A stretch of 64,000 nucleotides of DNA, from the sequence record NC_061418.1; one strand, written 5' to 3'. Both the position numbers and the translations under genes were made by a program. Positions within the stretch are counted from its first letter, which is position 1; every line of letters begins with the position of its first letter. The notes beneath the pieces were generated by a model. It was not told where the DNA came from. It did not search any database and saw only the letters and a program-made list of their open reading frames with translations. Shown here piece by piece: positions 1 through 64,000 of this stretch.

Positions 1-145
1 CAACGCCGAAAGAAAAAATGGTCAGGTCTACATTTTTATCGAGTGTAGCAATACTACTCAACGGGATATTTAATAACTGAGAGAACATTTCTGCGCTTGA
101 CTGAACAGACGTCGTTCCGGATGGTTGGATGAAATTGGTTTGCAT
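1..145 (-). CDS. Tailspike/tail fibre protein, 5' part only (runs off the window start)
   Basis: Not in the ORF track. ATG at 145 with AAAGGA upstream; open to position 1: MQTNFIQPSGTTSVQSSAEMFSQLLNIPLSSIATLDKNVDLTIFSFGV. The QPxGxTS start resembles the N-termini of Kuttervirus/Erwinia-phage tailspikes. Confidence 0.6.
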   Translation of the reverse strand, partial: MQTNFIQPSGTTSVQSSAEMFSQLLNIPLSSIATLDKNVDLTIFSFGV

Positions 146-180
146 TTAATTGAATTCCTTTAGGCATCAAGAAAGAATAA

Positions 181-208
181 AAGAGGGAAAGGTTTTCCTT
201 TCCCTCTT
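181..208 (-). terminator. Intrinsic terminator
   Basis: Perfect 12-bp stem AAGAGGGAAAGG/CCTTTCCCTCTT with a 4-nt loop, followed by a T-rich tract on the minus strand, just after the 213..515 stop. Confidence 0.85.
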
Positions 209-212
209 TACG

Positions 213-515
213 TTAACTACCGAGTGTAGCGCCTAACAATAAAGCCAGCTCGCTCTCGGCTTGTTGCAAAATCTTTTCCCCATCCGTCGTCTCAGTCAGG
301 ATTTTAAAGGTCGTTTCTCCCGGAGAAAATTCATCTGCTTCAATACTGAAATAAACTTCCGCGGTATCTCCGACAAATTTCCCGCCGTAGTTTATGCTCA
401 GCGCAGTGTATGTTAAAGAAATTGTTCTTGGAATAGGGTTGCTGAACATCCCGAATTCTTCGACAGATTCTTTAACAAAGACCTCTTTCGTTATTGTAAA
501 ACTCATTGTGAGCAT
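213..515 (-). CDS. Small tailspike-associated protein (possible assembly chaperone)
   Basis: 100-aa ORF starting 3 nt after the tailspike stop. Its MSFTITK... start resembles small proteins found downstream of enterobacterial tailspikes. Function inferred from position. Confidence 0.55.
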   Translation of the reverse strand: MLTMSFTITKEVFVKESVEEFGMFSNPIPRTISLTYTALSINYGGKFVGDTAEVYFSIEADEFSPGETTFKILTETTDGEKILQQAESELALLLGATLGS

Positions 516-518
516 TCC

Positions 519-3167
519 TTAGAGTTGAGTGATTTCAATTTCAATCCCGTAGACATTCCCCGCAACAGCAGTATCGGTGTTTTGGGACGTCCCGCGATAT
601 AAGGCTGGAGGGATAACAATGTCAAAACACTGTCCATTGTTTGCTGAGAAATATCCCGCTTGCATACCCATGTAGGTTTGTGCATAAATCGTGTTTGTCG
701 TGAAAGACGAATAAGGAGATAATGTCGTCGTATAAACACTATTTGACAGCGTAGTCTCTGCTTTTAATTTTTCGTGTTCAATGACCGAAGCAACATAACT
801 TTGACCCTGGGTACTAACAGTATACGTTCTACTGTTGACGTGGTTAGAGCCATTTATTCTGATTTCAACCTTGAAGGTACTGTTCACGGGCAAATTCGTG
901 ACCCTGATAATTCCGTTATCAGTTGTAGCCGTTGCTGTTGAGGTTAGGCTGGTTCGATAACATATACGGGCTCCCTTGGTCTGGATTGGGGAACGCGCAC
1001 CGTATGGCGAATTGCCGTAGTTACAGCGCCCATATGTATACGTACTCCCATCAGATGTCGGGTACGCAAGATTATCCCAGGCCGGATAACTGTTAACATT
1101 ACCCGCTGTAGGAACAATAAGGACTCCGTCCGTATAGCCGAATTGGTTATCATCATTTTGCCATCTAACATCAACGCAACTGTTCAATGTTTCCGTAACG
1201 AAGGTTCTGACCAACGTACCGAAGTTAGATTGTTTAAGGCCATCAAAACGGGTTTGTACTTCTCCCTGCACAAAACCAGAATAAGCCCTGACGTAGAAAA
1301 TTATTTGGGGATCGTTCGCATAAGTTACCCCTATCCAGCCGCCAACATCGAAATGACTAGAGTACATGAAGGCGCGATCAACGTTATTACCGCCACCTAA
1401 AACAACGGCTTTCGATGCCTTCCCTACCCCAGAACCAAAGTTAAAATAATAACGTTTAACTGTTGTACCGTAGAAACTTTGCCACGCCGATTTCGAATAA
1501 AAGAGGATACCTTGTAAGCAGTGACGAATGTTTAAGTTCTCTGCATAGAAGTTCTCTGTCCAAGAAATCTCGTTACAAACCACGACGGCCGCCGAAAGAA
1601 CATAACCATGTGCATGGAAGTTCTTGAGTTCATTACCCCAACCATCTGCGAACCGGACAAAGTGAAGCGGATTGACCGTATCGGTGCAATAAGCGTAAAT
1701 TCCGGACAGTTTACCTGGGTTCCAACAAGGAGCCCCTGCTACGGTATTGAAGAATTTAATACCGTAGGTTTCCCCACCTGTCTTAAACTTATGATTTAAC
1801 TGGACAGAATCCATCCCCGTCCCATCACCGCCACGAATGTGCAATGGGCATTTGGTGACGTCAACTGCGACGCTGCCATAAAACGTGTACATGGTATTGG
1901 AAGGTGGGATAGTAATCAATGTGATATTTTTCAGGCGACTGAATGCTACGGCAGCGGTAAGTGCGTTCGTAATATCAGAGCCTGCAATCACTCCGTAATT
2001 AGCGAGGTTGATTTCGTTATTGATAACAATACGTTCCCAATAATACCCGGTACCGGAAGCAATTGAACCACCGTCATCAACTCCCGCGGCGAGATGACCG
2101 ATAAAATAACCTGCTCCAGAAACACTTCCGGAGTAATAACCTTTCAGGTAGATCTTTTCTCCCTCAAAGGCAGGTTTACGTGACCGTAATGCATCAAAAG
2201 ATTCTACGCCGTAAAATCCCTGTGCGACTTGATCAAGGTTGATACCATAACTAGTGTTAATTTTGGTCGCACCAGTGCTGAGCGCTAACGTTGCCAACAC
2301 TTCCGCCGGCGTACCCGATACACTGACGGTAATCTCCGCACGGGAGCCGCCCAGAATGACTTCGACAATGTCATTCGTACTGAGTGCCTTCGCCAGCGAA
2401 ATAGTAGTGCTGTTCAATACCTCAAAGTGTTTGTTCAAGATCTGGCGGCTACCGTTAATGTAGATAGCAGTGACGGTCTTAAACGACCACGGCGGCGTTA
2501 ATGTCGTTTCACCGCCTACTGCTGCACCGTCGTTATACAACCAGGAAACATTAACATAATCAGTGATACCCGGTTCTACAGGTGTAACAGGCGTACCCGG
2601 ATAAGGGCGCGTGTATAATACAACAGTTGCACCTGCTGTCAATGGTCCTGCTAGTTTGACTTTGTTGGTTTCATTATCAAAAGTATAGTTGGTCCCTTTA
2701 ATCTGATGACTTCCGTTAAGGAACATTTCACCTATATCGAAACAATCAAAAGGGATCCCAATCTCAGTTTCACCGCCGACAGCAGAACCGTTATTGTACA
2801 CGTAAGAGACGTAAGAAGTATACGCACCAAACTGACCACCGCCAATCAATTTCCCGGTACCGTAAATGACCGCTGTACCGTTTTTGTATAAAGCGGTAGC
2901 AGAAGCTCCATTGACGTTAACGAAGGCTGCTACGTAGTGCCGAGTGTCGTCTGTGAAGACGTAGAAAATCTCGTCTTTAACGGTATTGGAAATACCGTTT
3001 GCGATGGACGAGTAAGCGTTTTCAAATAAAAGATTAGCACGGATGTCATTAAGAGAAACGCGATAAGTTTCGTTCGTTTGCCCCGCTAATGCGACGGGTA
3101 AAACTGCAGATTCAGGGACTTTCCCTGTACTGACTAATTCAGAAATCTTTTTGCTGTAATTGCTCAT
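519..3167 (-). CDS. Tailspike A: shared anchor, two XD-like branching modules, neck module and beta-helix-type body
   Basis: Start moved to the ATG at 3167 (GAGG RBS). Contains the KISEL..FENAY anchor, two YNxGxAVGGET...NGSxQ modules, the GVESFDALR..DDGGSIASG..YWERI neck, and a putative beta-helical enzymatic region. Confidence 0.85.
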   Translation of the reverse strand: MSNYSKKISELVSTGKVPESAVLPVALAGQTNETYRVSLNDIRANLLFENAYSSIANGISNTVKDEIFYVFTDDTRHYVAAFVNVNGASATALYKNGTAVIYGTGKLIGGGQFGAYTSYVSYVYNNGSAVGGETEIGIPFDCFDIGEMFLNGSHQIKGTNYTFDNETNKVKLAGPLTAGATVVLYTRPYPGTPVTPVEPGITDYVNVSWLYNDGAAVGGETTLTPPWSFKTVTAIYINGSRQILNKHFEVLNSTTISLAKALSTNDIVEVILGGSRAEITVSVSGTPAEVLATLALSTGATKINTSYGINLDQVAQGFYGVESFDALRSRKPAFEGEKIYLKGYYSGSVSGAGYFIGHLAAGVDDGGSIASGTGYYWERIVINNEINLANYGVIAGSDITNALTAAVAFSRLKNITLITIPPSNTMYTFYGSVAVDVTKCPLHIRGGDGTGMDSVQLNHKFKTGGETYGIKFFNTVAGAPCWNPGKLSGIYAYCTDTVNPLHFVRFADGWGNELKNFHAHGYVLSAAVVVCNEISWTENFYAENLNIRHCLQGILFYSKSAWQSFYGTTVKRYYFNFGSGVGKASKAVVLGGGNNVDRAFMYSSHFDVGGWIGVTYANDPQIIFYVRAYSGFVQGEVQTRFDGLKQSNFGTLVRTFVTETLNSCVDVRWQNDDNQFGYTDGVLIVPTAGNVNSYPAWDNLAYPTSDGSTYTYGRCNYGNSPYGARSPIQTKGARICYRTSLTSTATATTDNGIIRVTNLPVNSTFKVEIRINGSNHVNSRTYTVSTQGQSYVASVIEHEKLKAETTLSNSVYTTTLSPYSSFTTNTIYAQTYMGMQAGYFSANNGQCFDIVIPPALYRGTSQNTDTAVAGNVYGIEIEITQL

Positions 3168-3205
3168 TGCAAGAAACCTCGTCTTAGGCAATGGGGAGGA
3201 AAATA

Positions 3206-3220
3206 GTCATAGGAAAACAA
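3206..3220 (-). promoter_or_regulatory. Putative late promoter (TATG type)
   Basis: TTGTTTTCCTATGAC on the minus strand, a variant of the motif in front of the other tailspikes. phiKZ late promoters carry TATG. Confidence 0.5.
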
Positions 3221-3221
3221 A

Positions 3222-3249
3222 TAGAGAGGAGCCAAAAGGCTCCTCTCTA
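3222..3249 (-). terminator. Intrinsic terminator
   Basis: Perfect 12-bp stem TAGAGAGGAGCC/GGCTCCTCTCTA after the stop of 3275..4999. Confidence 0.85.
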
Positions 3250-3274
3250 TAGTTTAAGATCTAGGATGTTATCA

Positions 3275-4999
3275 TTAATTTTGTTCGTACCACTTACCAT
3301 TAAAATAGTTAAACGTAACAATTTCATTTAAAGTAAGAGTGCGAGATGCGGATCCTTTCAAAACAATGGTGCTGTTATTGGCTAACGTAACGTTAGTATT
3401 CGCTGCATGGACCTTGATCTCTTGGGTATTGACGCCCCCAGTAAAGTTAGTTATTGTAGTAGCGGAACTCATGTTAAGGTACAAATAAGAAATACCATCA
3501 ACGGCTAAAGTGGTGCCCGATGTAAAAACCATGGATTTTTTAGACATGTTAAAAGGGCTGCCTAAATAATCATTGTTCTTATATTTTTGAGTACCTACTG
3601 CGGCTTGTACGTTTGGGGCGACCCAGTTATTCCATTGACTGTTAGATGAAGTTGTATCGTTAATCCCGTATCTTGGTGTAGTGCCATCTTGAGAATAAAC
3701 GCCAGCACCGACAAAAGTATTCAAAACACCGGAGACCGAGAAGCCATCATGGGTGTTAGCTGCGGCGGAACCGATACCAATTGCAGTAGGGTTACTGAAA
3801 GTGTTCGTTGAGCCAGTAACAACGAAACCATCACCCATACATCTATCTGCACGCGCCCCTGAAAAACGAGACCGCGTGCCATCGACGTAAATCCCGATTT
3901 CACCAAACTCACCGATAGTATCAGTGATGAAATGATTACTACCGCCGATCCTGAGAGCAACTGCCAATTTATTACCAGCTATAGTACTAAAACCACTTTG
4001 TCCATTAGCTTCGATTCTGAATAAGAAATGATCTGTCCCTAATATATCAACTGCCCCTTTCAATGTAGTGAAATTAGCTCTGTCATACATTGTGTTTAAA
4101 ACAATGATGTCCTGGATTACACAAGCTATAGAGCTAGAGAGGAGGCGTATACCTTGATTCTTTGTACTGTTAACGCCTACATGACTAATTACACAATTGC
4201 CTGAGGCTACTTCTATTCCACAGTCCAAATTAGCCGAACCAATAATAGTTATATTTCTGATGGCTGAGCTATAACCATTAACTACAATACCGCGACCAGA
4301 ATGTGTACACTTAATCGCAGAAGGATCATTCTGTGAATAATTACGCATTCCGTTGATACCAGAAAGATGGTGTCCAGAAGGAATTATAATTTCTTTGCCA
4401 GAGATCCATAACCCTTCGGAAATTTCACAATGGGTCGCGTCAGAAAGAACTTCATTGATCAAGTCACCAAAATCATCGGTGCTAACTCTTAACTTAATAT
4501 CATTGTACTTATTTTTTGTAACTGCGCGAGCTAGTTCAAATTTAGAACCATTACGCATGTCCGATAAAGTAGGTAAATAAAGTCCACCTACGTAATCCGC
4601 AAAACGTAAACTATCAACATCGGATGATAAGGTGGTCGGTAATGTTGCAATTGAACGCACTTGTCTACTTGTTGGTAATCTGACTTGTTCATTGTCATAA
4701 CCCAGAATAGGATTAGCCACACCACTATTATTTTGGTATTGCAACACCCACAATTTCGCCGCGCTTTCATAGACGAAAAATACGTCCCCTGACGCGGTTC
4801 CGTTCAGGCCCGCATCCACAGACAGGAAAGCGTTCTCGAAACCCAGCGTTTGACGAAGGTCGTTAATTTTGGTGGATTTAGTGAAAGGAACCCCTGCACT
4901 GGTTTTGGCGTTAATCGGGACGACGTCATTCTCTTTGATGACGCCTGCGTCACCGAGTTCAGAAATTTTGATTCCGATAGAATCTGAAGTCTTAGGCAT
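3275..4999 (-). CDS. Tailspike B / polysaccharide depolymerase (right-handed beta-helix)
   Basis: Shared KISEL/FENAF anchor; parallel beta-helix-like repeats (IRNITI, ISHVGV, IQDIIV, GDGFVVTG); short beta-rich C-terminal domain. Confidence 0.85.
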   Translation of the reverse strand: MPKTSDSIGIKISELGDAGVIKENDVVPINAKTSAGVPFTKSTKINDLRQTLGFENAFLSVDAGLNGTASGDVFFVYESAAKLWVLQYQNNSGVANPILGYDNEQVRLPTSRQVRSIATLPTTLSSDVDSLRFADYVGGLYLPTLSDMRNGSKFELARAVTKNKYNDIKLRVSTDDFGDLINEVLSDATHCEISEGLWISGKEIIIPSGHHLSGINGMRNYSQNDPSAIKCTHSGRGIVVNGYSSAIRNITIIGSANLDCGIEVASGNCVISHVGVNSTKNQGIRLLSSSIACVIQDIIVLNTMYDRANFTTLKGAVDILGTDHFLFRIEANGQSGFSTIAGNKLAVALRIGGSNHFITDTIGEFGEIGIYVDGTRSRFSGARADRCMGDGFVVTGSTNTFSNPTAIGIGSAAANTHDGFSVSGVLNTFVGAGVYSQDGTTPRYGINDTTSSNSQWNNWVAPNVQAAVGTQKYKNNDYLGSPFNMSKKSMVFTSGTTLAVDGISYLYLNMSSATTITNFTGGVNTQEIKVHAANTNVTLANNSTIVLKGSASRTLTLNEIVTFNYFNGKWYEQN

Positions 5000-5024
5000 T
5001 ATACTACCCTCAAGTGAAAGAATC

Positions 5025-5037
5025 TCATACGAAACAA
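5025..5037 (-). promoter_or_regulatory. Putative late promoter
   Basis: TTGTTTCGTATGA on the minus strand, 26 nt upstream of the 4999 start. Confidence 0.6.
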
Positions 5038-5069
5038 AAGAGAAGAGGGTCGTAGCCCTCTTCTCTTTT
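5036..5069 (-). terminator. Intrinsic terminator
   Basis: AAAAGAGAAGAGGG/CCCTCTTCTCTTTT inverted repeat directly after the 5075 stop. Confidence 0.85.
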
Positions 5070-5074
5070 TTAGA

Positions 5075-7288
5075 TTACCAACTAGAAAGAGCAGCTCTTA
5101 CCCAAGTATTAGTTGCAATACAAACGTAGTAATAACTACTATCAGCCGCCCATTGTCCTACAGTACCGGGAGCTGTTGCATTAGCAGGTACTGCGACTTT
5201 AACGCCAACTGGATTCCCTGCCACGGTAACGGCTCTTGAAAAATAACCATCCCGCCACTGAAGAGCACTTGTCCCAAAATCATAAAGGTTCGTCGCATTA
5301 GGGACTACTGTCCCCATGAAGTTGAACTGACTGGCGCCTCCGTTAGCAACAAAATTCATACCGGATAAATAACTGGTTAATGTCATCGGTCCGGTGTTAC
5401 CAAGTAAGATTCTACCCCCTAAAGTCGTGTTACCGTAAGGATAAAAATCCAGTCTCCTGTCTCCACTTGTAGTGTTATTATTTCCTATTTGGAGAATATT
5501 ACCACTGGAGATAGAGGCTGTTGTTTTAATAAGGTAACCGCTTATCGTCCCATCCTGAGCCACCGAAAGAATAGGTGTTGTCGGGTTGAAAGCACCATCT
5601 GTATTGGTGTAATAAATAGAAAGGGCGCTGTTATTATCGCTATCCACATCGATAATAAATTTTCTCGTCGCTACTTTGACGTCGTTAATGATCAGGCCGC
5701 TAGTAATTCTTCTCGTAAAGTTATTGATGGCGCAGTTTATCAGCTGATAAGCTCTTTTACCTTGTGTACTAGCGCTGACGTCAAAGATAGGGGCTACTGT
5801 AGAGTTACCGGAAACTTCAGAGAATGCGCTGGAGAAATAACAGCTATCGAAAACACGCCCGGTATTAGTACTTGTACCAAATCTAATCATTGGTACGTGG
5901 ACAGCGCTGTCATAACCAACTGCGGACTTCCTTAAAGTTTGGAAAGTACATCCAGTGAATTTAATAATCCCTTGGTTGATGAATCCTAATTCGTAAGTGC
6001 CCGCTGAATCTGTTCCGCCAGAACCATTATCGGTAAAAATTACTGTATCGAAATTAAACTGCGTACCGCCGCCCAAATTAAACCATTTTGCACCGTAGAA
6101 GTGAGTCTCAATATGACCGCCTTCAAATTTAATGTTGTGGTGCGTACTGGAGGTAGGAGTTGGGTCTACTTTAATAGCTACGTAGTTTTTAGTGTACGTC
6201 GTTTCAATGTGTGGCCTGATGAACACAATGTTGTTGGAGTTGTCCGTGGCCTGAGGTAAGAAATGAATCCCTGTCGCAGGATTGTTTGTATCATTATCAT
6301 CAACGGCAACAAACCCAGTCATGTAGATACAGTCGAAAACCGCATCGTAACACTGACCGAATGTTAAAGCTTTAGTGGGCGACATGAAGTTAAGGTTTGA
6401 AAATCTTCCACCAACAGCCATTGAGTTAGCGGTTACTTCACTTCCGAGTTTAATGTAATAAGCAAAAATGCCCGGTTCTTTAATAAACGTTAACCCGTCC
6501 ATTTCAAGGCGCCCGCCCGTGAAAGTAAAGAGAAAATCTTTATTCACGTTAGAAGAAATATAAGCACCTTTTCCTAGAATCCTAAACCTTGGTTTTCCAG
6601 TCTCATAGCTGATAGCGCTTAAGTCTTTAACTATTTTACTGTCGAGTCGATATTTACCTGGCGGGAAAAATAACCACCCCGAGGCATATCGTTGAGCGTT
6701 AGAGATATTGATTTCTTTTTGATAAATACATTTATCTATTGCTGCGCTAACTGCCGGAGACCAATCCCAAGTAGAGGGGTCATTAGGATTATCTTTTTTG
6801 GTGACTAGACTTGAAAACTCCCAAATATTGATAGGTAGGCTATTTAATGCTTTAGCCGCGCTCTCCGCGCTTAACTCGATCTCTTTACGTTGATAGCCAA
6901 CTTCATCAGCTCCATTATTAGACATAATTCCATCAACGTCACCACGTATTACTTTTATACCGTAACCGGTATAATTAATTTTAGCAGTACCGTCCGAGTT
7001 AAAAATCTGTTCTGCAACTCCGTTGCGGTTGACATATGCTTTAACTGTCGTTTTTTCTGCATCGACATAAACGTAGAAAATTTGATTAGGGACAGTACCC
7101 GCAAGACCCGCTACTGTCGTAGTGAATGCGTTTTCGAAATTTAGCAGGGAGCGTAAATCAGAAATCTCCATCGCTTTAGATTCGGTTATTCCCGCTTCAT
7201 TCTGAGCGATAAATACGACATCAGAATCATTTACCGGTTTCGATGGTCGATCCATTTCACTGAGTTTTACAAAGATCTCACTGGCCAT
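5075..7288 (-). CDS. Tailspike C / depolymerase
   Basis: Shared anchor (KLSEM..FENAF); pectate-lyase-3-like start (DWSPAVSAAI...LFFPPGKY); C-terminal PANATAPGTVGQWAADSSYYYVCIATNTWVRAAL motif typical of phage fibre trimer modules. Confidence 0.85.
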   Translation of the reverse strand: MASEIFVKLSEMDRPSKPVNDSDVVFIAQNEAGITESKAMEISDLRSLLNFENAFTTTVAGLAGTVPNQIFYVYVDAEKTTVKAYVNRNGVAEQIFNSDGTAKINYTGYGIKVIRGDVDGIMSNNGADEVGYQRKEIELSAESAAKALNSLPINIWEFSSLVTKKDNPNDPSTWDWSPAVSAAIDKCIYQKEINISNAQRYASGWLFFPPGKYRLDSKIVKDLSAISYETGKPRFRILGKGAYISSNVNKDFLFTFTGGRLEMDGLTFIKEPGIFAYYIKLGSEVTANSMAVGGRFSNLNFMSPTKALTFGQCYDAVFDCIYMTGFVAVDDNDTNNPATGIHFLPQATDNSNNIVFIRPHIETTYTKNYVAIKVDPTPTSSTHHNIKFEGGHIETHFYGAKWFNLGGGTQFNFDTVIFTDNGSGGTDSAGTYELGFINQGIIKFTGCTFQTLRKSAVGYDSAVHVPMIRFGTSTNTGRVFDSCYFSSAFSEVSGNSTVAPIFDVSASTQGKRAYQLINCAINNFTRRITSGLIINDVKVATRKFIIDVDSDNNSALSIYYTNTDGAFNPTTPILSVAQDGTISGYLIKTTASISSGNILQIGNNNTTSGDRRLDFYPYGNTTLGGRILLGNTGPMTLTSYLSGMNFVANGGASQFNFMGTVVPNATNLYDFGTSALQWRDGYFSRAVTVAGNPVGVKVAVPANATAPGTVGQWAADSSYYYVCIATNTWVRAALSSW

Positions 7289-7323
7289 AATTGTACCTTA
7301 CTTTGTCTCTAATAGTCAATTGT

Positions 7324-7331
7324 ACATACGA
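7324..7331 (-). promoter_or_regulatory. Putative late promoter core
   Basis: TCGTATGT on the minus strand, 36 nt upstream of the 7288 start, in the divergent intergenic region. Confidence 0.45.
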
Positions 7332-7406
7332 TTGACAGCTTGAAAGAATACGTTTCGGTTTATTATACATTAACTAGAGAAGGATGCGGAAAAGCTCCTC
7401 TCTTTT

Positions 7407-7420
7407 TTGTTTCGTATGAC
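7407..7420 (+). promoter_or_regulatory. Putative late promoter
   Basis: TTGTTTCGTATGAC, 28 nt upstream of the ATG at 7448. Confidence 0.6.
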
Positions 7421-7447
7421 CATTTTTATTTACGTTGGAGTTGTGAA

Positions 7448-9493
7448 ATGACCGATATCACTGCATTGAAAATCTCTGAACTATCGCCCAGTTCTAATCC
7501 GTCAGAGAATGCGTTTCTTCCGCTCTCAGAAGCGAACGGAATCGCTTCTGAAAAAGTCAGTATTGGTACCCTCAGAGAAACGTTAGGTTTTGAGAACGCG
7601 TACAGCACGATTGCTGGCGCGCTCAATGTAACTACGGAAGGGAATGTTTTCTTTGTTTACGAAGACAGTACGCGAGACTATGTTTTGGGGTATGTAAACC
7701 AAGGGAACGGAACCTATTCTGCATTAATGTCAGACAGTACGACACAAGTTCGCTACGCGACGAATGCGCATATTGTCAACTCTTTATTCATGTTACAAGG
7801 AGTAGAAAGTTTCGATGCGTTACGTACCCTCAAACCGTGGTACGAAGGACAACGTGTCACGTTGAAGAGTTACTACAAAGACGGGGTTACGGGTGCTGGT
7901 ATCTTCATTGCGCGTTTAGGAGTAAATGCAGATGACAACGGCACGATTGCCGCGGGGAACGGATTCTACTGGCAACGGATTATTTCTGATAAGTTGTCTT
8001 TTGAGGACTTTGGTGCAGTCGGGGGCGGCGTACTGGACGATACTAGTAATATTCAAAAAGCGGTCAACTACTGTGCCAAAAATGGCATTGCACTAACGTG
8101 TTTAGGGAAAGTATACGCGGTCAGTACCGTAAATTTCCCAACCGATTTAGTGATCGATATGCGTAATGCAGTACTTTTGTCGCTGCCCTCTGTTACGACG
8201 GGTTATACCTTAACAATCAGCGGCTATTTGTCACCTGCGGCTAATCCAGGGAAATTTGATAATATTCGCGTTCAGCGTACCTTAATTAATACTCATCAAC
8301 CCGACACTAACAGTGTCGTAGACGGCGTGTCATTTGGTGTCGATGCGCACAATATTTCCTTCTACAATCTTAAGGTCTCTGGGTTTAGGGACGGGGTTTG
8401 TTTTAACGGGAAGAGTGCTTACCTCATTCGTTTATACAGCCCAATCATCGGACAATGTTGGCGCCGAGGGATGGCCTTTTATGCGAATACTGATTCTAAT
8501 GAGAACGTGACTATTTACGGTGGCGTGATTGCAGATTGTTGTAATTTTACTTTCGACGGTACCGGGCTCTACTTATCAGGGAGTGCCTCGAGTATCGATG
8601 TCAGGTTCTTTGGAACCAGTTTTGATTATTGCGACATCTCAGTTGATATTTATCAGTCTAACGTCGAGCTCCACGGTTGTCACTTGGAAAACAATAACAA
8701 CAACCCTCATATTCGACTTTCGTACACCTCAACCAAAAACCAACCCTATCTGATCATGAAAGGGGGAACAATGGGCGGCGGACCGAACGCGAACTCGTGG
8801 AGCGGTATTCCGATAGAAAATAGTACGGGTCGCCCTTACCTCGTCTTCATTACTAACACTGGCGGTGCCCACGTAGATATTGATGGAACTGACACCAGTA
8901 AATACATGACAGGAGTCAGGAGAACTACCGAGATCGTAGGTGTAGAAGGGGATAACTACCAGTTGATCGGGACCTTAAGGGTGAGGAACAAAATGACCTC
9001 TGGAAACATGGATAACGCCAGCCGCCCCATGCGACCTTGTAGTGCTCTTAACGTGATTCTGATCAACCAGTATCAAACTGCCGCATGGACACCGAGTTAC
9101 ACTAACGCAGACCTAACTTATACGATTGATACTACGAATTACTCTAACCCTAATTCACCGCACTCACGAAAAATTACACAAGGAAGCGTACGTAACGTCT
9201 CTTACTGGCAGGACGTGACACTGCGCGGCGGAGATATCTTCCACGCGGAGGCCGAAATCAAAATTACTTCGTTGACGGCTGGTTACGTCGCACTTCGAGT
9301 GGATTTTTACGACTCTGCCGGGAACGTAATACAATCGTCAATCAAATCTGTATCTGCGGTGACGACCGATTGGAATAACGTGTGGGTCTGGTTACGTGCG
9401 CCAAACGGTACAGTCAAGGCAAAAGTTCAAGAGTACTTAAACGGCTTTGTTGGAACAGCATATTTCACCAATGAACACGTTTGGATTTCTTAA
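7448..9493 (+). CDS. Tailspike D / depolymerase with C-terminal carbohydrate-binding-like module
   Basis: Start moved to the ATG at 7448 (GGAG RBS). Anchor, neck, FEDFGAVGGGVLDDTSNIQKA (Pectate_lyase_3-like), and a C-terminal CBM-like beta-sandwich (WQDV...LRVDFYDSAGNVI...TDW...APNG). Confidence 0.88.
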   Translation: MTDITALKISELSPSSNPSENAFLPLSEANGIASEKVSIGTLRETLGFENAYSTIAGALNVTTEGNVFFVYEDSTRDYVLGYVNQGNGTYSALMSDSTTQVRYATNAHIVNSLFMLQGVESFDALRTLKPWYEGQRVTLKSYYKDGVTGAGIFIARLGVNADDNGTIAAGNGFYWQRIISDKLSFEDFGAVGGGVLDDTSNIQKAVNYCAKNGIALTCLGKVYAVSTVNFPTDLVIDMRNAVLLSLPSVTTGYTLTISGYLSPAANPGKFDNIRVQRTLINTHQPDTNSVVDGVSFGVDAHNISFYNLKVSGFRDGVCFNGKSAYLIRLYSPIIGQCWRRGMAFYANTDSNENVTIYGGVIADCCNFTFDGTGLYLSGSASSIDVRFFGTSFDYCDISVDIYQSNVELHGCHLENNNNNPHIRLSYTSTKNQPYLIMKGGTMGGGPNANSWSGIPIENSTGRPYLVFITNTGGAHVDIDGTDTSKYMTGVRRTTEIVGVEGDNYQLIGTLRVRNKMTSGNMDNASRPMRPCSALNVILINQYQTAAWTPSYTNADLTYTIDTTNYSNPNSPHSRKITQGSVRNVSYWQDVTLRGGDIFHAEAEIKITSLTAGYVALRVDFYDSAGNVIQSSIKSVSAVTTDWNNVWVWLRAPNGTVKAKVQEYLNGFVGTAYFTNEHVWIS

Positions 9494-9506
9494 GAAGGAA
9501 CTCACT

Positions 9507-9728
9507 ATGTTTCAAGTAGGCGACACCGTTCGCATCCTTTCTTGTCAAACTCGAGAAGACTTAGTTGGGAAAGAAACGACCATCAGTGCACTGGACGCTA
9601 AACTGAAAGATTTGGCTTGGGCAGATATCTACGGAATGGATCAATATATTTCGGTGGTCATCGATACCGATGCACGGTTTATTGCGGCTCAATTGGAACT
9701 CGTAGCCAGTGACATTGAAGGCTCTTAA
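9507..9728 (+). CDS. Small hypothetical protein (73 aa)
   Basis: ATG at 9507 with an AAGGA RBS; the MFQVGDTVRI start is a KOW/SH3-like pattern; followed by a terminator. Confidence 0.65.
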   Translation: MFQVGDTVRILSCQTREDLVGKETTISALDAKLKDLAWADIYGMDQYISVVIDTDARFIAAQLELVASDIEGS

Positions 9729-9734
9729 GTTATA

Positions 9735-9766
9735 GGCAATGAGGGGACCTAAGTCCCCTCATTGCC
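9735..9766 (+). terminator. Intrinsic terminator
   Basis: Perfect 14-bp stem GGCAATGAGGGGAC/GTCCCCTCATTGCC, then TTGTTT. Confidence 0.85.
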
Positions 9767-9780
9767 TTGTTTCGTATGAC
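9767..9780 (+). promoter_or_regulatory. Putative late promoter
   Basis: TTGTTTCGTATGAC, identical to 7407..7420, 25 nt upstream of the ATG at 9805. Confidence 0.6.
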
Positions 9781-9804
9781 AATCCTCTTTCAGGAATAAA
9801 AAAC

Positions 9805-11763
9805 ATGTCTAATGAAACACAGAAAATTAGCGAGTTGCTCAATACGTCCATCATTTCAGAGAACACTATTCTTCCCGTAGTTGCTGCTGAAGGTGAGACC
9901 AATTCCATCGATATTATCACTTTACGCTCGGCGTTGTTATTTGATAAAGCGTTTGAGACTAACGCAGCGGGTAATGCAGCGACTAGTAAAAACGATTCTT
10001 ATTTTGTTTATACCGATGCCACCAAAACAGCCGTATTGGGCTGGATGAACCAAGGCGGGGATTCTTACTCGCCTCTCCTCGATATTAATGGTGCACAAAT
10101 CCGTTTTATTGCAGGTCAAACTATTCGAGGTCTGGATTATTTCACAAATGGAGTTAACTCGTTTGCGGATCTGAGAACACTGACTCCGTTGTATTCCGGG
10201 CAACGCATTAAATTAAAGGCTTGGACAGCGGGAGAAAAGACAGGCGGCGGTGAATTTATTGCTGTCTTCGGAACTGCGACTGACGATGCGGGCACTATCG
10301 CGGCCGGAAACGGCTTTTATTGGGAAAGAGTGATCAATGGTGGGCTAAATCCAGAGATGTTTGGTGCTATCGGAAACGGTGTAGTTGACGACAGTAATAG
10401 TTTATCTAAATTTCTACTGGCTTTAGCAAATAGAGCCAAATATTTAACCCCAATAACATTTGTTCCGGCCATAGGTTATCTCAACGGTATCTATAGAATA
10501 ACAAAGACTATTACTGTAGATGGCGGTAAAGTAAGATTAACTACCAACACTGTTGGTTGCATCTTTTGTGACCCTACAGGGACTTACGAAAGTACCGGAT
10601 GTATTAAAGTAACCAATAATTACCTTAACTCTGCTTTTGTTGGACAGTACGCAGCACTATTTGAAAATATTTCTTTCGTCAGTACAGGAAGAACACTCAC
10701 CGCAATTTACGCTGTGAGGGGAGATGCTGTGAGCGGTAATAACGGTGCGTGTCTTCATAATGTTTTTAAATGTTCGTTTAAAGGCTTCAGTAAAATTTTT
10801 ACACATGGACCTGGCGGTTGGGGTTGGAACTGGGCAGGTTGTCAATTTTCTGATAGTACCAATTTGATGGTAATTGAGGATCAAGACGACACTTATGAAA
10901 GGCATAGTTTTGATGGATGTATTTTCCAAAACGGAGGGGTTGCATTTACAATAAATAACCCCGATGGGAAAGTCTATTGGAAAAATGGTTCTATGGACTA
11001 CTGCACCGGCGCAGCTACAATTACCGCCGGTTTCATAGAACTTAATGGTCATTTCGAGTGGACAGCCAGAACCGTAGATTTCATTACACTTTTATCAAGT
11101 AATGCGGCTGCTTCTATCTCGGGTGCAATGTTTATTCGTAACAATACTTCTGGTTCTACCTATTACGTCATTAATCAATACCAAGATAAGCAAGTAAAAG
11201 TAGATAATTTGGTCGTTATATCTGACGGTAATTACATTGCCAATGGAGTACTCTCAAATAGAGAGTTGTTAAAGGGAACAATTTTTGCGCAGAACGACGC
11301 GTCTAAATCTGTGCTCTATCACTCCTCTGATGAAAATCTGATATCGGGAACTACGTCTTACCCTCAAGTAACTTTAACTAACACCACTCAGTTTTCTTAT
11401 TCGGTGGCTGATGGTTCTTTGACGATTAGTTGTTCTGCGGGCGGACAAAGTGGTTTTCTTTACTTAGATGTCCCGGTAAATAATAAAAAATTCTACGCTT
11501 ATAAAATGACGGCGAGTAATACGTCTAATGGTTCTGTGTTCCTAGAAAAAACCGTATTGAATGCAAATAAAGATACGATAAGAACCGATACCAGTTCAGG
11601 TACTACCAGCTGGGCAGCAGGCTCTAGTTCGGTGGCAGGAGGTACTGTGACTCTTTTATCTTTACCTGCGGCGGCGGCTTTTATACGAATTAGATTTAAT
11701 CTCTCAAGTATGACAACAGGAAGTACGTTTACTATCAGTTCATTGAAAACTTTCACTTTTTAA
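9805..11763 (+). CDS. Tailspike E / depolymerase
   Basis: Start moved to the ATG at 9805. Anchor (KISEL..FDKAF), neck, PEMFGAIGNGVVDDS (Pectate_lyase_3-like), beta-helix repeats and a C-terminal beta-sandwich. Confidence 0.88.
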   Translation: MSNETQKISELLNTSIISENTILPVVAAEGETNSIDIITLRSALLFDKAFETNAAGNAATSKNDSYFVYTDATKTAVLGWMNQGGDSYSPLLDINGAQIRFIAGQTIRGLDYFTNGVNSFADLRTLTPLYSGQRIKLKAWTAGEKTGGGEFIAVFGTATDDAGTIAAGNGFYWERVINGGLNPEMFGAIGNGVVDDSNSLSKFLLALANRAKYLTPITFVPAIGYLNGIYRITKTITVDGGKVRLTTNTVGCIFCDPTGTYESTGCIKVTNNYLNSAFVGQYAALFENISFVSTGRTLTAIYAVRGDAVSGNNGACLHNVFKCSFKGFSKIFTHGPGGWGWNWAGCQFSDSTNLMVIEDQDDTYERHSFDGCIFQNGGVAFTINNPDGKVYWKNGSMDYCTGAATITAGFIELNGHFEWTARTVDFITLLSSNAAASISGAMFIRNNTSGSTYYVINQYQDKQVKVDNLVVISDGNYIANGVLSNRELLKGTIFAQNDASKSVLYHSSDENLISGTTSYPQVTLTNTTQFSYSVADGSLTISCSAGGQSGFLYLDVPVNNKKFYAYKMTASNTSNGSVFLEKTVLNANKDTIRTDTSSGTTSWAAGSSSVAGGTVTLLSLPAAAAFIRIRFNLSSMTTGSTFTISSLKTFTF

Positions 11764-11770
11764 CAGACAT

Positions 11771-11798
11771 AGACAGAGGAGCAGAAGCTCCTCTGTCT
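11771..11798. terminator. Terminator between convergent genes
   Basis: Perfect 12-bp stem AGACAGAGGAGC/GCTCCTCTGTCT followed by TTATTTT. Confidence 0.85.
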
Positions 11799-11806
11799 TA
11801 TTTTCT

Positions 11807-12373
11807 TTATTCGTCGGTTTGTTCAACCAAAATGAATTTGCTGTCTTCGGTGTTAATCGCTTTACCGGATTCGGTAAGCAGAGAACCACGAGGAATCTTA
11901 CTACCGCCACTACACGTGACGTCAAGGTTACCTGACCAAACGTGACTATTATAAGTCGTACCAGCTTTGGTCTGGATAGTCACAACCGCGGTTTCTCCGG
12001 ACGGAATGAACGGCAGGTAATCGTCCGCATTCGCAATATCTTCAACGTCAATATAGAGACTGTATTTTGCTTTGATCAACGGTAAAAGATCAGCGATTGT
12101 CGATGCTGTTTCCGGCAGGACTAAAGTAGGGCCAACCGACGCCATCAGTTTGTTCAGTTCGATACGGGTGTAAGTAAAGGTCTTACTCCCGGTTACCGGA
12201 GAACGACCTGTAACGAGCACGGAGACACGATCTTCTGTACCCGGTACCGTAGAACCAGTGATGTTACCAAAGCTCAGGTAGCTGGCGTTGAGCGGCGTAG
12301 TGAGGTTATTCTGCTGACTGATCAGATCAGCGAGAATCTCGTATTTGGGACGACCGAATAAATCGACGTACAT
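11807..12373 (-). CDS. Virion structural protein, putative tailspike adaptor
   Basis: 188 aa. The N-terminal ~150 aa resemble the small domain seen in phiKZ-like virion proteins (TFTYTRIEL motif); C-terminal LLTESGKAINTEDSKFILVE motif. Confidence 0.6.
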   Translation of the reverse strand: MYVDLFGRPKYEILADLISQQNNLTTPLNASYLSFGNITGSTVPGTEDRVSVLVTGRSPVTGSKTFTYTRIELNKLMASVGPTLVLPETASTIADLLPLIKAKYSLYIDVEDIANADDYLPFIPSGETAVVTIQTKAGTTYNSHVWSGNLDVTCSGGSKIPRGSLLTESGKAINTEDSKFILVEQTDE

Positions 12374-12422
12374 TGTGTATACTCCATCTTAATTTTGTAA
12401 GCTTACACAGTAATGCGTGCTA

Positions 12423-12809
12423 TCACCAAATCGGCTCGCCACGATCAATAAACTGAATTCTTTCTTTTCTACAGAGTTTTTCTAAGATATCTTTTAAGAG
12501 GTGACGATGACAGAAGCAGTCGTGTTTACAATAGCAGGCTAAACAAATTCGTTCCTGATTAATCAACCACAGCCACGGTTCCGGATTTTTGATAAACCGT
12601 TCACGGGTCAACCGGTAATAGATATCAACGTATTCCGCTTCACTGACAATGCCTTGCTTAAATGGCCAGAGTAATTCTGGAGTGGGTGCAAAGTCTTTTA
12701 TTCCGCTTTTTAAGGTGGTATCGACAAAGACAATATCCAGTCCTTCCCAAACTCGCCAATCTGGTATTCTGCCTGTCCATACTTCGAGTTGCTTGAATGA
12801 ACGAAACAT
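12423..12809 (-). CDS. DUF488-like protein
   Basis: Start moved to the ATG at 12809 (GGAGGAG RBS). FAPTPELL..FK..Y and LACYCKHDCFCHRHLL motifs match the DUF488 pattern. Confidence 0.7.
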   Translation of the reverse strand: MFRSFKQLEVWTGRIPDWRVWEGLDIVFVDTTLKSGIKDFAPTPELLWPFKQGIVSEAEYVDIYYRLTRERFIKNPEPWLWLINQERICLACYCKHDCFCHRHLLKDILEKLCRKERIQFIDRGEPIW

Positions 12810-12873
12810 CTCTCCTCCGTTCAATGAAACCAAAAAAAACAATGAGACGATTAACCTGCTTAGGTCAAAAGAC

Positions 12874-13395
12874 CTAAGCATAGAAGTTTAACCATTCCAG
12901 AAAACGCCGGCTGCGTTTTTCGATATTCCCCTCAACTGGGTATCTTGATGCGTAATCTTCGTTGAGGGTCAGCGGATAAAACTCCGGGTCTCTCTCGGTG
13001 GCGTACATTAAATGGAGTACGTAATGCCGAGTCCCGTAAACGTCCAGGAAGGTCCAGAGTACATAACGTTGAAATGCGTGCTTAAACGTATCCAGTCTCA
13101 GCTTTTTGAACAGTCGATAAAATTCCGTGATATCGATTTTAAGCGCTTCGAGACTGGTGACCTGCACCGGGACACCGAGTTGAAGCGATAACCGGAATCC
13201 CCGGCAACGATATTCCCTCGCATTCATTCCCAGATATTCAATGATCAGTTTAGACCCGATGCGTTTATACGTTATATCCGTGGTCGCACGTGTCGTTTCA
13301 CCTACACGTCTACCGAAGGTGGTGGTGTCAATTCGATATTTTGCCAGGTCTTCTACGGCTTTCAGAAAGGACAATTTACTGACTTTGAGGCGCAT
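12874..13395 (-). CDS. Hypothetical protein
   Basis: 173-aa ORF with a GAGAG RBS; same strand as its neighbours. Confidence 0.7.
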   Translation of the reverse strand: MRLKVSKLSFLKAVEDLAKYRIDTTTFGRRVGETTRATTDITYKRIGSKLIIEYLGMNAREYRCRGFRLSLQLGVPVQVTSLEALKIDITEFYRLFKKLRLDTFKHAFQRYVLWTFLDVYGTRHYVLHLMYATERDPEFYPLTLNEDYASRYPVEGNIEKRSRRFLEWLNFYA

Positions 13396-13410
13396 AGTTT
13401 CTCTCTTCGA

Positions 13411-13443
13411 AAAATAAAAGAAAGAGAGGCCAGCGCCTCTCTT
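13411..13443 (-). terminator. Terminator, near-identical to 16930..16962
   Basis: Stem AAGAGAGGC/GCCTCTCTT plus an A-tract (T-tract on the minus strand); 32 of 33 nt identical to the copy at 16930. Confidence 0.85.
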
Positions 13444-13448
13444 GATAA

Positions 13449-14000
13449 TTACGCTCTGACCTGTTTCAGCCAGGCGTCGTCGAGACCCGCTACTGCCGCG
13501 GTTTTACGATTAACGTACTCGGTCAGGTCTGGGTCGTGGCGCGTCACCAGGAAATGGAGGGCACGCAGACCGGCTAACCAGAAATCGGTTTCGAGGAATT
13601 TGTATTCGCACGCCGGATGCAGGACAGTGAATTCCCAGCATTCCGCTTCATCAGATTCCGTTTCCGTCACGTTACGGTATTTGATCTGGCCGCTGGTTGA
13701 TTCCAGATAACGGTTAACGGCATGGATTGACAATGCGTGACCTTTAGGGACATCGAAGCCCAAACCGATGAACAGTGAATGAGTCAGAGACATCTTGGAG
13801 ATACGATCAACGTAATCTTCGTGTTTGGTGATGATCTCTTCTTTGCTCAGCGGGGTTTCGCCGTCTTTGATGATTTCCGGGTAAGAGGAATCAACCAGCA
13901 CGAAGTCTTCGTGTTTGAAATCCTTCAGGACTTCCTGTTTCATTTCGCTGTCAATAGCTGCGGCGGCAGAGATTGCTTCGTTTACAACGGTGTTTTCCAT
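13449..14000 (-). CDS. Hypothetical protein
   Basis: 183-aa acidic ORF with an AGGT RBS and a terminator downstream. Confidence 0.75.
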   Translation of the reverse strand: MENTVVNEAISAAAAIDSEMKQEVLKDFKHEDFVLVDSSYPEIIKDGETPLSKEEIITKHEDYVDRISKMSLTHSLFIGLGFDVPKGHALSIHAVNRYLESTSGQIKYRNVTETESDEAECWEFTVLHPACEYKFLETDFWLAGLRALHFLVTRHDPDLTEYVNRKTAAVAGLDDAWLKQVRA

Positions 14001-14030
14001 TTGATAATTAACCTAATTGAAAGAAAAGAA

Positions 14031-14053
14031 AAAGCGGGGAATTTCCCCGCTTT
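14031..14053 (-). terminator. Intrinsic terminator
   Basis: Stem AAAGCGGGGA/TCCCCGCTTT with a minus-strand T-tract after the 14077 stop. Confidence 0.8.
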
Positions 14054-14076
14054 ATTAAACTACCTGGCCGCCGAAA

Positions 14077-14538
14077 TTAATCGGACAGTTCGGAAGTTTT
14101 GGATTCGATCATACGGCGAACTGCGACGTGATCTTCGCGCTCTTTACGGCGATACGCCACGGTCACCGACGGGTCTTTCATGGTGCCGTCAGCCTTTTTA
14201 CCGGTCGGCGGAGTATAGTTAACCGCAACGCCTGTTTTACCCGTCTGGATAACACCCCAAACGCGTTTGGTGTCGCGATGAGTTTTCAGGTGATCGATGG
14301 CTTTAGGGCCGGCGTTATGCAGCAGCGCAGTAGCGAACAGGCTTTCATATTCCTGAACCGCTTCGATCTTGTCTTTGATATCCGCCGGCGCGTTATCCAT
14401 GAAACAGTCTACGCCTTCTTTCTGCGAGATGGTTCCATGTTCTGAGACGAAAATGCTGTCGCCGATTTTAGCGGAAAGGTCCAGTACCTCTTTAGAAATT
14501 TCCAGTACGGTTTCTTTCTTTTCTTTTACATCTGACAT
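14077..14538 (-). CDS. Hypothetical protein
   Basis: 153-aa ORF with a GAGG RBS and its own terminator. Confidence 0.75.
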   Translation of the reverse strand: MSDVKEKKETVLEISKEVLDLSAKIGDSIFVSEHGTISQKEGVDCFMDNAPADIKDKIEAVQEYESLFATALLHNAGPKAIDHLKTHRDTKRVWGVIQTGKTGVAVNYTPPTGKKADGTMKDPSVTVAYRRKEREDHVAVRRMIESKTSELSD

Positions 14539-14675
14539 TTGTATTTCCTCAATTGAGTGTGTTTCGATGAGATTAATGAGAACTGCAGTTCTACTACTTC
14601 ACTATCGACCGATGATCAGTTCGGCGCGATGGGAATTTTATCTTTAGCGCCGAGTATCTTTGAGTTTAACTCAAC

Positions 14676-15074
14676 TTACTCAGCTTCTTTCTGTCCTTGG
14701 AGTTTCCACCGCGGGATTGAAGGGTTCGTAGAAGCTTCGATATAATCTACGAGGGCCGTGTTTACGTAAAAAAGATTACGATAAACATAAACCCAATCAA
14801 TCGATACGCGTCTGTACTCTTTAGCACCTTTATTAGAAATAAGATGCCCTGTTTCGGAGATAATGCACGAGATAGCTCGAGTTAATTCAAAATCGTTAAT
14901 TTTGCTATCAAGTACCCGAACTGACGCTATTACTTGTTCAAGTAATTTAAGATGCGCGAACTGGCCAAAGCGTCCTTCGGGTAGAATAATAAAGTCAGCT
15001 ACCCGAAGACGGAGATCAGCTACCTGGTTTATAGCTGTAATAAAATCGTTTTGAACGGAATTTTCTTCAAGCAT
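14676..15074 (-). CDS. Hypothetical protein (putative early gene)
   Basis: 132 aa; AAGGAG RBS; TATATCAC motif upstream. Confidence 0.7.
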   Translation of the reverse strand: MLEENSVQNDFITAINQVADLRLRVADFIILPEGRFGQFAHLKLLEQVIASVRVLDSKINDFELTRAISCIISETGHLISNKGAKEYRRVSIDWVYVYRNLFYVNTALVDYIEASTNPSIPRWKLQGQKEAE

Positions 15075-15124
15075 GTCTCACTCCTTTTAATGATTGAAAG
15101 GTAGATTTCTCTACCTTATTTCAA

Positions 15125-15136
15125 TAGAGTGATATA
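15125..15136 (-). promoter_or_regulatory. Putative early (vRNAP) promoter
   Basis: TATATCACTCTA on the minus strand, identical to 51323..51334; resembles the phiKZ early consensus TATATTAC. Confidence 0.55.
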
Positions 15137-15145
15137 GATGTTAAA

Positions 15146-15877
15146 TTAGTTTGAAATGGCACCGAGACATTCAAACAGATAGCCGGTCATGAATTCTGCC
15201 GAGGTAGGCTTCGTGTATTGGCCGGTGCTGTTATCGGAACGGATAATAGTTTGGTAGATGTTACCAAACGTCGTGGCGTTACTGTCGTCAAATAACACCT
15301 TAAACAGCCCCTGATGGATCGCAGCGTAAAGGTCAGTAGCTTTTACCGCTTCCGTTACAAAGTCGCTCACAAAGCTGTCTACTTCGTTATACTGATCAAC
15401 AAGTAACGGGTGAGCGTTCTTCAGGAGGAAGTAAAACTCTTTCGCCAACGACGTCAGTAATTCACTCCGTTTGTCTTCATTACTGAGGTAGATTTTATAC
15501 AGCTCATTACTGTAACCGGTCACCCAATTGGTACCGACAGTACGCGCTTCTTCGCGGAATTTCGTTTCCGGTTTCAGGTAATATCCGATCCCTTCGGTCA
15601 GGGAAAGGTAGGTCAGTGCATCTGGGTTATCGATCGGCGCATTCAGGTAAAGGACATTTCCTTCAACGCGATACGTTTCAACGCTCGGGTCGATGACGAT
15701 TTCCACGTTTTCGAGTTGATACTTTTCACCGATAGCATGGACGCCGTACACGAAGACTTGACCCGGGACAATCACTCCTTCGATAGTTTCCTTCACCGCC
15801 TGTGCTAAAGCAACTAGACGTTGGGTTTCACTGGCGTTGAGACCCTTGATGCCGTTGAGCAGACTAGATGGTTGCAT
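15146..15877 (-). CDS. Hypothetical protein
   Basis: 243-aa ORF with a GAGGTG RBS. Confidence 0.75.
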   Translation of the reverse strand: MQPSSLLNGIKGLNASETQRLVALAQAVKETIEGVIVPGQVFVYGVHAIGEKYQLENVEIVIDPSVETYRVEGNVLYLNAPIDNPDALTYLSLTEGIGYYLKPETKFREEARTVGTNWVTGYSNELYKIYLSNEDKRSELLTSLAKEFYFLLKNAHPLLVDQYNEVDSFVSDFVTEAVKATDLYAAIHQGLFKVLFDDSNATTFGNIYQTIIRSDNSTGQYTKPTSAEFMTGYLFECLGAISN

Positions 15878-15949
15878 GGCTACACCTCAATAAGTTTTAC
15901 GTTTACATAGTAGGAACGGTAACTGTAAGGTTTGAAATGTTACAGCATA

Positions 15950-15975
15950 GAGAGGAGGGCGTCTGCCCTCCTCTC
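15950..15975 (-). terminator. Intrinsic terminator
   Basis: Stem GAGAGGAGGGC/GCCCTCCTCTC. Confidence 0.75.
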
Positions 15976-15981
15976 ATCTGG

Positions 15982-16143
15982 TTAATGTCTCTGCGGTTTA
16001 TTTGTCGGCGTAGGAAGTGTTACTCCTTTAAACCGACATTCTTTGTAAACATTGCGTAAAAAGCGTTGGCGGTCTTCTTCACGTTGTTTCTCGATTCGTT
16101 CGTCACCAGGGAATCTGGCGATATAGCAGGGGCGTTTCACCAT
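15982..16143 (-). CDS. Small basic protein (53 aa), below the ORF-track cutoff
   Basis: AAAAGGTG RBS, ATG at 16143, MVKRPCYIARFPGDERIEKQREEDRQRFLRNVYKECRFKGVTLPTPTNKPQRH; fills the gap between the 16182 gene and the terminator. Confidence 0.55.
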   Translation of the reverse strand: MVKRPCYIARFPGDERIEKQREEDRQRFLRNVYKECRFKGVTLPTPTNKPQRH

Positions 16144-16181
16144 AGCGTTCACCTTTTGTTCATGTGGGCTTTACCGGCCCG

Positions 16182-16859
16182 TTAGACAGTCGGGTTACTC
16201 TTGCTCGTTATCCACTGACTCGCAAGTGTTTTGAGTGATCCGCCGCGATCGACGAAGACACTCAAATTACTGTTGTCAGTGTAGACTACATTGCGGTCTT
16301 CGCTATTGACGGTAGCGGAGACAATGACATGGTTTCCTTTCACAAGTGCATTTTCGCTTATGATAGTACGAAGCGTGTAACCCACGATATCAATAAGATC
16401 AGACAACTGCTTATAGCGGTATTGTCCATCGTTGGTTGTGTCCTCTTCGTAGTCAGTACGTAAGGATTCGAATAAATAGTATCCTACCCACAGCGATGCC
16501 ACCGCGTAGATACTCGGGTTAAAAACGTTGTCGAGTCGGGGAAGGAGACTATAGTGGTACAAAGTCGTCACGCCGTAACCCAGATTTGCCAACATGTTAA
16601 GAACAAATCCATCCGGGAGGGCGTTGATCTTGGCGTCAATTCCTGGAAATTTAGTTCCCAGGTGACTGATAAGACGGGAGCGTACTTCCGTTTCTCGCAT
16701 ATTGATTGGCCAAGATAAAATAGGAACTTGCTTAAACGGTTTATTCTCGCCTGCAAAATCCGAAGCACTCGGCGTTCTTGTCCAAGGAGTTAATAACTCA
16801 ATCGACTGGATAATAGCAGGGAGCGTACTGTCGTCGTAAATTCCAACTGAAGTGGGCAT
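16182..16859 (-). CDS. Hypothetical protein
   Basis: 225-aa ORF with a GAGAGGA RBS. Confidence 0.75.
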   Translation of the reverse strand: MPTSVGIYDDSTLPAIIQSIELLTPWTRTPSASDFAGENKPFKQVPILSWPINMRETEVRSRLISHLGTKFPGIDAKINALPDGFVLNMLANLGYGVTTLYHYSLLPRLDNVFNPSIYAVASLWVGYYLFESLRTDYEEDTTNDGQYRYKQLSDLIDIVGYTLRTIISENALVKGNHVIVSATVNSEDRNVVYTDNSNLSVFVDRGGSLKTLASQWITSKSNPTV

Positions 16860-16929
16860 GATAAATCCTCTCTTCGTAATAAGTGTCTCTTAAATTAAAT
16901 CAGATTTTAAGTATTATCATAAAACTAAG

Positions 16930-16962
16930 AAAATAAAAGAAAGAGAGGCCAACGCCTCTCTT
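16930..16962 (-). terminator. Terminator after the prohead protease
   Basis: Stem AAGAGAGGC/GCCTCTCTT plus A-tract; near-identical to 13411..13443. Confidence 0.85.
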
Positions 16963-16968
16963 TTCTAT

Positions 16969-17715
16969 TTACCAACGTGCAACCAGACCACTTTTCCCGG
17001 AAAGTAAGGTAGCGCGATCTAAGTTACGAATCGCATCAATCGTCCCTTTAAAACTGGACTCTACCGAAACCAGACTTTTATCTTCCGCCATACTACGAAT
17101 GATTGCCGGTTGAACCGGAACCACCAACGCCGATTCGCAAGACGGCGACATGTATTTGTTCGCAACAGAAAGACCCGGTTCGTTAACGAGATCCCAGGTG
17201 ATGATGTTATCAACGTACTTACGTACCTTCCCGCCCACGACTCTGTCGGTCGCCATGCTGCGAATACTGAAGGCCAGATTCTCGTCCGGGTTAGCCATGA
17301 TTTTATCAAAGTCATCACGACGTGCACCAGTAGAACAGACTTCGCCCATGATCGCGCAAATGCGCTGACCATTCGGTAACACGAAGTTCGGTACTACCCA
17401 AACTTTACGGATATGGATCGCCCAGTTCCGCTCATCAATCGTGTGGATGCGCTGAATGAACTTACGGTAGTCAGGGTAGTCATACTCTTTTGGATGACCC
17501 CACTCACCACGCAAATACCCTTCGTTAATCCGCTTCTGGAACAAGCCGTTTGCAGCGAGGATACGTTCTACACGCTGCTGGTCATAAACTGCCCCGATGC
17601 TGTTATCAAACTCTAACGCACCCAGGATAACTTCCAGGTAGTTATTATCGAGGCGTTTAATGTTACCGACCCGGTTCACTCCTTTCAGCGCCGTTACTTC
17701 AAATGACATTCCCAT
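16969..17715 (-). CDS. Prohead (head maturation) serine protease, phiKZ gp175 / SPN3US gp245-like
   Basis: GEWGHP (His), FSIRS (Ser) and TWDLVNEPG (Asp) motifs of the T4 gp21/HK97-type prohead protease fold. Start set at the ATG at 17715 (GGTGA RBS, 4 nt after the upstream stop). Confidence 0.9.
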   Translation of the reverse strand: MGMSFEVTALKGVNRVGNIKRLDNNYLEVILGALEFDNSIGAVYDQQRVERILAANGLFQKRINEGYLRGEWGHPKEYDYPDYRKFIQRIHTIDERNWAIHIRKVWVVPNFVLPNGQRICAIMGEVCSTGARRDDFDKIMANPDENLAFSIRSMATDRVVGGKVRKYVDNIITWDLVNEPGLSVANKYMSPSCESALVVPVQPAIIRSMAEDKSLVSVESSFKGTIDAIRNLDRATLLSGKSGLVARW

Positions 17716-17719
17716 GATT

Positions 17720-18445
17720 TCACCATCGTACAATATTAGAGAAACTCGACTCATACGAAAGCAGTCCCGCCTTGCGTTCCTTGGCAGCGTTGAATTCTGT
17801 CTTCGATAACGGGAACATCTCAACTTGGCTTTGGTCGAACGGCTCTTCTTTGTACCGTTCTAGCGCAGGGAGCACCATCTGATAATACCCGCGTTTCAAC
17901 GAAAAGAACGGCGAGAACTTTAAGGACGGACCCGTCACCTCAATGAGGATTCGGGTTTCAATACTTTTCTGGTAGTCATCTTTGATCAAACGAAGTTCGT
18001 CGATAAAACACTTCCCGACGACCCGCGCTGGGTAGGGTTGGTCTTCCTGATCGACATTCACTAACCAACGTTCTTCTGACCACTCTGCCATCGGGCAGAT
18101 AGATTTCCCTGGTCGCAAAGAACCCTCTACATCAATGGCGTAGATCGTATAGCCACCGAGCCATGTGTCATCACCCGCGCAGTGGGCTTTACTGTCGAGA
18201 AAGTCCCGTAACGCGACACCGTATCCTCGCAGACAATCCACCACAGTGATTCCGGTACAAACCCGTTTCACACTTTCATCTTCTCCCGCCATCGTCCGTT
18301 GAATTTCACGCGGAACGAAAACGTCGATCTTTGGATTAGGCGAGATATGATAAAGGACGCGGTGGTGCGTATCGACCTGTAAGGCGTTGATGGCGTGCTC
18401 TTGCTGTTTACGGACGAAAGCAGTTAACCGTTCAAATGGTGACAT
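17720..18445 (-). CDS. Hypothetical protein with an ADP-ribosyltransferase-fold-like N-terminal motif
   Basis: LYHIS...FVPR...ED...RVC..TV.DCL pattern resembles Arr-like ART-fold proteins. Pattern recognition only. Confidence 0.5.
   Translation of the reverse strand: MSPFERLTAFVRKQQEHAINALQVDTHHRVLYHISPNPKIDVFVPREIQRTMAGEDESVKRVCTGITVVDCLRGYGVALRDFLDSKAHCAGDDTWLGGYTIYAIDVEGSLRPGKSICPMAEWSEERWLVNVDQEDQPYPARVVGKCFIDELRLIKDDYQKSIETRILIEVTGPSLKFSPFFSLKRGYYQMVLPALERYKEEPFDQSQVEMFPLSKTEFNAAKERKAGLLSYESSFSNIVRW
17751..17761 (-). promoter_or_regulatory. Putative late promoter inside the upstream gene
   Basis: CTTTCGTATGA on the minus strand, 36 nt upstream of the protease start; same core as the tailspike promoters. 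Confidence 0.45.
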
Positions 18446-18447
18446 AC

Positions 18448-19173
18448 TTACGCCCTCAAGAGTCGTTCAATCGGCTGCGTGACTTCGTTAGGGTTCACAA
18501 TCGCCGAATCCAAGCCATCGCCAGTGTAGCTCCCTGAGATCTTCGCTGTGGTATCAGACGAACCATCAATTACGTTACGTAACGGAATCCACGTGAACGG
18601 CGTTGTTTTGAGTTCGTTGTAGCTGAAGAGTTTCTCACGAAGTGGGACTTTACGGTCATGCGATAAACGCGCAATCTGTGCGATAATCATCTCGCCGATG
18701 GTCGGGGTCGCCACCAATTGCGTACCGGTGTATTTTTTCGTTTCTTCAAAGAACCCGCTGAGCGAGATATAGTTGTAGAAGAATGGGATTCTTCCTCGGG
18801 CCAGAATCTCTTCAAACAGGTAATAAAGAAGGGTGTTGTCTTTGACCAGGTTCAAGTTTTTGATCACGGTACTACCGGGAGTAAAATGGAAGTCGTAATA
18901 GCTCCGACCTTGGTACTCTAACTGACGAATTTCAGCCGGGGCGATTTCCATCATACTGGGTGTGGTTGAAACTGCGTATTCACCCGCTTCGTTACAGATC
19001 GCAAAGAAGCCGATGATCATAATACGCTTACCCATACTGATCAATTGTTTTGCGCGAAAGGACTCTTGGATCACAATCCGGCAGCCGGTCGTAGTGACCA
19101 GACTGCCGTTTGGGAGTTCACGTAACGTCGCTTTCATCGCATCAGGTTTATGTTTCCACTGAGCGATATCCAC
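18448..19173 (-). CDS. Virion RNA polymerase small subunit (beta' C-terminal piece), phiKZ gp176 / SPN3US gp244-like
   Basis: Size (241 aa) and position between the gp177-like gene and the protease; the C-terminal TTAKISGSY..DGL.SAI segment loosely parallels the beta' C-terminal SAASFQET..L..AAI region. Confidence 0.6.
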   Translation of the reverse strand: MDIAQWKHKPDAMKATLRELPNGSLVTTTGCRIVIQESFRAKQLISMGKRIMIIGFFAICNEAGEYAVSTTPSMMEIAPAEIRQLEYQGRSYYDFHFTPGSTVIKNLNLVKDNTLLYYLFEEILARGRIPFFYNYISLSGFFEETKKYTGTQLVATPTIGEMIIAQIARLSHDRKVPLREKLFSYNELKTTPFTWIPLRNVIDGSSDTTAKISGSYTGDGLDSAIVNPNEVTQPIERLLRA

Positions 19174-19184
19174 ACTCGACTCCT

Positions 19185-20717
19185 TTAAGCTACCGTAACA
19201 TCATCCGCTTCGATGATACCGATCTTTTCCGCTGCACTGAAACTCAGGACGTCAAAGTTGGCCACTAACCATTTCGCCAGGTAACGTACCGCGGCGGTAT
19301 AGGCTGCGGTAGTCCCGTCTTCCTGATTCTCTTGCATCTCCGTTTCCACGATGTCGATAATGTCCTCGGCATCGATAAAGGTGAAGATGTGCTGGCAGAC
19401 TTTCTGTTTGACTAACTCGAACAGGTTCGGGTCGTTGTCAATGTTCCAGTTAACGTAAAACTTACCGGACTTGAGATCTTCAATCACCCGTGCCATCGCT
19501 TCTTCTTTACTGAAGCCACCCGGGAGTTGGTCATCGTTCAGTTCACCCAGCGCTGCTGAAAGTTCCGGTACGAAACAGTTAGATAGGCGTTTAAGGAACG
19601 TGTCGCGCGAATAACGTTGACGTTGCACTTCGAGTGCCTGCCAGCGTTTAAGGTTCAGTTCATTATTGGACAGGAACTGGGTCAGTAAACGCTGACCGCC
19701 TTTCGGGTCTAGAACGCCGCCAATCACGCTCTCCGGGGTTAAACCCTGGCTGAGCCCCTGACGGTAGACCGGGCCGAATACAACGATCTCTGCGTCTTCT
19801 GAGGTCGTTGCAATCTGACTTTTACCGGTGAAGCGAATCACCAGCTGTCCACGACGACTGCAACCGCTGAGCCAACCCAGGCCGTTCTGAATCAGGTAGC
19901 CGTACTGGAGTTTCATCGCGTTGATCGTCGCGTTGAATTCCGGTAAGGTTAACCCGGTACCCGGCAGCGGGTCTTGACTAAAGCTGTCAATCAGGAAATA
20001 GGTAATAATACCCAGATCAGTCATTGACGCATCGGTAAAGGTACCAACACAACGCTGGCCTTCTTTCTGCTGCACTAAACCAGCAATGAACCGGGTCACC
20101 GGACAAACCGGTACAACCGTCTCGTTACGGAAGAGGACGTTGTAGATTGCAACAACGGTATCGGCGCCGTATTTCGCAATAGCATCCGCTAACCCGTCGT
20201 CCAGTTCGCTCACACCGGTCTTCATTCCGTCAATCAGATCGACGTCAGTTTTTTCCGGGGCATTTTTGATTCGGGTAAACAGCGGCGCATTCGGTTTGTA
20301 CTGACCGAACGTATCGATGACGTACGGGTTGTAGATGATCGGCGACGGGTCGTATTGAGTGATGGTGAACTCTTTCGGTTCCACACCCTTCATGCGATCG
20401 AGGATCTTCCCGGTAACGTCGCTGATCAACGGAACAACGGTGTTACGGACATACCCGATCTGACGCAGTAACGCTCCGCCGACTACCTCTGCTGCACCGG
20501 CCACCGCTCCTTCGTGCGGTTCCGCCATCCCAATGGTACGCTGGGCGTTGTTGAACAACACCGCGTCGTAGTTCTCCATGGACGGTTTATGGCTCTGGAA
20601 GAGCGGTAAAGATTCGGCCACCGGACTAAACATCACGCTACCGGTGCGCGGGAAAAGAAACAGTCCTTCATTACTGACGACCGTTTTCGCCAAGGCGATA
20701 GATTTTTTATTTAACAT
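19185..20717 (-). CDS. Virion head protein, phiKZ gp177 / SPN3US gp243-like
   Basis: 510 aa directly downstream of vRNAP beta in the conserved order; PSME candidate protease site near the N-terminus. Confidence 0.65.
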   Translation of the reverse strand: MLNKKSIALAKTVVSNEGLFLFPRTGSVMFSPVAESLPLFQSHKPSMENYDAVLFNNAQRTIGMAEPHEGAVAGAAEVVGGALLRQIGYVRNTVVPLISDVTGKILDRMKGVEPKEFTITQYDPSPIIYNPYVIDTFGQYKPNAPLFTRIKNAPEKTDVDLIDGMKTGVSELDDGLADAIAKYGADTVVAIYNVLFRNETVVPVCPVTRFIAGLVQQKEGQRCVGTFTDASMTDLGIITYFLIDSFSQDPLPGTGLTLPEFNATINAMKLQYGYLIQNGLGWLSGCSRRGQLVIRFTGKSQIATTSEDAEIVVFGPVYRQGLSQGLTPESVIGGVLDPKGGQRLLTQFLSNNELNLKRWQALEVQRQRYSRDTFLKRLSNCFVPELSAALGELNDDQLPGGFSKEEAMARVIEDLKSGKFYVNWNIDNDPNLFELVKQKVCQHIFTFIDAEDIIDIVETEMQENQEDGTTAAYTAAVRYLAKWLVANFDVLSFSAAEKIGIIEADDVTVA

Positions 20718-20908
20718 TACACGATCCCCTCTTGAACACGACGCGCGGCGATGGCAGCACCAATGGCGGCGGCCAGGTCTTCTTCGATGTTAGCGCCATC
20801 GGGGATTCTGAGGTCTTCGCTACGGGCATCAAGCATAATGCGACGCCCTACTTCGAGAATATTGGCGACGCTAGTCTGCGCAATTTCCTGTAAACCTTCG
20901 TTATTCAT
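20717..20908 (-). CDS. Small hypothetical protein
   Basis: 63 aa; its TAA overlaps the next ATG (TAATG), consistent with translational coupling. Confidence 0.7.
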   Translation of the reverse strand: MNNEGLQEIAQTSVANILEVGRRIMLDARSEDLRIPDGANIEEDLAAAIGAAIAARRVQEGIV

Positions 20909-20951
20909 CTTCTTAACCTTATTTTACAAAGCGCTTTGAAAAGTAGGGAAT

Positions 20952-20976
20952 CAGGGCGAGTACGTTTCTCGCCCTG
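20952..20976 (-). terminator. Hairpin after vRNAP beta
   Basis: Stem CAGGGCGAG/CTCGCCCTG; weak T-tract. Confidence 0.5.
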
Positions 20977-20983
20977 TGGTCAG

Positions 20984-23900
20984 TTACTGTTCATTATCGT
21001 AGGCTTTCAGCATCTCCTGCTGAATGTTTTCAATAAGAACGTTACCCATCCCAAGGAGTAATGCGGAGTTTACGATACGTGCGTTGATCGCGCGATACGA
21101 GAACTGAAGGTCGATGTCCCACGGTTCTCCGCCAGGCAGTACAGGGTTACGTGTACGGCAAATACCGTTATACACACCACTTACCACCGACTTCTTCTGG
21201 TTACCCACCACCAGTTTATCGCCGTCCCCCATACCACGCTGATGCGTGATATAAATACGAATCGCCATCATATCAATCTCTAACGGCAAACCGTCGATCC
21301 GGCTCGGCGTGAAGACCTGTCCGGTCGGACTCGTTTCTTGCTTGAGTACCTTGACGTTTTTCGCACGAATCGCGTCGTATTTATCCGCCACCTTACGAAC
21401 CGAATCCGACATGTCCTCTTTCTCACCGAAATAGAACACCTCAATCTTCTCAACCGTTCCTACGTGTTTTGCACGAGGGGCTGGGTTACCGAGTCGCGCT
21501 AAGGTTTCCATAGAACTGGCATCAAAGTAATCAAAGTTCGCTGAGATTTCGTCTTCGATAAACGCGAGGGTGTCGTCGATGTCAACGTGTTGTCCTTCGC
21601 TCACCAAATTACGGATTGCCTGATTAAAGTTCACCATCAGGACACGGGTATGCGTCACCAACGTCGCCATCTTCTTAGAGAGCCGTTCTGAAATCAGACT
21701 GGCGTCTTCGAAGGTGTTGTTGTTTTCCATCAACGCGATGTTTGTGGTGATCCCGTTCTTGAACGCGACCTGACCTGGCTCACGCCAGTCTTTCGCAAAG
21801 AACCCCGGATGGTAAGCGATAATGGTATCCTTCTTCACGCTCGCACCGACTTCCAGATCACAACGCATCTCATGCGGGACGGTATGACCTGTCACGATAC
21901 CGAACTTACGTCCAATCTCGATACGGTCTTCACCGAGCGCGGGATCATCGTATTTCACGACAACGTAATTCTTTCCTTTCTCTGTTACCACGCCCTGACC
22001 TTTTGCGCTGGCAGCGAAAAGATCATCATTACGGTGGGCCATCATTAACTCGTAACCCGTGCGGATATAACCGAGGTCATCTCCTACACTGCTTATTTTG
22101 TGGCTACTCTGAATACCGATAAAGTTAACGCGCTTCGGGTCGTCATAAGTCGCAAAGGGTGATACCAATGCGCTAGTAGAAAGGATATTACTAAACCCTT
22201 TCTCTTTACTCAGGTCTTTCTCAGTCCGTGCTGTACCACGTAAACTGGTGAGGTTAGGGTTCGCTGACAGGAAGCAGTTAATCCCAACGTCGCCGTTATC
22301 CACCGAGGATTCAGAACGAATACCAATATCACTCGGATGGAACGCACGGGTACGTCTCGTCATGGAACGCTTACCGCGGCCGCCAGTACCGGAATAAGTC
22401 AGGTTCTCTTTCTCTTTCAGGTTTTGGATAGGGTTAGAATCTTCTACCAGAGAAACAGAGGGATCTTTCTGTATCGCGGACAATACCTCGAACGGTGGGA
22501 AATCCAAAGACGCCCTTGAACTGAGGTTACTGGAAGATTGTCTCCGGACGGCTTCTGAGAAGGTACGGTAGACCGCTCCTGCCATACGCTCGTAACCTTT
22601 GAATAACGAGCCCTCTGAACTCAGGTCACTCGGGTATTCATCGGTCGCCAAGTAAAAGGCGGCTTTCTTCAACAGCGGGATGAACGTGGTGGGTTCGTTC
22701 ATCATCTCCAGGTTCTCTTCTGCGATCGGGTCGATAAAGATTGCATTAAGGTTAGTGAACTCGTAGAGATAGCGTCCTGATAACTGCATGTCAGAAAGCA
22801 GTGCGTTGTAGTTGTCCCGATTGTCCAGTTCTGCAACAGAATAGTTTTTCAGGGCAGCCTTCCACAGAAGCAACGAAGCGTAGATCAAGACATCAGGGTG
22901 TGTCTTTCTTGGGATACGCCAGATCTCATCGGCAAAGACGATCTCGAAGGTATTCGGGTCGGGTTGTACACGCGCCCCTTTCGTTCTCCGTTCCGGCTGA
23001 ATCTCTAACCCTTCTACCATCTGACTGAATCCTTCCAGATAAGCCAATACAATGGCTAACGGGAACTCTTGTCCTAAGATAGAGATTGTCACCAATTCAT
23101 TCGGACGGTCATCTGGGTTAGCTCCAAGGAGTTTTGCGATATGCCCGAGGTTGTCAGCACCGGCGCGCAGGTAACCCTCTTTATCCATCGTGACCGTAGT
23201 TTTCCCGCGTTTTCCTACTGGGATATCCGTTGTTCCATTCCAATCCGGGAAATTTTTCTTGATGTTCTCGTAGTCGAAAATAAACTGTATGCCCACTGCC
23301 TCAAACGAGATGACCTCTTTGGCGATAGCCGAATAGGTTCTGGGCACCGGTTGGGAATCTTTGAACGAGTTACCGTAAACAATTTCCGTCATGATCGGCG
23401 GGTTAGTTAACGCCGCGCGGTTCATGGCATCTTTAAGCCACTCTCCGTAATCGTAACGACGTTTATCGCTGCGGTCGACAAACAGCTTGCCGTAATACGT
23501 GGACAGCGCTACGGTCGATGGAGAGATCTTACGGATGGGTTTATCAAAACGCAATTTGCGCATGAAGTATTTAATCCCACCGATTTTATATTTCCCATTT
23601 TTATCGATGACCGGTAACTGGAAACGAACCGTAGAAGGCGCGCCTTTAACCGGCGAGATTTTCACCGTGTAATCGTAAAGGTCATTTAACGCATCGACTT
23701 GGCGTTCCACTTTAAAGTCGGTAATGGCAAACCCGGCTTTCTGGAAATTAAGGATTAAATTGATCACGTCCTTTTGCATGACTTCTTTAACGTACTTTTG
23801 ATCGAAGTCGATCAAGGTACTTTTTAACATGCTTTTATCTTTGACGTGGGTAATATCCTCGATGACCTTCGGTTCAAAATTCCAGACGACTTCTTTCGGG

Positions 23901-25471
23901 ATCTGTCGGTAGTCTTCCAGCGAAACGCTTTCGTTGAACGGGGAAGGAATAACCTTGTAACTTTCGGCCAAACGAAGATGACGCTTGTACTCGGCATTGC
24001 TAATCAGCCCTTTACTCAGGAGCGATTCTGCTTGGGTTCGAATCCCTGAAACCAAAGGCGATTCCTGAACCGCTTCTTGCGGTGGGTCGATAATGACCTC
24101 TGCGTCAATGTCAGGGGCAGCAACCAGACGAACAGCGCGAGGCGGTTCAGTGGTCTCAATCTCCTCAGTGACGCTCTTAAAGGCATCAACTAACTGCGTA
24201 CGAAGACCGGGTTTCCCTTGGTTAATCTTTTCCCTGAGCGCTTTGACTGTGGTGGTTTTAACGACAGGTTCTTCTGGGTTGTTTTCTTGGGTTTCTGTTT
24301 CCGTTGTTTCCACCACAACCGTTTCTTCCGCGTCACCGGTGATCTCGAGGATTTCACTTTCCCCGGTATTCTCATCCGGGATAGTTTCTTCGATGGTGAC
24401 CTGTTCCTGCACACCGGTCAGCAATTTCAGCGCAGTGATGTGTTGTAGCATCAATCGGGAGATCTGTGCGTAAGCATCGCCTTTCGGGTTAGTTTCTGAT
24501 TTGGTCCATTGGTGAAGCAGGCCCAGATTCAGAACCGTGAATTTCCCCATTCGCATAAAGACGAAATTAATCTTGCTGTAATGTTCGACCGGGATCATGT
24601 TCAACAGCGAGTTTTCCCGTTTCTCAGCAAGCCACTGCCAGAGGTCTTGAATAAAGAGCGCATCGTCATTCTGGAAATACCCGAGACGAATACGATTCAT
24701 CTCTTCCAGTGAAACACCGGACGCCGCAATGAAACTGTCGTCGCTTTCAAAGCCCAGCGCTGACTCATCAAATGCCTCTCGCGCCACGTCAGCCGGTAAC
24801 TCACTCGATAACCCTGGCATATGGAGATCGAAGACATCTGCGTACGAGAGGGCAACGGGACGTGCTCGGAGCTGATTCTGATACGCATTGAGGATAGGGA
24901 TACCCGCATCCTCAACTGAAATGTTTAACTGCATCTTCGTTGGGAGTTCATCCGGGACATTGACCAGAATAAACTGATGGCGGTCAGAATGTTCAGCGTA
25001 GAACTTAGCCTGTCCGTATAACGTAGCGAGCAGGTTTTGGAAACGCCAGAATCGGGCCATCGGTAACGGCAGGTAACGCCACTGCATGGGGATGAGCGAG
25101 TAGTTGGCGACAATCGCAGCGTTACGGTCGTCTAATGCTCTGGCGATATCGGTAACCCGACGGAAACCACGGCGCTTTTGCAACCACGTCCGTTTTAGGT
25201 TAGCAACATTGAACGCTCCTTTCCGACGAGGACTGCCGTTAAAGAGTGTCATTTCCGTAATGTTATCGGCGTAGGGACGTAGTCTTTCTTTTTGGATTGC
25301 GAAGAACGTCTCGTCAGGACCTAAGTCAGTGGCATTACTGGGAAGATAATGGACGATGCTATTCTTAGGGAGAATAAAGTTCTCGACATTGAACGCTCTT
25401 GGGTTAGCCAGTCGCGTTTTATTACGTGTCCCGTAGGACATGTAAAATTGCTGGTATTGAATATTACTCAT
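20984..25471 (-). CDS. rpoB: Virion RNA polymerase beta subunit, N-terminal/central piece (phiKZ gp178-like)
   Basis: beta motifs RAFHPSDIG..GDVG, DDPKRVNFIGIQ, NTFEDASLISERL, GDKLVVGNQKKSVVS, DIDLQF..INAR. Ends before the beta C-terminus, which is encoded at 41458..42129. Confidence 0.95.
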   Translation of the reverse strand: MSNIQYQQFYMSYGTRNKTRLANPRAFNVENFILPKNSIVHYLPSNATDLGPDETFFAIQKERLRPYADNITEMTLFNGSPRRKGAFNVANLKRTWLQKRRGFRRVTDIARALDDRNAAIVANYSLIPMQWRYLPLPMARFWRFQNLLATLYGQAKFYAEHSDRHQFILVNVPDELPTKMQLNISVEDAGIPILNAYQNQLRARPVALSYADVFDLHMPGLSSELPADVAREAFDESALGFESDDSFIAASGVSLEEMNRIRLGYFQNDDALFIQDLWQWLAEKRENSLLNMIPVEHYSKINFVFMRMGKFTVLNLGLLHQWTKSETNPKGDAYAQISRLMLQHITALKLLTGVQEQVTIEETIPDENTGESEILEITGDAEETVVVETTETETQENNPEEPVVKTTTVKALREKINQGKPGLRTQLVDAFKSVTEEIETTEPPRAVRLVAAPDIDAEVIIDPPQEAVQESPLVSGIRTQAESLLSKGLISNAEYKRHLRLAESYKVIPSPFNESVSLEDYRQIPKEVVWNFEPKVIEDITHVKDKSMLKSTLIDFDQKYVKEVMQKDVINLILNFQKAGFAITDFKVERQVDALNDLYDYTVKISPVKGAPSTVRFQLPVIDKNGKYKIGGIKYFMRKLRFDKPIRKISPSTVALSTYYGKLFVDRSDKRRYDYGEWLKDAMNRAALTNPPIMTEIVYGNSFKDSQPVPRTYSAIAKEVISFEAVGIQFIFDYENIKKNFPDWNGTTDIPVGKRGKTTVTMDKEGYLRAGADNLGHIAKLLGANPDDRPNELVTISILGQEFPLAIVLAYLEGFSQMVEGLEIQPERRTKGARVQPDPNTFEIVFADEIWRIPRKTHPDVLIYASLLLWKAALKNYSVAELDNRDNYNALLSDMQLSGRYLYEFTNLNAIFIDPIAEENLEMMNEPTTFIPLLKKAAFYLATDEYPSDLSSEGSLFKGYERMAGAVYRTFSEAVRRQSSSNLSSRASLDFPPFEVLSAIQKDPSVSLVEDSNPIQNLKEKENLTYSGTGGRGKRSMTRRTRAFHPSDIGIRSESSVDNGDVGINCFLSANPNLTSLRGTARTEKDLSKEKGFSNILSTSALVSPFATYDDPKRVNFIGIQSSHKISSVGDDLGYIRTGYELMMAHRNDDLFAASAKGQGVVTEKGKNYVVVKYDDPALGEDRIEIGRKFGIVTGHTVPHEMRCDLEVGASVKKDTIIAYHPGFFAKDWREPGQVAFKNGITTNIALMENNNTFEDASLISERLSKKMATLVTHTRVLMVNFNQAIRNLVSEGQHVDIDDTLAFIEDEISANFDYFDASSMETLARLGNPAPRAKHVGTVEKIEVFYFGEKEDMSDSVRKVADKYDAIRAKNVKVLKQETSPTGQVFTPSRIDGLPLEIDMMAIRIYITHQRGMGDGDKLVVGNQKKSVVSGVYNGICRTRNPVLPGGEPWDIDLQFSYRAINARIVNSALLLGMGNVLIENIQQEMLKAYDNEQ

Positions 25472-25486
25472 TGCAGAGAAACTCCT

Positions 25487-27118
25487 TTAAGCTTCACCAG
25501 TAATGTTACGTAAGACTAATTGTACGTTATCAACATCCGCGCTCTTAGAGAGAGTACCGCGGGAAGAGAGGAACCATTCTTTACGACCTTTTAGCATTTC
25601 GTATTCAGCAATAGAATCCGAGGCATAGATCGCTGTAAAGGTACAACGGTCGCCATCGAAGTCGGCACCCAATGGAGAGAGATAGCTGACGCCTATCCCC
25701 ATAGAGTTAACGTACTCTACCGATTTGCTTTGATCAGGGAATTCGAAACAAATGAAATCGTCACCCAGTCTCCGCCAGTCGTGGCCGAGTTCAGCTTTTA
25801 CGCTAGAAACAATAGTCGGTTTGCAGTAAATGTTTGCTATGAAAGTCGACCCTTGTCCTGTAACAGGGTAACGAGTCACTACGCCTGCTAACTTACCCCA
25901 TTCACGATACCCGGACAGGTAATAAAGCGAGGTCATGTTAATCGGGCTAACAAACCGCTTATCAAAACCCGCTGGGAGTTCGTTGATATCAGCGAAGAAC
26001 CGGAACCCTTCTTCACCCCAATAGAGCAGTCCTAAGTAATAACCGTCTATTAAAATTGGTTTATTTCTGAAAGCCGGGGTTTTATAGCGGGTGATCTGGG
26101 CATCTAAACCGTCACGGGTTGTCCAACGTTCAACGGCCTCCGGGGAGGGCTGTACGTATTCAGCACGGAGAGTTTTGGGGTTCGTCAAACGGATTTCATC
26201 TTCGCTGTTACCCGAGAAAACTTCACCTAGCCAACCTGAGCGTAAGAAATAGCGTGTCTTAGGCAGGACCGCTTTGATGGTCTGGTAGAGCCCTAACTGA
26301 ACGTGGTTGATCCCTGGCGTATTCGTTTCACCGATCCGAGTCCCTGTGATCTTCATTGGCGAAATAACGTTTGCTGTACCGTTAATGATTTTACGTGACG
26401 CCCATTTCGCAGCCGCAAAACCTTTCTTTCCTTTAATCATGTTAAAGATACTTTCGAATATCTCGTTGAACTGTCGTTGTAATTGTAAACGACTGTTATT
26501 GATTAAAGGGTCTTCAGAAGGCTCACGACCCATCTCCAGACTGTTGGAGATTGAGATGATAGAACGATAGAATTTGTTGATTTCGTCTTCACTCGTACGC
26601 CCTGAGGTTTCTACCATCAGATCACGCAGACCTGCCGGCATGACCAGGACTTTATCAGTCAGCGCTTTGTCTTTATTTTTGTTGATGAGCTTCACGCGGA
26701 GATTACGGAGTTCGGAATCGCCTTCTTCTAATTTCAAATCGGGGAAATGACGTACAAAAAAGGAGAAGCCGGTTTCGCCCTCCATTTCGTTGCTGGGTTC
26801 GAAATCGAAGGTTTCTGTGTTAAAGACGGCATAACGTCGCCCTTCCAGAATATCCAAATAAAGACGTTTTAATGAACCGAGTCGTTTATAAACGAGCGGG
26901 TGAAAAACACGGGTATGGAGTTCGATATAACTGAAACGCCCATCGCGTTCAGGTGAACCTAAGGGACCGAATGTTTCTACTGAGAATAAACCGTCCTTAT
27001 GGAAATTACGGGTACCGGTTTCAAAGATCTCGGTCGTACTGGTCGGTCGCATACTCCGTATCAGTTGAGGGGTTAAATCCATGAGGAAGATATTGAATGG
27101 GATATCGTTAGTACGCAT
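25487..27118 (-). CDS. rpoC: Virion RNA polymerase beta' subunit piece with the catalytic site (phiKZ gp180-like)
   Basis: LGADFDGD catalytic motif, RYP motif, N-terminal GLFSVETFG and FSYIEL...FHP. Confidence 0.95.
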   Translation of the reverse strand: MRTNDIPFNIFLMDLTPQLIRSMRPTSTTEIFETGTRNFHKDGLFSVETFGPLGSPERDGRFSYIELHTRVFHPLVYKRLGSLKRLYLDILEGRRYAVFNTETFDFEPSNEMEGETGFSFFVRHFPDLKLEEGDSELRNLRVKLINKNKDKALTDKVLVMPAGLRDLMVETSGRTSEDEINKFYRSIISISNSLEMGREPSEDPLINNSRLQLQRQFNEIFESIFNMIKGKKGFAAAKWASRKIINGTANVISPMKITGTRIGETNTPGINHVQLGLYQTIKAVLPKTRYFLRSGWLGEVFSGNSEDEIRLTNPKTLRAEYVQPSPEAVERWTTRDGLDAQITRYKTPAFRNKPILIDGYYLGLLYWGEEGFRFFADINELPAGFDKRFVSPINMTSLYYLSGYREWGKLAGVVTRYPVTGQGSTFIANIYCKPTIVSSVKAELGHDWRRLGDDFICFEFPDQSKSVEYVNSMGIGVSYLSPLGADFDGDRCTFTAIYASDSIAEYEMLKGRKEWFLSSRGTLSKSADVDNVQLVLRNITGEA

Positions 27119-27162
27119 TGTCTAATCCTGTTAACAGACGATTAACCTTTTAAGGGAACAAA

Positions 27163-30100
27163 ATGGCCAAAAGAGAAAAAATAGATCTGGATCGTTTTGA
27201 CGATTTTGATCTCGAAGATAATTGGGGCATGGACAAAGAACCTCAAAGTGCGAAAGACGGAAGCGGTAAACGCGAGGCTGTAAAAAAGGCAGGAAAGACC
27301 GTTCTCCGTGAGATGGGGAAAACGACCTTTACCAGTCAGATGGCGAAAACCATCCTGAAAGAGGCCATGCCGCGTTCTTTCACTACAACCTTAGATAACG
27401 TTGATAAAGGTTTAATCGACGTTCGATCGCTTTACGCTGACGTCCGTAAAGATGCCGCCCCGATGCTGCGAGAAATGAAAGCGTTGGGTCGTACCGTCAA
27501 CCGTCTTGTTCCTACACCGTATCAGAAAAAGATCGATGCGTTTCTGACGAGAAACAACGGGACAGATAAATCAGGTTCTCAACTGGCAGCGCTCAATATT
27601 GAAGACGCAGCGGTACTCCAGTCGTTAGCTCAAGTCTTCAATCAAGACGATGACAAACCGAAGCAGATGAGCCCTGAGGAACTGACTGAGAAACTGACCG
27701 ATCAGCAGTATAAAATAAAACTGGGTACGGCCATTGCGAGTATCCAGAATCTCCTGGCGAAGCAGACCGCTTATCAGTTTGGTGCACAGCGTGCATTTCA
27801 AAAGAAAAGTATGGAGCTTCAAATTCGACAGCTGATGGTTTCGCGTGCCCATTTAGACGTGGCACAGAAGTCTGCGGTTGAAACCTCCAACCTGCTCAGA
27901 AGCGTTGTCGAAAACACCGCGTTACCTGACGTAGTAAAACAGCACCGTTCGGAAGAATTCCTTCGGATGGGCCGTGAGAAAATCTTTGGTCGCATCCAAC
28001 AGTCAATGTACGACTGGACGAGTAATTATCGTAACCAGTTCAAAGACCGTGCGAAACAAGCCATTAACGACAGAATGCAAAAACTCACTATGGGTTTTTC
28101 AATGGCCAACGATTCTCTCGAACAGCTCGAGGCGCAACGGGAATTACTGGCGTCAATGGGTGTCACCCCGGAGGAGTTTTTAGCAGGGGCAGCAGGGAAC
28201 TGGGGTGCGTTACAAATCGGTAAACGTATCGGAAAACGCATTAATAAAAGTGCGCCTTCGCTACGTCGATTGGACGGTACATTCCAGGGCGTCAACTACC
28301 TCTTTAACAACAAAGAACGTTTAGCGTCAGATTGGGGAAATTCCGGTTACCGTTACGGGAAATGGTATAATCCCATCGAGAACTTTGTTAAAGACACCTT
28401 ACGTGGCGGTTACCGTGACGAAGGCGTAGTTCGCGCCGGAGGATTGGGGAACGGAGAAAAAATCTCGACTGTAGACGAGCGTAAACTCAGCTATATGGAA
28501 GAGATGTCCGGGTACCTGTCCCGAATCTTACATAGTATCGACGTCCTCAGGACGGGCGATAATAACACGCAGCGCACGGTTTTCAACCGTCAGAAGGGCA
28601 TTTTTACCTCCTTTAATGAATCGGTGGCGTCGACGCGTCAGGCGTTGATTAAAGACACCGATATCAATTCACAGCGTGAGAATATTAATCGTCTTATCGA
28701 GAACATCGATAACAACAACCGGTTATCTCCCGACGCTAAAGGTAAAATTTCTGATCACCTGATGACAAGGGCAAGAACCTCGAAAGCCTTTAACCCGGCA
28801 GCCCTAGCTAATGAGAAAATCTCAGGGTTATCCCGTGACGACCAACGCCTTTGGCAAGGACTGATGGCGAAACGTTATGGACTGAAACTGAACGAGAAAA
28901 GTGAATGGTCGCTTAACCCGTTCTCTTCTTCAAACGTTAACCTTAATATCGATGCCGGTCAGTATAACTACGCCTCTAACCAAACGCAGGGTATCTTTAA
29001 TCGTGCCCATGCGTTAGCGCAAACCGGTAACCTTGAAGAACTGATCTCAGAAGGCGCAGTGGTCTTTAAGAACGGTAATTGGGAAGTTAACCCAGACTAT
29101 TACGGTTCACGCGTATCTGGTAAACCTTCACCGGGTAACAACGACTCGACTAACCCTAACGACATGGGTCCACATCGTCCTCGTAACCCACCGCCGGGTA
29201 CCCCGCCTATCACTGAACTCCGTCGCTTCGGACAAGATTGGACCAACCCGAATTCGGTTAACTTTAATCTTAACGGGAACCAACAAAATTCTTTCGGGAC
29301 GGCGTTAGCGGAACAAACCGATAGAATCCTTGAGTCCATGAAACACTCTCAGTTGTTCTGGGATGAGCAAATGGCCAGAATAGAGGCACAGCTTACCGCG
29401 CTGGAAGGGTGCTGTCTCAACGGAGGAGGTGGCGGTGGTCAAGGTGGCCAAGGCGGTGATACTGGCGATCAAGGCGGGCGTCGTCGTTTCTCACGGAACT
29501 GGGCTAAACGCGGGCTCCGTGCGGGTATCGGCGGTATTCGTCGTGGTGTGAAAGGGATGTGGGATCTTGGCGGTTTACCGCTTAAAGCAGCAGGAGAGAT
29601 CTTTAAGCGAGTACGTCGCCCGGCTTTCAATGCAGCGATGACGATCGGTACCTTTGGCCTGAATAAAGTCTTAGGTTTCGGGATGCAGGCGTTTGAGAAA
29701 GTTCAAGACGGCTATATCGCGACGGCACAGGGTTTAAAGAAAGTCATTGAAAAAGAAGGACTGGCAGCGGGTCGTTACGTTGACCAAGCCACCGGGAAGG
29801 TTATCAAGAAACTTTCTGACGTACGGGGCGCAGTCTGGGACGTGGTAAATAACACTCAGGTCCTGACCGACGACGAAGCGAGACGGGGTTTGTTTAACGC
29901 CGCAGGAAACCGCATTAAGACATCCTTTAACAAAGTACTCGGTGCGGTGGGGAGTCTATTAAACGGAAGGTTTACCCCTTATCATTTACTCAAAGGTGCT
30001 GCAGGCGGATTAGGGAAAGGTCTCTTTTCCTTATTCGGTCGCTTACCAGATATTTACGTGCTCGGAGAAATGAAACCGCGTCTCTACGCCAGTAAGTTGG

Positions 30101-33100
30101 CGAATGGGGAATATTTCTCGATGCGTACTGGGAAAGTCATCAAGAAACTTTCCGATATTGACGGTGACGTCGGGGTGATTGACCCTCGCACCAGAACCAT
30201 GACACCTGTACTTTCTGCTGAGGATGCTGCTAAAGGATTGGTTGATAAGAATGGCCGTAGCGTTCGTACTGGACTGGCTAAACTTACGGGGATGATCGGC
30301 AACGGTCTCCGCGGGGTGGGCGGTTTACTTACAACCCCGTTTAAGATTTTAAATGGACTGAAAAACGGTGCGATTAATTTAGCTTCTAACGGTTTGAGTG
30401 CAGTAGGCGGTGTTTTAAATAGGGGCTTGAATACAGGGATAGGATTCTCTGGCGGGTCGACACCGTGGCTAAAACGTATCTATCGACTCTTAGTTAATCA
30501 GTTCACCGGGAAAGATCCACTTGACGGCCTCGATACCGAAACAGGTAGTGTTTCGGGTATCAAGAATCGCTTAACGGGCGGGTTCGAGAAACTCAAGAAT
30601 CGTACCGGAAGTTGGTGGCAGCGTCTTCAGAAAAAGAAACCGGAAGAGACCAAACCTGAACACGCTGAGAAAGCGGCGAAGGAAGGGGGTGGTTGGGGTA
30701 AACTGATCTGGGCCGCTATCACGGGAGTTGGTGCCATTGTCGGGAAAATTGCAACCGGATTCGGGAATTTCTGGAAATGGATCAAAGAACTTCCTCGCTG
30801 GATAAGCGGTGCGAAAGCGTTAGATGCTGCTGGGGATTTGGCAGGGGATGTAGCAGGCTCAGGAGGTAGGAGAGGCGGTCTGCTACGTAGAACCGGTAAC
30901 GTACTGAAGAAAGTCGGGAAAGGGGCGCTAGGGGTTGCGGGCTTCTTAGGAAGAGGGTTATTTAGCGGAGTCGGAATGTTAGCAAGGGGCGCCGCGGTAG
31001 CGGCAGGGTCATTGCTCTCTGCGCCTGTTCTGGTCACAGCGGCGGTAGCTGCGGGTGTAGGTTATCTGATTTATAAAGGATACCAAGCCTACAAGAACAG
31101 AATGACATCGCTGAGAAACTACCGTGCAGCACAGTACGGCGTCAACCCGAAAGACAGTGACCGGGCGGGTAAAGTACTTGCATTAGAAGAAGCGGTTCTG
31201 AAAAACAGTCAGATCTCAGGGCAAGGGAAACTCAAGATTGGTTCGTTACCTTTCCAAGAGTTACTGAGTGCCTTTGATGTTGAGATCACTGACCAGCGTA
31301 GTGTACAGCGTTGGACACGATGGTATCAGATGCGTTTCGTTCCAGTCTTTACCCGTAACGTTGAAACACTTTATCGGATGGACCCTAAAGCTAAAATCAC
31401 CGAGAGTGAATTCCTGAAACCGAGTCAACGAGGGGACTTCGCTAAAGCCACTTTCATTGCATCCGGCGGAAAAGAATCTCCTTATCTGGTCTCTGACTCG
31501 CCATTCCCTAATATGTCTTCAGTAACAGGTGATCGGTTTGTTGCCGGTTTCCGTGACCAGGTCATTGCTGAGTTTGCGGAAGCAGAGAAAAAGGCGATCG
31601 CCTCGGGCGAGAAGAAACTGGTCACTGCTTCAGACGTGAAGCAACCGAAGGGAATCGAATTACTGAACAAAAAGGCACAGGAAGCACAAGCCAATAATGC
31701 TAACCGGACAGTAAATCCAACAACCGATCTCTACTATTCACCGGGCGATACCCGGAAAGGGCTAACTTCCCTGACCGGCGATAAGCGCAAGGATGAATTG
31801 ATCGAGATGGGGAACCGCATTGATGACCTGACCTCGATACGTGTTAAACTTTACGGTTTACGCGAGCTGTTGAAAGGGGACGTTAACGCCTTACTCGCAT
31901 TAGAGACTGAGGCGTTGAAATTCATTCGATACGGTGATAAAGGAGTAGCCCTCTGGACAGGGAACAGCGAACAGTTCTTCGCTAACTGGAACGGTCAATT
32001 CGGTATTAACAGTAATAACGCCAATGAAAAGGCACAGTGGCTATTCTGGTTCACGAAACGTTTCCTACCTGTCTTCTTGAACTTCTGTTCTGAAAGCAAT
32101 TTCATCGCGCCTAATAGTTCGCCGATGGTCGCATGGAAGAAACTGAACGCGAGCGATCTCCTGAAGATTGCAAACTTCATGAACAGCGCGACGACCGAGG
32201 TCAATGGCGGGAAAGTCTCAGTCTGGACCATTAAAGCGTCACCGTGGCCTAACCGCTTCTCAAACACGGACAGTAGTGTTATTCAGTCTAACCTGGATGC
32301 ATTACGTCTCGAAGGGAAAAAGGAAGTTTACCAAGAGAAAGTGAAGACAGAAGCGGAAATCGCCAAGATGACCTTTGATGGTAAAGCGCTTCGTAACTCG
32401 TCACTGGGTAACAAGATTGCTGACCTTTATAGCGATAACCGTGCGTTAACCGCCGATACGCGAGGACGCGCTACTGGCGCTAACGGTGTCGGTGTTTACG
32501 GTCAACGTGTGGGTTCAATGGGAACCTCCTTTGAACGTTCGGAAGCGGGTAGCAGTTTCACGGATACCAACTTACTGCATTCCGGTGAAGGTACCGGCGG
32601 GTCGATTAATGATATCCCTGATCCGAAAGGAGACGGTTGGGATAACGTGAAAGATTCGATTGCAGCAGTGGCTAAGATGGTCGGCGTTGATGCCGGTTCA
32701 TTGGCGGCAATGGTGGCGCAGGAATCTCGCTTTGAGATTCGGGCGAAGAACGGTAACTCTTCGGCAGCAGGACTCGGTCAGTTCCTTGATGGAACCTGGA
32801 AAGAGATTCTCCCTACTCTTGTTAAGAAATATGGTGTGAACCCGAATACGTCTCAGTATGACCCACGTGCGTCGTTATTGGCCACGGCGGAATACATGAA
32901 ACAGAACGCGAAGATCATCGGTGACATTGGTAGACCATTGACGACCACTGATATCTATATGGCGCACTTCTTAGGGCCAGGGGGTGCAAGGAACGTACTG
33001 CGTGTACCGACCAACACACCGATTCAATCGGCGATGGGTGATAGGTATGCTGCAGTCGCGAGAGCGAACCCTGAGATCTTTAAGAACGTCAGGACGACGG

Positions 33101-33756
33101 GCGACCTTGTAGCGAGTCTTGGTGGTTATCTCTCCAGAAACGGTGGGCAATACGCGCAGCTGGCGAACGGGATGACAGGGAAGGCTGGACCAGCCGTTCC
33201 GGGTGGGGGAAGTGATGCGGTCAGTACCAGTGCCCCGAAAGAGACAGAGACAACTCCGCCTGTTGCACCATCGACGGGATCAAACACTATCGTCAGCAAT
33301 CCGGCGAAAGGTGAGATGCCTGTCGGTAGTACGACAAGTACGTCTGTCACGACAAGGGGGACCGATACGGTCACACCGGCAACGACCCGAACCACGGATA
33401 GCCGTGACGCTAAAGCATTGGCTCAGCAGGCAGTACAGCGCGAGAACACTGCGGAAGCTAATCGCATTGCTGTGGCAGCATCCAGAAAACAATCAGCTGA
33501 AACGGCGAGTACGACAAGTACATGGGCCGACACGTTGAATGAACAGCTTGAGACGCAGAAATCTATGGACAGTACGTTGAAGTTGATCAAAGGTCTTCTG
33601 GAGAAAGGGGTGCCGGTAACCGGTGGGGAAAATAATTCTTCCCCTAAGACCAATCCTAACAGCAGCGAATTAAGAGGGAAAGATATCAGTACGGGGAGTC
33701 GAGGGAAACAACCTTTTGAACCGTTCGATACGAGTATCTCGCAGAACTTTCGTTAA
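27163..33756 (+). CDS. Giant tail (tape-measure-like) protein with lytic transglycosylase domain, phiKZ gp181-like
   Basis: 2,197 aa; SLT motifs AQESRF...SSAAGLGQFLDGTW and YMAHFLGPGG; hydrophobic Gly/Ala-rich segments; divergent from vRNAP beta'. Confidence 0.9.
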   Translation: MAKREKIDLDRFDDFDLEDNWGMDKEPQSAKDGSGKREAVKKAGKTVLREMGKTTFTSQMAKTILKEAMPRSFTTTLDNVDKGLIDVRSLYADVRKDAAPMLREMKALGRTVNRLVPTPYQKKIDAFLTRNNGTDKSGSQLAALNIEDAAVLQSLAQVFNQDDDKPKQMSPEELTEKLTDQQYKIKLGTAIASIQNLLAKQTAYQFGAQRAFQKKSMELQIRQLMVSRAHLDVAQKSAVETSNLLRSVVENTALPDVVKQHRSEEFLRMGREKIFGRIQQSMYDWTSNYRNQFKDRAKQAINDRMQKLTMGFSMANDSLEQLEAQRELLASMGVTPEEFLAGAAGNWGALQIGKRIGKRINKSAPSLRRLDGTFQGVNYLFNNKERLASDWGNSGYRYGKWYNPIENFVKDTLRGGYRDEGVVRAGGLGNGEKISTVDERKLSYMEEMSGYLSRILHSIDVLRTGDNNTQRTVFNRQKGIFTSFNESVASTRQALIKDTDINSQRENINRLIENIDNNNRLSPDAKGKISDHLMTRARTSKAFNPAALANEKISGLSRDDQRLWQGLMAKRYGLKLNEKSEWSLNPFSSSNVNLNIDAGQYNYASNQTQGIFNRAHALAQTGNLEELISEGAVVFKNGNWEVNPDYYGSRVSGKPSPGNNDSTNPNDMGPHRPRNPPPGTPPITELRRFGQDWTNPNSVNFNLNGNQQNSFGTALAEQTDRILESMKHSQLFWDEQMARIEAQLTALEGCCLNGGGGGGQGGQGGDTGDQGGRRRFSRNWAKRGLRAGIGGIRRGVKGMWDLGGLPLKAAGEIFKRVRRPAFNAAMTIGTFGLNKVLGFGMQAFEKVQDGYIATAQGLKKVIEKEGLAAGRYVDQATGKVIKKLSDVRGAVWDVVNNTQVLTDDEARRGLFNAAGNRIKTSFNKVLGAVGSLLNGRFTPYHLLKGAAGGLGKGLFSLFGRLPDIYVLGEMKPRLYASKLANGEYFSMRTGKVIKKLSDIDGDVGVIDPRTRTMTPVLSAEDAAKGLVDKNGRSVRTGLAKLTGMIGNGLRGVGGLLTTPFKILNGLKNGAINLASNGLSAVGGVLNRGLNTGIGFSGGSTPWLKRIYRLLVNQFTGKDPLDGLDTETGSVSGIKNRLTGGFEKLKNRTGSWWQRLQKKKPEETKPEHAEKAAKEGGGWGKLIWAAITGVGAIVGKIATGFGNFWKWIKELPRWISGAKALDAAGDLAGDVAGSGGRRGGLLRRTGNVLKKVGKGALGVAGFLGRGLFSGVGMLARGAAVAAGSLLSAPVLVTAAVAAGVGYLIYKGYQAYKNRMTSLRNYRAAQYGVNPKDSDRAGKVLALEEAVLKNSQISGQGKLKIGSLPFQELLSAFDVEITDQRSVQRWTRWYQMRFVPVFTRNVETLYRMDPKAKITESEFLKPSQRGDFAKATFIASGGKESPYLVSDSPFPNMSSVTGDRFVAGFRDQVIAEFAEAEKKAIASGEKKLVTASDVKQPKGIELLNKKAQEAQANNANRTVNPTTDLYYSPGDTRKGLTSLTGDKRKDELIEMGNRIDDLTSIRVKLYGLRELLKGDVNALLALETEALKFIRYGDKGVALWTGNSEQFFANWNGQFGINSNNANEKAQWLFWFTKRFLPVFLNFCSESNFIAPNSSPMVAWKKLNASDLLKIANFMNSATTEVNGGKVSVWTIKASPWPNRFSNTDSSVIQSNLDALRLEGKKEVYQEKVKTEAEIAKMTFDGKALRNSSLGNKIADLYSDNRALTADTRGRATGANGVGVYGQRVGSMGTSFERSEAGSSFTDTNLLHSGEGTGGSINDIPDPKGDGWDNVKDSIAAVAKMVGVDAGSLAAMVAQESRFEIRAKNGNSSAAGLGQFLDGTWKEILPTLVKKYGVNPNTSQYDPRASLLATAEYMKQNAKIIGDIGRPLTTTDIYMAHFLGPGGARNVLRVPTNTPIQSAMGDRYAAVARANPEIFKNVRTTGDLVASLGGYLSRNGGQYAQLANGMTGKAGPAVPGGGSDAVSTSAPKETETTPPVAPSTGSNTIVSNPAKGEMPVGSTTSTSVTTRGTDTVTPATTRTTDSRDAKALAQQAVQRENTAEANRIAVAASRKQSAETASTTSTWADTLNEQLETQKSMDSTLKLIKGLLEKGVPVTGGENNSSPKTNPNSSELRGKDISTGSRGKQPFEPFDTSISQNFR

Positions 33757-33763
33757 CTAAATT

Positions 33764-33790
33764 GGGGAGAGAAATCTCCCCTTATTTTTA
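33764..33790 (+). terminator. Intrinsic terminator
   Basis: GGGGAGA-GAAA-TCTCCCC followed by TTATTTTT. Confidence 0.75.
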
Positions 33791-33801
33791 AAGGAACAGA
33801 A

Positions 33802-35946
33802 ATGGCGACATTAGATACAGTAACTGACGATAGCTGGACGCGTCAGGCATTCTTACTTCCTGCCGATGCGGTTGATGATGACGACATTTATTACCGTAAC
33901 CACTCCAGCGCCTATTTTAAATACACCGATACTACGTTGGGCGGAAACTGGGCATTGAATGCACCACCCCAACCCTGTCTCTTTTCAGACCCTGTCTTAG
34001 ACCGTTATGTTGAAATCGGCGAGGGCCAAGGTGCGTGGTATTCTGAAAACATTGATGACAACTCAGTTTTACTCCACATGCGATTTGGTGTACCGAACTA
34101 TAACAGTCTGGCGAGTTTCTTCGGTAACTTCTACAGCTCCGACGATGCGCGTTTGGTTCGTACTGGACGGGCATCCGGTGTAGGGAATTTAATTGGCCGG
34201 GCGATCGGCTGGGCGTTCTCTGTTCGACTTGTTCCGTTTATCATGACGTTCACCGCCATCAAATGGTTTACCGGAACGGTCAGTACGAAATTCTATTACC
34301 TTAAACCGACGATGGGGCTGTACTGGAAATATGTCAACGATTTTGCCAACAACATTGCCTCCAACCTTGATCTCGCAGCAAAGCCTACTACGGATTCATG
34401 GCTTAAACTTACAGAAGGTGCGAATTTAAACGGTACCACACCGATGTCTGAATCTGGTGACCCTGGTGTGGAGTCTATCGAACAAGCAACAAAAACAGCG
34501 TTTGAGATTGGCGCCAGAGAGAAGTCGGTTTATGACCAGATGGTACCGGAACTTTTCCGTGCTGACGGTTTAACTGGTATCGATATCTACGCGACAGCGA
34601 CACGGGCGCAGGCATACGCTAACGCGTGGCATGAGGCAATTAATGAAATTGCCGCACAAAACCAGAGTAACGGTAATGGCGTGATGTCAAGTATCTACGC
34701 GTGGATGACTGGCGGAGGTGCAACGGCATCACTGAACAAGGCCAAAAAGAAAACTTACGCGACCACTGAAGAGTTCCTTAACGCTTATCTGAAAGACCCA
34801 GACGGACGTCTCACTGAATCACCTGCTACGGCGGGGAATGAAGCCAGCAATGCCGAGGTTAACACCGCTCAGCAATCCACGGCGACAACGACCGATGCCA
34901 ACGGTAATGCGATTAGTCCCGTGGCTGATAACGGAACTAATGAAGCGCAGAAAGGTGTTATTGAACAAGCGTACGAAAGCGTCAAAGACTATTTCACTGA
35001 TGAGGTCATTGGTCGTGCTTATGCGACCTTTAAAGCGGCGCAGCGCGATGGTTCTCAATGGCTAACCCTTCGAATCGATGGACGTGAGTCGGCCAGTGAA
35101 TCTTTCTCAAACAGTGTACGCGAGTCCGATCTCCAGTCGACGATCAACAGCACTTCTTCCAGAGCGGCCAGTATGCGTTTCAGTATGGCAGAAGGGAATT
35201 TCCTTGGTATTCCAGGGATGCAAGAGATCGTTAACACAGTGAAAGACATAGCGGGCGGGATTATGGATTCTCTTCATATCTCGGGTGTTGGCGCTATTGC
35301 AGGGAACGCCTTTGTCGATATTCCTAAACATTACGACAGTTCTTCTGCGAGTTTTAACCAGATGTCGCTAACGATTCCGTTACGAGCATGGGCGGGAGAT
35401 AACTTCAACCGTTTCCAATGTGAAATCCTTCCGCTGATCACAATGTTAGTGGGGGCGTTACCAAGGGCAACGGGGACTGGTTCGTATACAGCACCTTTCA
35501 TTGGTGAGTTTTATTGCCAGGGTCGTTGTTCGATTCCTTTGGGGATGATCACGGCCATCGATATTACTCGTGCAACCTCGAATATGCCTTGGACGAAAAA
35601 CGGGGAATACCTCGGGATTGATGTCAGGTTAACGATCACTGACCTTTCGTCAGTGGCGGCCATGAACCTTAACGAGGCATTTGGTCTGCGTAACTTTGAC
35701 CCAACGACATGGAACCGGCTGCTGTTCCCGCAAGATTCGTCGTTTGAAATGTACACTAACGTATTATCCAGTCTGGGTCTCCATGACCAGATTTACATGT
35801 TACCGCGCTTCAAGCGTAACTGGAACAGGGTAGTGAACAGTTTCGATAGATTCTTCTCGTACTCTAACCTGGCCAACACTATCTTCAGCGGTAATATGGG
35901 CGGGCAAATACTTTCTGCGCTCAGTAAAACTGACCGTGGCTTGTAA
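33802..35946 (+). CDS. Tail/baseplate structural protein, phiKZ gp182-like
   Basis: 714 aa directly after the tape measure gene; AAGGA RBS; position conserved in phiKZ-like phages. Confidence 0.7.
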   Translation: MATLDTVTDDSWTRQAFLLPADAVDDDDIYYRNHSSAYFKYTDTTLGGNWALNAPPQPCLFSDPVLDRYVEIGEGQGAWYSENIDDNSVLLHMRFGVPNYNSLASFFGNFYSSDDARLVRTGRASGVGNLIGRAIGWAFSVRLVPFIMTFTAIKWFTGTVSTKFYYLKPTMGLYWKYVNDFANNIASNLDLAAKPTTDSWLKLTEGANLNGTTPMSESGDPGVESIEQATKTAFEIGAREKSVYDQMVPELFRADGLTGIDIYATATRAQAYANAWHEAINEIAAQNQSNGNGVMSSIYAWMTGGGATASLNKAKKKTYATTEEFLNAYLKDPDGRLTESPATAGNEASNAEVNTAQQSTATTTDANGNAISPVADNGTNEAQKGVIEQAYESVKDYFTDEVIGRAYATFKAAQRDGSQWLTLRIDGRESASESFSNSVRESDLQSTINSTSSRAASMRFSMAEGNFLGIPGMQEIVNTVKDIAGGIMDSLHISGVGAIAGNAFVDIPKHYDSSSASFNQMSLTIPLRAWAGDNFNRFQCEILPLITMLVGALPRATGTGSYTAPFIGEFYCQGRCSIPLGMITAIDITRATSNMPWTKNGEYLGIDVRLTITDLSSVAAMNLNEAFGLRNFDPTTWNRLLFPQDSSFEMYTNVLSSLGLHDQIYMLPRFKRNWNRVVNSFDRFFSYSNLANTIFSGNMGGQILSALSKTDRGL

Positions 35947-35954
35947 AAGTAAAC

Positions 35955-35989
35955 AAAAAAAAAGAGAGGGTTTTCACCCTCTCTTTTTT
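35955..35989. terminator. Bidirectional terminator
   Basis: A-tract-GAGAGGG/CCCTCTC-T-tract between convergent genes. Confidence 0.9.
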
Positions 35990-36791
35990 ATACTGTTTCT
36001 AATTTTAACGTACTCACGGTACGTTTTGCTACCCGCGGAGCGAGTCGTTGACAACTCTCGTCTATTGGATTAAACCAGTCCTCTTTCGGCCAACCTTTCT
36101 TCACTCGATAAAGTAATGTAGTATAAGGAATTGCCTTTTCTCTGGCGAGTTCTGCAACAGAAACCTGCTGACCTTCCCACTCAACGTTGATACTTGCTAT
36201 TCTCCCTGGTTGCGTTGTGTACCGCGTATAGTCAGCGCGTCTTTCAGCGGGTGCCCAGTAACAACTCATTGCATTGAGGGGCTCATCTGTTTTTTCAATC
36301 CACAAGAAATCAGTTTCTTCTCTAGGATAACCTATTTCGTCAAACGCCTTTCTGTACGAAGTCCAATGAACTGGAAGAGTCAACGATTTCCCGCTGCGGT
36401 TCTTTATCCTTGAGAAACTTGCTCTCAATTTTGCGCGGGTCTTCGGGTGTATAATTTCTGGTCGACTCTTTTTGGCTCGGCGTTCCAATACGGTAAGAAC
36501 ACTATCTCCTCGGAATAAAGAAGATTGTGTTTTCCTGTAATCTAACCGGTACCGGACAACGATCTCACTTAACGTAAGGACTTCACTCAATACAGGATAA
36601 AGTCTTTTCTTGTACCCCACTAAATTTACGAAGAGGGGTCCGACATCCTTCATACCGGGAGTTTTTACCAACGCTCTCTTTATTCTCTGGTAAACCGTGA
36701 TTCTTTTCATACCCGTAATCTCTACGATTTCCGGGACAGTGCGTTTAACACCGTTGTAAAGATATACAGGTTGGTTTTTAACAGCAGGCAT
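35988..36791 (-). CDS. Degenerate HNH homing-endonuclease-like protein with repeated DNA-binding modules
   Basis: Three NUMOD/HTH-like modules (YNGVKRTVPEIVEITGM..TVYQRI; LTLSEIVVRYRL; WEGQQVSVAELAREKAIPYTTLLYRVKKGW) around an eroded HNH-like core (HWTSY..AFDEIG..CYWA). Confidence 0.6.
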   Translation of the reverse strand: MPAVKNQPVYLYNGVKRTVPEIVEITGMKRITVYQRIKRALVKTPGMKDVGPLFVNLVGYKKRLYPVLSEVLTLSEIVVRYRLDYRKTQSSLFRGDSVLTVLERRAKKSRPEIIHPKTRAKLRASFSRIKNRSGKSLTLPVHWTSYRKAFDEIGYPREETDFLWIEKTDEPLNAMSCYWAPAERRADYTRYTTQPGRIASINVEWEGQQVSVAELAREKAIPYTTLLYRVKKGWPKEDWFNPIDESCQRLAPRVAKRTVSTLKLETV

Positions 36792-36849
36792 CTCATTATC
36801 CTTATCAAAATGATATTTTCTACATCAATAAACGGTGCTGTGTAAATAG

Positions 36850-36879
36850 AGTAGAGAGGGCAATTAAGCCCTCTCTACT
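36850..36879 (-). terminator. Intrinsic terminator
   Basis: Stem AGTAGAGAGGGC/GCCCTCTCTACT after the 36883 stop. Confidence 0.8.
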
Positions 36880-36882
36880 GTT

Positions 36883-37950
36883 TTATGCAAGTGCGATAAA
36901 CGTGTATTGTTGTTTTGCTAATCCAACCACAGTGTTCTCTGTAAAGTGCTGAACCACTGCAATCTGATAAGCGTATTCCGGTAATGTATTCAGTACCGTT
37001 TTCGCATTGGTGGAAATATTCCGGAAGACACTCAGACGATGTCCTGTAGGAGTGAACTGCGAAGCATTCCAACGTGGGTCAATGGAGGATAAGACCGAGA
37101 CTAACTCTGTCGCGTAAGTACTGTACTGGTTCGCGTCAATGACTTTACCAAAACGATAGTTCTGGAGAATCTGTTGTACGGCATCAGGGGCTTTCTGTAA
37201 GATGTAGACACCGCCTAAACTTTCTACCATCGCCTTGACCATTGACAGGTTCCCAGAAGCCAACACCGTCGGTAGACTGTCGCCCATTGCCGCGGTCAGT
37301 GTCGGATTAGAGGAATCGCTACTGTAGACAGCGGAGACAACGTTAGAGAGTCCGAGAAATGAAGCCTGCTGGAGAATAGAAGATTTCAGTGCCGTCATCG
37401 ACAGTTTGTCTTCCAAATTCTGAAAGGTCATATCCGCATTGGCCAATAAGGTATTAACACTACTGATCAGATTATTCGCGTTCAGGATATCCCCGGCAGA
37501 GGTCAACTGGGTAACCGCGCCATTGACATCGCTAAAGGTACTATCGACGGTGCTGTTAATTTCCTGAAGCGTACTGGTAGCACCATTGATAACCTCATCA
37601 GAGATCCCTTTGACGGTACTGATACTTTGACCAATCTCGTTACTCAGCTGACTGGTATATTCGCTGATGTCTTTCTTTACTGCGCTGGCTTGAGTGAGCA
37701 GGTCATTCAACGACCCTAAATCACTGATAGTGGTGTTTAAAAGATAATTCTTTGTTTCAGCGAGTTTCCCTAAAACCATATTCTTCATGTTACTCAATAC
37801 GGTTTTCGTTTCCTTTCCGTAACCATCTACGGCCACCATCGAATCCTTAACACCCGTTGCCACTAATGAGCTTTGGGTTTGCGCGGCAGCCTTAGCAGTT
37901 TGCGCTGAGTTACTTAAGGTCTTAACGTAATTACTGACGCCTAACGCCAT
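36883..37950 (-). CDS. Probable virion structural protein
   Basis: 355 aa; Ser/Thr/Ala-rich helical N-terminal half; AAGGAGG RBS; lies near the tail genes as in phiKZ-like phages. Confidence 0.6.
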   Translation of the reverse strand: MALGVSNYVKTLSNSAQTAKAAAQTQSSLVATGVKDSMVAVDGYGKETKTVLSNMKNMVLGKLAETKNYLLNTTISDLGSLNDLLTQASAVKKDISEYTSQLSNEIGQSISTVKGISDEVINGATSTLQEINSTVDSTFSDVNGAVTQLTSAGDILNANNLISSVNTLLANADMTFQNLEDKLSMTALKSSILQQASFLGLSNVVSAVYSSDSSNPTLTAAMGDSLPTVLASGNLSMVKAMVESLGGVYILQKAPDAVQQILQNYRFGKVIDANQYSTYATELVSVLSSIDPRWNASQFTPTGHRLSVFRNISTNAKTVLNTLPEYAYQIAVVQHFTENTVVGLAKQQYTFIALA

Positions 37951-38234
37951 ATGTCCTCCTTACTAAAAATAAAGCGAATCTTCTCCCAAAGGGTTTTTGG
38001 TGTCCTGTTACGGTATCGGGTTAAACCGTGGCTGTAGAAATGACTGGCGGCAATGGCGACGAATTCTATCTTTTCTTCTTTGGTGAAAATGGTGCTAAAA
38101 ATACGGTTATTCAACTGCTCTAGAAAATACACTGCATCCGCTTCCGAGTGACGGTCTTCCTTGAAAAAATTTTCAATGTCCTCTTCGATCGTTTTAAGTA
38201 AATTTTTTACAGCGGTAGAATTTGTTCCGGACAT
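37941..38234 (-). CDS. Hypothetical protein
   Basis: Likely start MSGTNS at 38234, since the upstream part of the ORF overlaps a terminator T-tract; overlaps the next gene by 10 nt. Confidence 0.65.
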   Translation of the reverse strand: MSGTNSTAVKNLLKTIEEDIENFFKEDRHSEADAVYFLEQLNNRIFSTIFTKEEKIEFVAIAASHFYSHGLTRYRNRTPKTLWEKIRFIFSKEDIWR

Positions 38235-38274
38235 AGCGGGAGCGCTCCAAAAAATAAAAGAGTGAAGGTGCATA

Positions 38275-38306
38275 AAGAAGAGTGGGGTAAAGACCCCACT
38301 CTTCTT
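38275..38306 (-). terminator. Intrinsic terminator
   Basis: Stem AAGAAGAGTGGGG/CCCCACTCTTCTT. Confidence 0.85.
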
Positions 38307-38316
38307 TTATTCTCGA

Positions 38317-39072
38317 CTACTCATCCGGGTCATCAGCAACGTTCAAGAACCGGCCGTCCATTCTGACTTCATGGAATGTAACGACATCGTCCGGGAACGT
38401 CAGTTCTAACATCAGATAAACACGTAACGGGTCAATGACCTTTAACGCCTTCGTAAAGACCTTAATGGACATATCCGCATTCCGTATCCCACGGTTCAAG
38501 TTAGACCGTTCCGTACTCTGTCGGTTACGTTCAACAAAACCGTTTAACGGGTCATTGACATAACGATTAACACGTTCCGCCCAATCAGCTTCGTCTTTGA
38601 TGATTTGACGTTTAATGTCACTGAACAAACGATGGAGGACATTATACCGTGTTGGGTATTTCTCGTTATGGTATTCCGTGTATAGGTCTTCTTCGTCAAT
38701 CTCGTCGATATGAGAAGTTCGTGTTCCGTCACGATGTTCGAGGAGAAGAATAAACTTCAGATTAATGGGGCGAATTACTCGCATCCCACGAATGAAGTTA
38801 TGCAGCGTCATCTCTTGCTTTGCCAGCTCACGGTTAAGATTACTGCGTTCTGTCGATTTTCCACGGCTCGTCTGTACGACATTGTTCCGTGGATCTTTAA
38901 CGTATTGCGATAACCGATTATTCCAAAATAACGACGAAATGTTCAGGTCATTTCTGACTTCTCTGAACATTAGCGATAACAGGTTCATGGGCCCGGTGTG
39001 TTCATTTACACGGTTACGTCGCAACTCTTCTGCCAAACGAAATCGGGCTGGGATTCCTCGGCTTTTGATCAT
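38317..39072 (-). CDS. Protein of two tandem homologous domains (putative DNA-binding)
   Basis: Start moved to MIKSRG at 39072. Internal duplication N.L..LF...W..R...YV.DP.N...STERSNLNR...M....F......I.P. Confidence 0.75.
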   Translation of the reverse strand: MIKSRGIPARFRLAEELRRNRVNEHTGPMNLLSLMFREVRNDLNISSLFWNNRLSQYVKDPRNNVVQTSRGKSTERSNLNRELAKQEMTLHNFIRGMRVIRPINLKFILLLEHRDGTRTSHIDEIDEEDLYTEYHNEKYPTRYNVLHRLFSDIKRQIIKDEADWAERVNRYVNDPLNGFVERNRQSTERSNLNRGIRNADMSIKVFTKALKVIDPLRVYLMLELTFPDDVVTFHEVRMDGRFLNVADDPDE

Positions 39073-39085
39073 GGAGTAGACCTTT

Positions 39086-39601
39086 TTAACGTTGACTAAA
39101 ATAACGTAGGTGTACCTCGGCGATAGACAACATATCACAGTGCACCGTATAGAGAGAAAGAAGCATCCCTTGATATTGATTTTTATTCATCCCTTTTTTC
39201 AGTTGGTCGAGCAAAAGCAAATGTTCGACAACGGAAGGGATTAACACATCAATAAACGCATAATAATCAGCGCGGCGTTTTTCGTGGTCAACTAACCACT
39301 CGTCGAGCTTATAGCGCGTGAGTGCTTGTTTCAGATTGTAGTTCTCTACAACGGCCTGATGCTCACTAAGGATTTCGTTTATTCGGTTAACGGTATCAGT
39401 GAACTCTTTCAATGGCCGGTAAAGATCTACATACTGCTCTCGGTAAGCTACGTCGTTAGGGACACTTTCACGGAGCTTGGCCATAGCGGTATAGAGGGTT
39501 TCAATGTTGTCACGAGTAACGGCATATTTCTCTCCTTTGTTGATTAATTTAAGGGCGGCTTTAACAGGGTCTAATTTCTGGCGGCGGAAGAACGAAAGCA
39601 C
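39086..39601 (-). CDS. Hypothetical protein
   Basis: GTG start with a strong GGAGGAG RBS; 171 aa. Confidence 0.75.
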   Translation of the reverse strand: MLSFFRRQKLDPVKAALKLINKGEKYAVTRDNIETLYTAMAKLRESVPNDVAYREQYVDLYRPLKEFTDTVNRINEILSEHQAVVENYNLKQALTRYKLDEWLVDHEKRRADYYAFIDVLIPSVVEHLLLLDQLKKGMNKNQYQGMLLSLYTVHCDMLSIAEVHLRYFSQR

Positions 39602-39690
39602 AACTCCTCCTGTTATTGATTATGAAATGATTTTACTTTACATAGAAGTGAAGTCAGCATCTTTTTAAACAGATTTAAACCTTTCTCAAT

Positions 39691-39701
39691 AAGGTGATAT
39701 A
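39691..39701 (-). promoter_or_regulatory. Putative early promoter
   Basis: TATATCACCTT on the minus strand, ~90 nt upstream of the 39601 start. Confidence 0.45.
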
Positions 39702-39714
39702 GTCTTGAAAAATA

Positions 39715-40242
39715 ATGGAGTTTAACATGGCCGCGTATGAGCAAGTCGAAGAGTTTGAACCTATCCCGGAAGAAAAAGAAGGTGAAGTCCTGAGCGCCAG
39801 ACCTGCCGACGGAATGCCGCAAGACAGCGATGATCGTTTGGATTTTACCCAGAATGTTCGTGCGCTGATTGTCAATGAGATTATCAAAGGCGGGAAGGTT
39901 CCAGTTAATGACAAAGACCAGATGAGCATCCTGAAAGATGCGTTAGATGGCATCGACCGTCAGGAATTAGGGAAGAAGAAAATCTCAGCCAAGAAAGAAG
40001 AGACCGCTGCAAACATTAATAACGTGGCTAAGATGTTGGAACGCTTCAGTATGGAAGTGAGTCGTAGCACCAACGGGGCACCAATGGAAAAAATGTTGGC
40101 AGAGAAACCGAAACGCGACCCTTCCGTTTTCAATCGTGACGTAAGAGCCCAGTTCCCCGATATCAATGAATCAGAACTGGAACTGACGCGCCGTGAAGAA
40201 AGCAGTGAAGAATTCTTCGAGCGGATGAAAGAAGACGAATAG
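39715..40242 (+). CDS. Hypothetical protein
   Basis: 175-aa charged helical protein; lone plus-strand gene followed by a terminator. Confidence 0.8.
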   Translation: MEFNMAAYEQVEEFEPIPEEKEGEVLSARPADGMPQDSDDRLDFTQNVRALIVNEIIKGGKVPVNDKDQMSILKDALDGIDRQELGKKKISAKKEETAANINNVAKMLERFSMEVSRSTNGAPMEKMLAEKPKRDPSVFNRDVRAQFPDINESELELTRREESSEEFFERMKEDE

Positions 40243-40248
40243 CGCATA

Positions 40249-40276
40249 AGACAGAGAGGGGAATCCCTCTCTGTCT
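40249..40276. terminator. Terminator between convergent genes
   Basis: Perfect 12-bp stem AGACAGAGAGGG/CCCTCTCTGTCT. Confidence 0.85.
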
Positions 40277-40280
40277 ATAA

Positions 40281-40982
40281 TCAAAAGGGGGCATTGAAAT
40301 ATTCAACACTGATAAATCTGATTGTCCAGGAAGGGGAGACATATTGTTCAGACAATTGGTGAACGTCATCAAGAAGATCTTTAAAATACGCAAAATCTTC
40401 AACGTTCGGTTTGGTCTGGAATAACGCCGGACCAATCAATTCTGTATTAAGAAGATTGACCGACTCCTGTGTCTCGATATGCTCCTCCAGCCAGCCAATG
40501 ATATCGTAATGAATAAAATGCGTAAAATCACTGGCCACAGATTGCGGGGTCAGTTGTTTATCGCTTTTTCTCACCCAATCTATTTTGGTCTGCGGGTGAA
40601 GGAACGTTTTGATGGCCTTGGACAATGATTCCCTGACGTTATTGGTGAGTCGATATGGGTATTCGTTTACCGTCACGGAAACGTTGAGGTCTGTAGGTGA
40701 GATACGTGGACCTTGCTCCGACCCTTCAATAATTTCCTTAATGACCCCGATCAATTTCGATCTGACCGATTTCTTCAGGATCTCGGAATCACGTCCCCGA
40801 TAAGCCTTTCTCCATGCCTCTTCTGTAATTCCTAACCCTTCCCAAATCACCCAATCACCACGACGACGACCATAGCCCTTGGCGATCATGTTAACGGCTT
40901 TGTCAAAATTAAGACTCAATGCCACCGACATTCGAGTATCGAGTAGATCGTCTAGCCTGAGGTGGATACGTAGCGGTCTCAT
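40281..40982 (-). CDS. Conserved phiKZ-like protein (HAD-like N-terminal motif)
   Basis: LRLDDLLDTR start resembles HAD motif I; overlaps the upstream stop (ATGA). Confidence 0.6.
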   Translation of the reverse strand: MRPLRIHLRLDDLLDTRMSVALSLNFDKAVNMIAKGYGRRRGDWVIWEGLGITEEAWRKAYRGRDSEILKKSVRSKLIGVIKEIIEGSEQGPRISPTDLNVSVTVNEYPYRLTNNVRESLSKAIKTFLHPQTKIDWVRKSDKQLTPQSVASDFTHFIHYDIIGWLEEHIETQESVNLLNTELIGPALFQTKPNVEDFAYFKDLLDDVHQLSEQYVSPSWTIRFISVEYFNAPF

Positions 40983-41455
40983 CCCTGTTCACCCAGTTCA
41001 GTGAAACTCGGGTAAACAAACCCAAGGGACATCAACGGAATAATCCACGTGTTCGCTTCGTAGAGCGAGAGGATTTCGTTAAACTTCACAGTCCACATCT
41101 GAGCGTCATTAGGGACAACAGAAAGGTCTTGTATTTCTGACTGCGTCGGTCGATTCGCTGACGCGTTAGCAAACGAGTCAATGATCTGACTGAGTTCTTT
41201 ACGCGTGAATGGGCTCAATGCAAAGAACCGTAAACCAAATACGTAGTTAACCAGTATATCCCGGGAATGAATCTCATTTTGAACCGAGATTAACTGATCA
41301 CGGGTAACCAGTAATGGTTGCGCAGTTACGGAATAATATTGCGATACAAACCCGGTAAAGACATCGATGTCAGTTGGGTCTTTCAGGTCGTTCTTAAAAG
41401 CCAGTGTGAACTGATGTGCCTGGCCAGAGAGAATTTCAATTTCTTCTTTGATCAT
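40979..41455 (-). CDS. Hypothetical protein
   Basis: 158 aa, coupled to both neighbours. Confidence 0.75.
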   Translation of the reverse strand: MIKEEIEILSGQAHQFTLAFKNDLKDPTDIDVFTGFVSQYYSVTAQPLLVTRDQLISVQNEIHSRDILVNYVFGLRFFALSPFTRKELSQIIDSFANASANRPTQSEIQDLSVVPNDAQMWTVKFNEILSLYEANTWIIPLMSLGFVYPSFTELGEQG

Positions 41456-41457
41456 GG

Positions 41458-42129
41458 CTATTTATCCAACGTGGTGTCGAGGTGAGCTGTACGCAGGAGC
41501 GTGGCGAAGTTTTTCGTGGCAGTAACGCCTGTACCCCATTCTTTGGCGTTCGCCACAGTTCCTTCACCGGTAAGCGAGATATCGGTTTCCAGTTTCTGGT
41601 TAGCGCCTTCATCACCCCCACGTACCGAGATCAGTTCGCGGATTAATACATTACCGCCCAGGGATTCAATGTTGTTGAGTTCCGGGAAGGAAATACGTGA
41701 GCCTTTCGACGGACCCGTCACCTGGCCAGTGAGATCATCCACGTGTGTATTATCGTCGGGGATACTCTGCTTATCTTCGATCATCTGCTGTAAGCGAATA
41801 ACGCCCTCACGAATGACCATATAGCGAACAGGCGTAGTAAAGACCTTTTTCGTTTCCGGGTCTTCCATTTCAAGGTACTGGAAGAATTCCACACCCCAGC
41901 GTTTTGCCACGGCCTTAAGATGGGCGTTGTCGTAGATTGGTGACGTTAGGTTAGGTAAGGTAGCGGAGATCATGGGTTTTCCTTGGCGGATACCTTCCAT
42001 GATGCCGTCAAACTCTTCGTCACTCAGTGCTTCCAGATCTTTGCCAATTTGCATGGCGTTTCCTGATCCGGGAAAGAGTTCTTCCATCAGCCTTACGCAA
42101 ACCGCTGTGGCGGCGACGCGGTTTTTCAT
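41458..42129 (-). CDS. rpoB: Virion RNA polymerase beta subunit, C-terminal piece (phiKZ gp149 / SPN3US gp218-like)
   Basis: Start moved to MKNRV at 42129 (GAGG RBS). RLQQMIEDK ~ KLxHxVxDK; LTGQVTGPSKGSRISFPE ~ TQQPxxG..GQRFGEME; RELISVRGGD ~ QExLTxKSDD. Confidence 0.85.
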   Translation of the reverse strand: MKNRVAATAVCVRLMEELFPGSGNAMQIGKDLEALSDEEFDGIMEGIRQGKPMISATLPNLTSPIYDNAHLKAVAKRWGVEFFQYLEMEDPETKKVFTTPVRYMVIREGVIRLQQMIEDKQSIPDDNTHVDDLTGQVTGPSKGSRISFPELNNIESLGGNVLIRELISVRGGDEGANQKLETDISLTGEGTVANAKEWGTGVTATKNFATLLRTAHLDTTLDK

Positions 42130-42505
42130 TTTTAACCTCTTTAGGAATAGTGATACTGCGATGGGAAACGCGGTATTCGGATATCCGGCGAACCACGTCA
42201 CCTGTCCCCTTAGATTCCCCATCCCAGAACGTTACACAGTGTGTAGCCACTGCCATCATTTCGGCATTACGAATAAATCCTGCGCCTTTCCCCTTTCCGT
42301 CCCAATCTGCTGGGAAGGTTAAACAACGGAGTCCTCTCCGTAATGCATATAGGAACGCCAGGTAATCCGTCCCGTTAGCACCGCCTTCCAGAATGACAAT
42401 TTCTTCTGGGGGGAACCGAGACGTGAGTTTATCCATATGTTTTGCAAACTGGTAATAGTTACGGTAATGACGGCAACCCGAAACCATCACCTTGAACCGT
42501 GCCAT
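42020..42505 (-). CDS. YspA/SLOG-family protein (DUF2493-like)
   Basis: VSGCRHY, EGGANGTD, FPADWD..GKGAGFIRNAEM, FWDGESKGT. Confidence 0.85.
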   Translation of the reverse strand: MARFKVMVSGCRHYRNYYQFAKHMDKLTSRFPPEEIVILEGGANGTDYLAFLYALRRGLRCLTFPADWDGKGKGAGFIRNAEMMAVATHCVTFWDGESKGTGDVVRRISEYRVSHRSITIPKEVKNEKPRRRHSGLRKADGRTLSRIRKRHANWQRSGSTE

Positions 42506-42792
42506 TATTTACCCCAACGGAAAATAATATCTGGGAGGACACGGTCTGAGAAATCCGATAGCCAGGCATCGATGCCGTTATCGGTTGAAATCTGTAGTAC
42601 ATTACGAGACGCTCTCGGAGAGATGGTTTTTAGTTCCTTCTCCCAGAACGCATTGATCTCTTGCATCTCGACCCGATTACTGGAGCGTACTCGCTCTTCG
42701 TGATTAAATTTGCGATCAAACAAATTCGCCACGCCGTGCGAGTACTGCGACAGTAACATGGTCATGTGAAAACGTGCTTCTTGACGTACCAT
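42505..42792 (-). CDS. Hypothetical protein
   Basis: 95 aa; TAATG coupling to the SLOG gene. Confidence 0.7.
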   Translation of the reverse strand: MVRQEARFHMTMLLSQYSHGVANLFDRKFNHEERVRSSNRVEMQEINAFWEKELKTISPRASRNVLQISTDNGIDAWLSDFSDRVLPDIIFRWGK

Positions 42793-42812
42793 GTTACACC
42801 TCGATAACTACA

Positions 42813-44228
42813 TTACTGTTTCCAGTAAGGTTTGTATTTACCCATTGCAATTCTGATCAGGTCATAGCTGCTCAGGAAATGTTTCTCTTCTTTGATTTCC
42901 TTGAACTGCCAATGGCCGCGAGTTTCCCCTAACAGCTCGTCCCAATCGTAACCTTGCTCTTTGATCTTTTCGAAGATCTCTGGCGGGGTCATCGCGTAAC
43001 CTTCCAATTTCCACATGAAGTTACGAATCTGACACAGACCAGAGGTCAGCTCTAACGCACGGCGCAGTTTATAGTCGTCGTCGATTTTGTCACGGACGGC
43101 GTTACGCGTGAAAGATACTTCCGGGTAGATCGCCAGAGAGAGGTTAGTTGTATTACTACCCATCCCGTAATACTTATTCGTTTCGCGCAGGTAGTGTAGC
43201 TGAGTTAAGTGAACGAGTAAGCCTTCTGCCTGAGAGAAGACCAGCTCAAACGGTGCACCGGATTGACCGTATTTACCGCGCAGGTTCATACAACGGACTT
43301 TAACGAGGTCTTTGTCTTCCTTCGATCCCATTTCACCGCGACCGTAAAGCGGAAGACGCGAGCCGTCAGTTAGCGGAGAACGACCGTGAACAAACCACAT
43401 GTTATTCGGAATAAAGGTGAATTTTTCGGTGGCGTTCTTGATCGTCTTACCGGACTGGAGGTCGGCCATGATCTTGTGCGGTGGCGCATTCGGGTCCATG
43501 TTCGCTTTCGCCCCGATATGGGCAGTTAACATGGAATAGAACGAATGGCGGCCATTGAGCCCCGGCATCTGCATCATGATCTGGGTTTTGTAACGCCCGT
43601 CGTTCATGAAGATCATGTTGTTGTCTTTCGAGCCGATTTCGTTATCGCCAAATTTTTCTTCAATGGCATCAAAAGACATCATTGACCAGGAATCGATTTC
43701 TTCCATGGTTGGCGGATACATCTTGATCAGCTGTCCGTCATGGTTAGGGAACGGAGTGGTCAACATAGGGACTTTCGTTTTCTTATCGACTTTCATTTCG
43801 CCGTATTTTTTACGGACGTCCCAATAGTCGTTCCCGGACATTTTTAACATGTTAGTGAAGAGAAACTTTTCATTCTCTTCGAGACCGTGTTCGGTGATAC
43901 GCGGCATTCTGGCAGCACGGTACCCTAAACCTTCAATATCTTTAGAGCCTTCGGTCTCGTAGAAAAAGCTGTTGACGGCATCGTAGTACAGTTCCTGAGG
44001 CTGTAACATCATGAAATCAGCCAGGGTCGATTTAAACTGGTTGTTCTCGCCTACGACGGCGTTGATATTCGCCACCCCACCGTTTAAATACATTTCCCCG
44101 GCTTCGCCTTCGACGTAACGACCAGAGAAATGATCAAACAAACAGTTGGTGTTCAGTTTAGGGGTAGAGGCATCGGCTTTCTTATCTTCGCTCATGACAC
44201 CCGCCGGGCTCAGTGAAAATCCGCTCAT
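42813..44228 (-). CDS. uvsX: UvsX/RecA-family recombinase (phiKZ gp152-like)
   Basis: UvsX-type Walker A GENNQFKST (cf. T4 GPSKSFKS); EIDSWS Walker B region; KxRxKxG-like NLRGKYG. Confidence 0.85.
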   Translation of the reverse strand: MSGFSLSPAGVMSEDKKADASTPKLNTNCLFDHFSGRYVEGEAGEMYLNGGVANINAVVGENNQFKSTLADFMMLQPQELYYDAVNSFFYETEGSKDIEGLGYRAARMPRITEHGLEENEKFLFTNMLKMSGNDYWDVRKKYGEMKVDKKTKVPMLTTPFPNHDGQLIKMYPPTMEEIDSWSMMSFDAIEEKFGDNEIGSKDNNMIFMNDGRYKTQIMMQMPGLNGRHSFYSMLTAHIGAKANMDPNAPPHKIMADLQSGKTIKNATEKFTFIPNNMWFVHGRSPLTDGSRLPLYGRGEMGSKEDKDLVKVRCMNLRGKYGQSGAPFELVFSQAEGLLVHLTQLHYLRETNKYYGMGSNTTNLSLAIYPEVSFTRNAVRDKIDDDYKLRRALELTSGLCQIRNFMWKLEGYAMTPPEIFEKIKEQGYDWDELLGETRGHWQFKEIKEEKHFLSSYDLIRIAMGKYKPYWKQ

Positions 44229-44334
44229 TGATAATCCTTGGTTCTGTTTTATGAATTGTCTTCATTACAATTAAGGAAGGTATTTAATTTTATGTTAACG
44301 CTCTTTAGATTACTGACTACATAAGGTATAGATC

Positions 44335-45207
44335 ATGCCATTCTCAATGGAATATTTGAACGCTGAAAAAAATGCTATTATTGCAATGACCAAAGAAATC
44401 CCTGTCCACTCCACGCCCAGTAACGAAGCGCTCTCTATCCAACGGGCAGCGATGGGTGTCGTCGATCGCTTTGCTGGGTTCCTGAATAAAATTGCGGGGC
44501 GCTTTAGCAGTCCAGTTGATAAACTGAGCGATTTTAAAGACAGTGCGAAACCTAAAACCAGTCAACAGATCAAACTGGAAAAAGCACTGGATTCTATACT
44601 GTACGCGGATATCACCGGTCAGCGTGTACAAGTGGTTCCGGGTTTATCTGGTACCTGGCTGGAACTGCTAGATTCATGGAGACTCCCGGTGAAATTTTCC
44701 GTGGACTTTTACGACGATTACCTGAATCCGTTTGAAAAATTCCTGGCAGTCGCCATTACTGACCCAGAAAAATTCACTACCGTAGGGACAGTGAATCGTA
44801 TCAGTCAAATTGACATTGATTCTCACATTCAGTCGTTGACCGCTTATCTGAAAGGGAATGTGAAAACTAACCTTCGCGCTTACGGTGAATGTACCGAACG
44901 TAACGGTGATACGGTTAAGGTTTACGCTAAGACCCAAGAGATTTCTACCGCACTTCATAAGGGTAATTTGGACCTCGTGAAAGGCACCGTTGATCGCTGT
45001 GCAGAGATGTTGGAAACTCTGTCTAAACAAATCAAGGACAGTAACTTACCCTATCGTCTTAATGCTAAGACCATTAACGATCTGACCGAGGTCGTTTTCC
45101 AGATGGCGAAAATGGCGGAGCTTTACGCAGCGACTTACACCTACGTTGAATCCCAACGGACGGCAATGGATGAAACTGCTGAGAAACTGATTGCTTTAGC
45201 AAAATAA
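44335..45207 (+). CDS. Virion head protein (phiKZ gp153-like)
   Basis: 290 aa, divergent from uvsX; N-terminal SME and SNE candidate maturation sites followed by a helical body. Confidence 0.6.
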   Translation: MPFSMEYLNAEKNAIIAMTKEIPVHSTPSNEALSIQRAAMGVVDRFAGFLNKIAGRFSSPVDKLSDFKDSAKPKTSQQIKLEKALDSILYADITGQRVQVVPGLSGTWLELLDSWRLPVKFSVDFYDDYLNPFEKFLAVAITDPEKFTTVGTVNRISQIDIDSHIQSLTAYLKGNVKTNLRAYGECTERNGDTVKVYAKTQEISTALHKGNLDLVKGTVDRCAEMLETLSKQIKDSNLPYRLNAKTINDLTEVVFQMAKMAELYAATYTYVESQRTAMDETAEKLIALAK

Positions 45208-45213
45208 ACATAA

Positions 45214-45246
45214 GAGAATGGGAGAGGGTTGACCTCTCCCATTCTC
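45214..45246. terminator. Terminator between convergent genes
   Basis: 14-bp stem GAGAATGGGAGAGG/CCTCTCCCATTCTC. Confidence 0.85.
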
Positions 45247-45249
45247 ACT

Positions 45250-45627
45250 TTATGACACTGCCGACAACGAATGCATGTTGACAATATTTTTCAGTTCCTG
45301 ACGAAGTGTGAACTCGCCATCCTCCACGCCTTCTTTTAACCAGCGGGGGATCATCTCTTCGAAGTAATTAGCGACCTTTTCGTGCGGTAAGGTTCTAATC
45401 GCTTCGCACTGTTTTTCATCCCAAAGAATCTCAGGGAGAATCGTACCTAGCAATAATCCTTTGGAATCCGTTGTCAAGTTTAAGCGACGATTCATACTCG
45501 AAGCTAATCGTTGACATCCACCCGAACGACCAGAGAGTAGCGTGTAAAAAGAACCCAATATTAAAACACGTCGACCTTTCGTCGTAAAGAGTTTAGGTCC
45601 GAAGACCGCTAAAAGTATTTTGATCAT
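45250..45627 (-). CDS. Hypothetical protein
   Basis: 125 aa; ATGA overlap with the RNase H stop. Confidence 0.7.
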   Translation of the reverse strand: MIKILLAVFGPKLFTTKGRRVLILGSFYTLLSGRSGGCQRLASSMNRRLNLTTDSKGLLLGTILPEILWDEKQCEAIRTLPHEKVANYFEEMIPRWLKEGVEDGEFTLRQELKNIVNMHSLSAVS

Positions 45628-47282
45628 AGTTTACCCGTGATCTCAAAAAGGTTAGAATTGAGCGACGCAGTAAACAGCGTGTCACCGTCCACTTCCATTA
45701 ACGTGGCGTAACGGAAAGCACGCGTGCCATCTGGCCATGTGATGACGCGTATTCTGAGGTCTTCAGAACCCAACGCGTTGACCGTATTCCTTAACGGGAT
45801 ATCTTGTCCTATTTTTAATTTGATTGTGGCTTTCCCTGTTGTCCCGTCAGCCAGTTGGTAATTAGCTGTAACAGAAATTGCCTTATTCGGCGGGTCCATG
45901 GCCTCAGTGGGTTTTGTAACAGGTTTCTTTTTCCCTTCTTGGGTCGTCTTCACACAGTATGAAGTGATATCCGTGATCGTCGTTTTTCCCTTGCCTGTAA
46001 ACCCGTATCCTAACATGGTCAGAAGTGTCTCAAACCGCGTCAACAGACGGAAACCTAAAAAGGTCGGTCTCAGCTCCTCAATAAGCGCAACTTTATCCGG
46101 AGACCGGATAGTGCTCTTCTCGGCGTCGTCCCATAAGACAGAACGTTTGTCCTGTATCAGACTGACGTATCGATCTGCGTTAAGGATATTTTCAAGATGA
46201 CCCAGCGTCATGATCTGAGTGCCGTCGTAGTACCGGCTCTTCAGAAACTCTCCGAGTAATTCCAGGACAGGTTCTTTTTCCTTAGCGAAGAGGATGGCTA
46301 CTTTAGCAGTGGCAGTGGCCTTACCGATCATGTCGACTTCGGTGTCGTTACCGTGGTTCCCGAAGAAATAAACGTAGCGATCGTCATAGTCAACTTTGTA
46401 ATGTGTCCGGTCAGTTAACGCATACCACCAACGTTGTTCCAGTAAGCGATTACTGGTTTTGGTGTTTTGTACGTATCCTTTACGGTCTGAAATGAGATAA
46501 ACGGTTTTACCGGGTTCATCGCGTTCCAGAATCATTCCGCGGTTGGCGTTGTAATCAGCACGTTCATTCCCTGTATAACCAGCGTGACCTGGGATATACC
46601 CAAATAACATTCTGGTTTTCCCTTCCTCAACAATACTGTCGAAGAGAGAACAGAGCAATTGCCAAAGATCTTTGTTTTGGACAGGTCGACGGTCAGCAGT
46701 TAACCAACCGTTTCTTTCCCAGTTAACACGATAGAAAAGTAACCCTTCTAAAACATATTTCGAGTCCGCAAAAATAACAGACTCTTTTGGGCTCTTTTCT
46801 TTGACAATTGTGAGACTGTTTAACATCCCCATTAACTCAGTAAAGTTATTACTGGTTTTGTACTGACCACCGTATGCATCAATAAAGCTGATGGGGTTGA
46901 CAGGCTTCACCGTTTTATTTTCATCGGCGTGTAAGATAAGATAGTTTTTATCTACCTGCCCAGTGAAGCCCGTCTCTTCATCTGCCTTAGTGACGACATC
47001 TTTACACCGGTGTTGTCTACCGTCGACATAACCGATGTTAGTAAACGCACCCTTAGCCTTTTTAATCTTCGCTTCTTTCTTGTCCGCAACCGGGTACGAA
47101 TATCCGTGAATGCCCCAGCCAGAAAGTAACGTTTGGGTATTACTTCCGCCGTCGCAGAATAAAACAAGATTAAAACTGCCCGGTTCTGGGAATTCACCTT
47201 CCCACGGTTGCTCAATCTTCATGTTCAGAAGTTCCTGTTTCAAAGTATGTTCAGAAGAATAAAGCGTCGCGTAAGAAATCAA
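45624..47282 (-). CDS. rnhA: Ribonuclease HI with long C-terminal extension (phiKZ gp155-like)
   Basis: FCDGGS, SNNFTELMG, ADSKYV, NKDLW, GHAGYTGNERAD. Start is either the TTG at 47282 (coupled) or the ATG at 47222. Confidence 0.92.
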   Translation of the reverse strand: MISYATLYSSEHTLKQELLNMKIEQPWEGEFPEPGSFNLVLFCDGGSNTQTLLSGWGIHGYSYPVADKKEAKIKKAKGAFTNIGYVDGRQHRCKDVVTKADEETGFTGQVDKNYLILHADENKTVKPVNPISFIDAYGGQYKTSNNFTELMGMLNSLTIVKEKSPKESVIFADSKYVLEGLLFYRVNWERNGWLTADRRPVQNKDLWQLLCSLFDSIVEEGKTRMLFGYIPGHAGYTGNERADYNANRGMILERDEPGKTVYLISDRKGYVQNTKTSNRLLEQRWWYALTDRTHYKVDYDDRYVYFFGNHGNDTEVDMIGKATATAKVAILFAKEKEPVLELLGEFLKSRYYDGTQIMTLGHLENILNADRYVSLIQDKRSVLWDDAEKSTIRSPDKVALIEELRPTFLGFRLLTRFETLLTMLGYGFTGKGKTTITDITSYCVKTTQEGKKKPVTKPTEAMDPPNKAISVTANYQLADGTTGKATIKLKIGQDIPLRNTVNALGSEDLRIRVITWPDGTRAFRYATLMEVDGDTLFTASLNSNLFEITGKL

Positions 47283-47704
47283 GGGTGACGGCGTTGAAAT
47301 TCCTCAATGATGTGATGGCTTTGGGCGTCGCACGCGCTGGGCGTCTTGGTACAAATTCTCTGGAGTTCAGAGAGTTCCAGACGGGCGTCATTTTCCCAGC
47401 CAAATTTTTCCATGGTCAACGTATGAATATCGGCTTCATAACGATCGCGGCTGATTCCTGATACCGGTTGATTACTGGCATCGGAAAGACGTTTTAACGC
47501 GGCATTATAATTACGATATAATTCACGGTATTTGACATAACCTACCGTTGACGACAAACCAAGAGTGAAAATTAAAATGGTTATTATCGTACGATAGAAG
47601 TAACGCTTCCTTTTCGGGGGTGGTTCTCTGGTATTATCCAAACGGTATTGCTCCCGTATGAAATAATACAAGTACGGTAAAAAACGCAAGAAAAAGTAAT
47701 TCAC
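47279..47704 (-). CDS. Single-pass membrane protein (holin/antiholin candidate)
   Basis: Basic patch KRKR, then a TM (TIITILIFTLGLSSTVGYV), then a soluble domain with a CxxxxxxC pair. Confidence 0.55.
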   Translation of the reverse strand: MNYFFLRFLPYLYYFIREQYRLDNTREPPPKRKRYFYRTIITILIFTLGLSSTVGYVKYRELYRNYNAALKRLSDASNQPVSGISRDRYEADIHTLTMEKFGWENDARLELSELQRICTKTPSACDAQSHHIIEEFQRRHP

Positions 47705-47763
47705 GGCGGTACCTCCGCTGACAGGTTCTTTTCCTGTTTAATAATAATTATGGAGTAGAAACA

Positions 47764-49065
47764 ATGTTGAATGTGTATAGTTTTGTAACTATTAAAAATT
47801 TTATCAATAACGCAGTGGGACAGACTGCAAAAGTAGGTGAACTTACCACCCACGGTGAAACCTACAGCACAGACGTAGGGACATATTCTGTTGCCGATTA
47901 CACCGATGTCATTTTAAAGACGCTGTCTGTCACCCGCGACGGTACCAAAAGTAATCTAGGGTTGACTTACTACACGCAGATCCTGGAAGTCTCACAGTGG
48001 CTCTATCAGCGAAGCATTAATGGTCTGATCACCACAGACACCGCCGCACTACTTCAGAACCTGAACGCGCAGTTTTCGGATTACCTCACTGTAAAATCAG
48101 TTGGGGCAATTGTCAACAATGGATCATATAATTTTCCTTCTAATCTCCAAATGTCCTTTAGTAACTCTGGGGAAGAGAACGAACTGTTTGTCTGGTACGC
48201 GATCGATAATTTCCTGGTGGAATATCCGCTTTATGAACTTAGCGTCGTAATGCCGTTTGATGACATTGATCTGTTGGTTGGTGATTCTGACGCTGCGGTG
48301 GCGGCGATCAAAGCTATTACCCCGGTGAGTAACACCGCACGCATCACGAACGCTATCGGTCAGAACCCGCAGACGGATATCTGGACCGGCTACTTTACGT
48401 GGGTGGCAAAAGATAACGACGAAGTCACGTTGCAAATTCCGATCAACGTCGTGATCTACGGGTCTGCCGGTAAGAACCTTGATTACATCAAAAACGCGAT
48501 TCGTGAACATATCCTAGGGAACAGCACGGCAGGTACTGACACGTGGGAGATTGTATTACCAGATCTCTTTACACCGACTGAATATTACGTGGTGCCGGTT
48601 TGGGACAGAATCTCTCTCCCTAATCAGCTGGATACTACCGCGCTCTATTCCCCGGTGTTACCGTATAAGGATTTCCTGACTTATACCGATAAGTACATGG
48701 CGGACTATGAACAACAGCATGTCATTGACGCTGGGGAAATTGCGTTTAACACGTATCAGAACCTTCAGCTCTTGGTTTGTGGTCACGTAAGGAACTATAA
48801 CGTTTCCTACGTCTTCTCCGAACTCTGGCCGCGCTATGCAGCAATCGCACCAACCAGCTCTGAATTCGGTAAGATTCCAGAAGCGACCCGAAACTTCATT
48901 ATCAACTTGATTGCGCTTCTGAAGATTGCAGAAACGGCAACGGCTACTTCTATCCTGCCGACAGGATACACTCGTGCCACGCGTAACGGGGTGGTTTACA
49001 TCACCATGACGGTCAATACCGTTCAGTATCTGGTTCCGGTGAAAAACGGTTTCAGTAAGGATTAA
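47764..49065 (+). CDS. Virion structural protein (phiKZ gp157-like by position)
   Basis: 433 aa; GGAG RBS; first gene of a plus-strand pair between RNase H and SbcC. Confidence 0.65.
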   Translation: MLNVYSFVTIKNFINNAVGQTAKVGELTTHGETYSTDVGTYSVADYTDVILKTLSVTRDGTKSNLGLTYYTQILEVSQWLYQRSINGLITTDTAALLQNLNAQFSDYLTVKSVGAIVNNGSYNFPSNLQMSFSNSGEENELFVWYAIDNFLVEYPLYELSVVMPFDDIDLLVGDSDAAVAAIKAITPVSNTARITNAIGQNPQTDIWTGYFTWVAKDNDEVTLQIPINVVIYGSAGKNLDYIKNAIREHILGNSTAGTDTWEIVLPDLFTPTEYYVVPVWDRISLPNQLDTTALYSPVLPYKDFLTYTDKYMADYEQQHVIDAGEIAFNTYQNLQLLVCGHVRNYNVSYVFSELWPRYAAIAPTSSEFGKIPEATRNFIINLIALLKIAETATATSILPTGYTRATRNGVVYITMTVNTVQYLVPVKNGFSKD

Positions 49066-49070
49066 AACGA

Positions 49071-49670
49071 ATGGCTAAGACACGTAACACCCCTGCCTTA
49101 GGGTTGAAAGGGAAATGGTCATTAATACAACCGTGGACCGCCAGCCAGTCGTTAATTTATCAATGTACCGCTATTCGTTTCTTTACCGAGATGGTAGCGG
49201 AAGGGATTGATATCTTTAACGTCTACTATTCTCCTAAGGGCCTCACGGAGTCTGACTATAACGCAGACCTGTCTGCTGGCGCGGCGATGTGTGTACTGTA
49301 TTCGTCCTCTGGTAGTGTCATTACGGTTCCCGATACCTACATTGAAACTTTCCCGGGGATCGGGATGTCGAACTGGGGGCAGGTGATCCTCTCTGCGTCT
49401 TTGGGTCCGATGCGTTTAGACCTCGATTACTCGTTCTTGAAAGAACAGATGGGCAACTTGATCTCTGACACGATCGGCGTTGTTCCTGAGATCTACGTAG
49501 ATCAACTGGCCACAATTGAAGCGATCAGTACGGAAGAGGCAGACGCGATCGAAGCAGCGAGACTGTCAGCTATCACCAATCGCACGTCGACCTACGCGCA
49601 GAACTTGGCGCTACAAAAAGAGAACGCTGAGTTACGTATCAAGATTCAGGCGTTATTGGCAGCAAAATAA
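49071..49670 (+). CDS. Probable virion structural protein
   Basis: 199 aa, 5 nt after the previous stop; C-terminal coiled coil. Confidence 0.6.
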   Translation: MAKTRNTPALGLKGKWSLIQPWTASQSLIYQCTAIRFFTEMVAEGIDIFNVYYSPKGLTESDYNADLSAGAAMCVLYSSSGSVITVPDTYIETFPGIGMSNWGQVILSASLGPMRLDLDYSFLKEQMGNLISDTIGVVPEIYVDQLATIEAISTEEADAIEAARLSAITNRTSTYAQNLALQKENAELRIKIQALLAAK

Positions 49671-49688
49671 AAAAAAGAAGCATAGAGA

Positions 49689-49718
49689 CTCTCTCCTCCG
49701 CAGAAGCGGAGGAGAGAG
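49689..49718. terminator. Terminator between convergent genes
   Basis: 13-bp stem CTCTCTCCTCCGC/GCGGAGGAGAGAG. Confidence 0.8.
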
Positions 49719-49740
49719 CTTATGTTCCTAATACGCAGAA

Positions 49741-49995
49741 TTACTCTGCGTCAGGCGCTTCGTCGGTGGACGGGCGATAGAGTTCGTTCAGCACTTCGGT
49801 TGCCGGGTAGAACTCTTCTTCTACCCAACCGTCGTCAGAGGCTTTTGCAGCCATGACGCTTTTACCCTGGTCAAGTGAAGACTTAACCCAGGTCAGCGAA
49901 TCGACTGCCATGTCAATGACCGTTTCAGCAGAGACGGTATCGGTGGTCAGCGCATTGATCTTTTCAGCGGTAGTTTCGTTCAGAGTTACTTTCAT
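49741..49995 (-). CDS. Small protein, ribbon-helix-helix-like
   Basis: MKVTLNETTAEKINAL...SAETVIDMAVDSL fits a strand-helix-helix (CopG-like) pattern. Confidence 0.5.
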   Translation of the reverse strand: MKVTLNETTAEKINALTTDTVSAETVIDMAVDSLTWVKSSLDQGKSVMAAKASDDGWVEEEFYPATEVLNELYRPSTDEAPDAE

Positions 49996-50094
49996 GTTCA
50001 GTTTCCTGTATACGTGTTAATAGTCACATGTGTGTTATGGTTTGTTCAAAAGATAACCGAGCGGTTTAAAACTTGAAATTGACGGAGGGGATAA

Positions 50095-50334
50095 TTAAGC
50101 CTGCGATAGTAACGGCTGATTCATCAGCATTTTCAGACGAGTGATTTCCGCTAAGAGTTGTTCTTCTTTCACGGTTGTCTCGACTTCACGTACGACAACC
50201 TTATAGCCGTTATCCGCTAAGACGAGAGACTCTCTCTTCAACTTGATGATCTCTTCCGGCTTTCGGTTCGCCTTCAATTCAACGAGTTGACGTTTCAGCT
50301 CTCTGCGCTTCCTCATTAATTCAAAGTAGTCCAT
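50095..50334 (-). CDS. Hypothetical protein
   Basis: 79 aa; GAGG RBS; coupled to the upstream gene. Confidence 0.65.
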   Translation of the reverse strand: MDYFELMRKRRELKRQLVELKANRKPEEIIKLKRESLVLADNGYKVVVREVETTVKEEQLLAEITRLKMLMNQPLLSQA

Positions 50335-50335
50335 G

Positions 50336-50659
50336 TTAACCTCTTTGGTTCTCGTCAGGGGAATCGCCTATAACCGTATTCAGATCGCTCTCAAAGAGCG
50401 TTTCGTTCCCAATGTAGATTGGGAAGGGATTAGGCTGTTCGAGCTTCTCCGTGAGGTTGACGAGCTCTGGGATAATCATCGGCGTATACCCCAGGAACTT
50501 AACGACTTTCTTCGCCGCTAAGGTCTTAACGGTCTCGTCGTAACCTCTGACTTCCGCACGAATGACCTGGATATAAGGTAGATTTTCAGCGGCGCGACTT
50601 TCACGCGTTCTTTCTAACGCCAGCAGGATTTCTCCGGCTTCAGATTCCTTAAAGCGCAT
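50336..50659 (-). CDS. Hypothetical protein
   Basis: Start moved to MRFKES at 50659, overlapping the upstream stop. Confidence 0.65.
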   Translation of the reverse strand: MRFKESEAGEILLALERTRESRAAENLPYIQVIRAEVRGYDETVKTLAAKKVVKFLGYTPMIIPELVNLTEKLEQPNPFPIYIGNETLFESDLNTVIGDSPDENQRG

Positions 50660-51290
50660 AGCGGTTATCTCGCGTGATTTGACTGAAGTTACCGATAACC
50701 CGGCCCGGTACAAACATGGCTTCTTTTGCGGTCTCACGCAGCAGAATGCTGAGGATCGTCATGACCTCATACATCTGACTGAGTGTGGTCGAGGTATGAC
50801 AGGTAAAGATCAGATTGACCGTTTCTGCCGGGAGATCGTTTTCCGCCAACATCTGACGGAACTGGTCTTCAAACTCGGTTACGTCCTTTTTATTCTTCAC
50901 GAAATAATAGACGTTCTGAGAGAAGACCTGCGCCTGGCGAATTTCAATGCGCAAATCTGAAATTTCAGGCAGCGTTTTAACGACCGTCTGACGGAGCTTT
51001 TCGTAACCCGCATTGAAATCAATGACCGGGAAGAATTGCTCGTCGACATTGGCGACGTTGTCTTCGAAACATTGCGCGATGTTGTTGACGGCTACCTGGA
51101 ACGGTGCAGAATGAAGGATGTCAGTGAGTCGGGCATCGGAAAAACCCGAGTAGTTATTGTCGACCAGATCATCGTCACCTAACGCTGCGGTACGAATGAA
51201 CACGGTCTGATGTTGGATCGCAATTTCACCGGTACGTGTCGGCTTCCCGTAACTGGTTAAACGGTCTGTCATTTTCGAAATGTTTTGCAT
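50649..51290 (-). CDS. Hypothetical protein (putative early gene)
   Basis: Start moved to MQNISK at 51290 (AAAGGAG RBS); TATATCAC motif upstream. Confidence 0.75.
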   Translation of the reverse strand: MQNISKMTDRLTSYGKPTRTGEIAIQHQTVFIRTAALGDDDLVDNNYSGFSDARLTDILHSAPFQVAVNNIAQCFEDNVANVDEQFFPVIDFNAGYEKLRQTVVKTLPEISDLRIEIRQAQVFSQNVYYFVKNKKDVTEFEDQFRQMLAENDLPAETVNLIFTCHTSTTLSQMYEVMTILSILLRETAKEAMFVPGRVIGNFSQITRDNRYAL

Positions 51291-51322
51291 GATTGCAACT
51301 CCTTTAGTTGGGGTAATTACAC

Positions 51323-51334
51323 TAGAGTGATATA
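51323..51334 (-). promoter_or_regulatory. Putative early (vRNAP) promoter
   Basis: TATATCACTCTA, identical to 15125..15136. Confidence 0.55.
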
Positions 51335-51343
51335 TGCATAAAG

Positions 51344-51365
51344 CGGACTGGAAAAGACCAGTCCG
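51344..51365 (-). terminator. Terminator after sbcC
   Basis: Stem CGGACTGG/CCAGTCCG followed by CTTTAT on the minus strand. Confidence 0.7.
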
Positions 51366-51372
51366 TTTATGT

Positions 51373-53844
51373 TCAGTAAAATTCAGCCACGGTGTTGACA
51401 CCGTCTTTAGGGTGACGGAAATCAAAGTCAATGATGTCCGAGAAAGGCAAAGCGCCATGCGATACTGCGTGATGCGAAATCAAGAACACCTGTGAGAATC
51501 GCCCGTTCTCAACACCGCGTGTAATGAACTGCATCAGTCTCGCTTTGTGCTCAGGCGAAAGAGGGCGGTCGACTTCGTCTAAACAGAGTGGGACATTGTT
51601 CAGGTTCAGGTAGAGCATCGCTGTGATCTGAAACGCGAAATCAATGATCTTCTGTTGACCGTCTGACCCAGTCCGCATATCCGGTACAATGTAATCGTCG
51701 GAGTCATGGAGACGTAACGGGAACTCGTACGACAGATCACTGTCGTTTGGCTTCCCAATTAACAGTTCCATCGAATGCGTCCAGATATCCGCAATGACTT
51801 CGTTGACCTGACCGATAAAGACTTTGATAAATTCGTTCATCTGCTCGGCCACTGCCCCTGACTTTGGTGACAGTGTCCCAACCAACAGACGGTAACAATC
51901 CACTTTCTCTTTTTGTTTCTCCAGTTGTTTCCGGGTATCGTTAATCTGGTCTTCCAGTGTCTTGGCATCATTAAGGGTTTTGGTCAATGTGCCAATATGA
52001 CCCTGTAAGTCCTGAATGAGCAGTAAACGGGTTTCGTTGAACAAGTATTGAATACCACTGACAGTATCCTTGACCAGTTTTTCGTAGTTACCCGTGACTG
52101 CCTCGACAGCGTTGGTATATTGGTCAGCCAGATTCAACCCTCTTTCGTAGAGTTTTCCTTCCTCTTTAGAACGCGCTAATTCGCTATAGATGTCCTCCAG
52201 CGTCTCTTTGACTTTGACGAAACGTACTCTGACTCCATCAATCCCGGTGACGACGTTCTCTTGTAATTGCGAAAGCACTAATTGCGCTTCTCGTAATTTA
52301 TTTTTTGCCCGATATACCTCAAGGTGTTTTTCCAGGTCTTCTTTGAGTAACAACATCACCTGGACGGCTCGTAACGGTTCGTCTTTTAACGTGACTTGTT
52401 TATCCAATTGAGCAAAAAGACCTTTGGCGGCAGGGGCTTGGTTCCGCAGTCCTATCAAATTACGGTACTGGGACAACCACTGTTCAACCTCTTCAATGTT
52501 CCGTTGGTTTTCGGCAATGGCCTTTTCACCCTGTATCATGCTCTCCTTGAGTTCCTCTGCCTGCTTAGTTAACCGCGGGCGTGAGTCCGAAGATACTCCA
52601 GGGATAAACTGAAAACGACATTGTGGACACTGAACTTCTTTCCCTTGATTGATGTGGTCAATCTGCTCTAACGTTTGCGCGTACTTAGCAGAGAGGCTAT
52701 TGTAATGCTCCTGGAAACGCTGGCGGTTATTCAAGAGTATTTCGTAGCCTTGTCGAGTAAACCGTCCTTCTGGGTCAGGTTGAATTTCCGTCAGGGTTTT
52801 TGACCACTCCGGGAAGATCATGGCGAGTTGTTCTAACGCCATTTCCAGAGTGGTCTCTTCGATGGCCATTTCTGGGGCGTAGAGCTTTTCCAGTGACGCC
52901 TGTTGAAACTGCCGATCCCAATGATTCACTTCGTTACGCAACCGTGCTAAGTTTTCTTCACTGGCATCGGCATTCCGTTTTAGTATCAGTTCCAGTTCGT
53001 CATATTCTTCCTGTAATGCCTTCTTACGCGTTTCTAAACCAAAGACATACTCTTTTAGCTTATTTATCTTTTCAAGCCATAGAGAGCGATTGGTGGCGTT
53101 TAACGGGGTATCTGGTAATTGTTTTAAGGTTTCTTTTATTTGTTGGGGCAATTGTTGCCACTGGTACTGGATTCCGGCGGAGTCTTGACTGCGGTTTTGC
53201 TCCTCATTGTAATCCTTTAATACCTCAGTAACGATACTTTGGTATTCCGTCAGACGAGCGGTAAGAGTGGTTCTCTCGTCGTCAGACATTCGTTGGGTTT
53301 CTTTTTCTGCTAACGACTCCTCTAGCGCATTAACTGCGCCGATAGAGTGTGACAGTTTCTTTCTGGCTTTACCGAATAATGAGTTAGCGAACGACATATC
53401 GGAATCGGCCAAGGCAGTTAATACTTCCTGGCGTTTTGCCGCGCCGGCACCAGAGAATGAGAACTGCCCTGCCTGGATCATCGCGGAGAGTTTATCAACC
53501 GCCAGATATTTCTGCACCAGATCTTTTTGAACGGTAGAAGTTCCGCCGTCGTTTAGGTTTTCCCCGTTCAACCAAAACTCGTGTTTAACATCACTGCCGA
53601 CAATGGTTTTCGTTTCAATTAACCCGTGATCAGTTTCTAACAAAAGGCGAGAGAAACCATTTTTATCGAACATGTTAGACGCAGAAGGGAAAGCCGTGAT
53701 TTCGTCTAAGAGTGCAGATTTCCCAAAACCGTTGGGGCCGATGATAATTTGATAAGGACTTTTTGGTTTGTAAAGGATACGCTCAATCAACCCGGATCGC
53801 AGGCGCTTGTTATGAGAAATTTCGGTTTCAATCACTTTGATCAT
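51373..53844 (-). CDS. sbcC: SbcC/Rad50-like SMC ATPase (phiKZ gp165-like)
   Basis: Walker A GPNGFGKS, Q-loop QAGQF, zinc hook CPQC within the coiled coil, signature GSDGQ, Walker B LCLDE, H-loop ISH. Confidence 0.93.
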   Translation of the reverse strand: MIKVIETEISHNKRLRSGLIERILYKPKSPYQIIIGPNGFGKSALLDEITAFPSASNMFDKNGFSRLLLETDHGLIETKTIVGSDVKHEFWLNGENLNDGGTSTVQKDLVQKYLAVDKLSAMIQAGQFSFSGAGAAKRQEVLTALADSDMSFANSLFGKARKKLSHSIGAVNALEESLAEKETQRMSDDERTTLTARLTEYQSIVTEVLKDYNEEQNRSQDSAGIQYQWQQLPQQIKETLKQLPDTPLNATNRSLWLEKINKLKEYVFGLETRKKALQEEYDELELILKRNADASEENLARLRNEVNHWDRQFQQASLEKLYAPEMAIEETTLEMALEQLAMIFPEWSKTLTEIQPDPEGRFTRQGYEILLNNRQRFQEHYNSLSAKYAQTLEQIDHINQGKEVQCPQCRFQFIPGVSSDSRPRLTKQAEELKESMIQGEKAIAENQRNIEEVEQWLSQYRNLIGLRNQAPAAKGLFAQLDKQVTLKDEPLRAVQVMLLLKEDLEKHLEVYRAKNKLREAQLVLSQLQENVVTGIDGVRVRFVKVKETLEDIYSELARSKEEGKLYERGLNLADQYTNAVEAVTGNYEKLVKDTVSGIQYLFNETRLLLIQDLQGHIGTLTKTLNDAKTLEDQINDTRKQLEKQKEKVDCYRLLVGTLSPKSGAVAEQMNEFIKVFIGQVNEVIADIWTHSMELLIGKPNDSDLSYEFPLRLHDSDDYIVPDMRTGSDGQQKIIDFAFQITAMLYLNLNNVPLCLDEVDRPLSPEHKARLMQFITRGVENGRFSQVFLISHHAVSHGALPFSDIIDFDFRHPKDGVNTVAEFY

Positions 53845-53915
53845 TTATTCGTACCGTAACAAAAAGTGGACTCTATTACAATAGCCGGAAAAGTGAAAAA
53901 TAATAAGGGGACTTA

Positions 53916-54905
53916 ATGAACAACCACGATATCGTCGAGAGGACGTTTGGCATCGTTGCCGAGAATAAACCCCTAGGACAAAACAACATTTTAGTCTGGG
54001 CTCACCAGAAGACACCGTGGATGCAAGGGGACGTACAAAGCCAGTTACAGAAACTTACTGTTGAGAGCGTCGATGCTTCGGGGAAAAAGATTGAAGCTAC
54101 TGCGGTGACCGACACCGCGATCGAAGCTCAGTGGCGACCAGTGGACAGCAGTTGGAGTACTGCCCCTGATGTTCAGCGTGGCGAGGTAGTAGAACTGATT
54201 CGTTACGCAGACATGAATACCTACTACTGGCGTGAGCGCGGTGACGGTGCGGTTGCCAGACGACTCGAAACCAAACGGCTGTTGGTCTCTGCGAATCGAG
54301 AAGCGGGTATCCCTAGTCCTGACACCCATTACATGATTGAAATCTCCGGCCATACCGGCGCGATCAATATTACCACCTCAAAAGCCAATGGCGAGATCAG
54401 TAAGTACCATATCACTTTGAATGGGGCGGGAGGTGCGATTAGCCTTGGCGACGATGAAGGGAATGAGTTTTATCTCGAGACCAAAGAGAAGCTTATTCGT
54501 ACCCGAAACAGTTCGGGATCAATGGTGGAAATGAGCGACAAGAAAATTGGCGTCTTTTGCTTAGAGGATTTGATTCTGGTTGGTAAAGAAAAAATCATCA
54601 TGCAAGCGGAAAATATTCTGATTGAAGCGACGGAGAATTTGGAAGTAGAGGCAGGAAAAAGGATCGCGTTGACTGCCGGGGAGCGGTTTGATACAACCGC
54701 GCCGATTATTGCCTTAAACGGCGCTATCCAATTAAACGGACCGATCAGTCAAGAAACGACAGACAGTAACTACGATGCAACGTTGAAAGGTACTGTGACC
54801 ACCACCGTGGACGTTATTGCCGCGGGCGTGAGTCTGGTTAAACACCCGCACAAAGGCGTGGAAAGAGGTAACGACGAATCGGGATCACCGGTACCAACAG
54901 CATAA
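53916..54905 (+). CDS. Baseplate central spike (gpV/gp5-like; phiKZ gp164-like)
   Basis: OB-fold-like N-terminus (PDVQRGEVVEL), beta-helix repeats, and a C-terminal KHPH (HxH) metal site typical of spike apices. Confidence 0.82.
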   Translation: MNNHDIVERTFGIVAENKPLGQNNILVWAHQKTPWMQGDVQSQLQKLTVESVDASGKKIEATAVTDTAIEAQWRPVDSSWSTAPDVQRGEVVELIRYADMNTYYWRERGDGAVARRLETKRLLVSANREAGIPSPDTHYMIEISGHTGAINITTSKANGEISKYHITLNGAGGAISLGDDEGNEFYLETKEKLIRTRNSSGSMVEMSDKKIGVFCLEDLILVGKEKIIMQAENILIEATENLEVEAGKRIALTAGERFDTTAPIIALNGAIQLNGPISQETTDSNYDATLKGTVTTTVDVIAAGVSLVKHPHKGVERGNDESGSPVPTA

Positions 54906-54909
54906 AAGG

Positions 54910-54937
54910 AGACTGGAGGACGAAAGTCCTCCAGTCT
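54910..54937. terminator. Terminator between convergent genes
   Basis: Stem AGACTGGAGGAC/GTCCTCCAGTCT with a GAAA tetraloop. Confidence 0.85.
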
Positions 54938-54943
54938 GTGATG

Positions 54944-55474
54944 TCAACCGTAAATCACATCCACTAATGTAATATTACGCAAGTTCTTTCCGTCACCTTT
55001 GTCAGATCCACCGCCGTATGCCCAGACTGTGATTCTTTCACCGGCCGCGAATGAACACGGTAAAACAGGGGAACGTTTTACCCCGGAACCCGACGGGGCA
55101 TCCCAGGACCAATCACCCGGTCGAGTTTGGTTCGCACCGTATTTACCTCCAGAACCGTGCCATCCGCCCTGGTTACCATCGAGGGTAATGTCGATGACCA
55201 CGCCCACGACTCGCTTCGCTGTCGGGAGATCCCAATACGTGGAGTAAACCGAGTTACCCCAAAGAACCCCGCCGATAGAACCGCTTCGTCCACCTTCGTG
55301 CGTGCTGTTCCAGAAACTCTGCGGAAGATCGATCTTATCCCACAGTGGTTGCCACACACCGCCATTAACTACCCAGGCATTATCAACACGATGCCAACTT
55401 CCGCCGTTAACGATCCACGGAAGATCAACACCACGCCAGCCGCCACCATTGACTAATCTAGGGTAACTACGCAT
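54944..55474 (-). CDS. Putative fibre-tip adhesin / tip protein
   Basis: Three tandem VNGGxW repeats at the N-terminus; Gly/Trp-rich C-terminal domain; directly downstream of a fibre gene. Confidence 0.5.
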   Translation of the reverse strand: MRSYPRLVNGGGWRGVDLPWIVNGGSWHRVDNAWVVNGGVWQPLWDKIDLPQSFWNSTHEGGRSGSIGGVLWGNSVYSTYWDLPTAKRVVGVVIDITLDGNQGGWHGSGGKYGANQTRPGDWSWDAPSGSGVKRSPVLPCSFAAGERITVWAYGGGSDKGDGKNLRNITLVDVIYG

Positions 55475-55487
55475 TTACTCTACTCCC

Positions 55488-56843
55488 TTAGAAAAGTTTA
55501 TACCAGATGTGGCCTTCGCGGTAACCCGATGTACTACCAGGCGGGGTGCTGTAAGAGAACGTACGGTAACCGTCTGTGTAACGTCGAATACTGTACGGCG
55601 TAGCGAAGACGCTCCCGGCATTACCATCATAGTTTTCCTGATCGGTAGCTTCTCGCCAGTTTGGGACACTTCCTAAACCCACTTGCGCTTTAGTAACGCT
55701 GTGGGGGTTAGACTTATTATTCGCGTGCGAGGCAATATTCGGGTCCGGCTGATTCGTGGTGTGTACGCGACCCATCGAGGTGTTGTCAACCTGCGCCAGA
55801 ATTTGCGTGCCATCCCACCCAATACGAATCGTGTTGGTTAACATGTTCGTGCCACCACCACGAATTACCTGCGCGTTATTCGTCACGTTACCTAACCCGA
55901 CTTGGGCGGCAGTGGTGTTATGCGGGTTACTGGTGTTTTGTACGTGGCTCGTTATGGTTGGAGTGACGTTGGTCGCAATGTACTTAGTGATCTGTTGGAT
56001 CCCGCGTAAAGGGGTCATAATCACGTTCAGTGCTGTGCCAGCTTCCGCCTCATCCTGCGTCGCGGGACGATAGTTCTCAACTGCCCCCAGCCCCACTTGT
56101 GCCTTGGTAACTTTATGGGGATTGCTAACATCGTCGATATGCGTGGTCAAATTCGTTTGAACACCATTGATGCTGTTAATCACCCCGTCAATCCGATTAT
56201 CTAAACGCTCAATTTCTGCGTAAAGATCTGTATCGGTCTGGTGCAGGGCATCGAGATTATCGTCGAGGTACGCTTTGATACGGTCGATGTAGTTGTAAAG
56301 AACATCATGCGAAGAAACGTCACCGGTATAGGCCGCCTGAACCAATTCTTCTAAGGCCAACACCACGTACTCAAGACCGTAAAGGTCAGTCGCGGAGTGA
56401 AGGTGTTTAGACGGGTTAAACTCAATCGGTTTACCGAGAATGGCGTCCCACGTCACCGCACGGTTGTCCTGCTGTAGATCAGAGATCAACTGAACAAGGA
56501 CATCGCGGGCAGTGGTGTAGGGACCCCCTACACATTGGTAAGTCAGATAGACTGCGGTCACGTTAGCGTTGAGAATCTGTACGATCGTACAAATAGGTTT
56601 ACCGATTTCCAATTCCGCTTCTTGATACGGATAAAGGATTTTATAATCGGTATTCAGGGTCAACACTGCGCCCGTGGCCTGATCGACCACAACCATGCTC
56701 TTGGTAAAGAATGCGCCAGCGTAAGGCGCAATGGCGCGATAAACTTCGCGCCCTACCGTACGTGCCTCGTTGATAATTTTATTACTCGCTGCGGCGCCTG
56801 TCCGATCAAGCGGGTATTTCAAAGCTGCCGTACTTACTGTCAT
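55488..56843 (-). CDS. Tail fibre/baseplate protein with HxxxxxNPHxxTxAQVGLG repeats
   Basis: Three phage-tail-repeat units, a coiled coil, and a C-terminal PPGSTSGYREGHIWYK. Confidence 0.8.
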   Translation of the reverse strand: MTVSTAALKYPLDRTGAAASNKIINEARTVGREVYRAIAPYAGAFFTKSMVVVDQATGAVLTLNTDYKILYPYQEAELEIGKPICTIVQILNANVTAVYLTYQCVGGPYTTARDVLVQLISDLQQDNRAVTWDAILGKPIEFNPSKHLHSATDLYGLEYVVLALEELVQAAYTGDVSSHDVLYNYIDRIKAYLDDNLDALHQTDTDLYAEIERLDNRIDGVINSINGVQTNLTTHIDDVSNPHKVTKAQVGLGAVENYRPATQDEAEAGTALNVIMTPLRGIQQITKYIATNVTPTITSHVQNTSNPHNTTAAQVGLGNVTNNAQVIRGGGTNMLTNTIRIGWDGTQILAQVDNTSMGRVHTTNQPDPNIASHANNKSNPHSVTKAQVGLGSVPNWREATDQENYDGNAGSVFATPYSIRRYTDGYRTFSYSTPPGSTSGYREGHIWYKLF

Positions 56844-56855
56844 TTTAAACCTCGC

Positions 56856-59087
56856 TTAAAGGGAAGTCGGTGGATTCAGGACCGCAAATTGATTGTTGGG
56901 TAAAGGCATGAAAACTTCTTTGGACCCTAAGTTACAAATAGTACGTCCTACGCGCAGATCGGTGTCCAACGTAGTCATGTCAGCGGTTTCGTCGATCGCC
57001 CAAGCGGAACCGGAATATTTATAACTTTGACGAGAGATCACATCGACAATACTATAAACCAAACCACCGAAGGTAGTAGGCGTAAAGATCAGCGAATCTT
57101 TACCATTGACGATAAACCCACCCATGTTCGCAAAAGCGGATGAACTGAAGGTCACCGAACTCACGTCAACCGTGACGGTCGTAGAGGCTACGGTCACGGA
57201 CATACTGGTCCCGGATTTCGTACAGGTAACCTGAATAGAGGAACCCGTTAACGCCGCGATTGCAACGTCACTTCCTTTGGTCCAAGTACCGGCGATATAC
57301 GTACCGAGATAGACCGCACCGTTTTTAAAGAAGATACCGGCGTAATTGTCATTACCGCTAGTGTCTTGATAGTAACCGAAAATAAACCCAGGTACTGAAG
57401 TACCCGTCGCCACATCGACATACCCTTTCTGGGAGTAAGTAGAAGGCGCCGCAATCAACAATGCCGATACTTTATCCGCGGCCTGTAACGGGGAAGTCAA
57501 CGTACGCAGGGTAGCATCCCACGTTTTGTTAATCCCCGTTGAATGCGTTACCGCCGCATCGAGTAGCCCGCCGGCCGGGAACCCGGCCGTGAGTTTAGCG
57601 ATATAACTCGGCTGGCAGGAATAATCACGAACGATTACGTTGTTCTTAATAGCCGTCACCACACCTGCGGGATCGACGTATTTCTGAGTGACGGTACCGG
57701 CGGCGTTCTCTGCACTTGAGGCAAAGCCGGCATTAACCACGTTTCCTAAGCCTACATCCGCTGCCGTTAAGTTAGTCCCTTGTTCAATCGCTTGGTCGAC
57801 ATAAATTTTCGCAGCATTGGTCCACCAATACGCAATTCCCGCTGGAGTGGTATAGAGGTTGGCGGCAGTCCCTAAAACGGTTTGGTCGTTCGTTGCCGTT
57901 CCGTAGTTCTGAACGTTACCTAACCCGACTTGGGCCGCGGTCACACTGTGCGGATTATTTTTATCCAGTAAGTGCGCGGCCAGCGGTTGGTCAGTTGAGT
58001 TTGTCAACATCAGGTTGGCCAGATACGGGGTCAGTAAAGTCGTTTTACTCACACCCGCTAACGCTTCTTCTTCCGTTGCTGTGGTGTAGTTAGGGACATT
58101 CCCCAAGCCCACTTGTGCTTTAGTGACGCCATGCGGGTTATTGGTGTTCGTGGTGTGGAACTCCATGATACCCGGAACCAGCGCGTTTGCCAGAATCCTG
58201 CCGCCCGACGGGGTCAGGTACAGGTTATCCGCTACCCCTGCCGAAGATTCGAGGGTGTTCGCAACACGGTAGTTTTGTACCAGATCTAACCCAACTTGGG
58301 CTTTATTCACCTTGTGCGGGTTACTGTCGTCGTTCTCGTGTGCTTCCAGTAACGGCAAGTAAATTGCCTGGAATTGCTGAGACGTTCTTAAAGACGTCAT
58401 GTAGTACGTATTATCTGTACCGCCTTCTGCCTGCTCTTTATTCGCCGGAACCAGATTACCCAGATCGTCAATACCCAAATCGGCCAATGTGATTTTGTGT
58501 GGGTTGTTGTGGTCGGCAATGTGTTCTAGCAAAGATTGCATGGCTTTATTAAAGCCGGCAGATTGTGCATCAGAAAGCGAATAGATCGCAGAAATCACTT
58601 CGCTGAAGCCCGTCATGTCATCAACGTCATGACGGTGGGCGATAGTCGGGAATTCCGTTGGGAGATCAACCACGGCACCCCATTGCAAGGAACGCGGGTC
58701 TTGCGCTTTGTTCGCCATGAGCTGGAGAATTTTATTCTCGTCTAAACAGAATTCTCCCCCTAGGGTGTGGTATTCAATTTCGATATTGGCGCTGAGTGAT
58801 TTATCGTTAAAGACAATCGCACCGTAGACCGGTAACTGACTTCCAGAAACCGTAATTTGGTCGAAACGGAAACCAAAGAAATAATCGACGTCAGGGCGTA
58901 AGGTGACGCCGGTGGTCGTATTGCGGCAGACAAAGCCGCGACGGAAGAACGGTGCGTAACGCGGGACAATAAAGTTAAAGTCGGTTCCGTTAGCTGCTGT
59001 TATCGTATGAGCCTCACCTGAGATCTGGTTACTTTCATTCTCTTGGTAAGGATCGAAGTCATATGGGAATACAATTTCGTCGCTCAT
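56856..59087 (-). CDS. Tail fibre/baseplate protein, paralogue of 55488..56843
   Basis: Start moved to MSDEI at 59087 (GAGG RBS). Paralogous N-terminal domain (PY..D..G....N.I..E; YAPFF) and four to five NPH/AQVGLG repeats. Confidence 0.82.
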   Translation of the reverse strand: MSDEIVFPYDFDPYQENESNQISGEAHTITAANGTDFNFIVPRYAPFFRRGFVCRNTTTGVTLRPDVDYFFGFRFDQITVSGSQLPVYGAIVFNDKSLSANIEIEYHTLGGEFCLDENKILQLMANKAQDPRSLQWGAVVDLPTEFPTIAHRHDVDDMTGFSEVISAIYSLSDAQSAGFNKAMQSLLEHIADHNNPHKITLADLGIDDLGNLVPANKEQAEGGTDNTYYMTSLRTSQQFQAIYLPLLEAHENDDSNPHKVNKAQVGLDLVQNYRVANTLESSAGVADNLYLTPSGGRILANALVPGIMEFHTTNTNNPHGVTKAQVGLGNVPNYTTATEEEALAGVSKTTLLTPYLANLMLTNSTDQPLAAHLLDKNNPHSVTAAQVGLGNVQNYGTATNDQTVLGTAANLYTTPAGIAYWWTNAAKIYVDQAIEQGTNLTAADVGLGNVVNAGFASSAENAAGTVTQKYVDPAGVVTAIKNNVIVRDYSCQPSYIAKLTAGFPAGGLLDAAVTHSTGINKTWDATLRTLTSPLQAADKVSALLIAAPSTYSQKGYVDVATGTSVPGFIFGYYQDTSGNDNYAGIFFKNGAVYLGTYIAGTWTKGSDVAIAALTGSSIQVTCTKSGTSMSVTVASTTVTVDVSSVTFSSSAFANMGGFIVNGKDSLIFTPTTFGGLVYSIVDVISRQSYKYSGSAWAIDETADMTTLDTDLRVGRTICNLGSKEVFMPLPNNQFAVLNPPTSL

Positions 59088-59152
59088 GATTATCCTCAAT
59101 GTACCATCGGCCGATGGATCAACATACCAATACTCATCAAAAAGGACCGGAC

Positions 59153-60397
59153 ATGTATCAGCTTATTCAGGCACAAACACGAACGAAAGGTAGTTTTAAT
59201 GATTGGGAAGAAAAGGCACTGGGTGAAGTACGACTGATTACCATCTTCACTTTGTACAGTAATGTTCTGGTTTACCTCTTCGACGCGACTAACGAGAAGA
59301 ACGGATGGCTGGATCTCTATAGCCTCCCGGTGTCGGTGCGCGATTCTGTCGCCACGTTAAATCAATACCTTGAATTAGCATCTGGTCTGACTTTGGTGGA
59401 AGACGACCCTCGTGGTCAACGCGGTGACAGTTACGTTCGCTTTCTGAATGCAATGGCGTACAAGTTCACCTTTAAAGGGACTAACGCTAATTTCAGTACC
59501 GACGAAAACCTGTTACCAGATCAACGTATTGACCTTCTGGTGCAACGGGACGGCATTACCGATTACAGTACTATTGTTGACCAATCTCTTTGGACAGTCA
59601 ACGGACTCTGTTTCCGAGCATGGCCGATTGATGGCGAAGGGATTACACTGAACCACGCTGGTAAGTTTGCGTCCAAGTTTAACGACTTACGTGTAGGGAT
59701 TCTGGATTTTAGTTCAATTGGGAAAGTAGAGACTTACCCTATTTCGGCGAGTATGATTCAGGGCGGTGGGGAAGCGTTACCATTAGCTAAAGGGTTTTAC
59801 TTACGTTCTCCGGTGGCGCTGACCGGGAAAACCGTTGGTCTGGTAGTAGCGGGGAAACTGTATCTTCTCGATAAAGAAGTCTCTGTTACTGGGGAAACCC
59901 GTATCCAAGTCCATATGCAGAATATCAACCTGATCAACCACTTTTTTGAAACGCACCAATATTTGGACTACAGTGACATTCCGCTTTCTAAAGATGAGAA
60001 TGAAACAGAACAGGTGGTTGCAAATCAGTTCATCACTGACGCAGTGATCAAAGCGTTTATGACTTCGGTTTATTCTTTCCTGGTGGTGATCGACAGCGTG
60101 AACCTTGAGAAAGAATACCTCAGTTTGAAACGGACGTTGATTGATGGGACTTATCTCTCGCCGGGCGAGGCTTTACCAGACCTTCCGGCACAAATCGGTA
60201 ACGGGTATCTGGCGGAGTATACCTTGTGGAAGCAAGATGGGTTCTACGCACTGCGTCTCCCGCATTCGTTAGTCAGTCGTTGGTTTTACGAAACCATTCC
60301 AATGAATGAGCGCCAACTGGTTCAGAACCAACGTTACGGTTATAAACCGACGTTCTCTTCTGAAGCACGGCTTCTCTTAATTAAAAAGGTGGCCTGA
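59153..60397 (+). CDS. Probable virion structural protein
   Basis: Start moved to MYQLIQ at 59153 (AAAGGA RBS); divergent from the fibre genes. Confidence 0.65.
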   Translation: MYQLIQAQTRTKGSFNDWEEKALGEVRLITIFTLYSNVLVYLFDATNEKNGWLDLYSLPVSVRDSVATLNQYLELASGLTLVEDDPRGQRGDSYVRFLNAMAYKFTFKGTNANFSTDENLLPDQRIDLLVQRDGITDYSTIVDQSLWTVNGLCFRAWPIDGEGITLNHAGKFASKFNDLRVGILDFSSIGKVETYPISASMIQGGGEALPLAKGFYLRSPVALTGKTVGLVVAGKLYLLDKEVSVTGETRIQVHMQNINLINHFFETHQYLDYSDIPLSKDENETEQVVANQFITDAVIKAFMTSVYSFLVVIDSVNLEKEYLSLKRTLIDGTYLSPGEALPDLPAQIGNGYLAEYTLWKQDGFYALRLPHSLVSRWFYETIPMNERQLVQNQRYGYKPTFSSEARLLLIKKVA

Positions 60398-60399
60398 GT

Positions 60400-60999
60400 A
60401 TGTGGACTTCATTTTTCAACAACAAGTTGGTCAGGTGGCTTCTGGTCATTCTCTCTATTTTGCTCTTTATCTACGGTGTATTTAAAGCCGGGGAATACGC
60501 ACAGAAAAAGATCACTGAAACAATCGCCGACGTCACGAACCAAATGACGCAAACCATCCAAAAGAATTTGCAACAGTCGCTTGATGAGCACATGGGCGTG
60601 TTACAAAACGAATTGGATAATAACTTGTCTTCAATCAATGGTAAATTCGATGAACAACAAAAAGCGATTAAAAATACTCAGTCTAAGCTTGATGGTATTG
60701 GTGATGTGTGGTTGCGCGTCGAAAGAGTACGTACCGACCAAAAACACGTCGGTAACGCTCAAGGTACCGGAAGTCAAACTCCCGGAAGTTCGGGAGGAAG
60801 TGATGGAACCTATTACGCCAAACTTCCAGCTGAGAATGTGCAATTTCTTAAAGGGGAAGCCTTTAGAGCAGATCAATGCGCCGTGCGATTAAACGCCGCG
60901 CAGCAGGTCATCGTTCAGTATAAAGGGGCGTTTGTAAAATACCAGGAACTCGTGGAAGTTTACCTTAACGCCGCCCAACTTGACGGTAAGACAAAATAA
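60400..60999 (+). CDS. Inner-membrane spanin (i-spanin, Rz-like)
   Basis: N-terminal TM (WLLVILSILLFIYGVF), long coiled coil, G/S/T linker, C-terminal EAFRADQCAVRLNAAQ typical of i-spanins. Confidence 0.8.
   Translation: MWTSFFNNKLVRWLLVILSILLFIYGVFKAGEYAQKKITETIADVTNQMTQTIQKNLQQSLDEHMGVLQNELDNNLSSINGKFDEQQKAIKNTQSKLDGIGDVWLRVERVRTDQKHVGNAQGTGSQTPGSSGGSDGTYYAKLPAENVQFLKGEAFRADQCAVRLNAAQQVIVQYKGAFVKYQELVEVYLNAAQLDGKTK
60650..60892 (+). CDS. Outer-membrane lipoprotein spanin (o-spanin, Rz1-like), embedded in +1 frame
   Basis: MNNKKRLKILSLSLMVLVMCG|C: basic N-region, hydrophobic core and lipobox Cys22; Pro-rich mature part with two further Cys; lies entirely inside the i-spanin gene. Confidence 0.75.
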   Translation: MNNKKRLKILSLSLMVLVMCGCASKEYVPTKNTSVTLKVPEVKLPEVREEVMEPITPNFQLRMCNFLKGKPLEQINAPCD

Positions 61000-61002
61000 A
61001 AT

Positions 61003-61031
61003 AAAGGTAGAGGGTCAAACCCTCTACCTTT
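61003..61031. terminator. Bidirectional terminator
   Basis: Stem AAAGGTAGAGGG/CCCTCTACCTTT between convergent genes. Confidence 0.85.
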
Positions 61032-61037
61032 TATAAT

Positions 61038-61634
61038 CTATCGTCTGCTACGTAACGCGGTGATAACGTCTGCTACTACACTGCTGTTGATCTTATCGCC
61101 TACCACTGCCGAAAGGATATCTCGGCGCTCTCGGTTAATGATGCCCATGTAATACCACGTCACCATCATCGTCGGTAAGATAATGATCCCTGCTAACGTC
61201 GCCGAGGGGAGTTCTTTTCTATCGATACACACCACGGCCACTACTGAGGTGAAGATCAAAATAGTGAAGGCCAGTACCATTGCGAACATAGCACCAACCA
61301 AACGCCGTGACCTGACTTCGTATTTATCCGGTTTAGCGATCGCACCAATCACTTCTGGATGAATACCGGGTACCGTCTTATCTGTTTGGTCATTAACTGG
61401 TTCTTCTTTTCCTTGTTCCGGTAAAGGTGCGATTTCCATTTCTAACCATATTGTCTTGTTATCGTCATCGGGATGACTGTCCAGATATTCCCGCAGGTCT
61501 TTCACGGTGGCGGTTTCTGGGTGAATAGCGGGCGCAAAAAGATGCGCGCGATCCGCAAGCGAGATACCATCCTTATCAACGTAATTACCCAGGACGGTAT
61601 CGTCAGGGAGTGAAAGGAGTTCATTTAATGTCAT
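61038..61634 (-). CDS. Two-pass membrane protein (holin candidate)
   Basis: Acidic soluble N-terminal ~110 aa, then two hydrophobic segments (LVGAMFAMVLAFTILIFTSVVAVVCI; LAGIIILPTMMVTWYYMGII). Confidence 0.6.
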   Translation of the reverse strand: MTLNELLSLPDDTVLGNYVDKDGISLADRAHLFAPAIHPETATVKDLREYLDSHPDDDNKTIWLEMEIAPLPEQGKEEPVNDQTDKTVPGIHPEVIGAIAKPDKYEVRSRRLVGAMFAMVLAFTILIFTSVVAVVCIDRKELPSATLAGIIILPTMMVTWYYMGIINRERRDILSAVVGDKINSSVVADVITALRSRR

Positions 61635-62251
61635 TGATAGACCTCATCATAACTTGCCATCAGTTGAAGAAAGACCTCGGACAACGGACGAGTGGCGTCA
61701 ATGAGGGCGACCTTTCCGTTAGCCTCAGGCGCAAGGTCATTCAAAACCGTTAAGTAACGGTCACGGTAGAAATCAAATTGAGTCGCCAATTCTTCTTCGA
61801 TGACATCTTTTTTGCGGCGTCCTAACCGAGCAACGTGGGTGGCGTAATCGATATCCAAGAAAAAGATTGAGTGGTGGTGATCGAAGAGTCCTAATCCTTC
61901 GTGGAGATTGAAAATCCAATCCCATTCTTCTTTCGGACTATAGGCGAAAGTCGAAGGCCATGAGCGGTCAAGAATAACGGTATGTCCACCCTCCAGAGCA
62001 AAGTTAACTTGACTGTCGAAGATCTCTTTACGTGCCGAGACGAACAGCAGAGCACGAGCAGCGGGGGAAGACGGGCGATCAGACGACTGTGTTAATTCGC
62101 GGATTTTTTCTGCAGGGACATTGCCGCCAGGCTCACGAAACACCACGACAGATTCACCACGTTCTTTCAACGCCTGTCGGAGTAATGAGACCGCTTCTGT
62201 TTTCCCTGCGCCATCGAGTCCTTCAATGATCAATAGTTTTGCTCTTGCCAT
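61631..62251 (-). CDS. tmk: Thymidylate kinase
   Basis: IIEGLDGAGKT P-loop, FREPGG, ILDRSWPSTFAY. Confidence 0.93.
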   Translation of the reverse strand: MARAKLLIIEGLDGAGKTEAVSLLRQALKERGESVVVFREPGGNVPAEKIRELTQSSDRPSSPAARALLFVSARKEIFDSQVNFALEGGHTVILDRSWPSTFAYSPKEEWDWIFNLHEGLGLFDHHHSIFFLDIDYATHVARLGRRKKDVIEEELATQFDFYRDRYLTVLNDLAPEANGKVALIDATRPLSEVFLQLMASYDEVYQ

Positions 62252-62261
62252 GTTTACCTTC

Positions 62262-62843
62262 TTAAATTATACCCGTTAATTCCCGTTTCCATTTAAGGAA
62301 CAACCAATACCCGATGGCGATTGAATCGATGCTGTGTTCATCGAGTTCATCGATATCTAATTCGCTATCAACATACAACGTCTTTTCTGCAATCAATTTT
62401 TTCACCGCTTTACGAACGGCTTCTTTGTCCCCGCCTTTACCTGGTGCACCAACCGCCTTTTTTGCCGTGGGTGGATCAACTAAAAATAACGGTAATGTAT
62501 TTTTAAAATCCCAGACTGCCTCGCGCGCCATCACAATCCCTTCTACCAGAGACTGGAAAGCGGAGACAAATTTCAATTTCATGAACGCCGATTCGCAAGA
62601 GACTAAGACAGGGTTAAAATAATGCAAACGTTCGATAAGGAACTCTCTGCACTTTGCATGTCGCGCACCTCGGTCCCCTAAGACCAATTCCGGACTAACG
62701 TCAGTTAAGAAGCGATCAGCGTGGAAAGTCTCAGCGTGACGGAGGTAAACTTTCCCGGTATCGAGATCGTAATCTAAAATCGAAATCCCAAAACAACGAC
62801 TCCCTGGGTCAATACCCATGATTCTAAAAAATTGGTCATTCAT
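62262..62843 (-). CDS. ruvC: RuvC-like Holliday junction resolvase
   Basis: MGIDPG, CES, AKKAVG..GKG.DKEAV, HSIDSIAIG acidic motifs. Confidence 0.88.
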   Translation of the reverse strand: MNDQFFRIMGIDPGSRCFGISILDYDLDTGKVYLRHAETFHADRFLTDVSPELVLGDRGARHAKCREFLIERLHYFNPVLVSCESAFMKLKFVSAFQSLVEGIVMAREAVWDFKNTLPLFLVDPPTAKKAVGAPGKGGDKEAVRKAVKKLIAEKTLYVDSELDIDELDEHSIDSIAIGYWLFLKWKRELTGII

Positions 62844-62890
62844 TGTCGTTCCTTAACACTATTTCAAAATAAATACATGGTCTATAAAAT

Positions 62891-62917
62891 AAGAAAGGGG
62901 ACCGAAGCCCCCTTTCT
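62891..62917 (-). terminator. Intrinsic terminator
   Basis: Stem AAGAAAGGGG/CCCCTTTCTT. Confidence 0.8.
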
Positions 62918-62925
62918 TTTGTCTG

Positions 62926-64000
62926 TTATTCTTCGGTTTCGATATCGTAACGCAGTGAAGCCTGACCGACAACAAACGACACCGTAGACGGCGTCACATT
63001 GACTGTCTCTGTCCAGCCATGAATAGACCGTTTACGCGTGATCGAGGTGACTCTGGCGTTAGTGAACGCGGTGGTCAATTTCGCTTTGTTCGCTTCGGTA
63101 TTCATCGTAGCCCAGTTTGCGGCAATCATGTTCACGATTGCTTTAACCAGACTAGCGTCCGTGATTTCACTGCCTACACGGAACTGCTGAATCGCATTCT
63201 GATAATCCGAGAAATCCAGAGGACGAGTCAAGACCAAGGCCGAGTAACGATTGGTACCGACACCAGTCGGATAATCAAATCCTACCAACGCACCCGTGCG
63301 CAGGCTGCTCAGGTCAATCACCGGCGGGTATTCCAAGCCATTGAGTTCGGAAGTGAAATTATTCAGGGCGATGTCACTTGGGTACTCAAGGCCATTAAGT
63401 TCTGTAACCGTGATTAACGTATTGAGGTCCTGACTTCCTGGGTACTCCAGACCGTTCAGATCAGTTTCAACAATCACCTTATCAAGATCAAAGATCGACG
63501 GGTAGTATAACCCTTCCATCGCCGTCTGACGAATTGACCACGTAATACCCGAGAAACTATTGCCTTTGAAGGCATCCAGATTATCGGTAATAATGCTGCT
63601 GAGAGAAGTTTTCGTATTACGGAGGTAAAACTCGACAGAGCCTGTCCAACTCCAGCTGGTTTCTGCAATCGGCCACGAGATAAAGATTTCTTCATCTCCG
63701 GCATCCGTGTTCAGATCCAACAAGCCGGCGGCAAAATCGCTGTCCTCAAATGGTGGTAGACCATACGTTTCACAGAGCGACGCGAGGATTTTCCGATTAT
63801 TTAATCCTGAGCCTGCCTGAACGTGTAATTCAATCCCTTTGAACAACGTTTGGAAGTTACGTTTAAACAACGAGATATCATCACGGACACCGTAATACTT
63901 GCCCGAGGTGTCTTTAACGATGAACTTCTGACGTGCCTCGAAACTATCGTATTCGCCCCTTTCAATTGATAACGTATCAACTGTGAACGCTGCGCCGTGA
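62926..64000 (-). CDS. Virion structural protein, 3' part (start lies beyond the window)
   Basis: The frame stays open upstream of 63870 to the window edge (HGAAFTVDTLSIERGEYDSF...), so the TTG start in the track is not the real start; contains LNGLEYP repeats. Confidence 0.7.
   Translation of the reverse strand, partial: HGAAFTVDTLSIERGEYDSFEARQKFIVKDTSGKYYGVRDDISLFKRNFQTLFKGIELHVQAGSGLNNRKILASLCETYGLPPFEDSDFAAGLLDLNTDAGDEEIFISWPIAETSWSWTGSVEFYLRNTKTSLSSIITDNLDAFKGNSFSGITWSIRQTAMEGLYYPSIFDLDKVIVETDLNGLEYPGSQDLNTLITVTELNGLEYPSDIALNNFTSELNGLEYPPVIDLSSLRTGALVGFDYPTGVGTNRYSALVLTRPLDFSDYQNAIQQFRVGSEITDASLVKAIVNMIAANWATMNTEANKAKLTTAFTNARVTSITRKRSIHGWTETVNVTPSTVSFVVGQASLRYDIETEE
63268..63519 (-). 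repeat. Five ~18-20-aa coding repeats with a GLxYP-type core
   Basis: MEGLYYP, LNGLEYP x3, LVGFDYP in the translation. Confidence 0.85.

What the first reader, a model, noticed from the sequence alone, without database searches (positions are those of the whole stretch)
519..11763. Five-paralogue depolymerase array sharing a common ~100-aa virion-anchor module
Seen: all five large proteins start with the same module, K[IL]SE[LM]...LR..L.F[ED][NK]A[YF]...G...T...[FY][FY]V[YF]...V....N, and then diverge into different beta-helix bodies and C-terminal domains. Known: a conserved anchor with a swappable enzymatic domain is how multi-capsule phages broaden host range. The best-known examples are Kutterviruses and RaK2/K64-1-like phages, not phiKZ-like ones. 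Inference: this phiKZ-like phage displays at least five distinct polysaccharide-degrading receptor-binding proteins through one standard socket, a plug-and-play RBP system. I do not recognise a described family for the anchor.
Basis: partly seen in the sequence, partly recalled or inferred. Interest (0 to 1): 0.8.

Follow-up and report, generated by a model that had tools for sequence, protein, structure and literature searches.

The report
Shared anchor on phage depolymerase fibres
Five neighbouring tail-fibre genes of a Klebsiella jumbo phage do share a roughly 105-residue N-terminal attachment module ahead of different sugar-cutting bodies, but this multi-fibre system is already described and enzymatically tested in its close relative phiKp24, so only details of the anchor are new.

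Summary
The window is Klebsiella phage KpLz-2_45 (Siatvirus), record positions 62001-126000. Five proteins share a ~105-residue N-terminal module: 28-38% identity, 11 invariant columns, pairwise E 1e-8 to 1e-14.

A sixth copy, gp091, lies just upstream of the window. Relatives carry 5-8 copies each.

The bodies differ. One was modelled and is a right-handed beta-helix.

The system is not new. It is syntenic with the 14-fibre 'hyperbranched' apparatus of phiKp24 (Ouyang 2022). Six of phiKp24's seven anchor-bearing fibres have been shown to be capsule depolymerases of distinct K-types (DepoCatalog 2026).

Three points add something:
- The anchor has no Pfam family and no PDB fold match.
- Anchors group by gene position, not by phage (68-93% identity within a position, 29-40% between). 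Bodies behind the same positional anchor are often unrelated, and similarity breaks at residues ~99-117.
- Only three T4 gp10-like docking domains exist. They sit directly upstream of three fibres that start with a short conserved peptide.

This fits several position-specific attachment sites in parallel plus limited branching. It fits 'one standard socket' less well. Interest is modest: a new member of a known kind.

The parts
519..3167 (-). gp096, 882 aa. Branched fibre made of anchor, two T4 gp10-like XD domains and a depolymerase-type body. Positional orthologue of phiKp24 gp306.
   Evidence: RefSeq CDS. Body is 78% identical to phiKp24 gp306. PHROG tail fibre families. PDB depolymerase matches at residues 320-414.
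2862..3167 (-). Anchor module of gp096 (residues 1-102).
   Evidence: HMM envelope; coordinates checked.
2292..2855 (-). Two tandem T4 gp10-like (XD2/XD3-type) docking domains of gp096 (residues ~105-292).
   Evidence: Sequence matches to 9d80_D, 9d83_D, CBA120 TSP4-N 7rej residues 252-331 (XD3) and 6w4q. Domain identity from PMC8825819. Two copies found by jackhmmer.
3275..4999 (-). gp097, 574 aa. Anchor (residues 4-108, window 4676-4990), then right-handed beta-helix body and C-terminal beta-sandwich.
   Evidence: HMM. AF2 model with body pLDDT ~75-85. Foldseek hits to HK620, Sf6, Det7 and CBA120 TSP2 tailspikes. Profile hit to GH55 5m5z. Weak Phage_depo_C hit.
5075..7288 (-). gp098, 737 aa. 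Anchor (residues 1-106, window 6971-7288) plus body. Orthologue of phiKp24 gp308.
   Evidence: 86% identity over the whole body to phiKp24 gp308, which DepoCatalog lists as a K46/KL146 depolymerase. phrog_27613 tail protein.
7448..9493 (+). gp099, 681 aa. Anchor (residues 1-104, window 7448-7759), then PF27114 beta-helix entry segment and body.
   Evidence: Weak PF12708 hit.
9805..11763 (+). gp101, 652 aa. Anchor (residues 1-101, window 9805-10107), then PF27114 segment and body.
1..145 (-). First 48 codons of gp094. This fibre lacks the anchor and starts with a short conserved N-terminal peptide; the rest lies upstream of the window. Inferred passenger of a gp096 XD domain.
   Evidence: Translation. 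Peptide shared with gp093, gp090 and their orthologues.
213..506 (-). gp095, 97 aa. Small conserved ORF directly downstream of gp096; role unknown.
   Evidence: phrog_7836. Conserved in phiKp24 as gp305.
9507..9728 (+). gp100, 73 aa. Small conserved ORF directly downstream of gp099; role unknown.
   Evidence: Conserved in phiKp24 as gp311.
11807..12373 (-). gp102, 188 aa virion structural protein consisting of a DUF7941 domain. The same domain forms the N-terminus of fibres gp083 and gp084 upstream of the window.
   Evidence: Precomputed PF25613, phrog_2935, Pfam on gp083 and gp084.

Best explanation
The region is the right-hand half of the tail-fibre locus of a phiKp24-type, phiKZ-like Klebsiella jumbo phage.

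Each of the five proteins is most likely a trimeric receptor-binding fibre. A right-handed beta-helix body binds and cleaves one capsular polysaccharide type. A ~105-residue alpha/beta N-terminal module fixes the fibre to the virion.

The module exists in six old paralogous versions in this genome. Each is tied to one gene position and is conserved between phages about as well as core genes. The body behind it is replaced by recombination just after the module.

I infer that the six anchor-type fibres attach in parallel to related but position-specific sites at the baseplate. Two of them, gp096 in the window and gp091 upstream, carry two and one T4 gp10-like docking domains. These would hold the three fibres encoded directly downstream (gp094, gp093, gp090), which begin with a short conserved peptide instead of the anchor.

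Shown here: homology, modularity, positional orthology, the beta-helix fold of one body, and the domain counts.
Shown by others, in relatives: depolymerase activity.
Inferred: virion attachment, the parallel layout, and who docks on whom.
For: - Identity of the phage and synteny with phiKp24 gp294-gp313.
- Shared module. In 131 protein clusters it lies at residues 1-~110, apart from two repeat-driven matches.
- Anchors cluster by position: 68-93% identity within a position, 29-40% between, with the same order in every Klebsiella phage.
- Bodies behind the same positional anchor have zero BLAST coverage in many pairs. Similarity ends at residues ~99-117, or after the XD domains for gp091 and gp096.
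- The same anchor at 86-93% identity sits on proteins of 681-852 aa with different Pfam content.
- The gp097 body model matches tailspike beta-helices.
- gp096 residues 103-286 match CBA120 TSP4 XD3 and related chains.
- There are two XD-like domains at the gp096 position and one at the gp091 position in all Klebsiella relatives. Two and one peptide-type fibres lie directly downstream.
- phiKp24 gp301 and gp306-gp310, and KluzKp13 CDS_0185-0191, carry the anchor and are active depolymerases of distinct K-types.
- The gp098 body occurs elsewhere behind a different N-terminus, Tail_spike_N.
Against: - No direct evidence here that these proteins are in the virion. The phiKp24 paper reports no proteomics.
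- The binding partner of the anchor is unidentified.
- Positional conservation could reflect vertical inheritance and recombination mechanics rather than site specificity.
- The anchor model is a monomer of moderate confidence (pLDDT 80).
- Beta-helix folds for gp096, gp098, gp099 and gp101 rest on partial sequence matches and orthology, not on models.
- Two relatives show only two peptide-type fibres for three XD domains by my pattern search.
Confidence: 0.72

Rival explanations
1. One universal socket. All anchor-bearing fibres plug into chemically identical sites through the shared module, so any body-plus-anchor unit can occupy any site.
For: The most conserved columns across all paralogues, including the Serratia phage Moabite, lie in the extreme N-terminal peptide and in one loop-helix motif: K8, L12, R43, A51, T62, V70 and V79 are at least 90% conserved in 38 sequences. 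The N-terminal peptide has lower model confidence (pLDDT 66-69), as expected for a segment that orders on binding. This would suit a common contact.
Against: Paralogues are only 29-40% identical, while each is 68-93% conserved at its own gene position across phages. The order of types never changes, and no phage has two copies of one type. Other fibres in the same locus use different attachment modules.
Confidence: 0.22
2. Strict hierarchy, as modelled for phiKp24. The gp306 orthologue (gp096) alone attaches to the baseplate. All other fibres, including the anchor-bearing ones, hang from T4 gp10-like domains of gp096 and gp091.
For: This is the published model for phiKp24, based on N-terminal length classes G1-G4 and HHpred detection of T4 gp10-like folds in gp306 and gp301. 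gp096 does have the longest N-terminal structural part.
Against: gp096 and gp091 carry the same anchor as the supposed peripheral fibres. Sequence searches find only three XD-like domains per genome, too few for 11-13 passengers. A separate class of three short-peptide fibres sits directly downstream of the XD-bearing genes in a 2:2 and 1:1 pattern.
Confidence: 0.18
3. The shared N-terminus is not an attachment device. It could be a folding or trimerisation nucleus, a carbohydrate-binding 'head', or simply a conserved homology arm kept because it mediates cassette exchange.
For: The attachment role is inferred only from position and analogy. The core of the module (profile positions ~50-95) occurs five times in tandem inside a metagenomic fibre-like protein, P0110. 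That looks more like a shaft or head repeat than a socket plug. There are weak partial fold matches to N-terminal 'head' domains of other tailspikes.
Against: With two repeat-driven exceptions the module sits at the extreme N-terminus in 131 clusters. That is where phage fibres attach in every solved branched system (PMC8825819). In other lineages the same body carries a recognised N-terminal tailspike domain at this place. Protein-level conservation with synonymous turnover between phages argues against a purely DNA-level role, though this was not quantified.
Confidence: 0.1

Closest known systems
Hyperbranched tail-fibre apparatus of Klebsiella jumbo phage phiKp24 (vB_KpM_FBKp24, Maaswegvirus): Ouyang et al. 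2022, PMC9700779; DepoCatalog 2026, PMC13385381
   Same: Syntenic locus with the same order of genes. gp096, gp098 and gp091 are orthologous to gp306, gp308 and gp301. The same anchor sits on gp301, gp306-gp310 and gp312. The T4 gp10-like domains are in the same two proteins, and the small ORFs are conserved.
   Different: Different genus (Siatvirus). There are six anchor fibres rather than seven. The bodies at the gp097, gp099 and gp101 positions are unrelated or only partly related to those of phiKp24, so their capsule specificities probably differ. In the texts I read, the papers sort fibres by N-terminal length and strip the N-termini before comparison. They do not describe the anchor as one homologous, position-specific family.
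Branched tailspike complexes of Kuttervirus CBA120 (TSP1-4) and phage G7C (gp66/gp63.1)
   Same: The T4 gp10-like XD2/XD3 docking domains of gp096 match CBA120 TSP4 XD3 by sequence. The layout 'attachment region, then two XD domains, then beta-helix' is that of G7C gp66 as described in PMC8825819.
   Different: The N-terminal attachment module is unrelated. There is no Pfam Tail_spike_N hit and no PDB fold match. Here most fibres carry the attachment module themselves rather than docking on one hub protein.
Multi-depolymerase arrays of RaK2/K64-1 (Alcyoneusvirus)
   Same: The strategy is the same: many specialised beta-helix depolymerase fibres in one jumbo phage. A 48%-identical relative of the gp098 body occurs in the 350-kb Klebsiella phage RCIP0023.
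   Different: A different phage lineage with different N-terminal modules. The anchor profile finds no member outside the phiKp24/Siatvirus and Serratia/Pectobacterium Moabite-2050HW groups among 50,697 phage records.
KP32-type RBP1 branching domain with an RBP2 N-terminal docking peptide (PMC13352976)
   Same: gp090, gp093 and gp094 begin with a short conserved peptide and lie next to genes encoding XD-type branching domains, as in that two-RBP system.
   Different: The interaction is inferred here, not shown, and the peptides were not compared with those of KP32.
PHROG 27731 (unknown function)
   Same: All five proteins and gp091 match profile positions ~1-109 of this 688-position family.
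   Different: The PHROG is a whole-protein cluster without annotation. It does not delimit the anchor as a domain.

Membership tests
phiKp24-type multi-fibre (hyperbranched) depolymerase apparatus | Clustered array of many tail-fibre genes syntenic with phiKp24 gp294-gp313, between the dUTPase gene and the head-protease/RNAP block | tested here: met
   Annotated loci of both phages.
phiKp24-type multi-fibre (hyperbranched) depolymerase apparatus | Orthology of individual fibres | tested here: met
   gp096 is 78% and gp098 86% identical over the body to gp306 and gp308. Anchors are 60-90% identical at all six positions.
phiKp24-type multi-fibre (hyperbranched) depolymerase apparatus | T4 gp10-like docking domains in the long-N-terminus fibres | tested here: met
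   gp096 residues 103-286 match 7rej XD3, 9d80, 9d83 and 6w4q. There are two copies in gp096 and one in gp091.
phiKp24-type multi-fibre (hyperbranched) depolymerase apparatus | Capsule depolymerase activity of the fibres | not testable with these tools
   Shown for phiKp24 gp301 and gp306-gp310 and for KluzKp13 CDS_0185-0191 in the DepoCatalog supplements. Not shown for KpLz-2_45 proteins.
phiKp24-type multi-fibre (hyperbranched) depolymerase apparatus | Presence of the fibres in the virion | not testable with these tools
   No proteomics in PMC9700779. Cryo-ET there shows complex fibres but assigns no proteins.
Right-handed parallel beta-helix (pectate-lyase-like) tailspike depolymerases | Beta-helix fold of the body | tested here: met
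   gp097: AF2 body pLDDT ~75-85, Foldseek E 1e-5 to 1e-4 against HK620, Sf6, Det7 and CBA120 TSP2 tailspikes and AlgE4, and a profile hit to GH55. The other four rest on partial evidence only: matches to 6tgf, 7vyv and 7lzj at the helix entry, a weak PF12708 hit, PF27114, and orthology.
Right-handed parallel beta-helix (pectate-lyase-like) tailspike depolymerases | Identifiable catalytic residues or mechanism (lyase or hydrolase) | not tested
   No active-site analysis was made.
Tail_spike_N (PF18668, TSP1/Gp66 N-terminal domain), considered as the identity of the anchor | Match to the Pfam profile or to the solved CBA120 TSP1 N-terminal fold | tested here: not met
   No Pfam hit at E<=0.1. 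Best PDB Foldseek E for the anchor is 0.66 with TM<=0.33, and no TSP1 chain is among the hits. The only trace is a weak partial BFVD hit to a KB57 protein of that family, E 0.09.
T4 gp10-like XD2/XD3 docking domain, considered as the identity of the anchor | Sequence similarity of the anchor itself to XD domains | tested here: not met
   XD searches hit only residues ~105-292 of gp096 and ~110-200 of gp091, never the anchor.
phiKZ-like nucleus-forming jumbo phages | Split multisubunit RNA polymerase beta genes; giant tail protein with transglycosylase; tubulin and nuclear shell | tested here: inconclusive
   Split RNAP beta subunits and a 2197-aa transglycosylase-bearing protein are in the window. 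Tubulin and nuclear-shell genes are reported for phiKp24 but were not looked for in this genome.

The most novel reading that the evidence does not exclude
The ~105-residue module may be an undescribed fold family, with no Pfam model and no PDB match. It would define a parallel attachment system with six to eight position-specific sites, peculiar to the phiKp24/Siatvirus and Moabite/2050HW jumbo phages. The true architecture would then be 'six primary fibres, two of them branched, carrying three peptide-docked fibres', not the single-rooted tree published for phiKp24.
Probability: 0.35. Interest if true: 0.5.

Novelty: new member of a known kind. Interest (0 to 1): 0.3.

Why it matters
Klebsiella capsule diversity is the main barrier to phage recognition, and jumbo phages with many depolymerase fibres are the broadest known. 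Three things would help annotate such loci and interpret baseplate maps of phiKp24-type phages: where the fixed attachment part ends and the variable enzymatic part begins, that attachment parts are position-specific, and how many true docking domains exist. For this genome the practical yield is annotation. gp097, listed as hypothetical, is a beta-helix fibre. gp098 and gp096 probably share specificity with phiKp24 gp308 (K46/KL146) and gp306 (KL137).

Tried and rejected
1. Sequence search of the anchor profile against PDB chains returned only designed 'Cake' beta-propeller repeats, with per-domain scores near zero. This is a repeat artefact of a short motif. The same artefact explains P0138, a PD40 propeller.
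2. Foldseek of the anchor model against the PDB found nothing significant. The SH2 domains and ribosomal proteins at E>0.6 were rejected.
3. PF27114 (Phage_tail_beta) appeared on homologues and might have been the anchor. It also hits the anchor-less gp093 and gp094 and misses gp097 and gp098, so it is the beta-helix entry segment.
I used window sequences plus short database fragments instead (A4).
5. A literature search for PDB codes 9D80 and 9D83 gave no relevant paper, so the source phage of those chains remains unknown to me.
6. PDB and Pfam searches for the gp098 body gave no direct hit.
7. The full-length gp097 model gave low confidence for its anchor (pLDDT 25-45, shallow alignment), so it says nothing about how anchor and body are oriented.
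8. Note on method: one search used an 11-position residue pattern to locate the short N-terminal peptides, and the pattern is recorded in the notebook. It is a search pattern, not a consensus of any gene.

Full report
IDENTITY OF THE WINDOW. The 11.2-kb region is 100% identical to Klebsiella phage KpLz-2_45 (MN871446.1 / NC_061418.1, genus Siatvirus, 296.7 kb). Window position plus 62000 gives the record position. The rest of the window is 99% identical to a group of about ten ~300-kb Klebsiella phages and ~77% identical to phiKp24 (vB_KpM_FBKp24) and Centimanus. It carries split RNA polymerase beta genes and a 2197-aa transglycosylase-bearing protein. For phiKp24, tubulin and nuclear-shell genes are reported (PMC8386662).

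THE OBSERVATION. Five large ORFs occupy 519-11763.
- Their N-termini align over ~105 residues at 28-38% identity, with eleven invariant columns beyond the start Met.
- All ten pairs give BLASTP E 1e-8 to 1e-14 confined to residues ~1-110.
- An HMM of the five finds a sixth, independent copy in gp091 just upstream of the window, at E 5e-32.
- The mechanical ORF starts of three genes are too long. Alignment and RefSeq put the starts at 3167, 7448 and 9805.
- After the module the proteins are not uniformly 'different'. gp096 inserts ~190 residues. gp096, gp099 and gp101 share a further ~100-residue segment at 37-43% identity, and gp099 and gp101 stay alignable to residue ~229.

WHAT THE MODULE IS.
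- It matches positions 1-109 of PHROG 27731, of unknown function, in all six proteins.
- No Pfam-A model hits it.
- The precomputed family PF27114 seen on homologues is not the module. It also hits the anchor-less gp093 and gp094 and misses gp097 and gp098, so it marks the beta-helix entry segment.
- A profile search of 1.84 billion representative proteins finds only 131 clusters. Apart from two repeat-driven matches, the module lies at residues 1 to ~110 of proteins mostly 570-1350 aa long.
- Among 50,697 phage records, tblastn finds it only in the Siatvirus/phiKp24/Centimanus group (5-7 places each) and in ~275-kb Serratia and Pectobacterium jumbo phages of the Moabite, 2050HW and ParM-25 type (2-4 places). 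The HMM finds eight copies in Moabite.
- An AlphaFold2 monomer model from 23 sequences has mean pLDDT 79.9. It shows a small alpha/beta domain: a less confident N-terminal peptide, a beta-hairpin, two helices, a four-stranded sheet and a terminal helix.
- Foldseek finds nothing significant in the PDB (best E 0.66, TM at most 0.33).
- In BFVD it finds only its own family, plus weak partial matches to N-terminal parts of other tailspikes. One of these is annotated as a TSP1/Gp66 N-terminal domain protein, at E 0.09.
- The core of the module (profile positions ~50-95) occurs five times in tandem in one metagenomic fibre-like protein, P0110.

THE BODIES.
- gp097 had no annotation. Its relatives include a protein named glycosyl hydrolase family 28-related, carrying PF12708. 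Its profile hits a GH55 beta-1,3-glucanase.
- The gp097 AF2 model has a body of pLDDT ~75-85 made of short strands plus a C-terminal sandwich. It matches HK620, Sf6, Det7 and CBA120 TSP2 tailspikes and alginate epimerases at E 1e-5 to 1e-4.
- gp096, gp099 and gp101 match the entry region of solved depolymerases 6tgf, 7vyv (Depo32, PMC10581125) and 7lzj.
- gp098 has no direct PDB or Pfam hit, but it is 86% identical to phiKp24 gp308.

RELATION TO THE KNOWN SYSTEM.
- The locus is syntenic, gene for gene, with phiKp24 gp294-gp313.
- Ouyang et al. (PMC9700779) described 14 beta-helical fibres there. They sorted them by N-terminal length: gp306 as primary fibre (G1), gp301 as G2, nine proteins as G3 and gp313 as G4. 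They proposed a hyperbranched tree rooted at gp306 through T4 gp10-like domains.
- DepoCatalog (PMC13385381) reports 11 of the 14 as active. Its supplements list gp301 as K35, gp306 KL137, gp307 KL114, gp308 K46/KL146, gp309 KL158 and gp310 K61.
- A second relative, KluzKp13, contributes further active enzymes. The quoted coding sequences of CDS_0185, 0186, 0187, 0190_1 and 0191 begin with the anchor.

WHAT THE COMPARISON ADDS.
1. In phiKp24 the anchor is on gp301, gp306, gp307, gp308, gp309, gp310 and gp312. It thus spans the supposed primary, secondary and peripheral classes. gp312 is not in the published list of 14.
2. Across seven Klebsiella phages the 43 anchors cluster by gene position, not by phage. 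Mean identity is 68-93% within a position and 29-40% between positions. The order of types is the same everywhere, and no phage has two of one type.
3. Bodies behind the same positional anchor are often unrelated. BLAST coverage is zero in many pairs at the gp097, gp098 and gp101 positions. Similarity ends at residues ~99-117, or after the inserted domains for gp091 (~235-290) and gp096 (~392-409). A database search likewise finds the gp099 anchor at 86-93% identity on proteins of 681, 751, 840 and 852 aa with different Pfam content.
4. gp096 residues 103-286 match two chains of unknown origin (9d80_D, 9d83_D), CBA120 TSP4-N (7rej residues 252-331, the XD3 domain according to PMC8825819) and 6w4q. 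An iterated search finds two such domains at the gp096 position and one at the gp091 position in every Klebsiella relative, and none elsewhere in the loci.
5. gp094, gp093 and gp090 lack the anchor and begin with a short conserved peptide. In transcription order, gp094 and gp093 follow gp096 (two docking domains) and gp090 follows gp091 (one).
6. gp083 and gp084 use yet another N-terminal domain, DUF7941. The standalone virion protein gp102 at window 11807-12373 consists of the same domain.

MECHANISM PROPOSED. Shown: homology, modular exchange at the anchor boundary, positional orthology, the beta-helix fold of one body, and three XD domains. Shown by others in relatives: enzymatic activity. 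Inferred:
- The anchor fixes each trimeric fibre to the virion.
- The six anchor fibres attach in parallel to related but position-specific sites.
- gp096 carries gp094 and gp093, and gp091 carries gp090.

The near-invariant columns lie in the N-terminal peptide and one loop-helix motif. They could be a contact common to all paralogues, which keeps a weakened form of the 'standard socket' alive.

The published single-root hierarchy is hard to reconcile with only three detectable docking domains and with the root fibre carrying the same anchor as the leaves. Cryptic docking surfaces cannot be excluded.

LIMITS.
- No evidence here on virion composition, oligomeric state, enzymatic activity or the anchor's partner.
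- Positional conservation may reflect inheritance and recombination mechanics rather than structural specificity.
- Two relatives show only two peptide-type fibres by pattern search.

VERDICT. This is a new member of a known kind, with a modest new descriptive point about the anchor family and the likely wiring of the apparatus.

Noticed in passing
window 213-506 (-), window 9507-9728 (+); L001 12602-12811 (-): Three small conserved ORFs (97, 73 and 69 aa: gp095, gp100, gp092) sit directly downstream of fibre genes gp096, gp099 and gp093. All three are conserved in phiKp24 as gp305, gp311 and gp302. They could be assembly factors or adaptors; only gp095 has a PHROG (7836, unknown function).
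   Followed up: partly
window 11807-12373 (-); L001 439-2508 and 2525-4573 (-): There is a second shared N-terminal module. The standalone virion protein gp102 is a DUF7941 (PF25613) domain, and the same domain forms residues 1-150 of fibres gp083 and gp084 at the far end of the locus.
   Followed up: partly
window 180-209, 3221-3250, 5036-5069, 9734-9767, 11771-11798: Strong hairpins with 12-15 bp stems followed by T-rich tails bracket nearly every fibre gene. The one at 11771-11798 reads as a terminator on both strands. Each fibre gene looks like a separately bounded cassette.
   Followed up: no
L002 30875-32869 (+) = phiKp24 gp312: phiKp24 gp312 (664 aa) carries the anchor at E 3e-32 but is not among the 14 fibres listed by Ouyang et al., nor in the DepoCatalog entries I searched. 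It may be a fifteenth fibre. KpLz-2_45 lacks this position.
   Followed up: partly
protein P0110 (metagenomic, 950 aa): This fibre-like protein has five tandem copies of the anchor's core (profile positions ~50-95), separated by alanine-rich stretches. It suggests the anchor core is a reusable ~45-residue unit.
   Followed up: partly
window 5075-5250 (-), C-terminal ~55 residues of gp098: The last ~8% of gp098 is 70-83% identical to the C-termini of many otherwise unrelated tailspike-like proteins (P0149-P0155, P0158), some of them collagen-repeat proteins. This looks like a widely exchanged C-terminal module.
   Followed up: no
proteins P0146, P0147 (relatives of the gp098 body): The gp098 body has 48%-identical relatives in the 350-kb Klebsiella phage RCIP0023 and in an E. 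coli record. The E. coli protein carries a sub-threshold Tail_spike_N match where gp098 has the anchor. The same body is therefore used behind different attachment modules in other lineages.
   Followed up: partly
window 27163-33756 (+): A 2197-aa protein (phrog_3201, annotated as tail fiber) has a transglycosylase domain at residues 1820-2107. It more likely belongs to the tail tube or cell-puncturing apparatus than to the fibres.
   Followed up: no
window 55488-56843 (-) and 56856-59099 (-): Two adjacent paralogous virion proteins (phrog_2163 / phrog_13857) with tail-fibre-type repeats lie next to a baseplate assembly gene at 53916-54905. They are candidates for the structure the anchors attach to.
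   Followed up: no
MN871447-MN871453 records (L003, L004): Several close relatives are deposited as 'Serratia phage' with host Klebsiella pneumoniae, flagged UNVERIFIED and without annotation. The organism names are probably wrong.
   Followed up: no

Follow-up and report, generated by a model that had tools for sequence, protein, structure and literature searches.

Gene content and domain layout of the tailspike locus

The window, a stretch of 64,000 nucleotides of record NC_061418.1 (record positions 62001-126000), belongs to the 297-kb genome of the Klebsiella jumbo phage KpLz-2_45; a literature search on this phage found no paper of its own. Near its left end, on the minus strand, lies the gene of tailspike A (gp096, YP_010297677; 519..3167), which according to ORF, translation and annotation encodes 882 aa from the annotated ATG. 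Downstream follow gp095 (213..506, minus strand), a 97-aa ORF of unknown function (phrog_7836) between tailspike A and gp094, and a terminator-like hairpin with a 13-bp stem and a T-run (180..209, minus strand), which closes the gp096-gp095 unit. In phage phiKp24 the counterpart of gp095, gp305, is kept. Similar hairpins are also present after gp097 (3221-3250) and gp098 (5036-5069). The window holds the first 48 codons of gp094 (1..145, minus strand), the remainder of this 756-aa protein being encoded left of it. On the other side of gp096, tailspike B (gp097; 3275..4999) and tailspike C (gp098; 5075..7288) are encoded on the minus strand, gp099 (7448..9493) and gp101 (9805..11763) on the plus strand. 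All four are anchor-type tailspikes that share the N-terminal anchor of gp096 and have no XD module.

In gp096, paralogue alignment and genome-wide HMM matches delimited an anchor domain of about 105 aa (residues 1-105; 2853..3167, minus strand). It is followed by two modules of the XD type. Module 1 (residues 118-190; 2598..2816, minus strand), a T4 gp10-like beta-jellyroll, was matched with E ~1e-27 by an HMM built from 294 such modules, and module 2 (residues 205-277; 2337..2555, minus strand) with E ~1e-25; a proline-rich linker visible in the translation (residues 191-204; 2556..2597, minus strand) joins the two. The neck (residues 278-330; 2178..2336, minus strand), a helical connector for which the structure model gives three helices (287-294, 311-319 and 324-329), forms the last stretch of the conserved scaffold. 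The remaining residues 331-882 (522..2177, minus strand) make up the putative receptor-binding or depolymerase body, a swappable module; in a sequence search, residues 320-414 of gp096 matched WceF (6tgf) and the Klebsiella phage depolymerases 7vz3, 7lzj and 7vyv. The original prediction had placed a tandem of modules between anchor and neck at 2346-2813, and this span fits the two modules as mapped by HMM and alignment.

The anchor is common to gp096 and gp091, gp097, gp098, gp099, gp101 and MGA_325 (27-37% identity in the paralogue alignment). It was found solely in 23 jumbo-phage records, each with 3-9 copies, and on this evidence the anchor is specific to the jumbo-phage lineage of KpLz-2_45. 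A profile of six paralogues retrieved nothing from the PDB sequences, and a Pfam search of gp096, anchor included, returned zero matches. Two PHROG alignments starting at residues 47-49 gave rise to the idea that the anchor is a hidden XD-like module, which was rejected because hhalign comparison of the anchor profile with the XD profile gave a probability of 0.15. By sequence comparison, the anchor is unrelated to the XD modules and to the docking peptide described below.

Identity and fold of the XD modules

Over 63 residues, the two modules of gp096 can be aligned with one another at 37% identity (pairwise E 5e-12). By sequence, both match Moo19 gp82 (9d80, E 9e-31) and B2 gp49 (9d83, E 3e-27), module 2 aligning with the second module of each of these proteins; 9D80 and the neighbouring PDB entries were identified via Foldseek descriptions and PMC11654681. 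Module 1 matches XD3 of CBA120 TSP4 (7rej) at residues 257-331 (E 1.7e-11). Matches were also obtained to the Kp9 type I fibre (7xy1, E 9e-9) and to TSP2 (6w4q, E 2.4e-10), the latter being weak with per-domain E values of only 6e-4 and 0.05. Near-invariant residues of the XD modules are retained across families.

Modelling of residues 1-330 gave low confidence (pLDDT 57, with less than 50 in the anchor); the anchor matches were disregarded and an XD-only model was used. This AlphaFold2 monomer model of residues 104-290 reached a mean pLDDT of 80.8, with 89-96 in the core of module 1 and 85-97 in module 2, and the linker (residues 191-204) stayed at pLDDT values from below 50 to 55 in both models. 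The best Foldseek match of the XD model was CBA120 TSP4-N (7rej_A, E 8e-8, probability 1.00), and one module superposed on 9d84_B (B2 gp49) with a TM score of 0.94 and an rmsd of 0.9 A over 68 columns. A Foldseek search of BFVD with the same model yielded 135 matches among branched-spike phages. T4 gp10 (5iv5), the founding member of the XD fold, was matched weakly (E 0.06-0.15); it is a baseplate protein, whereas gp096 is a spike. Altogether, sequence matches and modelled fold confirm residues 118-190 and 205-277 of gp096 as true XD2/XD3-type (T4 gp10-like) branching domains, as had been predicted, and the anticipated structural likeness to CBA120 is borne out by the top Foldseek match.

Two qualifications apply. 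The likeness to CBA120 had been described as near-identical, whereas tblastn against Kuttervirus sequences gave 40-46% identity across about 65 residues of a single module, and the TSP2 match is weak. The modules had also been claimed for tailspike A only. An HMM search agreed with this for the window; in the whole genome the count rises to three, the two modules of gp096 being joined by one in gp091, whose gene lies about 5 kb left of the window. A second module in gp091 was considered and rejected, since its single module runs straight into neck sequence.

Conservation of the scaffold and relation to other phages

The architecture of anchor, two XD modules and neck is also present in 18 homologues of gp096. 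Across all 18 close homologues, conservation of the anchor and XD region (residues 1-285) is 65-99%. The neck is 69-96% identical in most of them, with 27% and 49% in two. The body is only about 20% identical in 16 of the 18, and 82% identical to that of phiKp24 gp306. Within the clade, XD region and anchor are conserved to the same degree, so the XD region is, judged by this pattern, an old resident rather than a recent loan.

gp306 of phiKp24 (vB_KpM_FBKp24, Maaswegvirus) is the orthologue of gp096, with 77% identity over the full length, a syntenic position and likewise two XD modules; phiKp24 gp301 corresponds to gp091, each having one XD module. By these sequence features, gp096 classifies as a scaffold spike of the phiKp24 gp306 type (Siatvirus/Maaswegvirus jumbo phages). 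The published description of phiKp24 already assigns T4 gp10-like docking sites to gp306 in a 'hyperbranched' fibre system (PMC9700779).

Outside this group, the adaptor spikes of G7C-like Schitoviridae (Moo19 gp82, 9D80; B2 gp49, 9D83/9D84; G7C gp66; U1G gp82) are nearest. They cover both gp096 modules with 36-42% identity (E 1e-21 to 1e-31), but these phages are podophages with another N-terminal anchor and a single partner per carrier. TSP4 and TSP2 of CBA120 and other Kuttervirus phages (7REJ, 7RFO, 6W4Q) have the same XD2/XD3 fold and presumably the same role as the gp096 modules; their matches are weaker (E 1e-6 to 1e-11), and only one module matches well, module 1 being about 45% identical to XD3. 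The Kuttervirus-type order AD-XD1-XD2-XD3 with a D1/D2 head (Tail_spike_N, PF18668) was not found in gp096, where AD, XD1 and the D1/D2 head are absent. The original prediction had regarded the modules as borrowed Ackermannviridae-type parts. Because Kuttervirus is not the nearest relative of the modules, nothing points to a loan from Ackermannviridae, and this part of the prediction had to be given up. The branching domain of gp37 from the Klebsiella podophage KP32 matches one module of gp096 with 40-50% identity; unlike KpLz-2_45, KP32 has a T7-type anchor, a single partner and a 40-kb genome.

Putative docking peptides on spikes encoded next to XD carriers

The N-terminus of gp094 (107-145, minus strand) reads MQTNFIQPSGTTS in translation and is a putative docking peptide of the QPxG kind that had been predicted for this gene. 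The N-termini of gp094, gp093 and gp090, spikes encoded near XD carriers, share the motif M-x-x-x-[F/L]-x-[Q/K]-P-x-G-[S/T], of which [F/L]-x-[Q/K]-P-x-G-[S/T] falls within the first 13 residues. A scan of the 297-kb genome found this motif at the N-terminus of no ORF besides these three. It also occurs in KP32i194 gp38 (MLDKLNQPKGST), whose peptide almost equals those of gp090 and gp093, and in the TSP1-like spike gp006 of Kuttervirus phage bering, which starts MISQFNQPRGSTS. Related peptides begin the partner spikes of the Schitoviridae carriers: U1G gp80 starts MNEMFSQGGKGST, and B2 gp48 starts MANQLFSQGG (cloning primer in PMC11654681). As gp094 and gp090 gave no match among PDB sequences, the docking peptide was compared only with phage records. 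In gp093, nothing but a peptide of about 17 residues precedes the neck. The first 16 residues of gp093 and phiKp24 gp303 are the same, against 29% identity overall, a pattern that suggests a separate constraint on the peptide.

The KpLz-2_45 genome contains three XD modules (2 + 1), three peptide-type spikes and seven full-size anchor-type spikes. The gene of each peptide-type spike lies shortly downstream of that of its likely carrier, gp094 and gp093 after gp096 and gp090 after gp091. All five clade members examined (KpLz-2_45, phiKp24, KpSz_1, KpLz_1_41 and Centimanus) keep this order, in part through common descent, as these phages are closely related. Behind a more distant carrier with anchor and two XD modules (L012), a peptide-type spike likewise follows, two modules standing here against one adjacent peptide spike. 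Elsewhere, too, modules and partners can differ in number: B2 gp49 combines two modules with a single known partner, gp48, with which it co-purifies as a complex (PMC11654681), and G7C gp66 has been described in the same terms (PMC13352976).

Work on relatives indicates how such elements may act. In T4 gp10, the trimeric modules XD2 and XD3 bind gp12 and gp11, and in CBA120, XD3 of TSP4 binds TSP1 and XD2 domains mediate binding between TSP2 and TSP4 (PMC8825819). Docking in KP32 needs both the branching domain and the N-terminal peptide of RBP2 (PMC13352976). The TSP1 head of CBA120 minus its first 13 residues still binds TSP4-N (PMC8825819), so docking does not in every case depend on the peptide alone. 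For gp096, homology, peptide motif, counts and gene order together point to docking and to the partners named above.

A proposed two-tier spike apparatus with gp096 as a probable local branch point

We propose that gp096 is probably a branch-bearing spike in a two-tier apparatus, its two XD modules holding gp094 and gp093. The anchor of about 105 aa would attach gp096 to the tail just as it would the six other full-size spikes of the anchor type. By analogy with the solved relatives, each XD module may close into a trimer whose face receives the N-terminus of another trimeric spike. From peptide and gene order, gp094 and gp093 are the predicted passengers of gp096, and gp091 with its one module would carry gp090 likewise; trimerisation, physical docking and the pairing of peptides with modules are what we infer. 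The first tier would consist of parallel anchor-type spikes, two of which bear a second tier of three peptide-type spikes. The original prediction had called tailspike A a likely hub of a branched network. Three XD modules and three peptide spikes stand against seven anchor-type spikes, so gp096 looks like a local branch point for two spikes, forming a local three-spike branch, and not like the centre of the network.

The expectation that the XD tier is grafted onto the phage's own anchor system fared better. The anchor is lineage-specific, and Serratia phage Moabite has, in a 40-kb spike cluster, eight consecutive anchor-type spikes, with neither an XD module nor a docking peptide found in this cluster. 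Judging from this cluster, the anchor seems to work without an XD tier.

These data bear directly on the published phiKp24 model (PMC9700779), in which fibres are ranked by N-terminal length only and gp306 is the sole primary fibre. In such an arrangement gp096/gp306 alone would sit on the baseplate as a global hub, and all other spikes would hang from it directly or via gp091/gp301. gp096/gp306 indeed has the longest N-terminal structural part together with T4 gp10-like docking folds, but just three XD modules are available genome-wide for about 13 other spikes. Moreover, six other full-size spikes bear the anchor of gp096 and should therefore use the same kind of site, the anchor is related neither to the XD modules nor to the docking peptide, and Moabite mounts its eight anchor-type spikes with no XD carrier in the cluster. 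A single primary fibre is unlikely on these grounds, and the apparent independence of the anchor tier from the XD tier in the Moabite cluster calls the phiKp24 drawing into question.

The XD modules could also dock anchor-type spikes or one another, in the manner of XD2 in CBA120 TSP2 and TSP4, the QPxG peptides then having their binding sites elsewhere. In favour of this, TSP2 uses an XD2 domain of its own to bind TSP4 (PMC8825819), and both gp091 and gp096 bear XD modules. However, experiments on KP32 support this type of peptide as the partner of the branching domain (PMC13352976), gp093 offers only its short peptide ahead of the neck, and three peptides match three modules, each adjoining its carrier, which renders this arrangement quite improbable. 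That the modules are inherited spacers with no docking role today appears very improbable: XD1-type modules are thought to serve as spacers (PMC8825819) and some carriers have more modules than known partners, yet conservation of both modules stays at 68-99% in a clade that exchanges the body, near-invariant residues are kept across families, and all clade members examined have matching peptide-type spikes alongside the modules.

Within the two-tier arrangement, a more specific reading can be offered tentatively, and we consider it almost as likely as not. About 7 of about 14 spikes would plug in side by side via the lineage-specific anchor rather than through one primary fibre, and the XD tier would be a later add-on with three fixed slots. 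Each module would be paired with its own peptide subtype (MQTNFIQP.., MLTDFN[KR]P.. and ML[N/D]RLVQP..., one per XD module), the peptides being conserved across genera while enzyme bodies are exchanged. If true, this reading would correct the published phiKp24 architecture and yield a simple rule by which branched spike networks could be deduced from genome sequences.

Implications for Klebsiella jumbo phages

The capsule types that a Klebsiella phage can recognise are determined by its branched set of spikes, and knowing the positions of the spikes makes the architecture of such phages readable from sequence. The presence of XD branching modules on gp096 is real but largely known, branching having already been proposed for the same gene in the sister phage phiKp24 (PMC9700779); as domain type, role and orthologous gene had been described, the gain is modest. 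New are the clean separation of anchor-type from peptide-type N-termini and the bookkeeping of three modules to three peptides, conserved across genera, both made here and absent from the phiKp24 paper (PMC9700779). The Moabite comparison, by which the anchor tier appears independent of the XD tier, is new as well. The analysis also provides annotation for the otherwise uncharacterised phage KpLz-2_45, whose genes are mostly annotated as hypothetical proteins only.

Gene layout

Over its first 9.5 kb, the window was 100% identical to positions 62001-71500 of Klebsiella phage KpLz-2_45 (NC_061418 / MN871446; genus Siatvirus, 296.7 kb genome), so subtracting 62000 from a record coordinate gives the window coordinate. 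At the left, the window begins within a large tailspike cluster, where tailspike A is gp096 (519-3167, minus strand, 882 aa), tailspike B gp097 (3275-4999) and tailspike C gp098 (5075-7288), followed by gp099 and gp101 on the plus strand; gp094 (1-145) is truncated by the window's left edge. Strong terminator-like hairpins with 13-14 bp stems and T-runs (180-209, 3221-3250 and 5036-5069, all minus strand) sit 3' of gp095, gp097 and gp098, and therefore the spike genes look like separate short transcription units, with gp096 and gp095 apparently sharing one.

gp096 carries two T4 gp10-like branching modules

gp096 contains one module in two copies (residues 118-190 and 205-277; mutual identity 37%, pairwise E 5e-12), joined by a proline-rich linker; a ~105-aa domain at the N-terminus precedes the pair and a helical neck follows it. 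The original prediction had placed this pair at window 2346-2813, which translates to residues 119-274 and indeed holds it. At the sequence level both modules were matched by the Shigella phage Moo19 tailspike (9d80, E 9e-31), by gp49 of phage B2 (9d83, E 3e-27) and, weakly, by CBA120 TSP2 (6w4q); module 1 resembled XD3 of CBA120 TSP4 (residues 257-331; 7rej, E 1.7e-11) and module 2 the Kp9 type I fibre (7xy1). Modelling residues 1-330 gave low confidence (pLDDT 57), and a deeper alignment for residues 104-290 yielded a good model (mean pLDDT 80.8, 85-97 in the module cores). With the latter, the top Foldseek matches were CBA120 TSP4-N (E 8e-8, probability 1.00) and, from the B2 gp48/gp49 complex, chain 9d84_B (TM 0.94, rmsd 0.9 A, 68 columns, 41% identity), the structural resemblance to XD domains that had been predicted; T4 gp10 (5iv5) matched weakly. 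Because XD domains were matched in both sequence and fold, the modules are XD2/XD3-type branching domains; they are real, and their kind had been correctly identified.

Branching has already been proposed in a publication on the sister jumbo phage phiKp24, whose gp306 is the full-length orthologue of gp096 (77% identity, conserved gene order). There, HHpred revealed T4 gp10-like folds in gp306 and gp301, and gp306 is the primary fibre of a 'hyperbranching' model (Ouyang et al. 2022, PMC9700779). The KpLz-2_45 counterpart of gp301 is gp091, left of the window; it bears one XD module, so such modules are not restricted to tailspike A as had been claimed. The present analysis adds a division of the N-termini into anchor and peptide types, a 3:3 slot pattern and the Moabite comparison.

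Relatives and origin of the modules

The modules had been regarded as borrowed, near-identical Kuttervirus-like parts. In tblastn searches of 50,697 phage records the gp096 XD region was present in 387; coverage of both modules was confined to its own clade and the G7C-like Schitoviridae (~70 kb; 36-38% identity). Kuttervirus/Limestonevirus records matched mainly one module, at 40-46%, which falls well short of near-identity, and KP32-like podophages also matched one (40-50%). In a library of 1.84 billion proteins, 110 cluster representatives had E <= 1e-10; among the matches listed, most have the module pair at about residues 127-295 of ~900-aa proteins, one of which is the spike of U1G, a G7C-like phage, and Kuttervirus-type proteins, e.g. 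of phage bering, reached only E ~1e-9. Predicted viral structures gave 135 matches at E <= 0.001, in the order own clade, G7C-like Schitoviridae, then Limestonevirus, Kuttervirus and Taipeivirus (Menlow, KpS110), with Alcyoneusvirus (RaK2, K64-1) and one K1E-type adaptor further down. Across the clade, conservation of the XD region matches that of the anchor (68-99% vs 65-98%); the region is therefore an old resident of the scaffold and no recent loan, and borrowing from Kuttervirus is not supported.

gp096 is a mosaic: residues 1-330 are conserved across 18 homologues, 16 of which have a body of only ~20% identity. At the nucleotide level, 90-94% similarity to sister phages begins abruptly around window 2208-2450 (start points from ~2157 to 2479), within XD module 2 and the neck or immediately behind them; this edge marks a recombination boundary between conserved scaffold and swapped body. 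The body start (residues 320-420, window 1909-2207) resembles the equivalent region of gp099 and gp101 (33-56% identity among the phiKp24 equivalents) as well as WceF (6tgf) and the Klebsiella depolymerases 7vz3/7lzj, pointing to a putative 'post-neck' module common to otherwise different spikes.

Anchor-type and peptide-type spikes

The ~105-aa anchor domain (K-I-S-E-L ... L-R ... F-E-N-A ...) begins gp091, gp096, gp097, gp098, gp099 and gp101 and, elsewhere in the genome, MGA_325 and the short MGA_312. No relative was found in PDB sequences or Pfam, and kinship with the XD modules was rejected on comparison. The anchor is confined, among phage records, to 23 jumbo phages (270-307 kb; 3-9 copies per genome), which comprise the Klebsiella clade, the Serratia Moabite/2050HW group and one Pectobacterium phage. 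MGA_325 is a full-size spike distant from the cluster (record 275074-277293; locus L011 2074-4293, plus strand; E 2e-21); MGA_312, likewise far away (record 266306-266929; locus L010 42306-42929, minus strand; 207 aa, E 1.6e-8), consists of an anchor-like domain and ~100 more residues.

gp094, gp093 and gp090 instead share a short N-terminal peptide of the form M-x-x-x-[F/L]-x-[Q/K]-P-x-G-[S/T], which a genome-wide scan found at the N-terminus of no other ORF; gp094 starts with MQTNFIQPSGTTS, confirming the QPxGxTS-type N-terminus noted originally. The peptide also begins KP32i194 gp38 (MLDKLNQPKGST) and Kuttervirus bering gp006 (MISQFNQPRGSTS), and a related form, FSQGGKGST, begins bering gp008 and U1G gp80. 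In KP32 the second spike joins the virion only with branching domain and docking peptide, both being required (PMC13352976), and in CBA120 and T4 one trimeric partner is bound per XD trimer (PMC8825819).

Genome-wide, three XD modules (two in gp096, one in gp091) face three peptide-type spikes. Genes are ordered gp096, gp095 (small), gp094, gp093 and, separately, gp091, gp090, every peptide-type spike gene lying a short way downstream of its likely carrier's gene. This order and the three peptide subtypes are identical in phiKp24, KpSz_1, KpLz_1_41 and Centimanus. Docking peptides are kept while spike bodies change: the first 16 residues of gp093 are the same in phiKp24 gp303, at an overall identity of 29%. 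A 144-kb contig of a more distant lineage (L012) encodes an anchor plus two-XD carrier, then a small ORF, then a peptide-type spike (MLDNFNQPRGST), the only one within the 22 kb available. Indirect evidence thus gives good support to the inference that spikes dock on the XD modules, with gp094 and gp093 the likely partners of gp096 and gp090 that of gp091.

In Serratia phage Moabite, eight anchor-type spike genes follow one another (L016, record 170935-211225), and this 40-kb cluster contained neither an XD module (best E 0.11) nor a docking peptide. There the anchor tier appears to stand without an XD tier, which supports the predicted addition of a second tier onto a lineage-specific anchor system and speaks against gp096 as a network hub, the sole fibre holding all others. 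XD tblastn matched only nine Serratia-named records, six of them Klebsiella-clade phages under a wrong name; of the nine Serratia jumbo records, no more than three could therefore carry XD modules. The first of Moabite's eight genes is annotated 'neck protein'.

Additional features of the cluster

A third N-terminal type is common to gp083, gp084 and the short gp102 ('virion structural protein'), at 26-30% identity (window 11807-12373; locus L001 5439-9573; minus strand); the L012 counterparts carry PF25613 (DUF7941), and it may represent a further spike attachment system.

Small ORFs (64-97 aa) among the tailspike genes are dissimilar between positions, and nearly all terminate in G-S-stop (window 213-506, minus, and 9507-9728, plus; L001 17602-17811, minus; locus L003 4858-5052, 9447-9740 and 21674-21895; L012 12484-12681 and 14676-14930). 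GS endings occur in 16 of 2046 stop-to-stop ORFs genome-wide, and these small proteins might be assembly helpers. Their C-termini read EEEGS in gp092, ATLGS in gp095 and DIEGS in gp100, and among relatives NSGS in phiKp24 gp302, IEGS in gp311 and ESGS twice in L012; phiKp24 gp305 ends in GQS.

Follow-up and report, generated by a model that had tools for sequence, protein, structure and literature searches.

Klebsiella phage KpLz-2_45 encodes a small protein, gp102, which we interpret from its sequence, with a probability of about 0.6, as a two-part virion adaptor: an N-terminal DUF7941 domain would sit on the rim of the baseplate, and a short C-terminal tail would dock tailspikes that begin with a KISEL-type module. 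A partnership of tail and module is the simplest reading, because the KISEL module is the only constant neighbour of proteins carrying this tail. Gene order in four chimallivirus genera agrees with the adaptor interpretation, as does the place that the homologous domain of phiKZ takes in the baseplate.

The gp102 gene and its DUF7941 domain

The analysed stretch of DNA (the window, 64,000 nucleotides) corresponds, with a 100% match, to bases 62001-126000 of the KpLz-2_45 genome (NC_061418.1, 296,707 bp, genus Siatvirus). The phage is a close relative of phiKp24/FBKp24, a jumbo phage with 'hyperbranched' tail fibres. The features of the gp102 locus, in window coordinates, are as follows.

11807-12373, minus strand: gp102 coding sequence, 188 aa plus stop, ATG start, annotated as 'virion structural protein' in NC_061418.1
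11909-12349, minus strand: DUF7941 N-terminal globular domain, residues 9-155, proposed virion-anchoring part (Pfam PF25613, E 1.8e-16)
11822-11887, minus strand: putative C-terminal docking tail, residues 163-184 (22 residues), three 8-residue repeats h-h-T-E-x-G-x-x
11771-11798, unstranded: inverted repeat with flanking T/A runs forming a G+C-rich hairpin, between the stop codons of gp101 and gp102

The initial annotation described a 188-aa gene convergent on the tailspike array, and the open reading frame is indeed real and faces the tailspike gene gp101 (9805-11763, plus strand). To judge from its sequence, the hairpin between the two genes is probably a two-way terminator. Over its full length gp102 matches phrog_2935; the adjoining gene (12423-12881, minus strand) encodes a DUF488-N3a-like protein (Pfam E 1e-7, phrog_2450).

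The phiKZ-type virion domain proposed earlier for gp102 is recovered as a Pfam DUF7941 match of 60.8 bits (cut-off 27), in which residues 9-155 align with positions 7-152 of the 276-position profile. An AlphaFold2 model built on 13 sequences is of moderate quality (pLDDT 63), with the last 25-30 residues poorly defined. Its sole Foldseek match below 1e-3 is to 9XQD chain 0, which represents the phiKZ gp127 N-domain (E 1.1e-5, probability 1.0, TM 0.57 on the target). At the sequence level, PHIKZ127 is likewise detected by a DUF7941 profile (E 2.7e-14). The phiKZ protein is located in the outer peripheral baseplate (PMC13250141, PDB 9XQD), where, in each star lobe, the gp139 band of the fibre-attachment platform terminates in one gp127 (PMC13250141). 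Virion membership of gp102 itself is known only via homology, by analogy with the Goslar mass spectrometry and the phiKZ map; a literature search found no virion proteome of KpLz-2_45 or phiKp24, and the RAY proteome paper does not list the gp102 orthologue. A PDB search with the gp102 sequence returned only noise, and neither sequence nor Foldseek comparison detected a T4 gp10-like XD branching fold.

In phage Goslar, DUF7941 proteins consist of an N-domain, a linker and a C-domain and are abundant in virions; gp22 was shown to form filaments, and AlphaFold 3 modeling led to the proposal that each protomer uses its linker and C-domain to dock on the N-domain of the following one (bioRxiv 10.64898/2026.04.21.720040). 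Six DUF7941 genes are present in KpLz-2_45: two encoding proteins of ~690 aa, three encoding forms of 289, 179 and 382 aa, and gp102. The 289-aa full-length form adjoins the 179-aa short form, and this pair is likely equivalent to Goslar gp22/gp23, the 179-aa paralogue being a better gp23 equivalent than gp102. The canonical linker motif h-x-x-h-h-x-x-x-x-L-x-G-L-x-Y-P is shared by the Goslar proteins with the 289-, 382- and 179-aa paralogues, whereas an alignment with these proteins revealed neither this motif nor the C-domain in gp102. The feature typical of Goslar gp23, an N-domain followed by the canonical linker, is accordingly missing from gp102, whose tail is of another type; conversely, no short DUF7941 protein of the tail type was found in Goslar. 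Since the linker is absent and T-E-x-G repeats stand in its place, gp102 represents a distinct DUF7941 subtype and not simply a filament subunit.

Other members of the family differ in architecture. The 382-aa paralogue starts within the window and runs past its end (62926-64000, minus strand; record 124926-126074), and four or five tandem canonical linker motifs of the G-L-x-Y-P type lie between its N- and C-domain; judged by this arrangement, several DUF7941 N-domains could attach to it simultaneously, which would make it a branching hub. In the two ~690-aa proteins (record 45438-47507 and 47524-49566, minus strand), a DUF7941 N-domain is fused to a β-helix body, and they would appear to be spikes mounted via the DUF7941 system and not via a KISEL start.

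The C-terminal repeat tail

The C-terminal string reported in the initial annotation was correct, except that three further residues (T-D-E) follow it; in all, four poorly conserved residues come after the tail. The tail is acidic and has low pLDDT in the monomer model. A repeat-tail class was defined here by the presence of two or three repeats of 8 residues that lie no more than 15 residues from the stop codon; gp102 belongs to this class and aligns without gaps with 27 C-terminal tails, its one deviation being T-E-D-S in place of T-E-D-G in the second repeat. The suggested search for further LxTExG motifs in the genome was carried out, and the strict pattern h-x-T-E-x-G-x-x-h-x-T-E was found only in gp102, once among all six-frame ORFs of the 296.7-kb genome against 0.008 occurrences expected from composition. 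With a tail profile built without chimallivirus rows, the gp102 C-terminus ranked 1st of 2034 genome frames (12.1 bits), the modest E-value of 0.011 reflecting the shortness of the motif. No chain carrying a canonical tail was found when the PDB was searched with the tail profile.

The tail is retained in all 12 of 12 orthologues (65-98% identical) and is conserved to the same level as the folded domain. It is also kept in the RAY-group orthologues, whose whole proteins are 28-31% identical to gp102; in the RAY orthologue, the tail is ~50% identical compared with 28% overall.

Pairing of tail and KISEL genes across IMG/VR

To analyze the genomic context of the tail, IMG/VR was scanned with a degenerate DNA pattern for the tail alone, which yielded at least 118 stretches, and 80 loci were examined. 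Among the matches listed, the motif is in nearly every case read in frame within a long ORF, usually at the far C-terminal end: it falls within 15 residues of the stop in 40 of 64 motif-bearing ORFs. Again among the matches listed, 38 of these 40 ORFs have a same-strand gene no more than 150 nt downstream, and the downstream product begins with a KISEL-type start in 32 of 38 cases by regular expression, or 35 of 38 once three start codons were corrected by eye. As a control, the same expression matches 28 of 659 other ORFs (4%) of the same loci. The initial annotation had held that LxTExGxxLxTE motifs and KISEL-type N-termini co-occur in phage virion proteins, either adjacent or fused. Adjacency is strongly borne out by these counts, whereas fusion is not: in the loci examined, neither an in-frame tail-then-KISEL fusion nor a protein combining a KISEL start with a C-terminal tail was present.

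When clustered, the proteins with a C-terminal tail fell into at least 15 unrelated families, and a KISEL gene follows in 11 of these. Among the carriers are T4 gp15-like sheath stabilisers of the neck and a baseplate wedge protein whose gene lies downstream of gp25- and gp6-like genes; others are a LysM hub-like protein, an FII-like head-tail joining protein, a Phage-tail_3 protein and, in a siphophage, a tail protein encoded behind the tape measure. Because so many carrier families are unrelated to DUF7941, this domain is not the general partner of the tail. The proteins encoded after the carriers have only their first ~40 residues in common, and the coding segments of tail and KISEL module usually lie no more than about 100-150 nt apart, across one gene boundary, so that the two halves would be able to move together.

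In two IMG/VR loci (L036 and L051), a T4 gp15-like sheath stabiliser with the tail is followed by a small KISEL-type protein, which suggests that neck fibres may be mounted by the same peptide pair. In a search for cultured relatives, the gp15-like carrier matched cyanophage genes, mostly ending short of the tail; the siphophage tail protein gave one partial match (Elizabethkingia phage TCUEAP3, 39% coverage), and the baseplate-wedge carrier gave none.

KISEL-type spikes of KpLz-2_45 and orthologue synteny

The KISEL-type N-terminal modules of the tailspikes near gp102 map to the window as follows.

9805-9939, plus strand: KISEL-type N-terminal module of tailspike gp101, candidate partner of gp102 (motif and profile)
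7448-7582, plus strand: KISEL-type N-terminal module of tailspike gp099
7154-7288, minus strand: divergent KISEL-type module (K-L-S-E-M) of tailspike gp098, with a weak profile score
4865-4999, minus strand: KISEL-type N-terminal module of tailspike gp097
3033-3167, minus strand: KISEL-type N-terminal module of tailspike gp096

The seven or eight KISEL proteins of the genome come from the set gp091, gp096, gp097, gp098, gp099, gp101, gp232 and gp245. When KpLz rows were left out of the KISEL profile, seven KISEL proteins were still among the top matches of the genome, always through their N-termini; one short spurious frame fell between them in the ranking. In addition to its KISEL start, gp096 carries T4 gp10-like branching modules: residues ~103-286 match solved branching regions, including CBA120 TSP4-N (E 2.6e-11).

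All KISEL spikes share an anchor module of ~105 residues (window 9805-10134 in gp101), which ends in a D-G-turn hairpin (alignment columns about 100-112) whose pattern resembles a single tail repeat. A further protein with a KISEL-type start, gp245 (207 aa; record 266306-266929, minus strand; locus L023:6306-6929), contains a nine-residue stretch identical to the first gp102 tail repeat, with 24 of 27 bases identical and 5e-6 such occurrences expected by chance. The orthologues of gp245 show the consensus L-h-x-E-(S/T)-G-x-A-h at this stretch, and a low-confidence model places it in the folded hairpin of the anchor module, with residues 1-51 disordered. The stretch was considered as a second tail and rejected, since both orthologues and model assign it to the anchor-module hairpin; gp245 may be a cap, or a small protein that is itself mounted through KISEL. 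In gp090, gp093 and gp094 the N-terminus is of a third kind, the Q-P-x-G-x-T type, which is neither KISEL nor DUF7941 (window 1-145, minus strand, for the gp094 start, and record 52953-59796). Added to the KISEL and DUF7941 types, it brings the anchor classes of KpLz-2_45 to at least three.

The neighbouring KISEL spike in KpLz-2_45 is convergent with gp102 and not downstream of it. The Moabite orthologue lies directly upstream of four KISEL-type spikes in a row. RAY, where the pair is gp215/gp216, and three related contigs have a single KISEL-type tail fibre gene, and the orthologue immediately precedes it. Eowyn encodes five short DUF7941 proteins with degenerate acidic tails, and four of the five genes are immediately upstream of a KISEL-type spike gene.

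Proposed docking mechanism and alternative explanations

Combining these observations, we hypothesize that the DUF7941 N-domain of gp102 seats either on the outer baseplate rim or on another DUF7941 protein located there. The 22-residue tail, which would form three short strand-turn repeats, takes the place of the linker and C-domain of the family and belongs to a widespread, portable class of C-terminal peptide, found on virion proteins that are to carry a fibre. Its partner would be the ~40-residue KISEL-type N-terminal module of trimeric fibres and tailspikes, with strand pairing as the probable mode of contact. The low model confidence of the gp102 tail and of the gp245 KISEL module is as expected of peptides that fold on a partner. 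We infer the physical contact between tail and KISEL module, as well as the choice of spikes bound and their copy number. In this way, gp102 could convert one docking system (DUF7941) into another (KISEL), so that a DUF7941 site would receive at least one of the seven or eight KISEL-type proteins. The initial annotation further supposed that the number of paralogous adaptors could set tailspike stoichiometry. This is not supported in KpLz-2_45: there are six DUF7941 paralogues, one tail and seven or eight KISEL proteins, and none of the five other paralogues bears a gp102-type tail. One tail for so many KISEL proteins means that other docks are needed, and the T4 gp10-like branching modules of gp096 could hold some of the spikes.

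Extending the adaptor model, tail and KISEL module may constitute a general, portable peptide-to-peptide docking code, by which a tail on any virion protein mounts the matching fibre. We advance this wider claim tentatively, at somewhat short of an even chance; judging by the carrier proteins, the mounting sites would comprise the neck, wedge, tail tip, head-tail joint and DUF7941 rim.

The tail could instead be a variant of the DUF7941 plug that docks on another DUF7941 N-domain, so that gp102 would link or cap head-to-tail filaments of the kind proposed for Goslar gp22/gp23 and phiKZ gp126/gp127. The AlphaFold 3 models and gp22 filaments of the Goslar preprint (bioRxiv 10.64898/2026.04.21.720040) lend this idea a precedent, the six paralogues offer possible sockets, and MAFFT aligns the tail with the final hairpin in the C-domains of full-length DUF7941 proteins. 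This placement, however, is an end-anchored alignment of a short peptide, and gp102 lacks the canonical linker that its 289-, 382- and 179-aa paralogues retain, while the 179-aa protein beside the 289-aa one is the better candidate for a gp23-like role. As the same class of tail also occurs in many phages without DUF7941, we regard a plug variant as quite unlikely. It is also unlikely that the KISEL anchors dock on the branching modules of gp096 or on other baseplate proteins, leaving the tail to self-associate gp102 or to bind an assembly factor. Such an arrangement would agree with the match of gp096 to solved branching regions and with the 8-residue period of the tail, which would also suit a trimeric β-structure, and in KP32-type phages experiments have proven that a branching domain pairs with an N-terminal docking peptide. 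Nevertheless, the KP32 docking peptide is of a different sequence type, and in RAY, whose one tail and one KISEL fibre are neighbours, branching is not needed; docking on branching modules would also leave unexplained why KISEL genes follow unrelated tail carriers in 11 of at least 15 families.

Finally, the pairing could arise at the DNA level, with the two peptide-coding segments serving as a linker for recombination where a structural gene meets a fibre cassette, and the proteins making no contact. The usual distance of ~100-150 nt between the segments, at a boundary where fibre cassettes exchange, would be compatible with this. Yet the conservation is seen at the peptide level, across families that have no detectable DNA similarity, and the tail-coding end of gp102 in KpLz-2_45 adjoins no KISEL-coding start although its tail is conserved, which renders a purely DNA-level explanation very improbable.

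Comparison with known systems

Adaptor-mounted tailspikes and DUF7941 host-recognition networks are already known or proposed. In open-access papers, preprints and the PDB, we found no paper or solved structure describing the tail/KISEL pairing or a DUF7941 protein with such a tail, and neither the Goslar preprint (bioRxiv 10.64898/2026.04.21.720040) nor the phiKZ atlas (PMC13250141) describes a gp102-type tail or its pairing. The study of phiKp24 only guessed at spike mounting from N-terminal lengths. How jumbo phages with multiple depolymerases mount their many spikes is a question to which a defined adaptor would offer a testable answer, and gp102 in this role would link the newly described DUF7941 network with classical tailspikes. 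A short, transferable pair of fibre-mounting peptides would also be a practical handle for host-range engineering and would help to annotate fibre attachment sites in uncultured phages.

The nearest relatives of gp102 are the DUF7941 proteins of chimalliviruses (Goslar gp22/gp23, phiKZ gp126/gp127), with which it has the N-domain in common by both Pfam match and fold. These are virion proteins of the outer peripheral baseplate, with several paralogues per genome, some of them fused to sugar-cutting domains, and their C-terminal part acts as a plug. In gp102, by contrast, a T-E-x-G repeat tail stands in place of the canonical linker and C-domain, and this class of tail also occurs far outside the chimalliviruses, beside KISEL fibres. 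The tailspike cluster of Eowyn resembles that of KpLz-2_45 in containing short DUF7941 proteins with acidic tails, which in Eowyn are encoded directly upstream of spikes sharing a K-K-(I/L)-(S/T)-D-L-P start. The two differ in that Eowyn has five adaptors with degenerate tails, alternating with spikes, and KpLz-2_45 a single adaptor with a canonical tail.

In crAss001, the N-terminus of the fibre protein gp22 is held by a small hub, THA2-THB (PMC10172136, PDB 7QOJ). This fibre is the only match of the KISEL profile among solved structures, and the match is weak (E 0.02) and lies beyond the modelled residues 1-26. The THB protein (gp39, locus L154:23706-24050) ends in two T-E-D units with 8-residue spacing followed by an aromatic residue, and its C-terminus is like the gp102 tail but without glycines; the THB and gp22 genes are not adjacent, and the crAss001 paper (PMC10172136) contains no statement that the THB tail touches gp22. 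The hub is the only structural lead for a contact between tail and KISEL module.

The closest functional parallel is a branching domain paired with a conserved docking peptide, as in KP32 gp37/gp38, K11 and KP34, in G7C gp66/gp63.1 and in CBA120 TSP2/TSP4. In these systems, a short N-terminal peptide is the sole mounting element of the secondary tailspike, acts via a dedicated partner, and is modular and transferable. The tail/KISEL pair would extend this principle, just validated in podophages, with a different receiver: in the branching-domain systems, a T4 gp10-like domain that is folded and forms part of another spike receives a peptide of a different sequence type, whereas in KpLz-2_45 the receiver would be a 22-residue C-terminal peptide on an adaptor that is not itself a spike.
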